NCBI GenBank assembly: GCA_964016885.1
Contig: OZ024740.1
Location: forward strand, 186,062,001-186,126,000
Length of the DNA stretch: 64,000 nucleotides
From: Eledone cirrhosa
Taxonomy: Eukaryota
Direction: 5' to 3'
The position numbers and the translations under genes were made by a program. Below are positions 1 to 64,000 of this stretch, in pieces. The notes beneath the pieces are model-generated. The model did not search any database. It worked only from the letters and a program-made list of their open reading frames with translations, and had not been told where the DNA came from. The number at the start of each line of letters is the position of its first letter. Position 1 is the first letter of the stretch.

Positions 1-189
1 CTGAGAGAAATATTGCTCTAATTATTCAACAATAAATATTTGATGTATTTTGAGAAAAAAACACTCATTTTCACTTAAGTAGCTTTTTGTAATATAGTGA
101 GATTAAATGTTTACGTATACGAAAATAAGACAACGATATTTATTTGGAATCTATTTACGAGCACGACTCATAAATAGCTAACATCCTTG

Positions 190-435
190 CCGTACGTCTG
201 TATCATCCTCGTTTGATTCCTGGACTGGGATTTGCATTGAGTTCTTGAGTAAAGCATTTTATTTCCCGTTGTTCCAGTACTAGAATCTAGGTGTCAGTAC
301 TAGCAGTAGCTAGGGAGTTAAATATGCGATAGACAGGTGTTCTATCCAGAGAGTCCTGTAAACGCAGTCGCTTAACGCCAAGAAAATCGGGGTTAAACAC
401 CGGCCTGATGGGTCTTCAGCTTAAAACAAACTTAA
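190..435 (+). mobile_element. Decayed SINE (second family)
   Basis: B-box-like GTTTGATTCC followed by TTCTTGAGTAAAGCATTTTATTTCCCGTTGTTCCAGT; related to 61015-61140. Confidence 0.5.
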
Positions 436-1631
436 ACTCTTAACCCTTGAAATACTATTTTGTGTAAATGTTTTCATTATTATTTTGATACATATTTGTG
501 TATGAAAATTCGTAACACTGTTTCGTTATATGAAACATTTTGATTGCTGATGAAATTGTTCGTTCTCTATTTAAGGTTGCTTTTAGTGTAAGCATTCGAA
601 CGTATTTTATTATGCTATATATTTTATTATATCTTCAATTTCACTTACGTGCGAATGTTGTTAAACGCCTAACACTCGAATATATGGCGTGACAAGTTCA
701 ATAATATCATAGATAAATTGTGCGGAATAGGAGAATATGTAGACTGACGGAGGAAATCTCTTGCTATATGTATTTAGTCTACTTTATCAGTCCAACTGCT
801 ACCAAAGTCAACCGACATTTCAACTAAAGCCTCTGCTTCAGTTGGCACGATATCATAAGGGTAGATGGGGATGAGATTGAATGCAGAATTTGCCAAAATT
901 TCGGAGGTTTTGATAAGAAACCGCGGGGAGGATTCCTGCCTGATATATGTTTCAATGTACTTTCTTCAGGCTCATTGCCATGACTTGCATTCACAAGACA
1001 AAGAGTCTCTTCTCTGAAGAATTCCATGGCCCTGTACATTTATAAAAGCACTGTATAGCAGAATCGGAACGGCTTTTAGCAAAGATACCATGCAATTACA
1101 ATTTGATTTCAAAAGCCATTCATTTCGGATTCACTTGTTATCCTTCAAACATCGATAAAATGATTGTTCTACCGATTGTTTCAAATCTATTAACTTACCC
1201 GTATATTAAATTGTCAATTTGTTTACTGAAAAATTCAAGATTACAATCATTTCTTCAGCACTTTTTCGATTCCATTCACTAGTTGAAAAGGAAAGCTTTA
1301 TTTCCCAACCTCCACATATGTATTCTCCTGGGGTAATATAACGATACTGAAATCACTATACATTACAAAACATTTATAACGCCAGAATACTTTAGTAGGT
1401 AAGACAATGCTTCCTTTATTTTCCTATTTTATTATCTGCTTTTCATCGACGAAGCTCGAAATATTGAGCAGCCTTTACTTCTTATTTCGTCCCCCATCAC
1501 TTAACTTATATCATATACTGAAAATTTTGCTTTTTGATATTGCATTTTGATTCTTGCTTCCAATAACTTTTCATCATAGAAGATAACGAATTCAATCAAC
1601 AGCAAACGAGGATGATCTAGCTAGTAGTTTA

Positions 1632-1800
1632 AGATGCTAGAAATAACAGTCAAATAAGCTTCAAATGCCGTCTTAAAAAAGACACATTTGATAATATAAT
1701 CTGGTGGTCGCTATGCCTGAAAGCAACGAGCGAATGGTCCTAGCTGGAATGGTTTAGTCATAAGTTTGATCAAAGTGAGCTGATGTACGTCTAAACAACA
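1632..1800 (+). repeat. Short interspersed repeat, third family (SINE 3'-type)
   Basis: GCTAGAAATAACAG..TCTTAAAAAA..GCTGGAATG..CTAAACAAC blocks recur at 30855-31010, 31225-31402 and inverted at ~48540-48720. Confidence 0.5.
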
Positions 1801-4112
1801 CCAAAATAGCATATTGGATGGTGTAATTTGTGGAATGCTATTCTCAAAACAAACAAGATAGTCGAGATTGGAATGTTTTTTATCTTAGATCTGATCTATA
1901 AGACGCTGCTTAGTACAAAAGACCACATATAGCATTTCAAGCACTTGCAATCAAGGACGTTGCAACTCAAGAAGTAACTTTTATAAATAGCAACATAATC
2001 TTCCATGAGTTACACATCTCCATTTTAGAAAATAACTCGTTGGATAATATAGTCCTGGGATCTCTACGAAAAATTACAGCTAAACTACTCATACACCAGG
2101 TACTTAAAAATAAATTACAAGTAGTTCGATATACATAAATGATGGATGGTCATAAATGGCACACGTTTCTCTGAAAATTTCTCTGTTTAGTCAAACCATT
2201 TTAGAGCTAACTCTGTCATTAGGTTACTAACTATGAAATTTACTGAAACGTATTAAACCAAATATTATTATATTGCAGAGCAAACCTAAATATAATTGGC
2301 CATGTAAATATGACATAAACATTGAATATGATATCATTATACTTTACTGAATGGTTGGGAATTAAATACTAACGAGGTGTTATCGAGAGAGAATCTACTC
2401 TGTTTTCATTTCCTATGCACATATTTATCATATTCTATAAACTTATACTTATGAAATAAATACCATTGTTCTTGAGAAAGACATATTTATATAATGAATG
2501 TAAACATTACGGGACCTTCATATTATGTGAAGACCATAACTTATATTCTAGTGAAAAAAATGATAGTTATTTTTGAAAATGTTCATGCATCATTTGCCTA
2601 TGTATGACTATGTTTCTAATTCAACGCTATTATTGATTGAAATTTAATACCACCCCTTAATAAAGTGAGGAACATTTGAATTATAACATCCAATATTTTT
2701 AATATTGTTTGACACTATTAACACGAAGAAGGAAAAAACAGGTTAAAAGTTAAACCTATTAGCCGCCATTTATAAACAACATTTCATGAGATGAAAACAA
2801 TAAAGCATATCTTCATTACAAAATTTAAATTAGAAAGCCATTGCTTGTGTTTAACATGAAGCGCTGACCTTACAGCATAGGATATGCTTAATGGTGTATT
2901 TTAAATGGAAAAGTTCATAACCGTGATTTGATGTTTAGATGTAAGTTCCATCAGATTAATAAACGGTCAATAAAATTATCATACAACATTATAATTATAC
3001 GATATCCGATAACTGTGTTGCTGATATTCTTAAGAGATTATGGAACTTTTGAACAACAATCTTGAATGATTTCTTACATGTAAGATGACATCGAATGAAT
3101 ATAAGATTAAGAATTTGTAGAATTATTCGATAGCATGCGCTTTTCCTCCACCATTAATGACCTTATTGATGGAAAATTATCGCAACTCTGTAAATGGGTC
3201 TCATGGGACAATCAGCTTGCTCAAAGTTTCTATAAATTGCTATACATGATTCGATTTGGATTTCATTTGTGAAAATGTTATCACCCATATAAAATATGTT
3301 TCGCAAAGTAAGAGAAGAACCGATTGTATTCAGGGTATATCACATGAAATCGAATTGAATTTATGATTCCATTGGACTTGTTACTCAGAAAACCTACTGG
3401 GTTCATATATAGCTCCTGCTAACATTTGTTTTATGAAAATAGTAATGAAAAGATAAAAATATATCAGCGAATAAACGCCGGTCATTTATTCTGAAGTAAC
3501 AAATATATCAAATTAAGGTCTTCTTCTTTTTTTTTATTTTATATTTTCCATTCGCATCACTGATACATGTGTTGTCATTCTGAGGAATTTTAATATTTTA
3601 GAGAGAGTAAAGCTTGTATACGACTCACACGATATACTATCACAGAAAGGTTGTATTTTCACGTTTTGTTTAGTTATGTTAATAGATTTTTCAACATTTC
3701 TACGCTTTCCGGTTTTCAAATTCTAGATAAAATACTATTCTTGGTGTGCATTATTACCGTTTTATAATAAGTAGGAAGCATGTGAATGAATGTATATAAT
3801 TGTTCAAATAAGGAATAGCTATGGATTCTTCACTAATACTAACATTTACAGTGGTCTGTATGACCATCATAGAAATCAAAATATGTCAACACATAATGAT
3901 ACAATACACATCCGTTTTCGGAGTGACATCTTGAAGAGTAGCTATGCTCTCTATTTCAATAACTATAATAGTTTAATTAAAAATCCTAGCGACAAGTCCA
4001 CTCCAACTTGAGATATGATTATAGAGAAGAGACATAAGATATGTTCCGTTAGTATATATGTATGCTGTTTTATTTTTGAGTTTTGCTTACACACGGAAAC
4101 ACACAAATATGC

Positions 4113-4157
4113 ACGCACACATACGCACGCACACACACACACACACATACGCACGCG

Positions 4158-4254
<97 letters not shown>

Positions 4255-4274
4255 ATATATATATATATATATAT
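4113..4274. repeat. (CA)n then (TA)n microsatellite
   Basis: Direct inspection. Confidence 0.98.
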
Positions 4275-4959
4275 CAGCCTTCATATACTTGTCTTAGCCT
4301 TTATATTCCCCATTCTTGTTCCATGCATCCAACACTTCTATACTACGGTCCTTTCGAGCGATATAATGCATTACAACAGCAATACCTATGGCGTAAATGA
4401 AGGAGTACACTAATGTATCCGAAGCTGTGCTGACGCGGGGTGGAAGACAACATCATATTTATTGACTTATAATAACGGTAGTTATTTAGTTGTAGCTAAT
4501 GTTTCTCTGGTAGGTATTGGTTTCCTGTAGCTGATACTCTTGTTGTTGCTGATGCTATCGATGCTGTTGCTGTTGACGCCCACTACAATGACTATTATCA
4601 CATCCCCACCACCTCCACCACCTGACCGTCACAGGTCACTAAGTTGGCTGTAAATGACGTCCTTCCGATTTAGCCGCAGTGGGTGGTGATGTTGCCATTG
4701 AAAATAGTGTTCTTTTTTCACTTGCTGTGCCGGTTGTGGTTATTGTTGTTGTTATGTTGTTGCTTCTGATGGAATTCCTATATGTTTTAATTGCGTAATA
4801 TTAGCTATAAACTGTACGGGGGAAAAGCCTTTTACAGTTAATGTGGTTTGATAAATAAATTTCTACATATACAGTCCGAACACAATGGAACCAATGGAAC
4901 CAAATGGAACCAAACTCCCACTGTCACTGCTTCCGTCTCCCCCGCTCTCCCCATCTCTT

Positions 4960-5420
4960 ACTATTATGAAGAAATGGAGGTCCACGTGCTGACCGCAACG
5001 CGGCCCAGACGAACGGAATAGAGAAGGCATTTCCTTGAGGGTTGTAAGGGAAACGCTCTGGAAGAGTCATTCCAGTTCGCGAGGCCCACACCTACGCGTA
5101 GCCAACTCTGTGCAGATGGTGGTGAATAAGGTGGTGTTCCTAGGGCCAAGGACATCAAAAGTCTCCACTGCTATGGGCTCGACCGCAAACCTATCGGAGA
5201 AGGACCGATATTTGGATAGTTTACCCTCCTTTGCCCAAAGTGTAGCAGGACCTGCGTTAGTCACAGACTGCACCAGGTTGTCGCTTGAGAACATATTGCT
5301 GCATGTGGCATCCCTGATGAGGGTTTACCGCCCCGGAATGAGAAGATGGTCATGCCAGCTGGCCTTTTGCCATTCCCTCGGTCCAGCCCCGTTGCAATGG
5401 ATGGCATCCCATATGCTCTG
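4960..5420 (-). mobile_element. Non-LTR retrotransposon 3' fragment, restriction-like endonuclease domain (CRE-like), frameshifted
   Basis: Minus strand encodes GMTIF...GK.LI.DATC and GKLSKYRSFSDRFAVEPIAVETFDVLGP...GPRELE*LFQSVSL, matching the typical RLE C-terminal pattern (PDG..WD.TC / F.PIAVET.G / RE..WL.QRLS). Confidence 0.7.
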
Positions 5421-5782
5421 TGGTTTACTCTTCCAGACTGTTTCTATTGCCACGTCTTATTTTTGTCTTCATTTTTATTTTCTTATTCTCTTTGTGGTCC
5501 TTCTGTCTGTTATATATTTATTCATTTATCCTTTTATATTTATTCATTTATTTTTTTTTTATCATTTATTTTTTCTATTTGTTTCAAATTGTTAAATATT
5601 TTATTGTTATATGTTTAATTATTTTATTTTTCATTTTTCATCCCTTACTTTTTTATTTTCTATTCTTTCTGTGGTGTTTGAACGCAAGATTTCAGTTATT
5701 CGTTTACACGCACACCAAGTGCATATAAAGTATCCAGTGAACTTTTTTAACAGTTTGGACAGATATTTGCACATAAAAACTC

Positions 5783-5872
5783 GCATATCTGATGAGATGT
5801 CGAGGAAGTGTCGGGTCCTGGTCATTACGTTTGAACCCTGAGCTGATCGATATTGAAACGATTGTAATATGC
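5783..5872 (+). ncRNA. Type I hammerhead ribozyme with a 59-nt stem II region (PLE pLTR-like)
   Basis: GCAUAU-CUGAUGA-GAUGUCGA...UCGAUAUU-GAAAC-GAUU-GUA-AUAUGC: 6-bp stem I, intact core, GUA triplet; AATAAA follows immediately. Confidence 0.8.
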
Positions 5873-6143
5873 CAATAAAGCTTATATATATGCTGCAACC
5901 GTGATTCAATCCTACTTGGTTATTTACATATTGCACAGTACAACAGCCTTAACTATGGATTACCACCCAACACGAACCGGACCTCGTAACAGCATTGAGT
6001 GTTTCGACGGCGCACCTATAGCTATAGTTACAATAGCCGACTGAATAAGCACGTAAAACTTTTGCTGCCCACTTTTTGCCTCATGTTCGCCGTTCCTTCT
6101 TCTTATCACTCTTTACTTTCTAATTATCTTTTATCTGATTTTA

Positions 6144-6179
6144 TCTTCTGATAAAAGACTAGTGCTCGAAACGTAAGGA
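6144..6179 (+). ncRNA. Degenerate minimal HHR (PLE terminal remnant)
   Basis: UCUU-CUGAUAA-aagacuagugcuc-GAAAC-GUA-AGGA; G8A core mutation and weak stem II. Confidence 0.45.
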
Positions 6180-6273
6180 CTCTCTTCGTGCTTTTTCAAG
6201 CGTTACACTAACATATTTTTTTGTTTGGTTTGTCATATCTGTTTACATTTTAAACACACACACGCATACACAC

Positions 6274-6368
<95 letters not shown>

Positions 6369-6374
6369 CACACA

Positions 6375-6411
<37 letters not shown>

Positions 6412-6416
<5 letters not shown>

Positions 6417-6603
6417 TATTACACAAAGAGAAGTGTGTTACACAGTGAGATGTGTGGAAAGAATTATTACAAGTGAGTATTTTTTCTATTTAATTGCTAA
6501 ACCTGTAGATATTGTTCTCTATACAGTAACGGTAAAACTCACTTGTAATAATTCTTTACACACATCTCACTGTCTAACACACTTCTCTTCGTGTAATATA
6601 TTT
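6412..6603. repeat. Inverted repeat (~67-bp arms, ~58-bp spacer) abutting (TA)n
   Basis: 6412-6478 is the near-perfect reverse complement of 6537-6603. Confidence 0.9.
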
Positions 6604-6707
6604 GCATTTGAGCTCAGAAGCAAATTCTCTATTCTTCTTTGAGCTAATACTATTATTATTATTACAGTGAACTGCGGAATACTCTTAATTCTGATCTTTG
6701 TATACTA

Positions 6708-6932
<225 letters not shown>

Positions 6933-7070
6933 TAGAAAGTGAGGTTTTTTTTTACAAATTGAAAAATAACCGAGGTGTCCTACACGAGTGAAAGTATAAA
7001 GAAAAAGAGGTGAAATTGAAAATGCAACTGGAGTCTTATTTTTTTTTAAAATATATATATTTATTTGGTT

Positions 7071-7109
7071 CCTTTACCGGTTTCGCAGTTCTTCTGCTTT
7101 TTCAAAAGG
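7071..7109 (-). ncRNA. Minimal type I HHR, U3-A8 core variant
   Basis: Minus strand: CCUU-UUGAAAA-A-GCAG-aagaa-CUGC-GAAAC-CG-GUA-AAGG; perfect stems I and II, palindromic ACCGGU stem III; lies between TA arrays. Confidence 0.75.
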
Positions 7110-7179
7110 TGAGTTGAGATGGAGGGTTTGTGGTTTTTCTCACATATATATATATATGCTCCTTGAAGACGTGTCACCA

Positions 7180-7336
7180 ATTACCCAGTGCATTACTGGT
7201 ACTTTATTCTATCGACCCCGTAAGGATGAAAGGCAAAGTTAACCTCGGCGGGATTTGAACTCAGATCATAAAGGGAGGTAACTTTATGCTTCAAAGCATT
7301 GCGTCCGACTCTCTACCGATACTGCCAATCCACCGC
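7180..7336 (-). mobile_element. tRNA-derived SINE (family 1)
   Basis: A-box TGGCAGTATCGG, B-box GTTCAAATCC; near-complete inverted homolog of 47351-47533. Confidence 0.85.
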
Positions 7337-9049
7337 AATAATGATCCATTATTACGTTATTTTTCAGTGTTACACTTGATTCCCTTCTTTTCATTCTGAT
7401 GTTATTATGTAGTTTATCTTAGTTAACCTACATAATTGCAGTCGTGGAATATGTTAAAATAGGCTGAAAGCACAGTTTCAGGAGAGTCCCTGATCTGCAT
7501 TTGTATTATATTTTTATATGGGCACAAAATGAACGACATTAATATCAAATATTTTTAACTGCTACAGTACCTGTATTATAGGCTTGTGTTAGTGATTATA
7601 TTTTACTTGAGTACATTATGAAAATATCATTTGCAGCCAGTGTAGTACTGATGCTCACATTCATATATTCATATCAGGACATGCTTTATCGAAAGCATCA
7701 GAAATTAAATGTATAAATGATGAAATAGTATCATAAACGTCATAATCAGTATCGAAGTAAACGTGATGGTTTGATTCGAAGTACTGAAAATATAGATAAA
7801 ACAGGAATTTAAATGAAGAGTCAAATGTTGAGTTACTGCGATATTAAATACTGATAATAGGATTTTATATCGATGTTGGCTCTCAACGGAAAAACATATA
7901 CGTCTTAACTTACCATTTCATTTATCCATAGCTGTAAGGATCTACAGCTCGTTTTGGAGGTCAGGAGATAAATATATATATTAAATATATTCTGCAGTTA
8001 TAAAAATACAATGGTAATGGAAAATCGATAAATATTGTATGATATCCTAACGTATAAGTGTTGGTTTCTCAAATTCTCACTTTTATTGATATTTATTGAG
8101 AAGGGATGTATATATAGTATGAAATGTTCATTTTCCAAAGTAAAGGAATGCTGGATTTAACCTAGTGTTGCTGAGTCGATTCCTCAGAAATACAATTTTC
8201 ACCTATGTGATTTCGAATAGGGAACAGACAATCTAGTATTGTTAGTATATATATATTGGGGTCTCAAACCATAAAAAAAATGATTTTCCTCGAGTTTAGA
8301 AAAGGTACCGGACGGTAAATATCACCACACATCAGAACCTTCCTCTTCCGTAAATAAACTTAAATTATAATATATTTTTGTATATCTTTGGACAGGCATT
8401 TCGTTCGTATTTTCGGGCATACATGGAATACCTTATTACACTTTCTCTCAGAGGAAATGGAACACCGTAATACTCCGCTATACACTAGAAACAACTGGTT
8501 TATAAATGGGATCTACCAAGGAATATTAAGTGATGTATTTTTATTAACCAATTGAATATACAAACTGCGTAGCATTCAAGTGTAATTCTTCAGAACATTG
8601 GAATTCTGCACGAAAATAATATTGAGATCATTGTTTAGAAATTCTTTCGCATATTACTATTCGAAATTTTAATATATTAATATACGAGCGAAAGATGGCA
8701 CACATTTTAATGTGCTTGGGGGAAAATATAATAAAAATAGACATGCTAGTAATGACAGCAATCCTTAACAATTAAGATAATCAATTTTGACTAATGCTTA
8801 TGCCCAACTTTTTTTAGTATTTGAGAGAAGGTATGTACCTCACACCTTGAGGCATATATTCGAAAGAGCAGCGATAGTGAAGCTAAACTAATAGTAGAAA
8901 ATAATGAACAGTGACGCTCTCTGTCATATCTAATGGGTTTAAATTATTTGGAGCTGAAAAGTCAAGACGCATACACACACGCGCGCACACACACATACAC
9001 TCACACACACATACACTCACACACACACACACACACATACACTCACACA

Positions 9050-9094
<45 letters not shown>

Positions 9095-9120
9095 AGACAC
9101 AGACACAGACACAGACACAG

Positions 9121-9173
<53 letters not shown>

Positions 9174-9559
9174 CTTGCGGGCGCGTATGTGTGTATGGGT
9201 TCGTGTATGTTTAGGTTGCATATGGGGGTGTATTAGTGTATGTATCCCAAAGAATTAGAATCATATAATATTTAAAGCATAACGTTCGAAAAGATTATGA
9301 ATATTAATTTACATTCAGCACATAAGAGCGATAAATAAGTATGGTTTCTTCATCCAATACAATTTAAGAGATAATTAAAATTCGATATATCCAAGTTAAA
9401 CGAAAGATGAAAATAAATGACAATATGAATGTCCAGTTTGGTGATTAATTAAAAATAGTAACGGAATGGACGCATATAAGCAGATATATTGATCTAGCAT
9501 GAACAATTTTTAAAACATATATCTGCAAAAGAGATGTATGATATAAGAGGATATTCATG

Positions 9560-9800
9560 AATAGATTATGATATGCAGGACATTGCTGGAGAGGTAAGCA
9601 GGAAGTTATACCCAATCAACTATTTTGGGAACCAACACACGGGAGACGTAGTAGAGGAAGACCTGCTCACACTTTCATCAATCAACTCTCGGACGACAAA
9701 AACCTCAATAAGAAGTAGCTTCTAAGAGCAATGAAAAATCGTTAATTATGGGGAGAGTTTGTCAGAAAGGTTCGACACTGATTACAATGATGGTGATGAT
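9560..9800 (+). mobile_element. RTE-clade LINE 3' end
   Basis: Translates as YAGHCWRGKQEV...LFWEPTHGRRSRGRPAHTFINQL; ends in a GAT-rich tail. Confidence 0.75.
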
Positions 9801-12417
9801 ATATTTTAATTGACTTAAATTAATAAAAAGTTCGGATTAAATAATTATGTGAAGGCTACGAAAGTTAGATTATTTTCTTCTTTTCAGGATCAATAAAATA
9901 ACGTACAATTCGAGGGCAGACAATGAACGGAATATATAAAATGTTAGACAAGATATTTTCTCGATATTTATTTTGGTACATTGGGTAATGCATTCTTGGA
10001 TTGTACATGGAATCCGTCACACAATTGAAGACCATCATTTGGTTCTATTGTGCCTTTAGCAAACATCATTTATTGTAAGCCTTTGGGTCAAACCTCCGCT
10101 CTGAAGATTTTTTTTTTCCTTATTTCTATCAGTCTGGAAGGCAGTGAAACAATAAAAATAAAGGGCTCCGCCATACCCTCTCTGCCTAAATTGTAAAAAG
10201 CAAATATTTGTGATGCATGCTTCAAGTAAGAAACCAAAATTGGATACCCAAATTTCACATTAAGACGACGAGTTAGTACAGTCATTAGTGAGTGTGGGCG
10301 TAATCCATGCAGTATTTCGTTCTGATCGTCGTTTCGACGACTATTTTGTGTTTCATCATTTAGGGGAAAAGAAATACAATATCAGTGAGCACTAGTTGTC
10401 ATTTTGTAATTGTTCATGATTGTATACATGTAGGATGCTAGATATACTGATGTCGAGAATATGCAACAAGGTCATATATGCATCAAGGTCATATATGTAC
10501 GAACATGATTGGCTAGTTGATGTTCAGCACTATGAAATATATTAACGCAGACATGTGTATAATAGTGCGCGTGTGGTTTAAATGTTTACACTCATATTGC
10601 TAAATTGCAATAGATTGTCTCAACACAGGACGGCAGATAACGTCATTTGCCAAGCAACTGCAACAAGGGAATGTTACATCTGACTAACAGTAAATCAATA
10701 TTTGCGTCATGAGGCTTCAAAGATTTCATTTCTTGATGAAAAAAATTACAAGAAATAGGCACTGCGGTTTTAAAGGGCGGGGGGATATTTGATCGAAAGG
10801 AAAACTTGTGTGAATTTTAAATGAAATAATATGGAAGTTTGTCCTTCAAATAAATTACGTCTTTGGAAGCTATCTAATATTTGGTGATTGAGGCGAATAC
10901 ACAATTTCCAATATAGAAGCATCATCCCATGATTGTGCGCACCAGGACTTAGTAAATATTAAATGAGTCAAACACATTTGGCGAGGAAAAGAAATTTCAA
11001 TTTTCATGGTAAAGCCTGCCAAAGACTTTGTTATCTGTATCTATTAAACAATGCATTTCGTTCATGGACATTTAAATCAATATATGGAGATTTTCAAAGA
11101 TTGGGGTAAGACTCGTATATACAATTGAAAGTTATACATATATTACCAACTTTCAAACTGCATTCTTTGCCTTAATAACTCGTTCTAAAAGCTAATTATT
11201 GAACAAGGTTTATTTATAGGTATATATTTGCATTTACTTTTATATACAACGTCAGCTGGTATTCAATTTAAATGCTAAATCTTAATTTCCGTATTTTTAT
11301 TAGTTTATCAGCAAAATACCTGACAAAAATAATAACTTCGTAGAAAATAGCTGCATGTCTTGATTCGCATGTTATTTTAAAACAGTTGAAATACGTTCAA
11401 AAATATATACGCGTAGGACTAAATATTTTACAGTATACAATGTTTACCTTCCGTTTTCTGCGTTCAAATATCAGGACAGTTAACTTTTCATCTACCTTGC
11501 CCTCTGTATGATCTCAACGAAATATATATCATTCATTTACCTGTTCTTGATTATTGTGGAGAATACTTATTACATTAAAATTGTTCTGGGAAACTTAATA
11601 CTATCTGTATATAATTCATTGCGACGCAGTACAGTGCAAAATCAAAACCAATCAGTTTCCAGTATGTATTTGCAAATGAAAACACCCGTGACAATAAAAA
11701 GTGTTGCCACTCATTGTAAAGAATTCAGCAAGATAAACTATAATTTCATCATAAATAACTTGACAACTTACTCTATCTTCCGTTTTGATCTATTTATTAC
11801 AACGTATGTAGAACATTATTAAATGTAGCATGAATTTAAATCATTTCCCAACAATATATAGTTCAATCCAATACAGAGATCTTTCACCCTTGTTGAAGGT
11901 ATGCCTCCCTAATTAGCCTGCACCACTTTTTGTTCGGTTTTGGTCATTCCAGGTTTGTAGCCGTACTCACCAAGCTCGTCTAGTTGCGGATTGTGTGGCT
12001 ATTTAACCGATAGTTGGGATGGAGGGCCATTGATTCTGAGGAGTTCATCCACCCTTTTAATAGTTCTTGTATTGTTTGTGCTACTGGGATTCCACCTACC
12101 CTCCTCATCGGACCAGAGTTATGTGAAGCAACCAGTTATTCGCCGACCACTCAACCAGGAAGCAGGATGTGCTAGGTTACAGGATACCAGTGACAGCTAG
12201 AAGCTTGACCTGATCATAAATCTATAGTTACCTCATATAAAATAAATACGATATTAACGATGGCCTCTAAGAGAAACAAAATTCTATAATCAATTGCATG
12301 AGGATAGAACAGTTCATTAATTGGACTTTAATATTTCACGGGTACTTATTTTGTCAACTCCAGATTGATAAAGGTGAAATTCAACCGCAACAGGATTTGA
12401 ACTTACTGAATAATAAT

Positions 12418-12478
<61 letters not shown>

Positions 12479-12481
<3 letters not shown>

Positions 12482-12636
12482 AACAAGTAGGACCCCGACG
12501 GCTGAGCTCAAGCCGTTTCGACGGCTCAGCCGTCGGTGTCCTACTTGTTCCTATTCTACTACCCACTCTACTACCCTGAGTATTGAGTACTTTGGTGCGT
12601 TATGGTCCATCTGGTTCCTTACCACATTTCCTTCGT
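12479..12636. mobile_element. TA-embedded PLE-like terminal fragment with hairpin and HHR 3' half
   Basis: Arms 12479-12507 and 12524-12552; minus strand GUC-GAAAC-GGCU(ugagcuc)AGCC-GUC-GGGG; same family at 33678-33845 and 38166-38245. Confidence 0.65.
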
Positions 12637-13325
<689 letters not shown>

Positions 13326-13366
13326 AAAGTGTTAAAACAATCAAAATTTTAGTTTAATACATTTAT

Positions 13367-13415
13367 TTGTGACAATTGTTTCTTCCAAGGGGGTGTCTGG
13401 CTTCCTCGGAGCATA
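13367..13415 (-). ncRNA. Type I HHR, U4C variant (left-arm copy)
   Basis: UAUGCU-CCGAGGA-agCCA...UGGaa-GAAAC-AAUU-GUC-aca; 3' strand of stem I has lost a base. Confidence 0.5.
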
Positions 13416-13673
13416 TGGAATGTCTAAACAGGTAATTAAAACCCTAGTCTTCAGAACATTCAGGTAGATACATAAGTGTTGTTAGTGTCCTAGACACCAT
13501 GTAGATAATCGGCTGTTAAAAGAACGTTATGATTCAGAGAATCCAATTACTCTGAAGCATAACATTCTTTTAACTCCCGATTCTCTACATGATGTCTAGG
13601 ACACTAATATCACTTATGTAACTACCTAAATGTTCTGAAGACTAGGATTGTAATCACCTGTTTAGACATTCCC

Positions 13674-13724
13674 TATGCTCCGATGACATCTACCACCCCC
13701 CAGGAAGAAACAATTGTCAGCAAA
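13674..13724 (+). ncRNA. Type I HHR, U4C variant
   Basis: UAUGCU-CCGAUGA-...-GAAAC-AAUU-GUC-AGCA; palindromic AAUU loop III; stem II decayed. Confidence 0.6.
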
Positions 13725-14364
13725 TAAATGTATTAAACTAAGATTTGATTGTTTTAAAACTTTGTATCTCGGCTCTGTAAAACACTTGATAATTTGCATT
13801 GAGCCTTTTATCATACCGGTAACGGCTAGTACTTAGTACTAACCTCCATATTCATAATTATTTATTAAACATATATAAGTATAAATACTATTATATATAT
13901 ATATATATAAGATTATTATTCAGTAAGTTCAAGTCCTGTTGTTTGGTTGAATTTAACCTTTATCAATCTGGAATCGACAGAATAAGTACCAGTGAAATAT
14001 TGAAGTCCAATTAATGAACAGTTCTATCCTCATGCAATTGATTATAGAATTTTGTTTTTGTTAGAGGCCATCGTTAATAATGTATATAAATGTGTATGAC
14101 GTAACTATAGACTTATGATCATATCAAGCTTCTAGCTGCTACTGGTACCGTGTAACCTACCACATCCTGCTATGATGAGGAGGGTAGGTGGAATCCCAGT
14201 AGCACCAGCAATACTAGAACTCTGGTCCGATGAGGAAGGTAGGTGGAATCCCAGTAGGACAAACAATTCAAGAACTATTATAAGGGCGGATGAACTCCTG
14301 AGAATCAATGGCCATCCAGGCCAACTATCGGTTAAATAGCCTCACAATCCGCAACTGGACGAGC

Positions 14365-14425
<61 letters not shown>

Positions 14426-14429
<4 letters not shown>

Positions 14430-14620
14430 TTAATATAGATGAGATTCTACAGGACTAGAACTGTTTCATTCATTAGAAATCATCAGTGATTCCTGATGAT
14501 TTCTAATGAATGAAACAGTTCTAGTCCTGTAGAATCTCATCTATATTAAAACTGTTATACTCTGCTATGTATTGAGTACCTTACTTACTGTGGTTACCTC
14601 CGATTCAACCCGGAATAACG
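14426..14620. mobile_element. TA-embedded perfect palindrome (61-bp arms, 6-nt loop) built on an HHR core, plus tail
   Basis: Arms 14426-14486 and 14493-14553; right arm begins exactly at CUGAUGA-U-UUC-uaau-GAA-U-GAAAC-aguucua-GUC; tail shares TATTGAGTAC with the 12479 element. Confidence 0.8.
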
Positions 14621-14637
14621 TATATATATATATATAT

Positions 14638-15056
14638 ATATATTGGTAAACGGAAAAGAAAATGCTGAAAAATTGTTCAAAGCGAAAAATAGTTTAATTA
14701 GGAATAAGTGAGAATTAGTAATAGTATTGGTTAGTATTCAGTTTTTGGTTTTAAGTTTTACCGGTTGCGCATTTCTAATGCTTTTCAAAAATAATTTTGA
14801 GATAGAGTGTCCGTGATGTTTGCTCTAATCAGATTAGAGCAAACATCACGGACGTTCTATCTCAAAATTATTTTTGAAAAGCATTAGAAATGCGCAACCG
14901 GTAAAACTTAAAACCAAAAACTGAATACTAACCAATACTATTACTAATTCTCACTTATTCCTAATTAAACTATTTTTCGCTTTGAACAATTTTTCAGCAT
15001 TTTCTTTTCCGTTTACCAATATATCTAACTTGTGTGTTACACATCTATTCTTTTAA
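14638..15056. mobile_element. TA-embedded near-perfect palindrome (~190-bp arms, 1-nt loop at 14831) with U3-A8-type HHR-like motif
   Basis: Arms identical apart from a small mismatch near the centre; UUGAAAA-GCAU-uagaa-AUGC-GCAAC-CG-GUA-AAA at ~14871-14906 and mirrored in the left arm. Confidence 0.85.
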
Positions 15057-15192
15057 ATATATATATATATATATATATATATTCACTCGAGGGTGACCGG
15101 CTAAGGTAGAAGGTGATGGATAGCGGTCGCCCTCGGGTCCTCGATTTTCAGCCCCATGGATTTTATCTATTACATTCACGTATTATATTTCG

Positions 15193-15252
15193 AATACCTG
15201 ATGATATCACCGGATTCATACGGAACCCGGTCATTGAAATGATCATAGTATA
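15193..15252 (+). ncRNA. Type I HHR in a TA-embedded insert (15083-15305)
   Basis: AUAC-CUGAUGA-uaucACCGG...CCGGUcauu-GAAAU-GAUC-AUA-GUAU; palindromic loop III, AUA triplet; AATAAA downstream. Confidence 0.7.
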
Positions 15253-15299
15253 ATAAACATTTCAAGGATTTACACAAATCCAGCCTCCTGTCATTTCAT

Positions 15300-15339
<40 letters not shown>

Positions 15340-16239
15340 TTAACCCTGTAACTACCGATAGGGCGTTTCTTAGACATTTTAAGCCTTGTAGGATCTCGCC
15401 CAAATATTCTATCCGACATTCTAAACACTTAGCCAATTCACCGCCTACTAATATATATATTATTTTCTATTGAAATTACTTCAAATCTAAGTATTCTTTT
15501 CCTTGCAGTAAAACACGGTTAGTTTTAAAACTATATAAATATCGATGATTGCCAAACGGATAAATTGTACGAGAATTTAAAGTCCCATTACGAATAGTTA
15601 TATCAAAGAAAGAAATTCATGTTTTATTTTTCCATAAATTATAGAGTTTCAGCCTAACTTTGCTGCAATTAATAATTGATTATCTCTTAGACTATCTACG
15701 AATTTTGTTTGTTCATTATAAAATGTTGCTGTTCATAAAATGTTAATAGTGTTTTCTGAAACTAATATTATATATTAGAGATTGACCAAATTTTAACCGT
15801 AAACGTATGGAAATCATAAATGTAAATAACTGTACTTAATGAGAATATAATTGAACCATACTCACTCTTCATTTTACGAGAAGCTATTATTCATGACAAA
15901 CTGTCAGCATCTTTCTGAGTTCATTATTTTCTTAGTCAACGTATGGTTTATGAGCTCGCTGAAATTTCTAAAGTGCTCACCCAAATATGATTGAACAGCA
16001 ATTTTAAGGATATTTCGTGAACAATTTGAATAACTGCTTAGTTGTGGGAAATAATATATTGCCGTATCCATTTCATGCAGGAAAAATTGGCGATCTGCCT
16101 GTTACTTATCCTGGGGTTGGGGGCGTGGTATTGACAAACAAAGATTGCGTATGCCTAGACTCCAATGAAGTTTCGAGATGTAACAAACCTGACAATTGGA
16201 AATTTAAACACCACAACGCTTACAGGTAAGGAACAGGAA

Positions 16240-17450
16240 TTAATGGAGGAGTTTAGATGCTATCTGTTGGATATAGCCGGTGTGGCCCAAAGATAGTTCC
16301 GTGGCACTTGTGCTGTAGAATTAGATGGTGGGTCGTAATTCTCCTATTCAGTTGTGGCGCCAGATATGACTCCACAGGCAGGAGTGTGGATACTTACAAT
16401 CTCCCGGTTACCACAATGTGTTATGATCTGGATACAATTAGGAAGGTGGATTTGCATCTTGAAGCGTTAGATAGATCTATGTAGGTGGTGCAATTTTATG
16501 CACCAAATAAGGAATCCGAATACAGATACTTCCTTCAAGAAGTCACTGCTGCCTTAGATGTAATTACGATTGAGTCATATATCCTATAGGGAGTCTTCAG
16601 TTCATATTCTGGCACTGAGCACCTGACATAGAAAGGAATGACTGGAAGGAATAGCAATCCTGAACTAAGTATGAATAGAGAATACCCCTGTTCTAGCAAT
16701 GGACTCTCTATTATGGACACCTTCCAGCACAGAGACATCCATAAATATACATAGTTTAAGGGAAATCAAGGAAAGAGATAAACAATTAATTTTCTCATTA
16801 CCCTGATCTATTTAATTCTGTGCTGAAAGTTCGTGTTAAGAGAGGGGCTGAGCTGTCAACTGGTCACCGTCTAGTTATCCGCAACTTGAGACTACCTAAA
16901 TCCAAAAGAAGACCACAAAACTGGCAGCTCTAGGTCGACATACAGGATAAAGTGGGACGCGTTGGTGGATAAGGAACTCCGGGTCAGGTATGTAGTTACT
17001 ATTGCATCCAAATTCAGAGAATCCCTGTGCAAACTGAGGACGTTGGTATGGAATGGACATTGATTAGCTCTGCAGCTTTTGCATCAGCTGTTATATGCTA
17101 CGAACTAAAGACGCCTTGTGTTGCACCGGATGACACGGGAACACTTTGTTTCAATCAAAAAGTAAAAGATGCCACCTGAGCAAAAAAGGATGCCTACAGA
17201 GCTTGGCTTGGAAATAAGTACTCCCTTCATGCACTTGCAGTATAAGCAGGCACTAAAAATCGTATCAAAGATAGTAGAGGCGTCCAAAGTTACGATTTAG
17301 GAGGGCTTTGGGGTTAAGCTGGAATCCGACATCATATCAGCAAATAAAGTGTTCTATTCAGACGATCCGCTGACTTCGTAATAAAAAGTCATCCTCCACA
17401 CCTACTAACAGGAATCCTCGCGGGGTAGAGAGAATAATTTGATGAAGTCG
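16240..17450 (+). mobile_element. RTE-clade LINE fragment: AP-endonuclease region, with stops and frameshifts
   Basis: VVQFYAPN, LSIMDTF.QHRDIHKYT* and AELSTGHRLV are APE-domain motifs (VYAP, NTFFQH..HKYTW, STDHHLV). Confidence 0.8.
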
Positions 17451-17833
17451 TCACCCTGTACACTTCGGTTGCTTTGCACACATTTTAATATATATCTTAA
17501 TTAGATACCATTACGAACGCTAATTATATGAACATTTCAGATTACTACTTAGTGCGAATGGGTTCATAAGCCTATAAATAAATGTTTTCTTATCATTTAT
17601 TTGATATACCCAACGTTTGATAAAGACATAAATAGGTCCAAATATCGATTCAAGTGTTTATCATTTTTTTCAATTTGCAAGGAAGCTCCTATTTTTTTTT
17701 TATGTTTCCATGATTACATATTAAAGAATATACATTTTATGTATATACTCATTGGTGCAGTCTCTGTTACCGACTATGTATATATATATATAGTTATAAA
17801 TTCATCGTACACTTCCGTGGCATTGCGCACTAC

Positions 17834-17903
<70 letters not shown>

Positions 17904-18143
17904 TCTTGAATGAAATGGTTTCTAAGATGGTTTATGTACTTACGCAGCGGGAATATGAAATGAATTAGATGTATAAATAATCTAAAATACACTAATGTAA
18001 CATTATAGATTTTTATTCGATTGCCGAATAACATCGCCGAATATTCGCAACGACTGTTAACAGGATTATTTCCTTTTGACACGATAAATTTCCGATGTTT
18101 ATATGTTTATATGTATGTATTTATCCGCAAACACACACACACC

Positions 18144-18274
<131 letters not shown>

Positions 18275-18739
18275 ATGCAGGGATATTTATATATGTACAT
18301 ATTCATTTATTATGGCTATGTATATAATTATATGTATATTCATGGAGATGTATAAATTATGTATGTGCCCGTTTATCTATGTTTACATCCGTATATATAC
18401 TTGTAATATGTTTAGAAAATTCTATTTATTTACGTTATATTTATTGGTGTGTTTGCTAAAAAAAAACATTAAATTCTTCCGATCTAAATGTTGCATCTTA
18501 CATTGGAATATTAAAAGTTTATGCCAGACAAACATGGCGAATTCTCGATGTACTACATTGTAATAAATGTATTTGACACCAACATGTTTTCGAGTTATGC
18601 GTTACGTGCTTATTTATATATTTGTTTACGAAAGTGTTTGATGAAATATAGGAACGATTAATACGTTTGGTATGGTGTCCTATAAATCAATGTGGGAGTA
18701 AAAAATGATTATGCTGCCAAAGATATTTGCACACTACTT

Positions 18740-18910
18740 CGTCTTGCAAAAGAGACGGCCACCCGCTTGGCGTGCGGGCGTGAGGTGCAGTGGATGTTGC
18801 AGCAACTGTCTCTGGTAATTAAACAAGACCTTTACCATTTTCTCCCTGAAGCGCGGCAGTGGGACCGCTAAGATTGGGGTTGTAGTGTCTGACCCTCCTC
18901 TTCCTTTCGT
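18740..18910 (+). mobile_element. Second CRE-like non-LTR 3' fragment
   Basis: GC-richer island encoding GREVQWMLQQLSLVI, similar to the RE..WL.QRLS motif at 4960-5100. Confidence 0.45.
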
Positions 18911-19301
18911 TACTTCAGTGGTTTTTATGTTTCTTTCATTTCTTTTCTTTTTTTTTTCGTTTTAATAGTGCGTTTTGTTTTTCTATAAACAGCTTTGTAA
19001 AATGAATCATGTTATTTATACAATTACGAATAAAGAAGTAGCACATATGTATATATTGGAAAGTATCTACTCTCACAGATAGGTTACTACCATCTCGAAA
19101 AAAGGATGGATGTGTTTGACTATTTACTCCAAAATGTATTAACAGAGCTTTCCAGTGGGTTAAACAGAAGAACTCGGCATTGCAAAGTAATATGAGCATT
19201 AAAATATATAAATTTATTATCCAAACATATCACATCCTTTACGGACAAATAACCACCTTGCTTGGTGATATGTTATAATGTCGTATTGGACGCTATATAT
19301 A

Positions 19302-20171
19302 CGAGGTGTGTCAGAAACGTTCAAGGATTATGTCACAAAAGTTTTATTTCAAACTCAAACTTCACACTAAGAGTTTTCTCCTTCAAAGTAATCCCCTGAA
19401 GTATGTAACTGTAATCTTAGCTCTCTGCAGCAATCAAACTTTTTTCTTTATAATTTTATATACATGTCCTCTGTTTCAGGTCGTCAAGCAATGAGCACAG
19501 AGCAACGGACTAACTTGTAAACTCCGTCAGAAGCACTGGGATTGCTGAAGCAAGTGTATGGACATGAGACGATGTCACGCTCACGTGTTTTTGAGTGATG
19601 CAAGAGGGTTAAAGAAGGACGCGAGGACGTGGAAGATGACCCCCAGGAGCGGCAGGCCCTCAACAACCATGACTGAGGTCAACGTTAAGCGCGTCAGGCA
19701 GATGGTGCGACTGATGGTAAATGAGCTGGGCATGAATAGGGACAGCGTCTGGAAGATTCTCACTGAAGATTTGGACATGCGGAAAGTCTACGCGAAGATG
19801 GTGCCAAAACTGCTGAACGATGACCTGAAGGGTCGACGCATGCAAGTGTGCCAGAACATCCTCGAGCGTCTTGAAACCGAACCAGACTTGCTAGGGACAG
19901 TCATCACCAGTGATGAGTCATGAATCTTCCAGTACGACCCGGAGGGGACCCACTTTGAAGACGTGGACGACATCAAAAAGGCCGTGAAGACGGAACTACG
20001 GAGGATCCCGGAAGAATCCTTCCAGGAGTGCATGCAAGCGTGGCAGAAAAGGATGGAAAAGTGCATTAGACTCCAGGGGATTAATTTGAAAGAGAAAACT
20101 GTTAGTGTGAAGTTTCGGTCTGAAATAATTTTTTTGTGACATCAGTCCTAGAACTTTTCTGACACACCTCG
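19302..20171 (+). mobile_element. Internally deleted mariner transposon
   Basis: TA-flanked TIRs CGAGGTGTGTCAGAAA.../...TTTCTGACACACCTCG extending ~100 bp; transposase remnants RSGRPST, AKMVPKLL, VITSDES*IFQYDPE fused directly to the C-terminal GTHFEDVDDIKKAV...WQKRMEKCI. Confidence 0.93.
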
Positions 20172-20291
20172 TATATATATATAAATATATGACACGTATA
20201 TATATATAAATATGAACTTTTCTGACACACCTCGTATATATATATATATATATTTATTCATATATATATATATATATATTTAAATACATGT

Positions 20292-20322
<31 letters not shown>

Positions 20323-20330
<8 letters not shown>

Positions 20331-20713
20331 TAAAAAGAATTCCAACTTTGTCTGATTTACTCGTTTTATTTACAATCCTTTAAAATTTATAATGGTATTA
20401 GAATGAAATAGTATGGTAGAATATTAAATTTTAAGTGTTAATTGAACAAGTACTTTCATGCTTTCGCAATCTTCAGGTTCATAATGTGTGATGACAGTGA
20501 AGTTTGCAATTTTCAACTGTTGAAAATTGTAAACTTGACTGTCACCACACATTATGAACCTGGAGATTGCGAAAGCATGAAAGTACTTGTTCAATTAACA
20601 CTTAAAATGTAATATTCTACCATACTATTTCATTCTAATACCATTATAAATTTTAAAGGATTGTAAATAAAACGAGTAAATCAGACAAAGTTGGAATTCT
20701 TTTTATTAATATA
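20323..20713. mobile_element. TA-embedded near-perfect palindrome (~195-bp arms, centre 20518) with an HHR in each arm
   Basis: Only about 5 mismatches between arms; short unpaired tail 20714-20748. Confidence 0.9.
20444..20480 (-). ncRNA. Minimal type I HHR with intact core
   Basis: GAAC-CUGAAGA-U-UGC-GAAA-GCA-U-GAAAG-UA-CUU-GUUC; palindromic AAGUACUU stem III; mirror copy at 20556-20592 (+) has CUGGAGA. Confidence 0.75.
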
Positions 20714-20744
20714 ATCTTCTATACACAATCATACACAACCGTGT

Positions 20745-21500
<756 letters not shown>

Positions 21501-23864
21501 GTGTGTCTAATTTATCTTTATCTTTTACATTTTTAACTCTCCCTAGTTAGAAGGCCGCAGACACAACCTCTTATACCTTTTAAATATCGATACACTATGT
21601 ACTGGAACAATCCTTTTAATAAAGTTTGCTATCATTAATGAATCCAAGTATGAAAACCTTGTTCTTAATGGTGATTCACATTTGAAATAAACTTCTTTAT
21701 TGATACACATTTTCTTGAGAATACCTCACGATCAAATTATAAGTTTAAATCCTTGCACTTAAGGATTCAATCCATATTAGATTTATCACAGTTATGAGGG
21801 TCTTAGCTAATCATGTTGTGTCCATGATAATAATTGATCCAGAGTCAATGAATTCCATTGCATTATAATAACGCTTGTTAATTGATCAACCTTACAACTA
21901 ATCCACTTATATTATACGTGTGCCCCGTCTACAATGGTATCATCATAAATTCATATAAACATATCATTGTTTGTATATTTGAATTATATGCTACACTCCC
22001 TATTATGAACCCACATTTTCCGAATATTTTTACGCAACAGTGTTGTTAATATTTCAGAATACCATGGAGATTTTTAACACTTGATTTGAAATATATTTAA
22101 CGAATTTATGATTGTAACTACACCTGGTGATCTCGCTGGCTGTATTATAGAATGGATTATCTATCTATGATAATTTAACCGATTCTCCTCATAGAATCAG
22201 TTGTTTGTTTTAGCGTTTCGTATTATTTTTTTTATATTTCATCCTATTAATATTTATGTAATCTATGACAACAATTATTTGCTGCATAATGAGCTATTTA
22301 CGGGTGAAATATTTAGTATAAAAGCAATATATGTTTTTTATGGTCAACTCATTTTTGTATCGATTTGACAGTAAGTTGTTTCAAGAAGCAAACAAAACAA
22401 AAACATTATACATTGTTTGCAAAGAGATTGAGGGAATGTTGATTGGATAAAAATACATTTTGAAATATGAATGCTATAAATGCATGTGATAAACGTATTT
22501 GTCATATCGCTTTATCTTATTGATATTCATTTTCCTTGTCTATTCTAGACGACTTCTATTCTCTTTAATATCACTTTCATTTTTTCCTCTAGTCTGTCTT
22601 CTGAGAGTATTAGTTTTCTATGATTCTCTCAAATTCCCACGAATGGCTCATTAGCTTGTCAAGGAATCCCCTTTCATTCCAGCTATAAGATATATCAAGT
22701 GTGTAATCGCATTGACAAGCAATGACAAATTGTGCATCTCGAAGTCAAGGAAAAGTATTCCTGCAGGAACCTAAGACCGTTGGAAAATAACAATGATTAA
22801 GCGGCTGACAATAGCATAATTGATGATAACTCATTGACCGGAGAAAATATGGTAGTACTACGGCTGCAATCCTGAAATAAATCTGCATGGTGGCAATGAC
22901 AGGATAGAGTGATGTTAATATTGTTCATAATTAACGTAATGAGAATAATGTGTACTATGATGTTAAAGGTCAAAGAACCGTCTGGCAGCAGTGCTATATA
23001 CACAACTTTGGCGAGAAAATAGGAGATCTCACTTAAAGCACTGAATAATACGCACAAGTGACTGGTGGTGTTTGTTCTGCTTCTGTATTCTTATATATAG
23101 TGTGGGTTGGTGTTTTTGCTCATAATATCATATTTGTTTTGAAACAAATCAAATCTATTTCGTTTTATACTAAACAGGGAATCGCTAGCATGTAATATAC
23201 GTTTATGAATTACTGCTTGATAATTGAAGTGCTATGAAGAATTTGTCGGTAAAGAACAAAAATGGACGTGTCAGAGACATAATTGCACAGATATGCAATG
23301 AATAATTTAGCGCACGTAGGTCAAAATTGCCATTTTGCCAAGACATGTTAAATATTTAATTTTTCCTGTTTAGATAAAATATGTATTAGTGCTATCTAAG
23401 GATTCCCTATACGAATTGTATTCACTAAAACCAATTCCTTTTTTTCGTCTATTCAGATAAAATGACTATGTTGTAGTTAGTATTTCATTTGGGTGTCTCA
23501 AAATTTAGCCATATCTTTTCTAGATTTATGTTACATATCAAATCCTTTTCCACAGCATTCGCTCTTGGGTGGTAGATTTAATTGGTCATTCAGTAACATC
23601 ACCACATTGCGCTTGATGTATTCCTCCATTCCTCTCATCAGTCTTAAAGGACAAGAAAGTGGTTGTAAACTCTACCCGTCGTCATCTGACAAAGTTCTGT
23701 AAAATATATAATTATATGAATAGATTATTCACATTAAAATAATTGCGGATACTGGAAATGAGATGAAATTGTAAAATGGATGAACCCAACCTTTTAATAA
23801 AGAGCCATTAGGTGAATGTGTCAAGATAGAACTAAAATATCTTTCTATTAAATATAATAGAAAA

Positions 23865-24010
23865 GGCGCGGTAGATTGGTAGTATCGCTAGAGCGTCAGA
23901 CACCATCCTCCGCGACAGGGGGCTATGGCCCTTTAAGTTCTGATTTCAAATTCCATCGAGGTTAGCTTTTCCTTTCAACATTATGGGGTCATGAGGTTAA
24001 ATATACCATA
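23865..24010 (+). mobile_element. Decayed SINE family 1
   Basis: TTGGTAGTATCGCTAGAGCGTC...TTCAAATTCCATCGAGGTTAGCTTTTCCTTTCA. Confidence 0.65.
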
Positions 24011-25961
24011 GATCGAACTACCATATATATAAATATACATATATATGTGCGTGTCTGTGTGTTCTCGATAATATTTTGCCTTGGGCTAAACAAAATAACA
24101 ATATGAGTAGGAGAGTGTTATAGTGGATGCTGGTTCTAAGTGGGAAGGTTTAAATTATGTGTTTACTGAGAGGTTTGAAGAAGAGGAAAATGTAAGTGTC
24201 GTGGCAGGATAAAATATGGTTGGATCAGGTTGAGATTGGCAGATGTGCTATGCAGCTTATAAGTGCAGAGAGCTTGAAGTCGTTACTAGCGGTTTAGAAG
24301 AGACAGAGAAAACAGCCCTTTTCTGTGTAATAAGTTTGTATACATTTTAGAGTATTTCATCTTGTAGCAACAACACCATCTCAGAAATATGCACAGTATA
24401 CTAATGTGAGCCCACCTCCTCTTGGATTTTCTTTCAATGTATTGTGTAATACCAATCGTGATTTGAATATGTATGTGTTTCATCCGTTCCGGTGAGATCA
24501 CGTTCCTTTATATGCTTATCAGATACTAAATCATCTACAGATAACTTCTTTCACATTGACCGGTGTGATTTTGCTGGTAAATAAGTCATATTAAACAAGT
24601 GCCTCTCTAGCAACATCATTTCTCTCACCACAGAATATACACAGAAATGCACGCACGCGTATGCATATATATAAACATCTTCTCTATAGCACCCACTCTG
24701 TGGTTCTTCCCCTCTTTCTTCTCACTTTCTGAACTTAAGCTTGAAGTCCATAATTGGATTAGAGTAATACTAAACTGATTTTTATATACAACACGACTTT
24801 CATTCTCACTTAAAAGCTTTAAAATCCTCATCTGTTAATAATTTTCTAGAGTCGCAAATATATAATTATCTACTTTGCCGAATGAACACTTTAAACATAG
24901 TGAAACCTATCAGTATAAAAAAGTTTATATTAAAAGGAAACATACAATATCCCCGTCTAAAAGAATAATATATTGAAGAAATTGTGGTTGAAGTGAGACA
25001 AACTATAATCATGTTCGCTAATGCTGTAAGAAAATATAATGAATTATGTAAATCGTGATGTTCTCTGTCATATTTGTTTTCCATCAAATACCGTATGTCA
25101 ATTCCAGTAATGTTGCTGTGTTAAATTCTCTACCCTGAGTGGAAAGAACTTAATACAGGTAATTTTTTTTATTCAAAATGATAAAAGCAGCGAACGTTGA
25201 AAACAATGTCCTTCTCACTTAACCAGAAAGAATCAAATTCGTTTCGCACGCTGAATATAAATTTGAAAGCATCGATTTCCGCCAAGCAATAATGTAGGAG
25301 TTACGTGAAGTTCTTTGAAAAATTGTTTCGATTAATTTAACTTCATCTTCCTTAGGTTTCAATAAATGTCTAGAGTTGTATCTAGATTGAAGATGTTCAT
25401 GTATTAAACATAATTTTCAAAGTTTTATTCGATTTTCCATATTTTCCTGGCATTTTATCTATTTATTTCAACATTCACTTTCAATATAGATAAATGATAG
25501 CAGCTTTCTAAAGAAAAGACAAATCGCGATGTTTTGGCAAATTTATTTTCGCTTCTGCTTTACTTAATGATACACAATTGACCTTTAATCTAACTTTTAA
25601 TAGAGCCCCGAATTAATATGGTATATCAGAGTGATGTGTATTTCGAATACACTTATGATAAAACACTTTAATTTCTTCACAGGTTACATAAAACTCTTAC
25701 ATTCTATAGGAAATAAAATACAGATTAGATTTTCTGTTAAATATAACTGAAACAAATTGACTTAAGTGAAACTGAATGCTTATATATACCATTTAATAAA
25801 CAGAAATCATTGAATACAATACATTTTAATTTGACATCGACAACCAAGGTGGTTGCGACATATAATACAACATGATTCTACTTTCTGTCTTGAGACAGCC
25901 CATCATTAAATATCTGTTCATATGTTCATACCTATAAATCTACAACCTAACATTAACATCA

Positions 25962-26175
<214 letters not shown>

Positions 26176-26208
26176 TGGCAATGTTTCAGAGAAGTAAATG
26201 TCCATCAC

Positions 26209-27736
26209 AAAAGTTTCTGTAGCTTCAAATCTAAGAAAGGCTAAGTGGGCAAAATTGATGCATCTTCAATTATGAATACCAATAAAATATGGCTAAAATT
26301 TTACTTGTTTAGGATCATTGAAACACAAGTTGTGAACAAAAGAGTATTTTTATTTGAAAAATATGGTGGCCAGAATGATTCGGACATTGTTCGAACTTAC
26401 TTGGTGACTGATTTACGAGAGTGTTTGGATGGCGCGAGGCATGCCTAAGCATCTGATTGGTCATTAATCAGTTTACCCATCATGTGCGCCATGCATGGAA
26501 TCACATAACATGCCGAGGGGACATGCAACACCTGTCACTATCGGTGAGACAATTGTTACGTAAGGGTGTGTGTCTCTCCATCCCATTAGAACCATAGCTG
26601 AAGGCGCTAAGAGCTGCCGAAATGCTGTACATGATATAATAAAGTGATACTATGATACTGGCATTCATAGCAGTGGAATCGCGATGGGTTGACCAAGACA
26701 AGCCTCGAAGATAGATGATCTATCCGTTGTATACGTTGCAAAAAATGACCGTTTCATGACATCAGAAGCGTTTTTCCGAGCAGTAAACAACTCTAAATAC
26801 ATCGGTATCTCCAGGACGATTATATCATGTCACGTGATGAAACAAAACCTGCAGTAGCCAAACTGTTGATCAGTAAATAAAACAAAAACTCGATTATCCC
26901 TCGCCAATAAACAGGTATTATCGACAAAGAACGAAGGAATCAAATTGTAACTTGTTTGGTTCAGATGGCAGGAAGTTCGTTCGTCACGAAGAGCAGCATT
27001 AAGTTTCTGGGAAGAATTGTTTTGTTGTGGAGAATAATTTCGGCAGAAGATACTAACCCACTTGTATGATTGCAGGGCAAAAAGAATGCTAAATTGTACA
27101 AAGCATTTCTATGCAGTACCTCATATCAGAGCCGACTTTGTCCAACCTGCCCTTTATATGCGGGATAATGCCCCATTCTATACGACAAAAACCGTGAGAC
27201 CGTTCCCGGTGCATGAACAACTGAGTGGCATGCTGATCAAAGCCCTGACTTCAATGCTATTGAAAAGGTCTTGAAGACGTTAGGGGGATAACAAAAAAGA
27301 AATACCCAAACACAACCCAAGAACTTTGGGACCTATTACAAGATGAATGGAAGAAAGTAACACCAGGAGAATGTCTTCACTTTGTTCGCTCCTGAGGCAG
27401 AAAATGGCAGATTGTAATTGATAATAAGGGATCACATACTAAGTACTAGTATATTGTAGCGACCACGGGTGCTTATTACAGTTATTTGTGTCGTTATACA
27501 ATTGTATCCACTTTGTTGTATTATTTGTCCGTATAATGTAGACAACTCATTTTATAAATAAAACCACTCCTTTGCTCATAACTGGCGTTTCAATGACTCT
27601 AAACAAGTATAGTTTTAGCCATATTTACGGTAGTTGATATTTATAATTGAAGATGTATGAAACTTTAGCTCTTAGCGTTCTTTTGATTTGAATCTACTAA
27701 AACCTTTAGTTTACCGAACCATTTGGGCAGTTACTG
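26209..27736 (+). mobile_element. Decayed Tc1-like transposon with long (~150-200 bp) TIRs
   Basis: MRDNAP..T.KTV and SPDFNAIEKV (DD34E motifs QDNAP and SPDLNPIEN); right end ...GGCAGTTACTG|TA; 26209-26362 is the diverged reverse complement of ~27550-27706. Confidence 0.85.
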
Positions 27737-28088
27737 TATATATATATATATCAACATTTCTCCAATGCTACATTAACAATATAAATGTTAAACCTTTACG
27801 GCTGTTGATCTTCTTTGGGAATCTGGCATTGTAAATTCTGAAATATCATCAATCTTGTACTGGAGCTGTATCCATTTCGCCTGTATGTTTTAAATAAGGT
27901 TTTGCATTATTAATTACAATAGAGAAATGTAAAAACAAACTCGACAACTTCTCGTATCTTAAGCTATTTACAAATGCTTGTATATCAAAACAAGGATTCG
28001 CCTTATAAATTAGCATGACTATTCCCTCCTCTATTGTACGTTGAGATTTATTGGCTTATATTTTCATTACTTCCTGACCATTGGAATA

Positions 28089-28149
<61 letters not shown>

Positions 28150-28360
28150 ACACACACACACATACACACACATATATATAGATATATATATGCACGCGCA
28201 CGTTTATATATATATGCACGCGCGCGTGTTTATATATATATAAATGTAATCTGAGTTTTTCGAATATTAATACTAACATTCGATTCGTTTGCAATTATGC
28301 TAACAAACCTCAATGTTATAGCCATGTCAGTAGAATGGACCCTTCATTCTTGTTCTTGTG

Positions 28361-28440
28361 TTGGCATGTGAACAGAACTGCAGACACTAATGTTTCTGGG
28401 TATCACCCATCATCAGTACAGCTCACTGTTCACCTGCCAA
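28361..28440 (-). ncRNA. Complete type I HHR with extended, bulged stem I
   Basis: UUGGCA-g-GUGAACAG-ug-AGCUGUA-CUGAUGA-U-GGG-ugaua-CCC-A-GAAACA-uuag-UGUC-UGCAGUU-CUGUUCAC-a-UGCCAA. Confidence 0.88.
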
Positions 28441-28766
28441 AATATCAGAGCTAGTGAAAATATATGCTATTTTTCAAAATTACACAGTGACTGATCGGCC
28501 TGATTTTCATATTAGCTGACTGGCTGGTCTGTCAGATCTGCATATTAGCAGGTCCACTGATCAGCCAGATTTGCATATCAGTAGACTGGTCAGTCAATTT
28601 CCTGTATACGAGCGATATATTTTCGCTCTACATGGCTGAATACAATAAATCTAATTTGAGTTGTTCGAATATTAATAATAACATTCGTTTCGTTTGCAAT
28701 TATGCAAACAAGCCTCAATGTTATAGCCATGTCAGTAGAGTGAACCATTCATTCTCACTCTTGTGT

Positions 28767-28823
28767 TGTACTGATGAAGGGTGATACCCTGAAACATTAG
28801 TGTCAGCAGTTCTGTTCACATGC
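28767..28823 (+). ncRNA. Inverted, 5'-truncated copy of the same HHR
   Basis: UGUA-CUGAUGA-A-GGG-ugaua-CCC-U-GAAACA-uuag-UGUC-agcag; 5' strand of stem I truncated. Confidence 0.65.
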
Positions 28824-28918
28824 AAACGAATAATTGCAAACGAATCGAATGTTATTATTAATATTCGAAAAACTCAGATTACATTTATTGTATTCAGCCA
28901 TGTATAGTGAACATTTTC

Positions 28919-28969
<51 letters not shown>

Positions 28970-29151
28970 AGACCTTGAGATATATACACAAAATAGATAT
29001 ATAATGTTCTAAATTTTGAATGAAAAAAAGTAAGATGATATTCATATTTCTAAATGAGTCGGATACATACATAGGAATTTGAATAATATAGATACGTTAA
29101 CTGCAGACGGACTACAGTTCAAGAGTGTAAAAGAAGACCATATAGCTAGAG

Positions 29152-29428
<277 letters not shown>

Positions 29429-29437
29429 AGTTACATC

Positions 29438-29595
29438 GGTGGCGAAATTACAGAGTCGTTAGAACGTCGGAAACCATACTTCCCGTTATCTTATCCCGTT
29501 ATCTCTGTGATTTCAGTTCACATCCCGTTGAGGTCGCATTTATCTTTCACCTGTTCGGGGTTGATAAATAAATTACCAGTCCATTACAGGGGATG
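29438..29595 (+). mobile_element. Decayed SINE family 1
   Basis: GAGTCGTTAGAACGTCGG...GTTCACATCCCGTTGAGGTCGCATTTATCTTTCACC...GATAAATAAATTACCAGT. Confidence 0.65.
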
Positions 29596-30073
29596 ACTCT
29601 TCTTCTACACCTCTTTATCTTTTTCTCTGACTACAAAAGGGTCTAGAGTGGCACCCCAACAACTAGCTGCAGCAGTTGCGGGAATATGATTGATGTGATG
29701 ATTATATTCTCGCTCCGTTTCAATAATTTCTAACATCGGTATTATCACTACAAATATACTGTAACAGACTTGCAGGTGAGATCGATGATGTAATACCAGT
29801 CATTACTGATTAGATTTTAATTGACTGTTTTCCGTTTGATAAATGTTCAGCCATGAATGGCCATGCACAATTGGTAGGTAAAACCCGATACAATCATTGT
29901 TGCACATATAAAAGTTGAACGAGGATGTACACACTCCTAAACAACAAAAAATAACCACGAACTAAGCTTAACACATTTGAATGTAATTTGTATATAACTT
30001 ATGTAATCTAACTATTCTGTTCAAGAAAATGTTTTTATTTAACATATAAAGAATATACACACAAACACATACA

Positions 30074-30182
<109 letters not shown>

Positions 30183-31895
30183 GTATGTGTGTGTGTGTGT
30201 GTGTATAAATATGCCGGAGTTATTTTTAATATTTCATAGATGGTCTATCTCTATATTAGAATGTATAATTAAATGATATAACTTCTTTCTTCGCTTCAAA
30301 TTATAAAACAACAGAAAATATCCAAACAACTACTTCTACAGACAGAAACTATCCATTGAGACAAACTCCAGAATGAAATGGTTAAATATATATACTTCGA
30401 AAATGTTTAATCAATTTAATCTTGTGAAGTAAATCGATTCATAAGTCCAAATAAATATTCAATTAGAAAGAGTACAGGCAAAACATTACTAACAATGCAT
30501 GATAGTTTTTTGTTTTATTTATATATTCATTTATTCGATAATAAATATCAGAAATTTACAGGCAAACACAGTCAACTCCAGCAAACAAACATATATAGAA
30601 ACATATATTTTACAAATAAATATCACGCATATGTATAGATAAACGTTGGTACACATACAGAAGAACTTTTAGGCATTGTGTGTCTTCATGCATGAGTTGT
30701 AGAATGACTTTGTGTGTAAATACACACTAAAGCTTTTTCTCGTGTGGAAACAATATATCTGTCCAATATATAATTGCAGAATTTACTGAAATTAAGAGGT
30801 TTGTGCCTATAATTTTTTCATATATTTGAGATACTTATATGTGCGATCAAGAGAGATTCTGCTTAGTCACAGGAACTGCTAGAGATAGCAAATATATCTA
30901 AAATTGCACTTAAAAAGAGGAAGAACTACTTGGATACGGAAATCGTGTTTACGTTAAAAATAAAAAGACGGCTTTAGTCAGGGCTGACCTGGAACTAAAC
31001 AATGACAACTATTAAAACGACATAAATGTTTATCCTCAATATATGTGTTTCACTCACAAAGTTGGCTTAAAAACCATTGATACTTACATAAATATGAAAT
31101 AGAAAACTATAAACAATATTAAGTAATGAGAAAGAGGGGAATGGGTAAAGTAGGGCAGATCTCCCTTTGTCTACCGTTCTACCAACTGAGCTACGTACAT
31201 GTGTGAAGGAGTCCCTATGAGGCCATTCGTCATGCAAGAATTAACATATTAACCTCTCACTCTCTTAAAATACACACTTTAGTTTTTTGTACGCATTGAA
31301 TATTAAAGTTCGGTATACTCTTTCGCTGAATAAAACTTGTGATAAGGAAGGCTAAAATGTTCATAGGTCAGTTAGATTATGGACAGCCTAGGACTAAATA
31401 ACATCGAATCCTATTCAGTGTTTTATGTATTCTTTTATTATTTTACTGATTTCGGTCACTGTATATTTGTGTCTTAAATATATTTTTCTCTTTTTACCGC
31501 TTTATACATATTTTCGCAGCAATATGTATTGGCCATTTGTTAAACACATGTTCCCGATGAATATTCATTACTTTCCCATTATGTAATATACTAGACAGCA
31601 AACGCCGTCACAATTGACGACGATTCACATATTCATTAAAAGTTTATCATATGCATGACGCATGTAAAAGAATAATAAAAAGAGAACTGTACGGAGTTTA
31701 ATACCACGGGGATGGACGGATTGGAGTAGAAGAAAGGGTAGGTTTCCCAGATGGGTGGATAATTGACTATTGGTATCCTTCTAAATATACGTGGTTAGGA
31801 AATTAACGTATGCCATTGTATTAACGTTGTCTGCTTCAATGTAAAGAATGTTACTTTTTCTCACTTCGGCTTTCTATCATTCTCTCACACTACTT

Positions 31896-31900
<5 letters not shown>

Positions 31901-31981
<81 letters not shown>
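31901..31981. repeat. (CT)n microsatellite
   Basis: Direct inspection. Confidence 0.98.
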
Positions 31982-31984
<3 letters not shown>

Positions 31985-32307
31985 TCACTTTAGCTCTCTC
32001 TCTCCATCATTCTATCTCCTTCATTTTTTCTATCTGGATAATTGTCTCCCTTTCCCTGTCTCTCTGTTTCTTCTTCCTAGTAATTGATGTCAGCTTCTCT
32101 GTTTTTCTTCTTCATTCGTTTTTTTTAGGTTTCTCTTTCCTGCACTTTCTTTCTACCTTACTCTACTTCTGTGTCTATTAACCCCCCCCCTTTCTCTCAG
32201 GACAGCAGCAGAGGATCTATGGGAAATAGGAAAGAGTATTCGATAGTAAAGTGAACATGATACACGCGCACACACAAACGCGCACGCACACACAATACTC
32301 TTCTTTG

Positions 32308-32341
<34 letters not shown>

Positions 32342-32599
32342 CATGCACACCCACACACATATACACTCAAACACACACACACACACACATATGTATGGGT
32401 GTGTGTGTGTGTGTGTGTGTGTGTTTGTGTGTAGGTGTGTGTTGTGTGTGTGTGTGCAAAGAAGAGTATTTGGACGGACGGAGAAAGTGAGAGAGGCCGG
32501 AAAGCGAGGGGCAAGGTGAGACAATATGTAGGAAATGGATAACAATAGAAAATAAGATTTTAGTGAATATAGAAACATAAATATCTGCATGTAGATATA

Positions 32600-33150
32600 A
32601 GATTTGGAGACGACATTGATGAACTGGCAAGAAAAAAGGAGTAAGTGACCTAGTTATTTACGCCGATAACATCTCCGCCATGTTCGGAATGGAATTCTGG
32701 GCCAAATAGATTGAACTCATGAAAAACCCCAACGGTGTCATCAATACAGACGTCTATACACAATGTCAAAACCTAAATACTGTATAACAGTTTAAATCCC
32801 TAGAGGTGATCATTAATAATAAACAATCAAGCGAAGAATCCCTTAGGAGAACCGTCCAGATAATTTCTGCATTAACCGATTCAACCCAATATGGAAAGAT
32901 ACCATCCTTAACTTGAAGACCAAGATCTGCGTGCACTGTAGCTCGCCATCTTTCTGTATAGATGAAAGACATGAGCCCTCACTGCAAAGTTACAGAGTAT
33001 GATATGGACACTAGAAATGAAATGGTACTGCAAGACTGTAAAAACTGTTTACTTATGAAGCATTGGGACAATTTGAAATTCGAAATAAGGTATGCGCAAA
33101 AGAAGTACACAGCTCACAGCTTACAAATACGAGATGGCGTAGGTTGGAAC
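32600..33150 (+). mobile_element. Possible decayed LINE RT fragment
   Basis: YADNI (YADD-like) at ~32659 in purine-rich coding-like sequence; little other support. Confidence 0.3.
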
Positions 33151-33627
33151 AAAGATAGAAACTGAGGAGGTCACAGAATGTGTGACGAAAGCGATTTGAC
33201 AATCAACAACTAAACAACAATCCTGTTATCATACTATCCGACTGTCAGTTTATAATAATTTGAATTGAAAACCACCATCTGCGTGTGTTTTTATTGGCAG
33301 CATGACTCTCCCAAATTATGACAACATCTATTCCAATACACGTTTTAAATAGGACATCTTGCGACATACAGATGTTTCATTTCCGAAGTAGAATTTATTA
33401 TTATTCTTTAATAAAGGGTATGTGATGAGTTATGTCGCACTGAAGTTTTACCTGTGTACTCACAGGGTCATCAAACTAGAGCCATGTCTCGCCATGACTA
33501 TGATACAGAATATATATATTTATATACACATATATAAATATAAATATATAAACAGATTTCTATATATTTATGTGTGTATGTATGTATGCATGTCTGTATA
33601 TGTACATATATATGAATATATTCATAT

Positions 33628-33677
<50 letters not shown>

Positions 33678-33678
<1 letters not shown>

Positions 33679-33845
33679 ACACAGGAATTGTGGTAAGGAA
33701 CCGGATGGACCATAACGCACTAGAGTACTCAATACTTAGGGTAGTAGAGTGGGAAATAGGAAAAAGTCGACGGCTATTTCTGGACTTAGTCCAGAATGAG
33801 CCGTGGAAACGGCTTGAGCTCTGCCGTCGGGGACATACCTTTTCA
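33678..33845. mobile_element. TA-embedded copy of the 12479 family
   Basis: 33685-33765 is the reverse complement of the 12545-12630 tail; followed by GAAACGGCTTGAGCTCTGCCGTCGGGG. Confidence 0.75.
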
Positions 33846-35224
33846 TATATATATATTTCCATATGTATATATATATATATATATATATTTACATATACAA
33901 GTTAAGCTTACGACGGCTATGTATTCTAATTGCAAATGAAATATAAATGAGCTTTATGCAGAGATCAAAATTTCATCTTCATTGGATTACCCATGGCATT
34001 ATACAGATCTGCAGTATATTAATTGCCTATCACTCGGAATTTGATGCAATTGTTCGCCAAGGAAAATCATCTACATGATTGCTTTTAATACTGGAGAGGC
34101 TGGTAACCAAGCGATTCTTTAGAGTGATAGTTCACTGTCCAACAATTCGGTCTGTTCTATGATGACAAATATATTTGTCGCCAGATCTATGATCAATAAA
34201 CCAATAGCGCACAAATGCGGATTATTTGAAATTAGCCTTGGGAAAATGCAAACGTAAACTTTACTTTCCGTAAACTAACGATCAGTTTGAGCAATTGATA
34301 TTCTGTGTGGTGATATAATTCTAAACCGTTGCTCTCTAAGTATCTGATATATTGATAGAAAGCAGATTAAGAACACTGAATACCACCTTCAAAGTTCTTG
34401 ATCACTATATTATGTAGTTGGATGCTGGATATAGGATAGAATGTACTATATTTCAGACGGAAAACTATGTTTGTATTTATGTATATATTCTTCTATGTTT
34501 CCGTCAGTGGGTTGCGGCTTTTCTCTGACATTACTGTAAAAGGGTTTTAGTAAACCGTATCAAATCTTGTATTCTTTTCAGTCTTCTGCATAGTTTCTCG
34601 TTTTCTATAAATCGAAAGGTTGCATTTTAACATAAAAAGATATAAATTTATCACACCACTAAACATAAAAACAAACAAAAACACGGATACGGTGTCCATA
34701 GAATTCGTCTTCCATATTTCACTAACATAGCATTGCTCAAGTCGAGGCTACAATACGAATTAGTTGCTCACGCTAATGTACGTTGGAAAAGATCCTCTAA
34801 TGCGAAGTAACATTTTTAAGCGGAGACATGAGTTTATATATTTTTGTCATTTATAATATATGAGAATTTATTATAGTGAAACAAGTCATCTGATATATAG
34901 TTAGAACATTCTACACAGTGGCATAAATAATCTGAAAGAGATTCAGATAACATCAACATATCTGAATTTACCAAAAGGCCCCCAATTCTCTGAGAACTTT
35001 CGAAAAGTACTTCGCATGATGTTGAAGTTTTTTTTATTGCTGTTGTGTCTGTTGTATAGTCCATACTGTCTACATAAATCTCTATAAGGAACCAAATGGA
35101 ACGATGGTGCTGTAGCGGTTCTTCAAACAAATATCAGCGTCGTTTGAGAAATAAAACTGAATAACTGAATTCAAACATGATCTTATCTTTTGCAATCAAA
35201 AATCATAAAAGTACAATATATCCA

Positions 35225-36200
35225 CTCTCTTTTCTTCTTCGTCCACCTATTCCTGAGAGGCCGTGGGGGAAGAGTCCTGAAACATTCATTCCGGCACCAA
35301 ATGATCTGGCTGGACCAGCCATGCTCATGAATATTATTCCACCATCTTCCTCGAGGTCAACCACTGGGTCTTATGTCGGTTGGTTTTACTCATAACATCT
35401 GGCTAGCGATTCTTTCCTGAGAAATTCTGATCACATGTCCATAGTATAGGATCTGTGATCTCTCAATTCGGAAAAGTAGCGCCTCTACCTGGAGGCGACT
35501 TTCTTATCTCCGAGCTACGCATTCTAACGAGTATCGTTACACTAAAGACACATCGGGAAATCTATTTCGGCCACTCGTATTCGCGATCGTATATTTCGGT
35601 CTTTACTTAAGATTGCTGGCCATAATTAGGGGTGGGCACGAATACCAAATTGAAGATAGCAAGTTTTGCAAGATAGCAAGTTTTGCAGCACTCATTCTAG
35701 GTATGCAGCAATCGGCATCAAACACTATGTCGTCTGCATATTCCAGCCGAGTGATTTTATACCTGCCAGTCATAATATTACTTCCAAACCGGCTGCGCAT
35801 GTCTTTCCAGTTCCTGAAAATAATGTACAGGAGAGATGACAGTACGCACTCTTAGCAGAGTCCTACTCCCACCTTAAATGATTTCGATTTTGCACTATTC
35901 ATTCGAACACATATGCGCAGGCATTTGGATAGGGACTTCAAAACAGTAAGAAGCTGTCAATCAATCCCATACTCTCACAAACTTTCACAGCAGGCCCCGA
36001 AGATCTCAGTTATATGCCTTTTCAAGGTCTGCGAAACACGAATATACTTTTTGGCAATACCCCAACAAAGATCTCACGCAATTTGAATATTTGGTTGGCA
36101 ATGCTGCGTCCGGGATGAAAACGGCACTATTTATTAGCTAGCTTGAATTCGACAATCTCCGTGCTTCTCTTTACCAAACACTTATCATAGAGCCCTCTAT
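35225..36200 (-). mobile_element. RTE-clade LINE, RT domain to 3' end, decayed
   Basis: LEYADDIVF; CVLSSLL (QGCVLSPLL-like); RP..RPR..W C-terminal motif; GAAGAAGA tail. Confidence 0.8.
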
Positions 36201-37163
36201 AATTAGAATAATCGAATATATTGAACTATTTGAACAATCTAAACAGTACAATAGTATCGACATATCCTTATATTCCTTGTTACTTATTTTGCTGACTTCC
36301 CTTGAGTACGATGTAACATAGACCTATGCACGGGTTCGGGCTCAATATTAAAGAGACAAGCTATGCAAGTACAGATATTGTGTGAGCATCCAATGCCCAT
36401 AACATTAGAAGGATAATGGTGAGTTTCATTGTTTCTATTTTACAAACGTTGAGATTTAAATTTTAGATTCTACGTAAAATAAATGAACATATTCCACGAT
36501 GTGAATTTAGTGTAGTGTTTTCAGTGTTGATGATAACCATGAATCCTTATTCGTGCTTCAAATTATAATTCTCCTCCTTCAGAAAGAAAGAAATTTCACC
36601 AAATAGTCGTTGTCTTATCGCATTATGAATATTTAGAAGAAACTGCTATTGTCCAAGATAACTTATAACGGATTTTTCTCGTGGCTAAATTATATTTATT
36701 TTTATCAGTTCGACAATGCATACGATTTCATCTATATTGAAAACGGTAAAGTAAAAAAAAAAAGGAAAAAGACTGAGATATCTTTACAACACTGTTAATC
36801 GTACTGAATTAAGTTGGCCAATAAATATTTTTTTCTCGTGAAACTATATCAGACATTGATAATGATGTGGAGGATTCAAAGAAGCAATTCTTCTTACTAT
36901 ATCTCTGATGGAAACTAAACTGCATCCTTTGCAATTCTGCTTCTCAAATTGAATAGAGAAATTCTACAGCAAGGTAGATAAAATATCAAACGTGCAAAAT
37001 TTGATTTCGAAACAGATGCAATTTCCCTCTATGTATATACATTCATTTTTCTGCATTTCAATAATCAATTTAGTGGCAGCTGTAAATATATTCATAATGG
37101 AATGACTTGAAATTTGCATCTCGTATATTATACATATATTATACATATATATGTGTGTGTGTT

Positions 37164-37453
37164 TCATTTTTAGGATGGTTACTGGTTTTTGCGATGCTTT
37201 TTCATACTCCATTATTTCCGGTCACACCTTGTGGCATGGATTTTTGCTGAGTTTCTTATGTGCAACTTTCTTAACTGCAACTGTTATTAACCTCTCTGAG
37301 TAATGAGTTTGAAGTAGGAAAGGTCTGGTGCCAGGTGATGTACCCTTATTTGAAGTATCCGGTTTCTCGCACAGCCCCAGCCACAAGGTTTAGACCGGTA
37401 GAGAATGGAGTATGAAAAAGCATCGCAAAAAGCAGTAACCATCCTAAAAATGA
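37164..37453. repeat. Inverted repeat (~72-bp arms, ~145-bp spacer) abutting a (TA)/(TG) tract
   Basis: TCATTTTTAGGATGGTTACTG..GCGATGCTTTTTCATACTCCATT..CCTTGTGGC versus its reverse complement at 37380-37453. Confidence 0.85.
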
Positions 37454-38144
37454 ACGAAATGATAAGTGCAGCGTATAACATAGTGGCATGTATGCGAAAA
37501 ACACAGAAATATCGTTATGCTGTAACGTAAAAAAGAAAGGCGAGAATTTGTTACAGAATTTCACCACAATCCCATGTGTAGCTGGTAACTAAGTCGGTAA
37601 GTCTAAGGAGTGAATGCGCTTGGGCAGCATGGACTATACTGTGACAAAGGAAACTTTCGTGGAAAAATGTACCGAAAATAGAGCCGTCCACATTCTAATT
37701 CCTCCTGAGATAAATGTATGGTGTGCTCCCATACTAATATTACAAGGGGAAAATAGAGCGGCGCCACTGATTATAATGAATGCAGAGGTTACATGACATT
37801 AGAACATATTCGAGAAGCATGCAATCCATCTCTGCCAGAGTACATTTGTCAGTATAACCCAGATCTGACTGTCTTTAATTAATGAATTACAAAAACAGTG
37901 TAGTACTGTTAATACAATAGAAAACAATAAAAGGCTGCATCATGTCTTCGACAACAGCAGGAGAGGAGCGCCACACAGGCGGGTGAAATAAGAATGCAAG
38001 GTGTGAATAATCTGAAAGTACAGACTGGCCTGAACAAACGTTAGTATTCTAGAGCCATATTGGTATTACTATAAACAATGCACTGAACTTATGCCATACT
38101 TGAACTTGAGTAGGGATTTCTTTTGAAAAGTTAATACGGAGGGT

Positions 38145-38165
<21 letters not shown>

Positions 38166-38190
<25 letters not shown>

Positions 38191-38245
38191 AGATTCAGGA
38201 CCCCGACGATTGAGCTCCAGCCGTTTCGACATCTAAATCCGAACT
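38166..38245 (-). mobile_element. Short TA-embedded fragment of the 12479 family (HHR 3' half)
   Basis: AGGACCCCGACGATTGAGCTCCAGCCGTTTCGAC matches 12489-12522. Confidence 0.7.
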
Positions 38246-38281
38246 ATATATATATAAATATATAACACACACACCGACACG

Positions 38282-38345
<64 letters not shown>

Positions 38346-38352
<7 letters not shown>

Positions 38353-39212
38353 ACTAGAAATTGATTGACATATAAATATATCTAAAATAAACATATGAAA
38401 CAATCACAGGAGATAATTTGTAAAAGTGTCTTAGCACACATAGCTATTTAGGTAACTAATAAAATGTAACTAGAACTTCAAAAATATATACCTTATAAAT
38501 TGATTAATCTTCCTTGTATATATTCCATTAAAGAAATATATTTAACCAATTAATCGATTGGTAAACGACAGTAACCAGATCCTGGATTTTCAACAAGGAA
38601 GAGGACTAACCATCTGTGTTTACGCATCAAATTCAAATAAGCGACTGGCCAGTAACACGTGCTGTATTTACTAAAAAGACACGCATCGTACCAGCTTCGC
38701 CGCAGTTGCGTGAACAGGGTTATCGACAACTAGAAATAGCAGTCAATTCCTTTCAACTGAGTTAGCTCTACAATTAAGGGGCCGTATTTATATATATCCA
38801 TTTAAGTTAAATTAAGGGTGTCATGTCAGAATAGACATGCGCCATATCACCCGTAAAATATGCTCCAAGATTCCAATGAATAGATCCGAGCATTTTATAT
38901 CAACTAGAAATTGATTCACATATACGTATATCTAAAATAAACATATATACAAGGAAGATTAATCAATTTATATGGTATCTATTTTTGAAGTTATAGTTAA
39001 ATATTATTAGTTACCTACATACTTATGTGTGCTTACACACTTTTACAAATTATCTCTGTGATTGTTTCATATGTTTATTTTAGATATATTTACATGTCAA
39101 TCAATTTCTAGTTGATATAAAATGCTCGGATCTATTCATTGGAATCTTGGAGCATATTTTACGGGCGATATGTCGCATGTCTATCTCACATGAAACCCTT
39201 AATTTAACTTAA
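38346..39212. repeat. TA-bounded direct (550-bp period) plus inverted duplication
   Basis: CAACTAGAAATTGATT at 38351 and 38901; 38944-39212 is the reverse complement of [38802-38900] joined to [38346-38522]. Confidence 0.88.
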
Positions 39213-39215
39213 TTT

Positions 39216-39256
<41 letters not shown>

Positions 39257-39882
39257 GGGGTTGTACGATTAGGTAAATACAGAAATACGCATACATTATC
39301 ATTTCTTTTTAGTATCTTGTGTGTATTCTTTACGAGATGAAGTGTTAACATTTAATTACTGATAAGATATTGAGGAACATACTTTCTAAAATGTCTGCCT
39401 CGAAATAAAATGTTCGGAGGTATTAGTGCATAATTGAATTAAGCATAAATTAAAATATTTGCGTCATATTATCAGGAAGTATTTAATTTTGTTTCATTCT
39501 TATTTTTTTCTAATCTATTAGTTGTGTCATATTTGTGCTTCAATGAATGCTATATTGGGAAGCTCACATTTACATCTCGTTCTTACGCACTTCTAATTGA
39601 CAAGTAATGTCATTGTTTGTTGTTGTCATCGTTGATGTTGATGATGGTGTTGGTGGTTTTATGGGGGTTTGTTCTTTTACTGATGCTATTAACTTTTACA
39701 CTGTTTGTTTTCTCTTGCAATTGGTTTCAATGTCTGTAAATAAATAATTATTTTAAAACGTCAGTCTTATGAAAACGCCAAGTTGTGCTTAATGCAATAT
39801 CCTTTAAACGTTTTCAAATAGCAAATATTTATTTTTGTCTCTTCTCATCTCTCTGTATCTTTTCATCTCCATCTCACTATCC

Positions 39883-40090
<208 letters not shown>

Positions 40091-40479
40091 CTCACTCGTT
40101 CTTGCTCTCTGTATCTATCAAACAATCTGCCGTTGCACATTTTCGCACTCTGGTTTAAAATTTACGATCGAATTCTTCGAGAAAAATCTAAGATACTGAT
40201 TTAATAATGCATGAGTGTTCCAAATTTCTTTCAAAGCCAAGTGTTTTGAGCAGAATTAGATTTACATTAATTTCAACACATTGAAATATTTATTTATGAT
40301 GAACACCGAAAGAAAATTAAAAGAAAACAAATAAACAAGCAATTAAAGGACAAAAAATTGCACGCATATTTTAAAATTTAATAAATATCTAATTTTATTT
40401 TAAGAAAATTGTTTTGCCTAAAATTCCTGAAATGCTTAAATTATTGTTATTATTATTAAATGAAACTTTTATTGCTAAA

Positions 40480-40485
40480 ATAATG

Positions 40486-40541
<56 letters not shown>

Positions 40542-40620
40542 TATAATGCTTTCTTTATTAACCACAAGGGTTTACACAAAGTAGACATTAAGGACAGTAC
40601 AGGACGGTACAAATGGGCAT
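40480..40620 (-). mobile_element. Probable LINE 3' end with (TTA)n tail
   Basis: Minus strand ...CCCTTGTGGTTAATAAAGAAAGCATTAT followed by the (TAT)n array 40480-40545. Confidence 0.4.
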
Positions 40621-41149
40621 TTCTGCGTGTAAAAAAAAACAAAAAAAACACAGGATGTAATAAAAGAACAATGAAAAAAAAAGAAATTATTATTATTATT
40701 GTTGTTATTTTTATTATTATTATTACTATTATTATTATATTATTATTATTATTTTGTGCCAAAATTAGAAACAATTATTATTATTATTATTTACTTACTG
40801 TGGGAATAAGAAATAGTTTGTTACATTCAGTTGCATCTCTTATTTACAGCTGTTCTCCTATATTAATTTATTTATGTCAAAGATTAAACAATCTAGCAGG
40901 TGCAAAGTGTTTCTTAATTCCAATATATATTTTTATCATCGGTTTGTTGAATAATAATTTGTAACATCAGAAATATTTGAATTAAGGATTAGTCAATTTC
41001 AAATTTACCCAGTACTTGACTGGTACTGTATTTTAGGTTTGAAATAGAGAGGCGAGCTGCGTAGAATTGTGTATGCACTAGTGCACATAAATCCTCTGAT
41101 ATTCTTGTTTTAAAAGATATCCCTATAAGGCTTATGAGCCTTCATGATA

Positions 41150-41305
41150 TGTTTAGGGTTAATAATAGAAGGTTATTATATAAACCCCAGTAATCGACAG
41201 GCACTTCGTTCAACAACGGCTAGTATAACAGATAAAATGAAAGTTGACCTCATCGGGATATATTGCAAGCCATTCCGTCGAATAGTCTGATGATACTGAC
41301 AATCC
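41150..41305 (-). mobile_element. Decayed SINE family 1
   Basis: CCCCAGTAATCGACAGG...AAATGAAAGTTGACCTCATCGGGAT, inverted relative to 47351. Confidence 0.55.
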
Positions 41306-42269
41306 ACCTACTATCAAACAATTTATGTTATATGTACATGTAAAATACTGAGGTTCTACAACAATGGGATATTGCTGTAGTCTCTTGTTGCCATCCAATT
41401 CCAATATATCTTTTATATATACAGGTGTTTATCATGATTTTATGTTTATGTTTATCCCATTAGTCTGTTGCTATAGAGCAGAAACTATGATCAAAGGCGT
41501 TCTAGCAATAGTGAATATATACCTAACTTATCCAACGTGTTCTTCCTTTGTTGATAAGAATTTAGAGTGTTTTGAATGGCAATTGCGCTGCAGTTTCCAG
41601 TAGGTGAACCGACTGTCTAAAGAAAACATACTTGACATCGTTTTTGTCATTAAGGTATTCATGCAAATGATCATTTAAACGTTCATCGTCGGAATTGCAA
41701 TGTTGAAATATTACACTCTATAATCTGTTTGGATTGTCACATTCAAATGCTTAACCCGTACGTATGGCACCATTTCTATAAGGATATTCACAGTTGTGTC
41801 AATGATGTATGATGAAAATAGAGTACTTATTTTGTTGGTGAAAGAAAGCACGTAGTACATATAACAGTAAATTGCGTTCTACTATAAGATAATACGTCTT
41901 TTAAACATAAATTCCATTATTTTTCACTAGTTATCAAGTCACTTTGAAGTTCCCCCATTTTCTATAATCGAAGTAGTCGTTAATATTTACAAGATTCTCG
42001 TCATCAAAATCACTGTTATTATTTGAAGTTTCATTAGTAAGTAAAATACCGGTACGTTTCCACAACCAACCAAATGTATCATCAACATATATCAACCAAC
42101 ATTCCATAAAAAGTCATATCCTAAAAGAAATGGCAGTGATACATGTTACATTAAAATAATGTATAGCTTTACACTCTGAATTTCCAACTTATGGTTTTTG
42201 ATTTAAACCGACTCAGCTATTATTACGATTAGATCCAAAGATTACAGTAAATTATCAGTGCAGGCACAC

Positions 42270-42426
42270 ATACACACATACGCGCACACACACACATACA
42301 CACGCATATATAACCTTGTGTTGGATTATGTAGGTAAATATACATATGTCTATATATACTATAATAACAATATATTTGCATATATATGCACATCCATTTA
42401 TAAATAAATACATATATGTATGTGTG

Positions 42427-42512
<86 letters not shown>

Positions 42513-42608
42513 TGTGTACATACATACATACATATATATAGCTATACATATATATATATATGAATATGTATATATATATGTACACACATATTCATATATG
42601 TATGTATG

Positions 42609-42697
<89 letters not shown>

Positions 42698-43165
42698 ATA
42701 TATATATACATATATATATATACATAATATATATAAGTATAAGTATTCAAAAATAATCGATACTGTTGTAACGTCATTAGTTATCAAGGAGGCTATAGCT
42801 ATACATGTATCAATATTTGCTAAAGAAAACATCCTTAAACGCTCTAATGGAGCAGTTCTTTCATTGATAATTTTATTTTATTTCATATTTTCAAAATAAC
42901 TCACTCTATAAGTTTTAGGTAAAAAGAGAGAAACAAAAAATGAGATAAACAATATATTTATGCTACATTCGATTTTGTATCCGAAGAACACGTTTCTCTG
43001 ATAAAATAAAATTGCATTCACATACACTTGAGTAAACATATATATATTTACAACCAAATATTATTGTAATGCTGATGTATATGCGTGCGTAGAACACACT
43101 AACACACACACAGATATATGCATACACACACACATACACATACCCACACACACCCAAACACACAT

Positions 43166-43237
<72 letters not shown>

Positions 43238-43675
43238 GTGTGTGTGTGTGTATGTGTTTAAGTGAAACTGTACACATGAGTCATTCATATGTGGACTTGT
43301 GCGAGTGTATACACACAGTCACACAAACACACACACATATATATCTATATATAATTATATATGTGTGTGTTTATGTATGTGTCCGTTTTATATATGTGAT
43401 TATGTTTATATATTATGCATATTGTACATACGTGCTTAAACTGATGCATGCGTAACAACAAATGCACACACATATATTGTTTTAATCAGATAACTCTATA
43501 TATTTTGATGTATAGATATATGCATACACTCATACACATGCACATACACACACATTCATATATTTATACATATAAGTATGTGTGTGTGTATATATTTCTA
43601 TCTATATATGTGTGTGTGTATATGTATATTTGTGTGTGTGTCTTAGTGTTTGTATGCATATTTCTATACATCAAA

Positions 43676-43710
<35 letters not shown>

Positions 43711-43720
43711 GAATGAAGCA
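42270..43720. repeat. Compound (TA)/(TG)/(CA) low-complexity region
   Basis: Direct inspection. Confidence 0.9.
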
Positions 43721-44149
43721 ATTATGTGCAAATCAAGAGATAATGAAATCAACTCGATACGCACTTGATTGCATTATCCATCTTTAATTGTAGCCAAACT
43801 TTGATTAAGTAAATCATTCAAAGAGCAGAATTGAGTTATTTTCTTGAATTCCCAGTAATAATATATCATTAATTAGAGGAAATTCAATCATATTACTCTA
43901 ATTTCATTAGATGTTTATCGTGACTATTATTCTATTAAAATAGATTTGCAAAAGTTCGGTCTCGTTCAAAAATATTTCCTACAAAATTATCGCACTTGCG
44001 CTAATCTATTCATTTAAAGAACATTCAGCAGTTGAAGGGTTACTTATGAATTCAGCTTTGTATATAAACACGTTTCAGTCTCAGAAAGACTAATAAAACA
44101 ACTCAAACTTTCAACTATCCCTATGAAACTTTAGGTGATTGCTGGTGAA

Positions 44150-44342
44150 TATTCAGTTGTGACACTAAGGCATTAAGCGTCTAGGAGTACACAATAGTGC
44201 AACATTTTCCCAGTCCCATACAATGTGCTTGAGGACCTTTCCCCCACGAACCTCCTACGAATAAAGGGGCAAAATAGAAGAAGAAGAAGAAGAAGAAGAA
44301 GAAGAAGAAGAAGAAGAAGAAGATGATGATGATGATGATGAT
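44150..44342 (+). mobile_element. RTE LINE extreme 3' end with expanded (AAG)n(GAT)n tail
   Basis: CCCCACGAACCTCCTACGAATAA...GAAGAAG resembles the 3' ends at ~35230-35275 (-) and ~56075-56113 (+). Confidence 0.5.
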
Positions 44343-44779
44343 CATTACGAAATCACACTACCACAAGATACTTTGTGCACCCACAGCTGTATACAACAGT
44401 GTATTTTACTCAATGATAACTGAAATAAATTTCAGAAATAAAGTATACTAATACAGATTTAAGAATTAGGGTTGTGGTCGTGGCAATAACCGAACAAGTC
44501 ATCAATAAAACACAGCTAGTATCAACCAATTAATAAAACAATTAATACAAATATTTTTTTAAATGTTGATCGATTCATGACTCAGGTCCATAAATTATAT
44601 AAGTGACCTTGAGCCAATCATCTATGAAACGTACGTAACAGCGCGATAATCATTTAACACATGGAAACGAAACTTCATTATTGTTTTTCTTAATACATAT
44701 GTATATACATATATGTGTGTGTGTGAGAGAGAGGGAGAGGGAATGAGAGAGATAGAGTGTATGTGTGTCCCGGGTTCTC

Positions 44780-44822
<43 letters not shown>

Positions 44823-46664
44823 TATATAGACCAGAAATGTGTGTTCTTAAATTTATATACTGTACTTTTGTCATAATGGCTAAGGCCCAATATCTCGGAA
44901 GTTCGATTTGCAACAAAAAGGCTCCATATCCAATCCTGTCCTATAGCTCTTGTGGATACTATCGGATAAAATGTACTTGTAATTTTAAATGTCGGCTCTG
45001 TCACATGCAAATGAGGAATTTGTCTATAAATTGCATAAATCATATTTTTATCAAAGACTTTCAGCTGACTATATTACGTGTCTGCATTCTAAGGGTAATA
45101 GTAATCCGTAAGCACAATGTTTCCTTGATTTGATTTTAATGTAATATATTGTTAATATTAAGCTTCGCTCTTATGTATCATGTTTACACATGGCATATTA
45201 CAGTAATATAATTGTCCAGCCAACAATTTGTATGTTGCATTAATTCTGGTTTACACTAAGCATATTTAATGAATATTCAGATACTAAAGAAATATGTGCT
45301 CAGTATATTAATTGTGTAAAATTAGAGAATCATGATGTACTAAACTTGTGTAAAAAAGCGTATATATGTATGTTCTGAATTGTAGGCTGGAGTGTTGCAC
45401 CGAGGTAGCTAACAGTTTGCATATGAATAACTCTTTTCATAGATCATGAGCTTTCTGTAAAAATGTCTATGGCCTCAAGCATTGCAACACACATTGGAAA
45501 TAGCTTCTGAATAGAAAGCTAATATATTCTCATTAATTATGTAAATTAGTAAATATATTTCAGAGAAATTTAAGGAAAATAATTCAGAGCAAAATATTTT
45601 TAGGTTTTGTGCTTATTTTTTTTTCAGCTAAAATGATATATCTCAAACTGAAGAATTTCTTCAATCACTAGCCTGCAATAGTTCTGGTTGATCACGTTTC
45701 CCTGATGAAATTGTCTGTGTAAGCGGTTAAATATGCTTTCGTTGTTAAGAAAGCCGGGCAAGGCCAACTTTGCCTGCATGTGTATAATATATTAGCTGAA
45801 TCATTAATTACATATATTTTATTTATCAAACATACAACAAGCATTTATTATTAAAAGCATATCAAATTATAACATGTATTTAATTGCTTTTTGCATATGT
45901 TCTTCTAATCTTATTATATGTCACTTATCGGTTAGAATTTCATTCAATAAATTATATCCTTTCTCCTTTTCAGGATATACTAACATTTTATGATTTTGGA
46001 ATACTTGTGGATATATTTAGTCTTATATACGGTAAGTTAACTTATTTATTAACTTTGCTTCTATAACAAAGTGATCGTTATTTCATTCTCCATACAATTG
46101 CCTTTAAATAACCACCACGACTAGTTATTTCCAATTTGCAATGATCACAACATTTCCCTCACTTTTCCTTCTCAAACTGTAATGATCTGTCAGAAATCTG
46201 TTATGTACATTGATATATACGATATTCATATAATAACTCAACAAATTCCTTTGTAAAATAGGTTATTAAAGATAGGTGAACAAAACAACAAATTAAGTAA
46301 GATGAGGAAAAGAAGAAATCAAGTGCAAAGTGATTTAAAGTGTTGAACAATAACATACAGAAATAGCTACTGTAGTTGATCTGGGTTTGATTTCTTAACA
46401 ACTTTCTTTAATCCCCCAAACTCACAGAACTTCTATTGTAACGAAACTTCTTTTATCTTAACGTCTCTCTCCACTCTCCGGTTCACCTTCAATAATATTT
46501 CAACAAAATTGGAATCTTTGTCCTCCTATGTTTTGTATCCTTTCTATTGTTTATTTTCTCTTTACTCACTCTATCGTTTTTATTCGTATGACTCCTTGTT
46601 GTTGCCCCCCCCCCCCCTCTCACTCTATTTTTTTCTCTCCTCTCACTTTTTTCTCTCTCACTAA

Positions 46665-46782
<118 letters not shown>

Positions 46783-47350
46783 GTCTTTCATTCTATCTCT
46801 TTCTCGGCCTCGTAAATACATATGCCAAGATATGCTTAGGCAGCCATTTTAATTGATGCTCTATTTGTCCGCAATATGCGCTGATGTCACCAATACAAGC
46901 GTAATCTGTCATTCATATTTGTCCAATTCAGTTGACAGGCAGCAACGTTAATGATATTATTATTGGTGCTGCTGGTGCTGGTGGTAACTTTTGTGGTTCA
47001 TGTCAGACTTTATTATACACACACATACATATGTATATGTGTGAGTGTGCATGTGTGTATAACAAAAAGTGACAAAAAAAATACAAAAACAATTTATGTT
47101 TTTAGGTTCAAACTTTATATATATAATATATATATATGTGTGTGTGTACGTGTGTGTGTGTGTATGTGTGTGTGTGTGTGTGTGTGTGCGTGTGTGTGTA
47201 CATGTACATAGCCATGTGTGTCTGCATGTGTGGGCCTGAATATATTTTCCAATACATCATTTCTTTTTCAACTGGATTTGAGGGCGGTGTGATTGTTATT
47301 TCGAGACAATTGAATACCCGCTGAGAGACTGCTCCTGGGTTCGTGTCATT

Positions 47351-47533
47351 TGGATTTGCAGTATCGGTAGAGGGTCGGACGCCATGCTTTCCAGAATAGT
47401 TACGTCCCTTTACGATCTGAGTTCAAATCCCGCCGAGGTTGACTTTGCCTTTCATCCTTACGGGGTCAATAAAATAAAGTACCAGTAATGCACTGGGTAA
47501 TTGCTGGCCTTGTGCCTAAAGTAGAAACAATTA
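47351..47533 (+). mobile_element. tRNA-derived SINE (family 1), best-preserved copy
   Basis: A-box-like TTGCAGTATCGG, B-box GAGTTCAAATCCCG, body GAGGTTGACTTTGCCTTTCATCC..ATAAAATAAAGTACCAGT. Confidence 0.88.
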
Positions 47534-49888
47534 TATTTCTGGTGGATGTTAGTGTTGGTGTTGGCATTGTTGCTTTGTTTTGTGGATCCTTTTCTTTTTA
47601 CACTGACCTTATTTGAATAAACTTATCGAATTACGTATCTCTCCGACTTCTAAATGTATTTGCCAAATTGTTTTCAGTTAGCCCCAAATCCCTTGAGTTT
47701 CTCATAAGTTCAGGTATATTTTTTTTAAATACTCAAATTTGATAATTGAATTGCTATAAAACGCCGTATTTATGATATTCTCCTTTATATATATATTTCA
47801 ATCACGTTCGGGAATTAATTTCTTGAAGAATGATGGAATATCACGTTTGACATTTCAATAGTTATTTCATTAACTTAAAGTTTCCTATGTCGATATTAAT
47901 TGTATATAAATATACATTCTTTAATACCTCCCCATAAAAAGCGCTGCTTATTAATGTAAATGCTTAGGTGTGTTATTATGTTAAATATGAAGCAAATGTA
48001 AATATTTGGAAGGGTTTAATGTGATATAAATGAACAGTTATCTACATAACTGTCTTCATCCGTGAAAAATTTTGTTGATGTTCGTTTTACGTCTAATTCC
48101 CGTTCTCTCGTTTGAACTTAATATTACTTATTCTCAAATATAAATTGAGATATTTCTGATAATACAGTAGCCTTTTTCGAGAATTGGAATTACCAACGAA
48201 ATCATTATGTCGTCAATTAGATTCCATTAAACATAATAATAATATATCTGCATTCGGTTTTAATGACTATAAGACACGCCATTACGATAAATGCAAGATT
48301 ATAAATGTTGAATTACTAGAGCATCATTAACTCAAAGTAGAACATTCTGTATATTTTATTCTAATTCGAAAGAATATTCTATTGATCAAAATTTAATCTA
48401 TTGAGGGATTAAGAATAAGTTGAGCGGAAAATAATGTGAATATTCAATATATTAATATCACTTAAAACTAATTAAGAAACCAAAGCAGATTTCTAGCAGG
48501 GCCATATTAGCAGAAAAAACTATTGTCACTGTTTTGTTTTAACTTGATTTAACAAACCCATGCTAAAATACATATCATCCGTGTTCGTCCATCATTTTGA
48601 CAGTATCTAGAACCACATTATATAATACGTCGGCCTTCTGATTATAACAACAGGGTAGGAATTAAGGAAGATTTAACTGTTATTTCTAAATGACCGTTTA
48701 GGTTGCAGCAAATGCACTTCTATAGGAGCACATCTGGATATATATATATACCAAGCTGTTACCCATCCATAATTTCTGCATGAAACAAACCATTAGTGGT
48801 ACAATTTCAATGTACATATTTCTATTTCGTTTTACATATGAATGTCATCCATACTTGTATTTCAGTATATTATATTATTTCTGTTATTTTTCGTCTGAAG
48901 GATGATGTAAACAAATTTTTTGTAAAACATTTGTATTCCGGAAAATAAACAAGGGATGCCAATATTACTTTAAAATCATTAGATACTTAATAAGAGACAA
49001 ATATAACAATTTCCAGTGTATAAGTTGTATATATTCTGTAGACTCTCGAGAAGCAAAAGAGATTCAAATGATTTTTTTCATCTAAAAATGTTGAATCAGG
49101 TGCGAAATACGGTTCAACAATGCATCCGATCAAATAACAATCCATATTCAAATTGAATATTGATTGTTTTTATAACCTCCGTAATCTCAAACTGGGGAAG
49201 CACTCAAACAATTAAATCAATTTAGTACTATATTTCGGGTGGTTAAAATGCCATGTAGGTATTGAACTTATAAGACAAATTAATGTAACTAATGCCATCA
49301 CCTTTTTTTTCAATCAGCATTTTACTGTTTTGCAAGTCATTTCCATCATTTCAAATATATTTCGAATTAAATATTAGATCCATTTCTAATATTCGAAAAT
49401 GTTATACAAATGAATGAATTAATTATATAGTATTATGTCTTCGCAGATTTTTCACATTTAATAATAACTTGCTATGTTGTCAAATAGTAAAGATAATGAA
49501 TAGATATAATCCAATTCTATGCAAACTTACAAGTCATATTGTATTAAATATAAATCTATACCATAAAACTTATGGGATATATTTGCTAATTTGGATCCGT
49601 TGCAATAAAATAACAACTGAACCCAATATAAAATATATAAAATTCTATAAACATATTATACTGGACATATTTTTGTCATAAAGAAGGCATTATTTCACAT
49701 TCTATCAGTTTTCTTCGAAGAAAAAATAAACATTTTCTATGAAATTAATTTTCAATATCTAGAAATTATGCCATCCTTTGATTGGTGGGCGCGCGAAGAA
49801 TTTGTGAAACGTGTGAGTATCGTTCTCCGAATAAAAGACAAGGTCGTTATGAATTTCTTGAATACGTCATCAAATAAATGACAATCTA

Positions 49889-50012
<124 letters not shown>

Positions 50013-50016
50013 TGTG

Positions 50017-50050
<34 letters not shown>

Positions 50051-50067
50051 TATATATATATGTATAC

Positions 50068-50127
<60 letters not shown>

Positions 50128-50230
50128 CTGTATTTGTGTATTAATGTCATGTCTGTGTAAGATGGAAATATTTTTTTCTTACGATTTCTAAGGAATTCAA
50201 ATAGACATCATAAAAGAAGGCTTTGATCTT

Positions 50231-50267
<37 letters not shown>

Positions 50268-50807
50268 ATACACTATCAGATCTCGCTACCTGACACGAGA
50301 GGTGTATGCTTATCGAGTTGTATACTAAATATACTACTGTCTTCTCGTGAATATTAAAGCAGAAATGTGCTATAGGAGAAGACACTTTTATTGATGCTTG
50401 TTTAAAAGACTGGACATAAGCAAGGGAAGCCGGAAAACCGCGTAAATCTTCTACACATTCATCGTGTGTAAACCGGCTTAAATAGAATCCAAACAAAAGA
50501 ATCGAAATCAAATTGAAATTTGAATTTAACTTACAAATAATGAATATTGAAAGCGATAACTTTGAAATATATTTTAGAACAATAAATGCGATATTATGTA
50601 GGAAGCGTGGCATACAGTCATTATATTGTACGACAAAAAACAACAACATTTATCTGGAAAATATTTAAAGGAATATCGATTACTGTATTGGAATGAAAAG
50701 AAGAAATGTAAGATTCTTCCACACATTCAATTATATAGGAGACTACCATAGCTTGTATTCAGATATATGAAAGGTACGCGATTTTAGTATATAGTGTATA
50801 TGATAGA

Positions 50808-50957
50808 GGCGACGAATTGGCAGAATCGTTAGAACGTCGGATAGAATGCTTTGCAGTATTTGTTCCAAATCTCTGACACCTGAGTTCAAATCCAACTGAG
50901 GCCAACTATGCCTTTCGAAGCCGATGGAAAATGTGTCAATCTAATACTGGGGTTAAT
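50808..50957 (+). mobile_element. Decayed SINE family 1
   Basis: TTGGCAGAATCGTTAGAACGTCGG...GAGTTCAAATCCAACTGAGGCCAACTATGCCTTTC. Confidence 0.75.
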
Positions 50958-51373
50958 GTGTCCTCTATATCTCTTTCTTACTTCCTCTCTCTGTCTTTTC
51001 ATACTTCTTTTGAAAAAAATCTGTTGTGTTCAAACTTAGTGCGGGGATGGGTCCTCTAGGCATAACATGTCCAGGAAACGCTGACTGTCACTATGTCGCC
51101 CTTACGACTTTCTTAAACGTTCGGTACCATAGTATATATGTTAGAAATTAACGATTTATTGTTGTTGTTCCGGACCCCTATCCGTTGAGTTCTCATCTCA
51201 CCGAAGCTCACTCTGTTTTTCTTTATTTTCTTATCGAAAATAAAAGTATGAATTTAGTGCTGGTGCAGCAGTTCAAAGTTGACGGTGAGTACATCTAATA
51301 AGATTAGGGAAGGATAGTTCATTCTAAAATGGCATACACTATTGCAAGGAAAGCCCATACCTACTATACATTA

Positions 51374-52110
51374 ATATGGAACTATGATCTCGCTGTATGG
51401 CAATGGGGGGGGGGGGTTAGCAATATACGGTACTACGATGCTAGGTGCCGCAGTATGGCACTGCGGAGCTAGGGTGACACACTATGGCACTGGGAAGCTT
51501 CAGAGACACAGTATAGAAATATGAAACTAGGATGTCAGAGTATGGCAATGGGGAGATAGGGTGGAAAAATACGGCACTTCTGAGCTAGGGTGGCACACTC
51601 TGGAATTTGTGAGCTTGAGTGACACAGAATGGAAATATGGAACTAGGATGTCGTAGTATGCAGTGGGGAAATAGGGTGGAAGAATACGGAACTTCTGGAC
51701 TAGTCTGGCGCAAAATGACACTGTGGAGCTAGTGTGGCACAGTATGGGAATCTGGACCTAAGATATCGAAGTATGGCAATGGGGAGATGACGTGGAAAAA
51801 TACGGCACTTTGGAGCTAGGGTGTCGCACAATGGTACTGTGGAGCTAGGGTGGCACACTATGGCACTGAGAAGCTTCAGTGAAACAGTATGGAAATATGA
51901 AAGTAGGATGACGCAGTATGGCAATGGGGAGATAGGGTGGACAATACGGCACTTCGAGGCTAGGGTGCTGCACCATAGCACTGCGGTGCTATGGTGGCAC
52001 ACTATAGAAATGGGGAGCTTCAGTGATCAGTATGGAAAGATGGAGCTAAGATGGCTCCCTATGGCAATGGGCACATGGTGTGGGAAATATGTCACTTTGA
52101 AGTTACTAGG
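51374..52110. repeat. 29-bp minisatellite with higher-order 4-5-mer organisation
   Basis: About 25 units, consensus AGCTAGGGTGGCACAGTATGGCAATGGGG; variant units recur in a fixed order. Confidence 0.9.
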
Positions 52111-52504
52111 GCAACATCCTATTTAATACCGCTCAAATTCAATGTTATCAAACCCAATCTACATCTCCATATACGACCAATACTTTCCTTCTAGCCTTCA
52201 AAGGTTTCTTAGTCATACCGATTTATTTCTTATTTCGTTCATGAAAGCATCGATTGATCTTAAATGTATCCTATTCAACAAAGATTCCCTATATCTTGTA
52301 CTATTCATCAACGATCATATTTTGTCTCGTTTCGTAATAAATCAATCGTAAAGACACAACACTCATCCTTTTTAGAAAAAAACTTCAAATAACTACCGTC
52401 GCATGACCGCTTACAGATTTTAAACTCCTATAAATTAATATCTAACAGACACTTATTGAAATTAAATAATTTATTTTCTATTGTTGGTAGATATTACCCC
52501 CTAA

Positions 52505-53530
52505 TTAGTGCCGAATTAAAATTAATAGGAGCCAATGCCGGAATAAAACACTATGGATTAGTGTCGGATTTAAAATAGTGAATTTAAGTGCCGAATTAAA
52601 AACACTAATGATCAGTACCGGATTAAAATTAATAGCGATAACTTCCGGATTAAAAATAATAAGTCTCAGTGCCGGATTAAAAAGAATAAGTGTCAGTGCC
52701 GGATTAAAATTATTAAGGGTCACTGCTGGAATTAAAGAAATAAGGATCAATGCCGGATTAAAAAGTGTCAGTGCCGAATTAAAAACATTAGTCAGTCCCG
52801 GATTAAAAATAATGGTCATTGTTAGATTAAAACACGAAAGGAATAGTGGCGGATTAAAAATATTAAGGGTCAGTCACGGATTAAACGGTGGCACAAATGA
52901 TCGACGCCGGATTAAGATAATGAGAATCACTGCCGGATTAAAAATAATAAGGGTCACTGCTGCATTTAAACAAATAAGGATCAGTGCCGGATTAAAAATA
53001 ATAATTGTCAGTTCCGGATTAATGCAGAATTTAAAATAAAATGTTTGAGAGCCAGATCAAAAACATTAACAAATCAGTGCCGAATTAAAAATAGTAAGTT
53101 TAAGTCTCGGATTAAAAACACAGTGCCGTGTTAAAATTAATAAGGATAAGTCCCACATTAAAAATAATAAGGAGCAGTGTCTGATTAAAACACTAGGGAT
53201 TAGAGCCGGTTTAAAAATAGTAAATTTAAGTTCCGGATTAAAAACACTAATTATCATTGCCGGATTAAAAATAATAAGCGTCGTCAGTGTTGGATTAAAG
53301 AACAAAAGGATATGTGCCGGATTAAAAACACTATGGATTAGTAGCGGATTAAAACGTGTTCGAGCCCGATTAAAACACAAATGATCGATGCCGGATTAAA
53401 AATAATAAGTTTGAGGGCAGGATCAAAAACATTAACGAATCAGTGATGGATTAAAAAATAAAAATGGTCCCTTTCAGTGTAGGATTAAAAGGCTAGGGAT
53501 TAGTACCGGATTAAAAATACTAAAAATCAC
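52505..53530. repeat. 27-bp minisatellite
   Basis: About 38 units, consensus TGCCGGATTAAAAATAATAAGGGTCAG; explains the 9-aa-repeat ORF 52578-53039. Confidence 0.92.
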
Positions 53531-55419
53531 TACCAGGTTTATCTACCTAATGTGTCCCTTTCTATTCCGTGTAAAAGTCTATGCGGTAGAGATGCCTTTA
53601 CTGTTTACACACATATTGCAGTACGTTGGTGGTCTCATTCGCACCAGTTACCAATTTCGTACTTTTCTTAGATCTCCGAGGATTAATCATTTCTAGAGGT
53701 GGCCTTTACTCGACTCATCGTAACTCCCTCACTTGGTTATATGTGTTTTATTGGGATCTCAGAGTGTTACCCATTGCTCCATTCCCTTAGTATACTATAA
53801 AAACTAATTTCGTTGGTGAGTAACATTATTGACAATATTCGAACCATGAATCGAGAGAGATTGTATGTGTGAGTGTGTAGATACCTGAACATCTTATAGC
53901 TAATTTCACGCAGTATGTCAAATGGAAAGCGATAGATTTGTTGATTCATAGATAAATTAATAGATGGGAATGGGATCGAACCTGAAGCAAGGAGATTGCA
54001 AAATAAATGTAATATAATATGTACTTTTATGTTAAGAATGTTTGCATACGTGTGTTCATCCTGTTGCTAGAAACTAATGTTATTTTGAAAGATATCGATA
54101 TATTAGATGGAAATATATGCATCAAATATTTACGTACAGAATATATTTTCTTTCATCTTATTATCACATTCTCTGATCCGTATATAAAGAGAGCAGAAAG
54201 TAAATAGTAATGGAGTTAGTATACGACTATAGTAGCTTAAATCTTGATGAATAAGCTGGAAAATAACACCGTGCATTATATAAAATTTTATATCAACGCA
54301 TAATATAATAATATCCTTCCTCAAATAGCAAATACCAAATCAGCATTACCATATTTTTCATGATTTGGAAAGCGCCGTCGTCTAACCGGTAATCTCCCAG
54401 TGGTTTAAATACGTGACCTGCTTTTGATTCTTTGTCTCAACTATTATTCTTCACCATCACCCCAATGAACAATCTCATTCGATTTGTATTAAAAATTTTG
54501 ATTTTATGCTTTGTGCTTAAGAGAATCCACATTTTCCTTTGATTCTCTCACCGCAGAACTAAATTGGAGGCAAATAAATCATTCGTCTCCAAGCTGAAGC
54601 AAGTTCTCTTCAATTTTCCTGCCAAAATATTCAAAGAAAGATATAATCCCTCAGAGATTACGATCTACCCTTTAGTTTAAGGTAGCCAACACTAATAACC
54701 GTAAAATGTTTGTTTAAATATTTTTATTTTCGTTTCCTTAAAAAAAAACTAGTTTAAGCCCTATATATTTCAGATATTCTATTTCAAATTATTGAGACAC
54801 GGTAAAAGCAATTTCATTCACCCCTCTATTATAGAACTCCAGGAAATCTTCACTTCTTTAAACAAGCCACAAAGTTGTTTTCATTTGAATTTATTCTAGA
54901 TTAGTACTAAATCAATACCTAAAACAATGCTATACAATTATTTCAGTGAAATTAATTCAGTTATTCTAATATGCCTATTATTATTATTTCTACCTCTTGA
55001 AGAATACTGTAATTTGAAATTATTAATATTTTATTTCATTCTTACTGACTCTCAAGATGAAGCATGTAGAATATATTCAGGAACAAATACACTGAAATAA
55101 AACCTGTCAAATTCATATAAAACAAGGAACACTTCAACGTACCGAATCCTCCTTGCATTATTTAGTACTATCCTTGCTATTTATAGCATCTTGTCTGATA
55201 TATGTTTTTAGTTACAAGGTTTGGTTAGGGGAATTTACATGTTTACCCAGTCTATGTAATAGAACTCTGGAGACTGATAATTTATCGACATTTTAGCTTT
55301 TGGAAGGACAAGGTATTAACTATGTCAGTTAAAATATCGTTATATAAATAAGTCTTCGAATCAGAGAAAACAAGAGCAATATATGTGTTTGCCCTCATGT
55401 AAATCACCATGAAAGTAAA

Positions 55420-56113
55420 GGAACCATTTGTCAGATCAAACCGAAGAAATTGTTTCTATTAATGACATAGTTTACCAGCTGCAAATCCTGGCAGTAGAAG
55501 CTTGAGCAGTTCACTCTACGTATGAGTGGATGTCCACTGAAGCATGTGGGTAATTTCAAGTATCACTGAGTCGTTTTCATTAGGGGGGGGGGGGGGGGGG
55601 GGCTGAATTAAATACAAGAATTGCAGGGCGCCAGCTTCAGCGTTTGGTAGTCAGCCAAACTCGATATATTCAATTCGATATTTCTGCAAGTCCTTAACTT
55701 TGGTCATCAATCTTGGGTAATGACCGAGAGAATACTAAAGCAAATACAAGCGGCTGAAATGGAGTTCCTCCTTAGCGTTTTGCAATAGCGTTACTCAACA
55801 GAGTTCGTAGCTCGAAAATCGGAGAATCGCTTCAAGTAGAGCTGTTACATCTCCGAATTGAACGATCCCTGCCTCCCTACTATGGACATATGTCAGAGTG
55901 TCTAAGAAGAAAATTGCTAGACAGTTTGTATAGGCAGAAGCAACCGGCAGGAGACACACCGGAGTAGACCCCGAGCAAGATGGGCTCAGTTAGCTTTTAC
56001 TTGGATCCCACCGGATCACGTGGAGACTGTTGTCGCTGAGAGAACTCGCTTAAAATCGTGCTTGAGAGTTCTGGCCCCACAACCCACCCATGAATATATG
56101 AGCAAAGAAGAAA
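55420..56113 (+). mobile_element. RTE-clade LINE 3' fragment, decayed
   Basis: GNFKY (FKYLG-like), GRR..R.RPRARW C-terminal motif, 3' CCCCACAACC...GAAGAAAA end. Confidence 0.65.
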
Positions 56114-56504
56114 AACTCATAACAGAAAAGTACCATGTTTCCAGTGACAAGAGGCGGTATTGATATGAGAACGCATAGAGCCTAAACTTAATCGGCAAAT
56201 CATCTAGTCCGATTATTTTATAATTCAGCTTATCCCTATCGAAGGGTACTTTATAAACTCATACAAACTTGACTACAGTGAGATATCCACTCAGAGCAAG
56301 AATCTCGCATCAATTACAAAGATAACCAAATTCCATTACTAATTTCCTCATACGCTGTCTTTTTTCTGTAAATCAATTTATATTTAAATGTAATCTGAGT
56401 GTTTCGAATATTAATAATAACATTCGATTCGTTTGCAATTATGCAAACAAGCCTCAATTTTATAGCCATGTCAGTAGAATGAACCCTTCATTCTTGCTCT
56501 TGTG

Positions 56505-56584
56505 TTGGCATGTGAACAGAACTGCAGACACTAATGTTTCTGGGTATCACGCTTCATCAGTACAGCTCACTGTTCACCTGCCAA
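56505..56584 (-). ncRNA. Type I HHR with extended stem I
   Basis: Intact CUGAUGA/GAAAC/GUC; stem II GCG/CCC has one mismatch. Confidence 0.8.
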
Positions 56585-56949
56585 ACTCTCAGATCTAGTG
56601 GAAATATATGCTATTTTCAAAAATACACAGTGACTGATCGGCCTGATTTCCATATTAGCAGACGACTGGCTGATCAGTCAGATCTGTACATTAGCAGATC
56701 CACTGATTAGCCAGATTTGCATATCAGCAGTCTGGCCAGTCAGTTTCCTGTATACGAGCGATAAATGGCCGGTTTTGCCAAATTCAAATAAAAAAGAAAA
56801 GAATTGTCGCTCTACATGGCTGAATACAATAAATGTAATCTGAGTGTTCCGAATATTAATAATAACATTCGATTCGTTGGCAATTATGCTAACAAGCCTC
56901 AATTTTATAGCCATGTCAATAGAATGAACCCTTCATTCTTGCTCTTGTG

Positions 56950-57021
56950 TTGGCATGTGAACAGAACTGCAGACACTAGTGTTTCTGGGTATAACCCTTC
57001 ACCAGTACAGCTCACTGCCAA
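56950..57021 (-). ncRNA. Type I HHR, A6G mutant
   Basis: CUGGUGA-A-GGG-uuaua-CCC-A-GAAACAC-UA-GUGUC; ~8-nt deletion in the 5' strand of stem I. Confidence 0.65.
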
Positions 57022-60000
57022 ACTGTCAGAGCTAGTGAAAATGTATGCTATTTTCAAAAATACACAGTGACTGATTGGCCTGATTTGCATATTAGCAAAC
57101 TGGCTGATCAGTCAGATCTGCATATTACAGATCCACTGATCAACCATATTTGCATATAATTTGCATATAATTTATATTTAAAATGCTAATAATCTGTTTT
57201 CTGAGTGCGTACTTTAGACGAGAAACTTCCAACTTACAGTGTGGAGTTGAGATTTCAAAGTCCATACCGATAAAGGAAGATTAATCTATACAGAATTTCA
57301 AAGATGTTATGATTGTCGATAATCCTACGATATCGACTAAGTCAGAATGCAACTTTCTGCAAGGAATTTAAGTATATATTTAAGTATATTTAAGTATATA
57401 TACGCTATCATCAATATCTATACTAGTAACATAAAAGATGTTTTATTCATAAAAGTTTACTATAACAGAGTATGTAAATAACCTCACCTACTTTTCACTG
57501 CAAGTGGAATACAATCAATACTTTTGTTCTGAAGTGAACTATTTTTGTAAAATGTTGCTTGAAATAAACGTGTATAGCCTTTGATATTTTGAATAAAAAT
57601 GTTTTATTGTTTTATATAATTAAATCAAAATTGATTTGATAAAAGAAATTTAGATAGCTGAAAAGGAAAGTCGTCCTACAGCAGATACAAAATGAAAATA
57701 TGTTAAACGTAGCACATTATTTAATTAAAGGATTTGTAGAGTAAATATGTCTTTACATTTAGTAAATTTGAAATAAGCTAGGAACAAAATGCAAACAGTG
57801 TTAATAGCTGTTTTACGTTTCATGTTCTCTGATATTTCAGGAATTAACTATTTTTATTGATAATATATTTTAATTCCTCTTTGACCAAATAAGGACAAAA
57901 TACGTATTCAAGATATGAATAACTATTCTTATTTTCATATTGCATACCTACAACTATATTATCGCATCTTTCCATTTCTAAGAAATAGCACCTACTTCCT
58001 AGGAAATTTGACTCCTATTTTAACTGATCAATTAAGTAACTGCGTTAAGTCTCTCGCTTTGTTTGGCTCTATCAATTATCGTTTTTCATAGTTGTGGATA
58101 TGTGAATTAATTCTATAGAGTTCGTTTGACGTTTTAGTAGAGAGGGTGTGGGAATATAAAATGTATAGATTCGTCACAAGCTATGACTGCTTGTGTCGTC
58201 TATTTGTGAGGGAAAGAGCCACTTCTGAGGATATTTAAATCTGACATTTGTATCTGCTAACCATATTGAAAAGTAACTGAAATATTTTAAAATTTGAAAA
58301 TAGATGTTTAAAATAGTTTTATGGCAAATGGAGATAATCAGCCGTTGAGAAATTGCATCTAAGTAAAGTCTGCATCAGTCTGGTTTGATATATTTTCGAA
58401 TCAGACATGTTGACAGCATACCATATCTGTTGCAATGAAAATTTATTAGCTATGTATTTACACGGAATATGGTAACATAGTTATTCAAGAGTTGATATGT
58501 CATCTATATTCAGGTTTCTGAAATATTTCAGTTCTAATATGATTCACCATTTTGCCACCTATTTAATATCGTAGTTCCTGATCAGGTGTATGCCTTTTTT
58601 TACATAACATTTGGAGAGTATGAAATGGGTAGACGTCATCTGAATCTGTCCTCTGAATCTAATGCCCTGATTTTGACTCTTATAATCACCATATACTAGC
58701 TGTTTTACTTTCCTGTCGTTTTCAGGAGCCTGTCATATTCAGGAGCTTTCTCGAGTATAGCCTTCTCCTATTATGTTGTGATGTCGTTTATTTAATATAT
58801 TTATGCTAGAATATAATATAAATTATTTGAGCTAGGAATTGAACTCACCTCACATATAATCAACGTTTATATTGATAAGCCCCTTTATTTCACGTAACCC
58901 CAGTTTACTCAGCTGTAGAAATGAGTTGTCAAGCTCTATTGGCTATTTCCTTTCTCTTGGACAACATCGGTGGCGTGAAGAGGGAAGAAATGTATGCAGG
59001 GTGGCTTGGTTTATCACAAATAACCTTGCCCACTCTTGTGCCTCTGAGGACAAATTCTTTGGTAATTCATGGTCATTCATGACCGAAGAGTGCCTTTACC
59101 CTTCTTTTTGTCTCTTAGGACAATTACATGATAGACATTAGTATGTTTAAATCTTACTCATGCTTAATACTCTAGCTGAAGATGTATATTAGAAAAGAGT
59201 AAGGTATTAGTATTGCAACAGTAAAGGTAAATATGTTAGAAACGTTTTCAGCAAGCTCTTCTGACTTGTCTTAATGTTGGTTCTAAACATCCACAGGCCA
59301 TACTTTAGAGTTAAATGAACCTCTTTGGAAACTTATTATAGCTTAGTAATTTTACTGTAAATTCCATCAAACCTGGCTACCTCATATACTAAGAATTTCT
59401 GGTGTATGTGGTAAATCTAGATGTAAGTATATCTAAGAAATTCAAATATATGGGGTTCAACAACAAATAAGATTGGTTTCAATATGATACCTTTAGGAAG
59501 AATATGTATTTATACAAAAGGACTATAGATAACCCGAAACAAGTAGGAAACCCACACATAAATTCTACAGCCATTTAGTGTTATTTGTGAGTTCTAATTT
59601 AATGAACGTTTTGTAAAACTAGAGGATTAATCATTTTGTCAGAAATCTTCAGCCGTACAATTTCACTAATTTAGGTGTTTCATTATTTGTCGAATGCGGA
59701 GATGTGCCAACTGTCCATGTATTTTACAAAGCCGTTATGTTCGCTTTAGGTAAATTCCATTTTGAAAAACATTATAGGTTGTCTATAAGAACGGAGACGT
59801 TTTTCATTATGTTGCTGTGGAGTATAGCCGCCATTTAGAATCAATTAGCGTCAGAGTAGTCTTAAGAACAAGGACTACTGATTGATGTTTCTATAGTTTG
59901 TAGTCTACTTCCAATATTTGGGTGCAGCAGCCGAGTCAACTGACGACAGCTGACTGGGTAAAATTTAACGAATAATTCAGCGGCAGGAGTTTTGTGTTTA

Positions 60001-61014
60001 GTGATTTCTTCCGTGATTTGAGCCATAATTACTAGAGAGGTGGACTGATAACTGTTTTATGGCGCTCGGCAATTAAGAGACATATATGTCTCAGCTGGAA
60101 CAACTGGCTATAGGTTAAGTAACCTAGAAGTGGTTATGAATATGTGTAAGGTGCTTAGCGTAATACAGCTGATAGAATGCAAATATTTGACCATTCACAG
60201 GTTCAACCTTCTAATGACTTATCCAGTTGGGACTGATTTTCTAAGACATATAACGTAACTAAATAGTATAAACATTTAGATAACATTAATTTGAATAATA
60301 AAAGACGTTTCCTGGCAATGATACCTTTGGGATCATGCAAGTATTTATTGCATATTTTCCAACGATATGGGGTTTTCTCTATTCAAGGTCTAACGTTAAT
60401 TTCGTCTTTAATTATGATAACCATTCTAGTAATATTTCTATATTCATCTAAGAATTGAATTTAATCAACAAGGAATTGCCAATATATAATGTAATTTAAT
60501 CATGGCGAGAATTACCTGTTAAATGATAATGAAATTTTACTGCTAAAAGATAATATTGGACATTATACAGAATATATAAAATTATTCCAAAAACAAAATT
60601 TTAAATACAATAAAATCGTTCGTTTCAGTATCTTTTTGCTGTTTTTATATCAAATTTTATCTAACTCCGTTAATAAATTCAAATGACATGCCAAGCACAT
60701 ATTACTTTACGATTTCTATTTCTTTGCCTAGATGGTCAATAGCATTAGTCACTGTTCATTAACATAAATTTGGTCGCTTTCTAAATAAGTTCAAACATCA
60801 GATAAATAAGAGAAAATAAATTATTGATTCAAGCTCTCATGAGTATTCCTTTATGCATTACTCTAATATTTGGCATCTTCACAACGTTATTTTCATTTTG
60901 AGGTTTAGGGTCATATAACTGTTGCCTTTCATTCATATTTGTATTTCCTGAAGAACAACGTATCATATTTTGCTCTTCATTATACTGGCGTAATCGTTGG
61001 AGAATTACGTTCAC

Positions 61015-61140
61015 AATCGTGATGTTTCAAGGTCGATACCCAGTCCGGGCGATGTGTTATGTCTTGGAGCAAGACACGTTATTTGATGTTGCTCTTTCTA
61101 TCAGGAAATGCGACCAGTAGATATCAATGGAAAGACCAAT
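61015..61140 (+). mobile_element. Decayed SINE (second family)
   Basis: GGTCGATACCCAGTCCGGGCG..GTCTTGGAGCAAGACACGTTATTT..GTTGCTC; related to 190-435. Confidence 0.5.
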
Positions 61141-63373
61141 GGAAACATTATTTCTTTGGTCCGATTTCACGAGTTCCACTCCACTCGATAATCGAGTGGT
61201 ATTGTTGTCAATCGATTCTACCTACCCTATTATACTGACAAGATTTCCATATGGATAATAAAATAACAAAATAAATATACATGTATTCTTCGTAGTAATT
61301 TTCAATATGAGATTTGAAATTCTTTAAAGGTGTTGTCATTTTATTAATCATGTGTCTATTAAATGAAAGTTAAATCCCCTCCCAAACTCACAGCATCATC
61401 AGAGCGACATTTATCCCAGTTTTATTGGCGTTAAACATTTGAAAATACTATCCCCTCACTGGAGACTCAAAGTTAGAGCCTTATTGCAGCTGTTACTCAA
61501 AACTTGTTATGGACGGGACCTATCTAAACCTCGCTTAGAATATAGAGTATTACCCTATAGATAAGTATGCTCTCGTTTCTGCGTGATATTAAATTAGATT
61601 TTGCGTTTCAAGCTAAATCAATGCAGGATTATATCATTGTATTGTATGTGTTTCATCTTCAGAAAGGAACACACTCTACGGTTTGTACACGCTGCTTCTA
61701 TATTTATAACCTGAAGATATATTCTGTAATATTCATAAATCTAATGATTGTCGAAAATGAAATACACTTAAACCTACATGTATCCTTTTGCATCTGTTGG
61801 ATGAAAAGGCATGCAATGTAAAATGTTATAATTCCCATGGAATTACACTGGGTTATGTGTCTATCTCTCCAATTGTGTACATAAAATCAATTGTGATAGA
61901 TTCTCCGTCGGTTTCAATAAGTATGTCTCAGTTGTTTAACCAACCGAGTTTCTACGCTAAGAATGAACGTGTAAACGGCAGAATGTGCCATATTCGCAAG
62001 TGCTGGTAATGTAATTCTCAGACGGTTTCAAAGTGATATCATATATGCCAAGAATTGACCTTCAAATAACAGATAAAACACTGGGAGAAAATCAATCGTC
62101 ATCCCCTCTCTAGTACTGGAGTTGAAATTAATCTTTAGACATACCGCAAGACATTCTGCTATGTCTTCTATTTCAATGATTCGCAAGAGCACGAACGTTT
62201 TGAATGCACACGATTAAGGATTTGCATTATAGAAGATAGCAAGAGTGTTTTATTTCTTTATAATGATATATTCATAGATGGGAATAAAGAAAAAATAAAA
62301 TAGTTTTCTTTTCGTTTCGTTATGAAAAATATTTCTTCTGAAGCAGCGAGGCTATCCATATGTTTATTGTTCACCTCTATTATGCTTACACGCTGCTATT
62401 CCCTTTATATCATCTACTTCCCTGCTAACACAAATACAACGAAAGAGATCGCTGTAGTAAAACTTTTATCGTTCCCTTATCAAACACAAGGATCTTATCA
62501 GTCTGAGTAATGCACAACGATTAATGAGGAGTCCAATGAATGCCGTCAGAATAATGCCTAGGAAGAAATGGTACACTACGAAAGTAGTAATGGGATGACC
62601 TGCTTAGAAAAAATATATATTCACTTGGCGAAGTTTGCACGTACTAAATCAAATAATCTAGGCTTCATGAAAACAGGATGATAAATAAAAAGTAAAAAAT
62701 AAAAGCTAGAATTGTGAATTGAAACATATTTGGTTCGGTTAGGGTTTACTATTTCTGTACGCTCTCTTCACTTAAATATAGAATATTACCTTTCCATTAT
62801 GTGCAGCTATACATTATCAGTTTTTGATATTATGCTTTTATATAACCGTTATATATCGAAATATATAAAAGCTATATCAAATGCTTGAACGACAGAAACG
62901 GTTTCTTACAACGCCATGAGAAATATAAGAAAAAAAGTCTATACAATTTTGTCTTAATATTTATCGATTGATCTGAGAATTACATTTCTTCCGCTTAGAT
63001 ATCTAATTTTAATGCAAATACTATTAATTATATGCAAATTTCTATATTTACAATTTGCTATCATATTTAATGGTCACATTTTGGGATGAGCAATTAGCTG
63101 GCGTGTTTTACCGTTGAATTAACAACTGGTGTTTATACATTGATATTTGCATAAACTTCTACTTTTCATTCAATAAAAGTTCTTAAGATATGTTTGAAAT
63201 ATTTTAAACTAGTTACCTTTATGTTTTAAGATTATCTCGGTGAAATATCGCCTATAAAGATAAAATCTAGAGTTTAAAAATATTCTGTGCGTATGCTACT
63301 GACAAATATTATTAAAATATCGAAGATCGATTCATTTTAATATGGAATAGAGATGAATTTTTTGTCAAGTATG

Positions 63374-63379
<6 letters not shown>

Positions 63380-63449
<70 letters not shown>

Positions 63450-63468
63450 ATATATATTTAAATATATA

Positions 63469-63547
<79 letters not shown>
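63380..63547. repeat. (TA)n/(TG)n microsatellite
   Basis: Direct inspection. Confidence 0.98.
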
Positions 63548-63550
<3 letters not shown>

Positions 63551-63774
63551 TTTTTCTCCAAGATAATTGAATGCATACATATATTTTTTGGGGGTAGGTG
63601 TATTTTTTTCTCACTCTCTATCTCTCTATTTCATCTTTAATTTCAAGCCGCAACTAATATATTTCTTTATTGTACTGTGTTGTTTACTTTGTTATTTCTG
63701 TCTACCTTTTGCATATACACACACAGACACACACACATATATATATAGTAATAATAATATTTATATTTATATAT

Positions 63775-64000
63775 GTTTGATATAACTATAAATATGTAGG
63801 GTAGTCCTAAGGACTAGCCGGTTACCGGTATGACAAAAGGCTCAGTGCAAATTGTCAAGTGTTTTACGGAGCCGAGATACAAAGTGTTAAAACGATCAAA
63901 TTTTAGTTTAGAACATTTATTTGCTGACAATTGTTTCTTCCAGAGGAAAGTATGGGATCATCGGAGCATAAGGAATGTCGAAACATGTAACAAAAATCCT
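63775..64000 (-). mobile_element. Copy of the 13326 PLE-like family, running off the window edge
   Basis: Reverse complement of ~13645-13875. Confidence 0.85.
63922..63970 (-). ncRNA. Type I HHR, U4C variant
   Basis: UAUGCU-CCGAUGA-ucCCA...UGGaa-GAAAC-AAUU-GUC-AGCA. Confidence 0.65.

What the first reader, a model, noticed from the sequence alone, without database searches (positions are those of the whole stretch)
56385..57157. Retrozyme-like 405-445 nt tandem monomers, each carrying a complete hammerhead ribozyme
Seen: a non-coding unit repeated head-to-tail here (period 445) and at 28241-28766 (period 405), 28 kb away, with one type I HHR per unit on the minus strand. The best copy (28361-28440) has an intact CUGAUGA/GAAAC core, a GUC triplet, a 3-bp stem III and a ~21-bp stem I with a UG bulge 7 bp from the core. 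Established: tandem HHR repeats of this size (non-LTR retrozymes) in other animals self-cleave into monomers that circularise and are thought to be mobilised by PLE reverse transcriptase, and bulged stem I/loop II contacts support fast cleavage. Inference: this is a cephalopod retrozyme family that may produce a ~400-450 nt circRNA. I do not know of a description of it.
Basis: partly seen in the sequence, partly recalled or inferred. Interest (0 to 1): 0.85.

Follow-up and report, generated by a model that had tools for sequence, protein, structure and literature searches.

The report
High-copy Penelope-type hammerhead retrozyme family
A 445-base non-coding repeat carrying a hammerhead (self-cutting RNA) motif sits here as two short insertions with the marks of Penelope-like retrotransposition and is likely one of tens of thousands of mostly truncated copies in this animal genome; it is a new member of a known kind of parasite (animal retrozymes), and self-cutting and RNA circles are predicted but untested.

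Summary
The repeat is real and the coordinates are exact: a 445-nt minus-strand unit forms a 1.74-mer at 56385-57157 and a 1.3-mer (405-nt variant) at 28241-28768. "Each unit carries a complete hammerhead" is overstated. Rfam gives no hammerhead hit.

New evidence fits Penelope-type mobilisation: a fixed 3' end 142 nt past the predicted cut site, a 14-bp target-site duplication, a (TA)n target, an inverted 5'-truncated copy with a 27-nt tail, and a rare allele shared by adjacent units. Public contigs show depth roughly 33,000-52,000 times the unique flank at the 3' end, falling to about 700-fold at the 5' end, with head-to-tail joints in two organisms. So the family is mainly dispersed and truncated, not a satellite.

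The single hammerhead is predicted to be locked by a competing helix and to need the dimeric fold. No partner ORF was found, cleavage and circles are untested, and "cephalopod" is unverified. Verdict: a new member of the animal non-LTR retrozymes.

The parts
56385..56829 (-). B1: full 445-nt unit; RNA-sense 3' end fixed at 56385
   Evidence: joint 56829->56385 in public runs
56830..57157 (-). B2: 5'-truncated upstream unit (328 nt), making a 1.74-mer
   Evidence: 94% identical to B1; shares with B1 an allele at 56401 that is under 1% of family depth
56505..56584 (-). Type I hammerhead of B1; core 56560-56554, C17 at 56527; stem II broken by a private change at 56551
56950..57021 (-). Type I hammerhead of B2; core from 57005 with A6 changed to G, C17 at 56972; stem I 8 nt shorter; perfect palindrome over stem/loop III
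56375..56388 (+). Target-site duplication, left copy (14 bp; its last 4 nt overlap the element's 3' end)
   Evidence: 0 of 19,456 random 40-nt segments shared 14 nt with this flank
57169..57182 (+). Target-site duplication, right copy
57158..57168 (+). 11-nt duplication of the element's truncated 5' end at the 5' joint
56630..56726 (-). Three 33-36-nt subrepeats, each with an octamer-like motif (family majority: two perfect, one with a single mismatch); also at 57155/57123/57090 and 28576/28543/28510
   Evidence: majority letters; the octamer motif itself is recalled
56614..56633 (-). Weak PSE-like stretch (4 of 8 named human positions match; the GAA lies 3 nt late); speculative
   Evidence: compared by eye with positions named in PMC9652321 section 9
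28241..28645 (-). A1: full 405-nt unit (about 40 nt shorter near its 5' boundary), same 3' end, abutting (TA)n
28361..28440 (-). Only intact type I hammerhead of the family in the window; C17 at 28383
28646..28768 (-). A2: 123-nt 5'-truncated upstream unit with no hammerhead core
   Evidence: shares the allele at the position matching 56459 with A1 only
28767..28926 (+). A3: inverted, 5'-truncated, internally deleted copy with a fourth core (28771-28804), ending in (TA)n
28888..28914 (+). About 27-nt extension ('tail') of A3 past the common 3' end, matching the start of the next unit

Best explanation
This is a non-coding, hammerhead-bearing retroelement with Penelope-type insertion marks (an animal non-LTR retrozyme) whose multimeric RNA is likely cut by paired hammerheads into ~445-nt monomers, would be circularised by a host ligase, and is likely copied into AT-rich DNA by the reverse transcriptase-endonuclease of an autonomous Penelope-like element not found here. 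SHOWN: unit, junctions, fixed 3' end, 14-bp TSD, (TA)n target, inverted copy, tail, high copy number with a 3'-to-5' gradient, no recognisable ORF. INFERRED: (1) transcription across two or more units, by read-through or possibly from the octamer-bearing subrepeats; (2) cleavage after GUC mainly in the double-hammerhead fold, because the palindromic stem/loop III pairs 10 bp with itself while a 7-bp competing helix between the core and loop III locks the single ribozyme and would protect a circle; (3) ligation, by analogy with RtcB results in axolotl and mussel; (4) target-primed reverse transcription from a fixed internal site 142 nt 3' of the cut site, or about 27 nt further (tail); most copies stop within one unit, a few pass the junction and give partial tandems; priming from the second strand gives the inverted copy. 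The two window loci are aged copies that probably cannot release a monomer by themselves now.
For: Insertion anatomy equals the PLE pattern of partial tandem, adjacent inverted 5'-truncated copy, tail at one end and (TA)n target (PMC8557442 section 6), seen at locus A. 14-bp TSD at locus B. The 3' end is the same to 1 nt at B1 and A1 and internal to the cut-to-cut monomer, as for the internal RT start and AT-rich nick of the anole PLE (PMC11167929). Run X1: summed contig depth 13.1 on the unique flank, 434,000-678,000 at the 3' end, 216,000-324,000 over the ribozyme, 8,600-11,000 at the 5' boundary (ratios about 33,000-52,000 down to 660-840). No cliff at the cut site (357k, 324k, 267k in adjacent bins), so the template was uncut, multimeric or circular. 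Head-to-tail joint in X1 (10 contigs), X9 (953 reads, about 109 starts) and organism B (1 contig); none in organism D's run. B1 and B2 share G at 56401 where 99% of family depth has T; A1 and A2 share an allele that B1 and B2 lack, as expected if each locus was copied from one template. Monomers fold far better than shuffles (z -6.3 and -7.3, 0 of 100 each). Double hammerhead -72.0 against twice the inactive rod -73.4 and twice the single hammerhead -59.8 kcal/mol. Family variants shown inside the ribozyme (56513, 56514, 56548) keep wobble pairs or lie in loop II, and none of the 40 rows shown is in the core (64 rows not shown). Size, GC content and type I fold match PMC7229834.
Against: No cleavage or circle is shown. 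Rfam does not recognise the motif. The majority form appears to have A-A at the base of stem II (B1 and B2 have it; no majority change is listed there), and a 3-nt loop II; no tertiary contact was tested. A free two-strand fold prefers an inactive duplex (-81.2 kcal/mol). Four copies give no significant covariation (377 of 500 shuffles as high). In the anole PLE, cleavage was not needed for insertion and no reads ended at the cut site. Only 1 of 9 Xenopus retrozyme dimers cleaved in vitro. B1 and B2 differ by an 8-nt stem I indel that recurs family-wide (44 contigs in X1, 2 in X4), which a single rolled circle explains only by recurrent deletion. No partner ORF found. The tool warns that summed contig depth is not a copy number, and unitig breaks and the stretch edge can distort the gradient.
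Confidence: 0.6

Rival explanations
1. The same non-autonomous Penelope-type element, but mobilised from uncut read-through multimeric RNA; the hammerhead is slow, protein-dependent or vestigial, and no abundant circle is made.
For: Hammerhead mutants did not affect insertion by the anole PLE, whose ribozyme cut only with protein; 8 of 9 Xenopus dimers did not cut; the single fold is disfavoured by 6.8 kcal/mol and stem II has a basal mismatch; the B1/B2 indel difference fits a mixed multimer template.
Against: Core intact in 3 of 4 copies and no core variant among the 40 rows shown; palindromic stem III suited to the dimer fold; mussel retrozymes lacking the usual loop contacts still cut and gave abundant circles.
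Confidence: 0.27
2. The unit is only the pseudo-LTR or truncated 3' end of an autonomous Penelope-like element.
For: The coverage gradient and insertion anatomy are those of any PLE; an extra base after A9 is typical of PLE hammerheads; Xenopus retrozymes are sister to pLTRs; 780 loose-end rows were not shown.
Against: At both loci the 5' boundary joins the unit's own 3' end; 953 joint reads against 18 reads overrunning either end in X9, an enzyme-biased library; no domain in 132 window ORFs except one sub-cut-off viral hit elsewhere; the 78-aa junction ORF matched only unrelated repeat proteins.
Confidence: 0.08
3. A satellite DNA or local tandem duplication spread by DNA recombination, with a fortuitous hammerhead.
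For: Adjacent units share rare alleles, which local duplication also gives; long arrays elsewhere are not excluded.
Against: A 40-80-fold 3'-to-5' depth gradient where a satellite predicts flat coverage; TSD, inversion and tail; descriptor null 0 in 60.
Confidence: 0.05

Closest known systems
Metazoan non-LTR retrozymes (Cervera and de la Pena 2020, PMC7229834; read parts 2-4 of 6; supplement not readable), closest the 350-390-bp Mytilus galloprovincialis family
   Same: Non-coding head-to-tail unit of 150-450 bp, under 50% GC, one type I hammerhead per full unit with a short stem III, TSD longer than 4 bp, well-folded monomer.
   Different: At the upper size limit; mostly sub-monomer truncated copies; long (20-21 bp) stem I; A-A at the base of stem II; a predicted self-pairing lock on the core, whereas that paper finds most metazoan circles leave the ribozyme free (some mussel circles excepted); no RNA evidence here.
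Vertebrate non-LTR retrozymes as non-autonomous PLE derivatives (Li, Clavereau, Pollet 2026, bioRxiv 10.64898/2026.07.22.740005; read parts 1-3 of 5; supplements closed)
   Same: Monomers and short multimers dominate (75% of their families have at most seven units); PLE link.
   Different: Their 'active' criterion (two consecutive units with complete hammerheads) is not cleanly met at either window locus; no mollusc sampled; their PLE link rests on pLTR homology, mine on insertion anatomy.
EN+ Penelope-like elements (Craig et al. 2021, PMC8557442, passages and section 6; Frangieh et al. 2024, PMC11167929, parts 1-2 of 4; Cervera and de la Pena 2014, PMC4209133, parts 1-2 of 4)
   Same: Partial tandem, inverted 5'-truncated copy, tail, (TA)n/AT-rich target, 3' end internal and downstream of the hammerhead.
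   Different: No RT or GIY-YIG ORF; the monomer is 0.45 kb; the hammerhead is a full type I with stem III, not a minimal one.
Newt satellite 2 (seen only as a sentence and reference in PMC2220036; Coats et al. 1994 not held)
   Same: Hammerhead-bearing tandem unit acting as dimers (PMC6155905 passages); reported to have an internal snRNA-type promoter, which the octamer subrepeats here recall.
   Different: Promoter function here is untested, and both the PSE match and the octamer spacing are poor.

Membership tests
Animal non-LTR retrozyme | Non-coding head-to-tail unit of about 150-450 bp, GC under 50%, no LTR/PBS/PPT | tested here: met
   445/405 nt, 39% GC, no tRNA in the window, no Pfam domain; junction in 3 of 4 runs laid
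Animal non-LTR retrozyme | Type I hammerhead in the unit | tested here: met
   A1 meets a full descriptor, null 0 in 60; Rfam gives no hit
Animal non-LTR retrozyme | [quoted passage not shown] 2026) | tested here: inconclusive
   Locus B has two cores, each with a lesion; locus A has one complete ribozyme on the sense strand. Other loci could not be read: no genome is held
Animal non-LTR retrozyme | TSD longer than 4 bp when present | tested here: met
   14 bp at locus B; at locus A a 14-nt match lies inside (TA)n and is uninformative
Animal non-LTR retrozyme | Self-cleavage of the transcript | not testable with these tools
   energy estimates only
Animal non-LTR retrozyme | Monomeric linear and circular RNA in vivo | not testable with these tools
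   needs RNA reads or blots
Autonomous EN+ Penelope-like element | ORF with RT and GIY-YIG domains | tested here: not met
Penelope-type mobilisation (works like) | 5' truncation, partial tandem, adjacent inverted copy, tail, AT-rich target | tested here: met
   against PMC8557442 section 6; tail is about 27 nt against 30-40 nt in print
Penelope-type mobilisation (works like) | Terminal homology to an autonomous PLE of the same genome | not testable with these tools
   no genome held; pattern scans of microbial collections empty
snRNA-type promoter (as reported for newt satellite 2) | Octamer DSE at about -250 to -170 and PSE at -70 to -40 | tested here: inconclusive
   Octamers present, but one is expected in a 445-nt stretch with p about 0.09 and the three are copies of each other; PSE 4 of 8 human positions; octamers would lie at about -154, -121 and -85; no host-lineage PSE found in print

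The most novel reading that the evidence does not exclude
A self-sufficient retrozyme: it carries its own snRNA-type promoter (three octamer subrepeats and a PSE-like box, which would start transcription inside stem I) in parallel with newt satellite 2, and a built-in 7-bp helix that locks the hammerhead in the monomer circle while the palindromic loop III unlocks it in dimers. That would contradict the published view that metazoan retrozymes have no promoter and are not blocked by self-pairing, and would make it an abundant octamer-bearing circular-RNA family at tens of thousands of loci.
Probability: 0.15. Interest if true: 0.65.

Novelty: new member of a known kind. Interest (0 to 1): 0.38.

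Why it matters
It adds a very abundant family to the animal retrozymes and gives DNA-level support (fixed internal 3' end, TSD, inversion, tail, alleles shared by adjacent units) for the still unproven proposal that Penelope-like machinery moves them. A 2020 review said metazoan retrozymes show no conserved motif pointing to their partner and seem to lack promoters (PMC7761336 passages); this family offers a testable RT start site, a candidate promoter and a candidate lock. I found no description of a cephalopod hammerhead repeat in searches for 'hammerhead ribozyme'+octopus (4 papers listed), ribozyme+cephalopod+hammerhead (4 listed) or retrozyme+hammerhead (40 of 49 listed), and the 2026 Octopus vulgaris repeat annotation does not mention ribozymes. 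Repbase/Dfam and several supplements could not be seen, so the family may already be catalogued as a PLE or unknown repeat.

Tried and rejected
Rfam scans: no hammerhead family; hits were microRNA models on simple repeats. Whole-genome copy count: no genome held. Sequencing runs: no RNA holder listed. Run X1 may be the sample the window came from. Read start/end peaks in X9 (56509/56512, 56437/56440, 56456, 56784) first looked like a second RT start; they coincide with AATT sites and a GCATG(T/C) variant, so I take them as restriction sites of the RAD library (enzyme identities recalled) and reject them. The loose-end cluster at 56807 could be tail ends or the same artefact and is not used. 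The 78-aa junction ORF as a PLE N-terminus: no hit among longer proteins; five phmmer hits were unrelated repeat proteins matching residues 40-77. Pattern scans of metagenome and viral contigs: 0 hits. Covariation on four copies: not significant. Bacterial promoter scan: irrelevant and at chance. Host identification: not achieved. Newt promoter paper not held (search empty). One search was uninformative: none of the 20 of 5,733 papers listed contained 'retrozyme'. Earlier scan notes on this genome or sequence: none.
Full report
1. What is there. The window is AT-rich (33% GC, 6.7% dinucleotide repeats) animal-type DNA with no recognisable gene: 132 stop-free frames of 60 aa or more, low-complexity ones left out, gave one sub-cut-off Pfam hit. 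A 445-nt unit (56385-56829, RNA sense on the minus strand) occurs at two loci. Locus B is a full unit (B1) preceded in RNA sense by a 328-nt 5'-truncated unit (B2), 1.74 units in all. Copies are 89-94% identical.

2. The ribozyme. A1 carries a complete type I hammerhead at 28361-28440 with C17 at 28383. A structural descriptor found it and two motifs of other families, against 0 hits in 60 resampled windows, so it is not chance, although Rfam does not recognise it. The other copies are damaged or partial: B1 has a private break in stem II, B2 has A6 changed to G, A2 has no core, and A3 lacks the 5' arm of stem I. B1 and B2 have A-A at the base of stem II and one search lists no majority change there, so this is probably the family form; A1 and A3 each close it to a pair. 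The free fold of A1 is an inactive rod in which the core pairs 7 bp with stem/loop III (probability 0.95); the single hammerhead is 6.8 kcal/mol worse; a double hammerhead through the 10-nt self-complementary stem III is about equal to two rods (-72.0 against -73.4), though a free two-strand fold is lower still (-81.2). B2 carries a double change that keeps a pair of the competing helix (A-U to G-C), a single observation. Four copies give no significant covariation. Cleavage is therefore plausible, mainly as a dimer, and not shown; fast cleavage is unsupported.

3. Insertion marks. B1 and A1 end at the same base to within 1 nt, 142 nt 3' of the cut site. Locus B is framed by a 14-bp TSD whose last 4 nt overlap the element's end; none of 19,456 random segments matched that well. 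It also has an 11-nt duplication at the 5' joint. Locus A lies in (TA)n; its inverted copy runs about 27 nt past the common end. Craig et al. list this set of features for Penelope-like elements: 5' truncation, partial tandems, an adjacent inverted copy, a 30-40-bp tail and (TA)n targets. Frangieh et al. show that a PLE protein nicks AT-rich DNA on both strands and starts reverse transcription at internal sites downstream of the hammerhead.

4. The family beyond the window. No genome is held. Eight of 11 listed public runs hold the stretch in whole or part; I laid four on one unit plus 85 nt of flank. In X1 (contigs, organism A) summed depth is 13.1 on the unique flank, 434,000-678,000 at the 3' end, 216,000-324,000 over the ribozyme and 8,600-11,000 at the 5' boundary. 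The tool warns that this is not a copy number, and X1 may be the window's own sample; still, the ratios (about 33,000-52,000 falling to 660-840) point to tens of thousands of mostly 5'-truncated copies and against a satellite. There is no cliff at the cut site, so cut linear monomers were not the main template. The head-to-tail joint 56829 to 56385 stands in X1 (10 contigs), in raw RAD reads X9 (953 reads, about 109 starts, against 18 reads overrunning either end) and in organism B (1 contig); organism D holds only short pieces. Peaks of read ends in X9 sit on restriction-like sites and were rejected. B1 and B2 share an allele that is under 1% of family depth, and A1 and A2 share another, as expected when each locus is copied from one template more than once round, or from a homogenised array. 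Against a simple rolled circle, B1 and B2 differ by an 8-nt stem I indel that recurs in the family.

5. Mechanism. Shown: anatomy, abundance, absence of a recognisable ORF. Inferred: a transcript spanning two or more units is cut after GUC, probably by double hammerheads; the monomer is ligated by a host enzyme (RtcB in vitro for axolotl and mussel); a PLE protein acting in trans primes on nicked AT-rich DNA at the fixed internal site and copies backwards through the ribozyme, usually stopping early and sometimes passing the junction. I give this 0.6. The main rival (0.27) keeps everything except the cutting and the circle: in the anole PLE cleavage was dispensable for insertion, and 8 of 9 Xenopus dimers did not cut. 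A plain pLTR of an autonomous element (0.08) and a satellite (0.05) fit worse. No partner was found: the 78-aa ORF across the junction gave nothing relevant.

6. A possible promoter. Upstream of the ribozyme lie three 33-36-nt subrepeats with octamer-like motifs (motif recalled); the family majority has two perfect and one single-mismatch site. Newt satellite 2 is reported to use an snRNA-type promoter (one sentence and a reference title in PMC2220036; the paper itself is not held), whereas a 2020 review says retrozymes seem to lack promoters. The case here is weak: one octamer is expected in 445 nt with p about 0.09, the three are copies of each other, the PSE-like stretch matches 4 of 8 positions named for human U6, and the spacing is short. 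It stays a lead.

7. Comparison and verdict. It works like, and on the DNA-testable features is, an animal non-LTR retrozyme (PMC7229834; Li et al. 2026), already known from a mussel and reported in crustaceans and other invertebrates. The RNA-level defining features could not be tested. The host lineage is unverified: the sequence style fits an octopod in my judgement, but no call shows it. My searches found no description of a cephalopod hammerhead repeat; repeat databases, the supplement of PMC7229834, one supplementary file of PMC4209133 and the preprint's supplements were not seen and may list it. Earlier notes of this scan report similar elements in other animals (unchecked leads). Verdict: real, a new member of a known kind, interest 0.38.

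Noticed in passing
window 20328-20708: Near-perfect inverted repeat (97%) next to (TA)n carrying a minimal PLE-type hammerhead in each arm (cores 20476(-) intact; 20560(+) with A6 changed to G; 5-bp stem I, palindromic 4-nt loop III, U-U at the base of stem II): a second, unrelated hammerhead family.
   Followed up: partly
window 14427-14552 (element probably to about 14620): Palindromic insertion between (TA)n runs with a type I hammerhead-like motif (core 14493(+), GUA triplet, 5-bp stem I, U-U at the base of stem II); the inversion centre lies just 5' of the core, as in A3: a third family.
   Followed up: partly
window 14644-15018, 13326-13763, 38802-39212, 6413-6602, 12480-12551: Further palindromic insertions, most of them beside (TA)n, with no hammerhead core found by a relaxed scan; likely inverted 5'-truncated PLE-type ends or MITEs.
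   Followed up: partly
window 19549-19923 (+): Decayed mariner-type transposase fragment; best named homolog is a Penaeus vannamei hypothetical protein at 76% identity.
   Followed up: partly
window 55654-55983 and 35342-35669: Two 69%-identical inverted copies of what looks like a LINE (RTE-like) 3' remnant; the first lies 400 nt from locus B (family name recalled from a peptide motif, not tested).
   Followed up: no
window 51440-52071 and 52507-53354: Adjacent degenerate minisatellites with 29-nt (116/144 higher order) and 27-nt periods.
   Followed up: no
window 56570-56577: An 8-nt indel in stem I defines a common family variant (B2 type; 44 contigs in X1, 2 in organism B) that keeps the bulge and can still pair beyond it.
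   Followed up: partly
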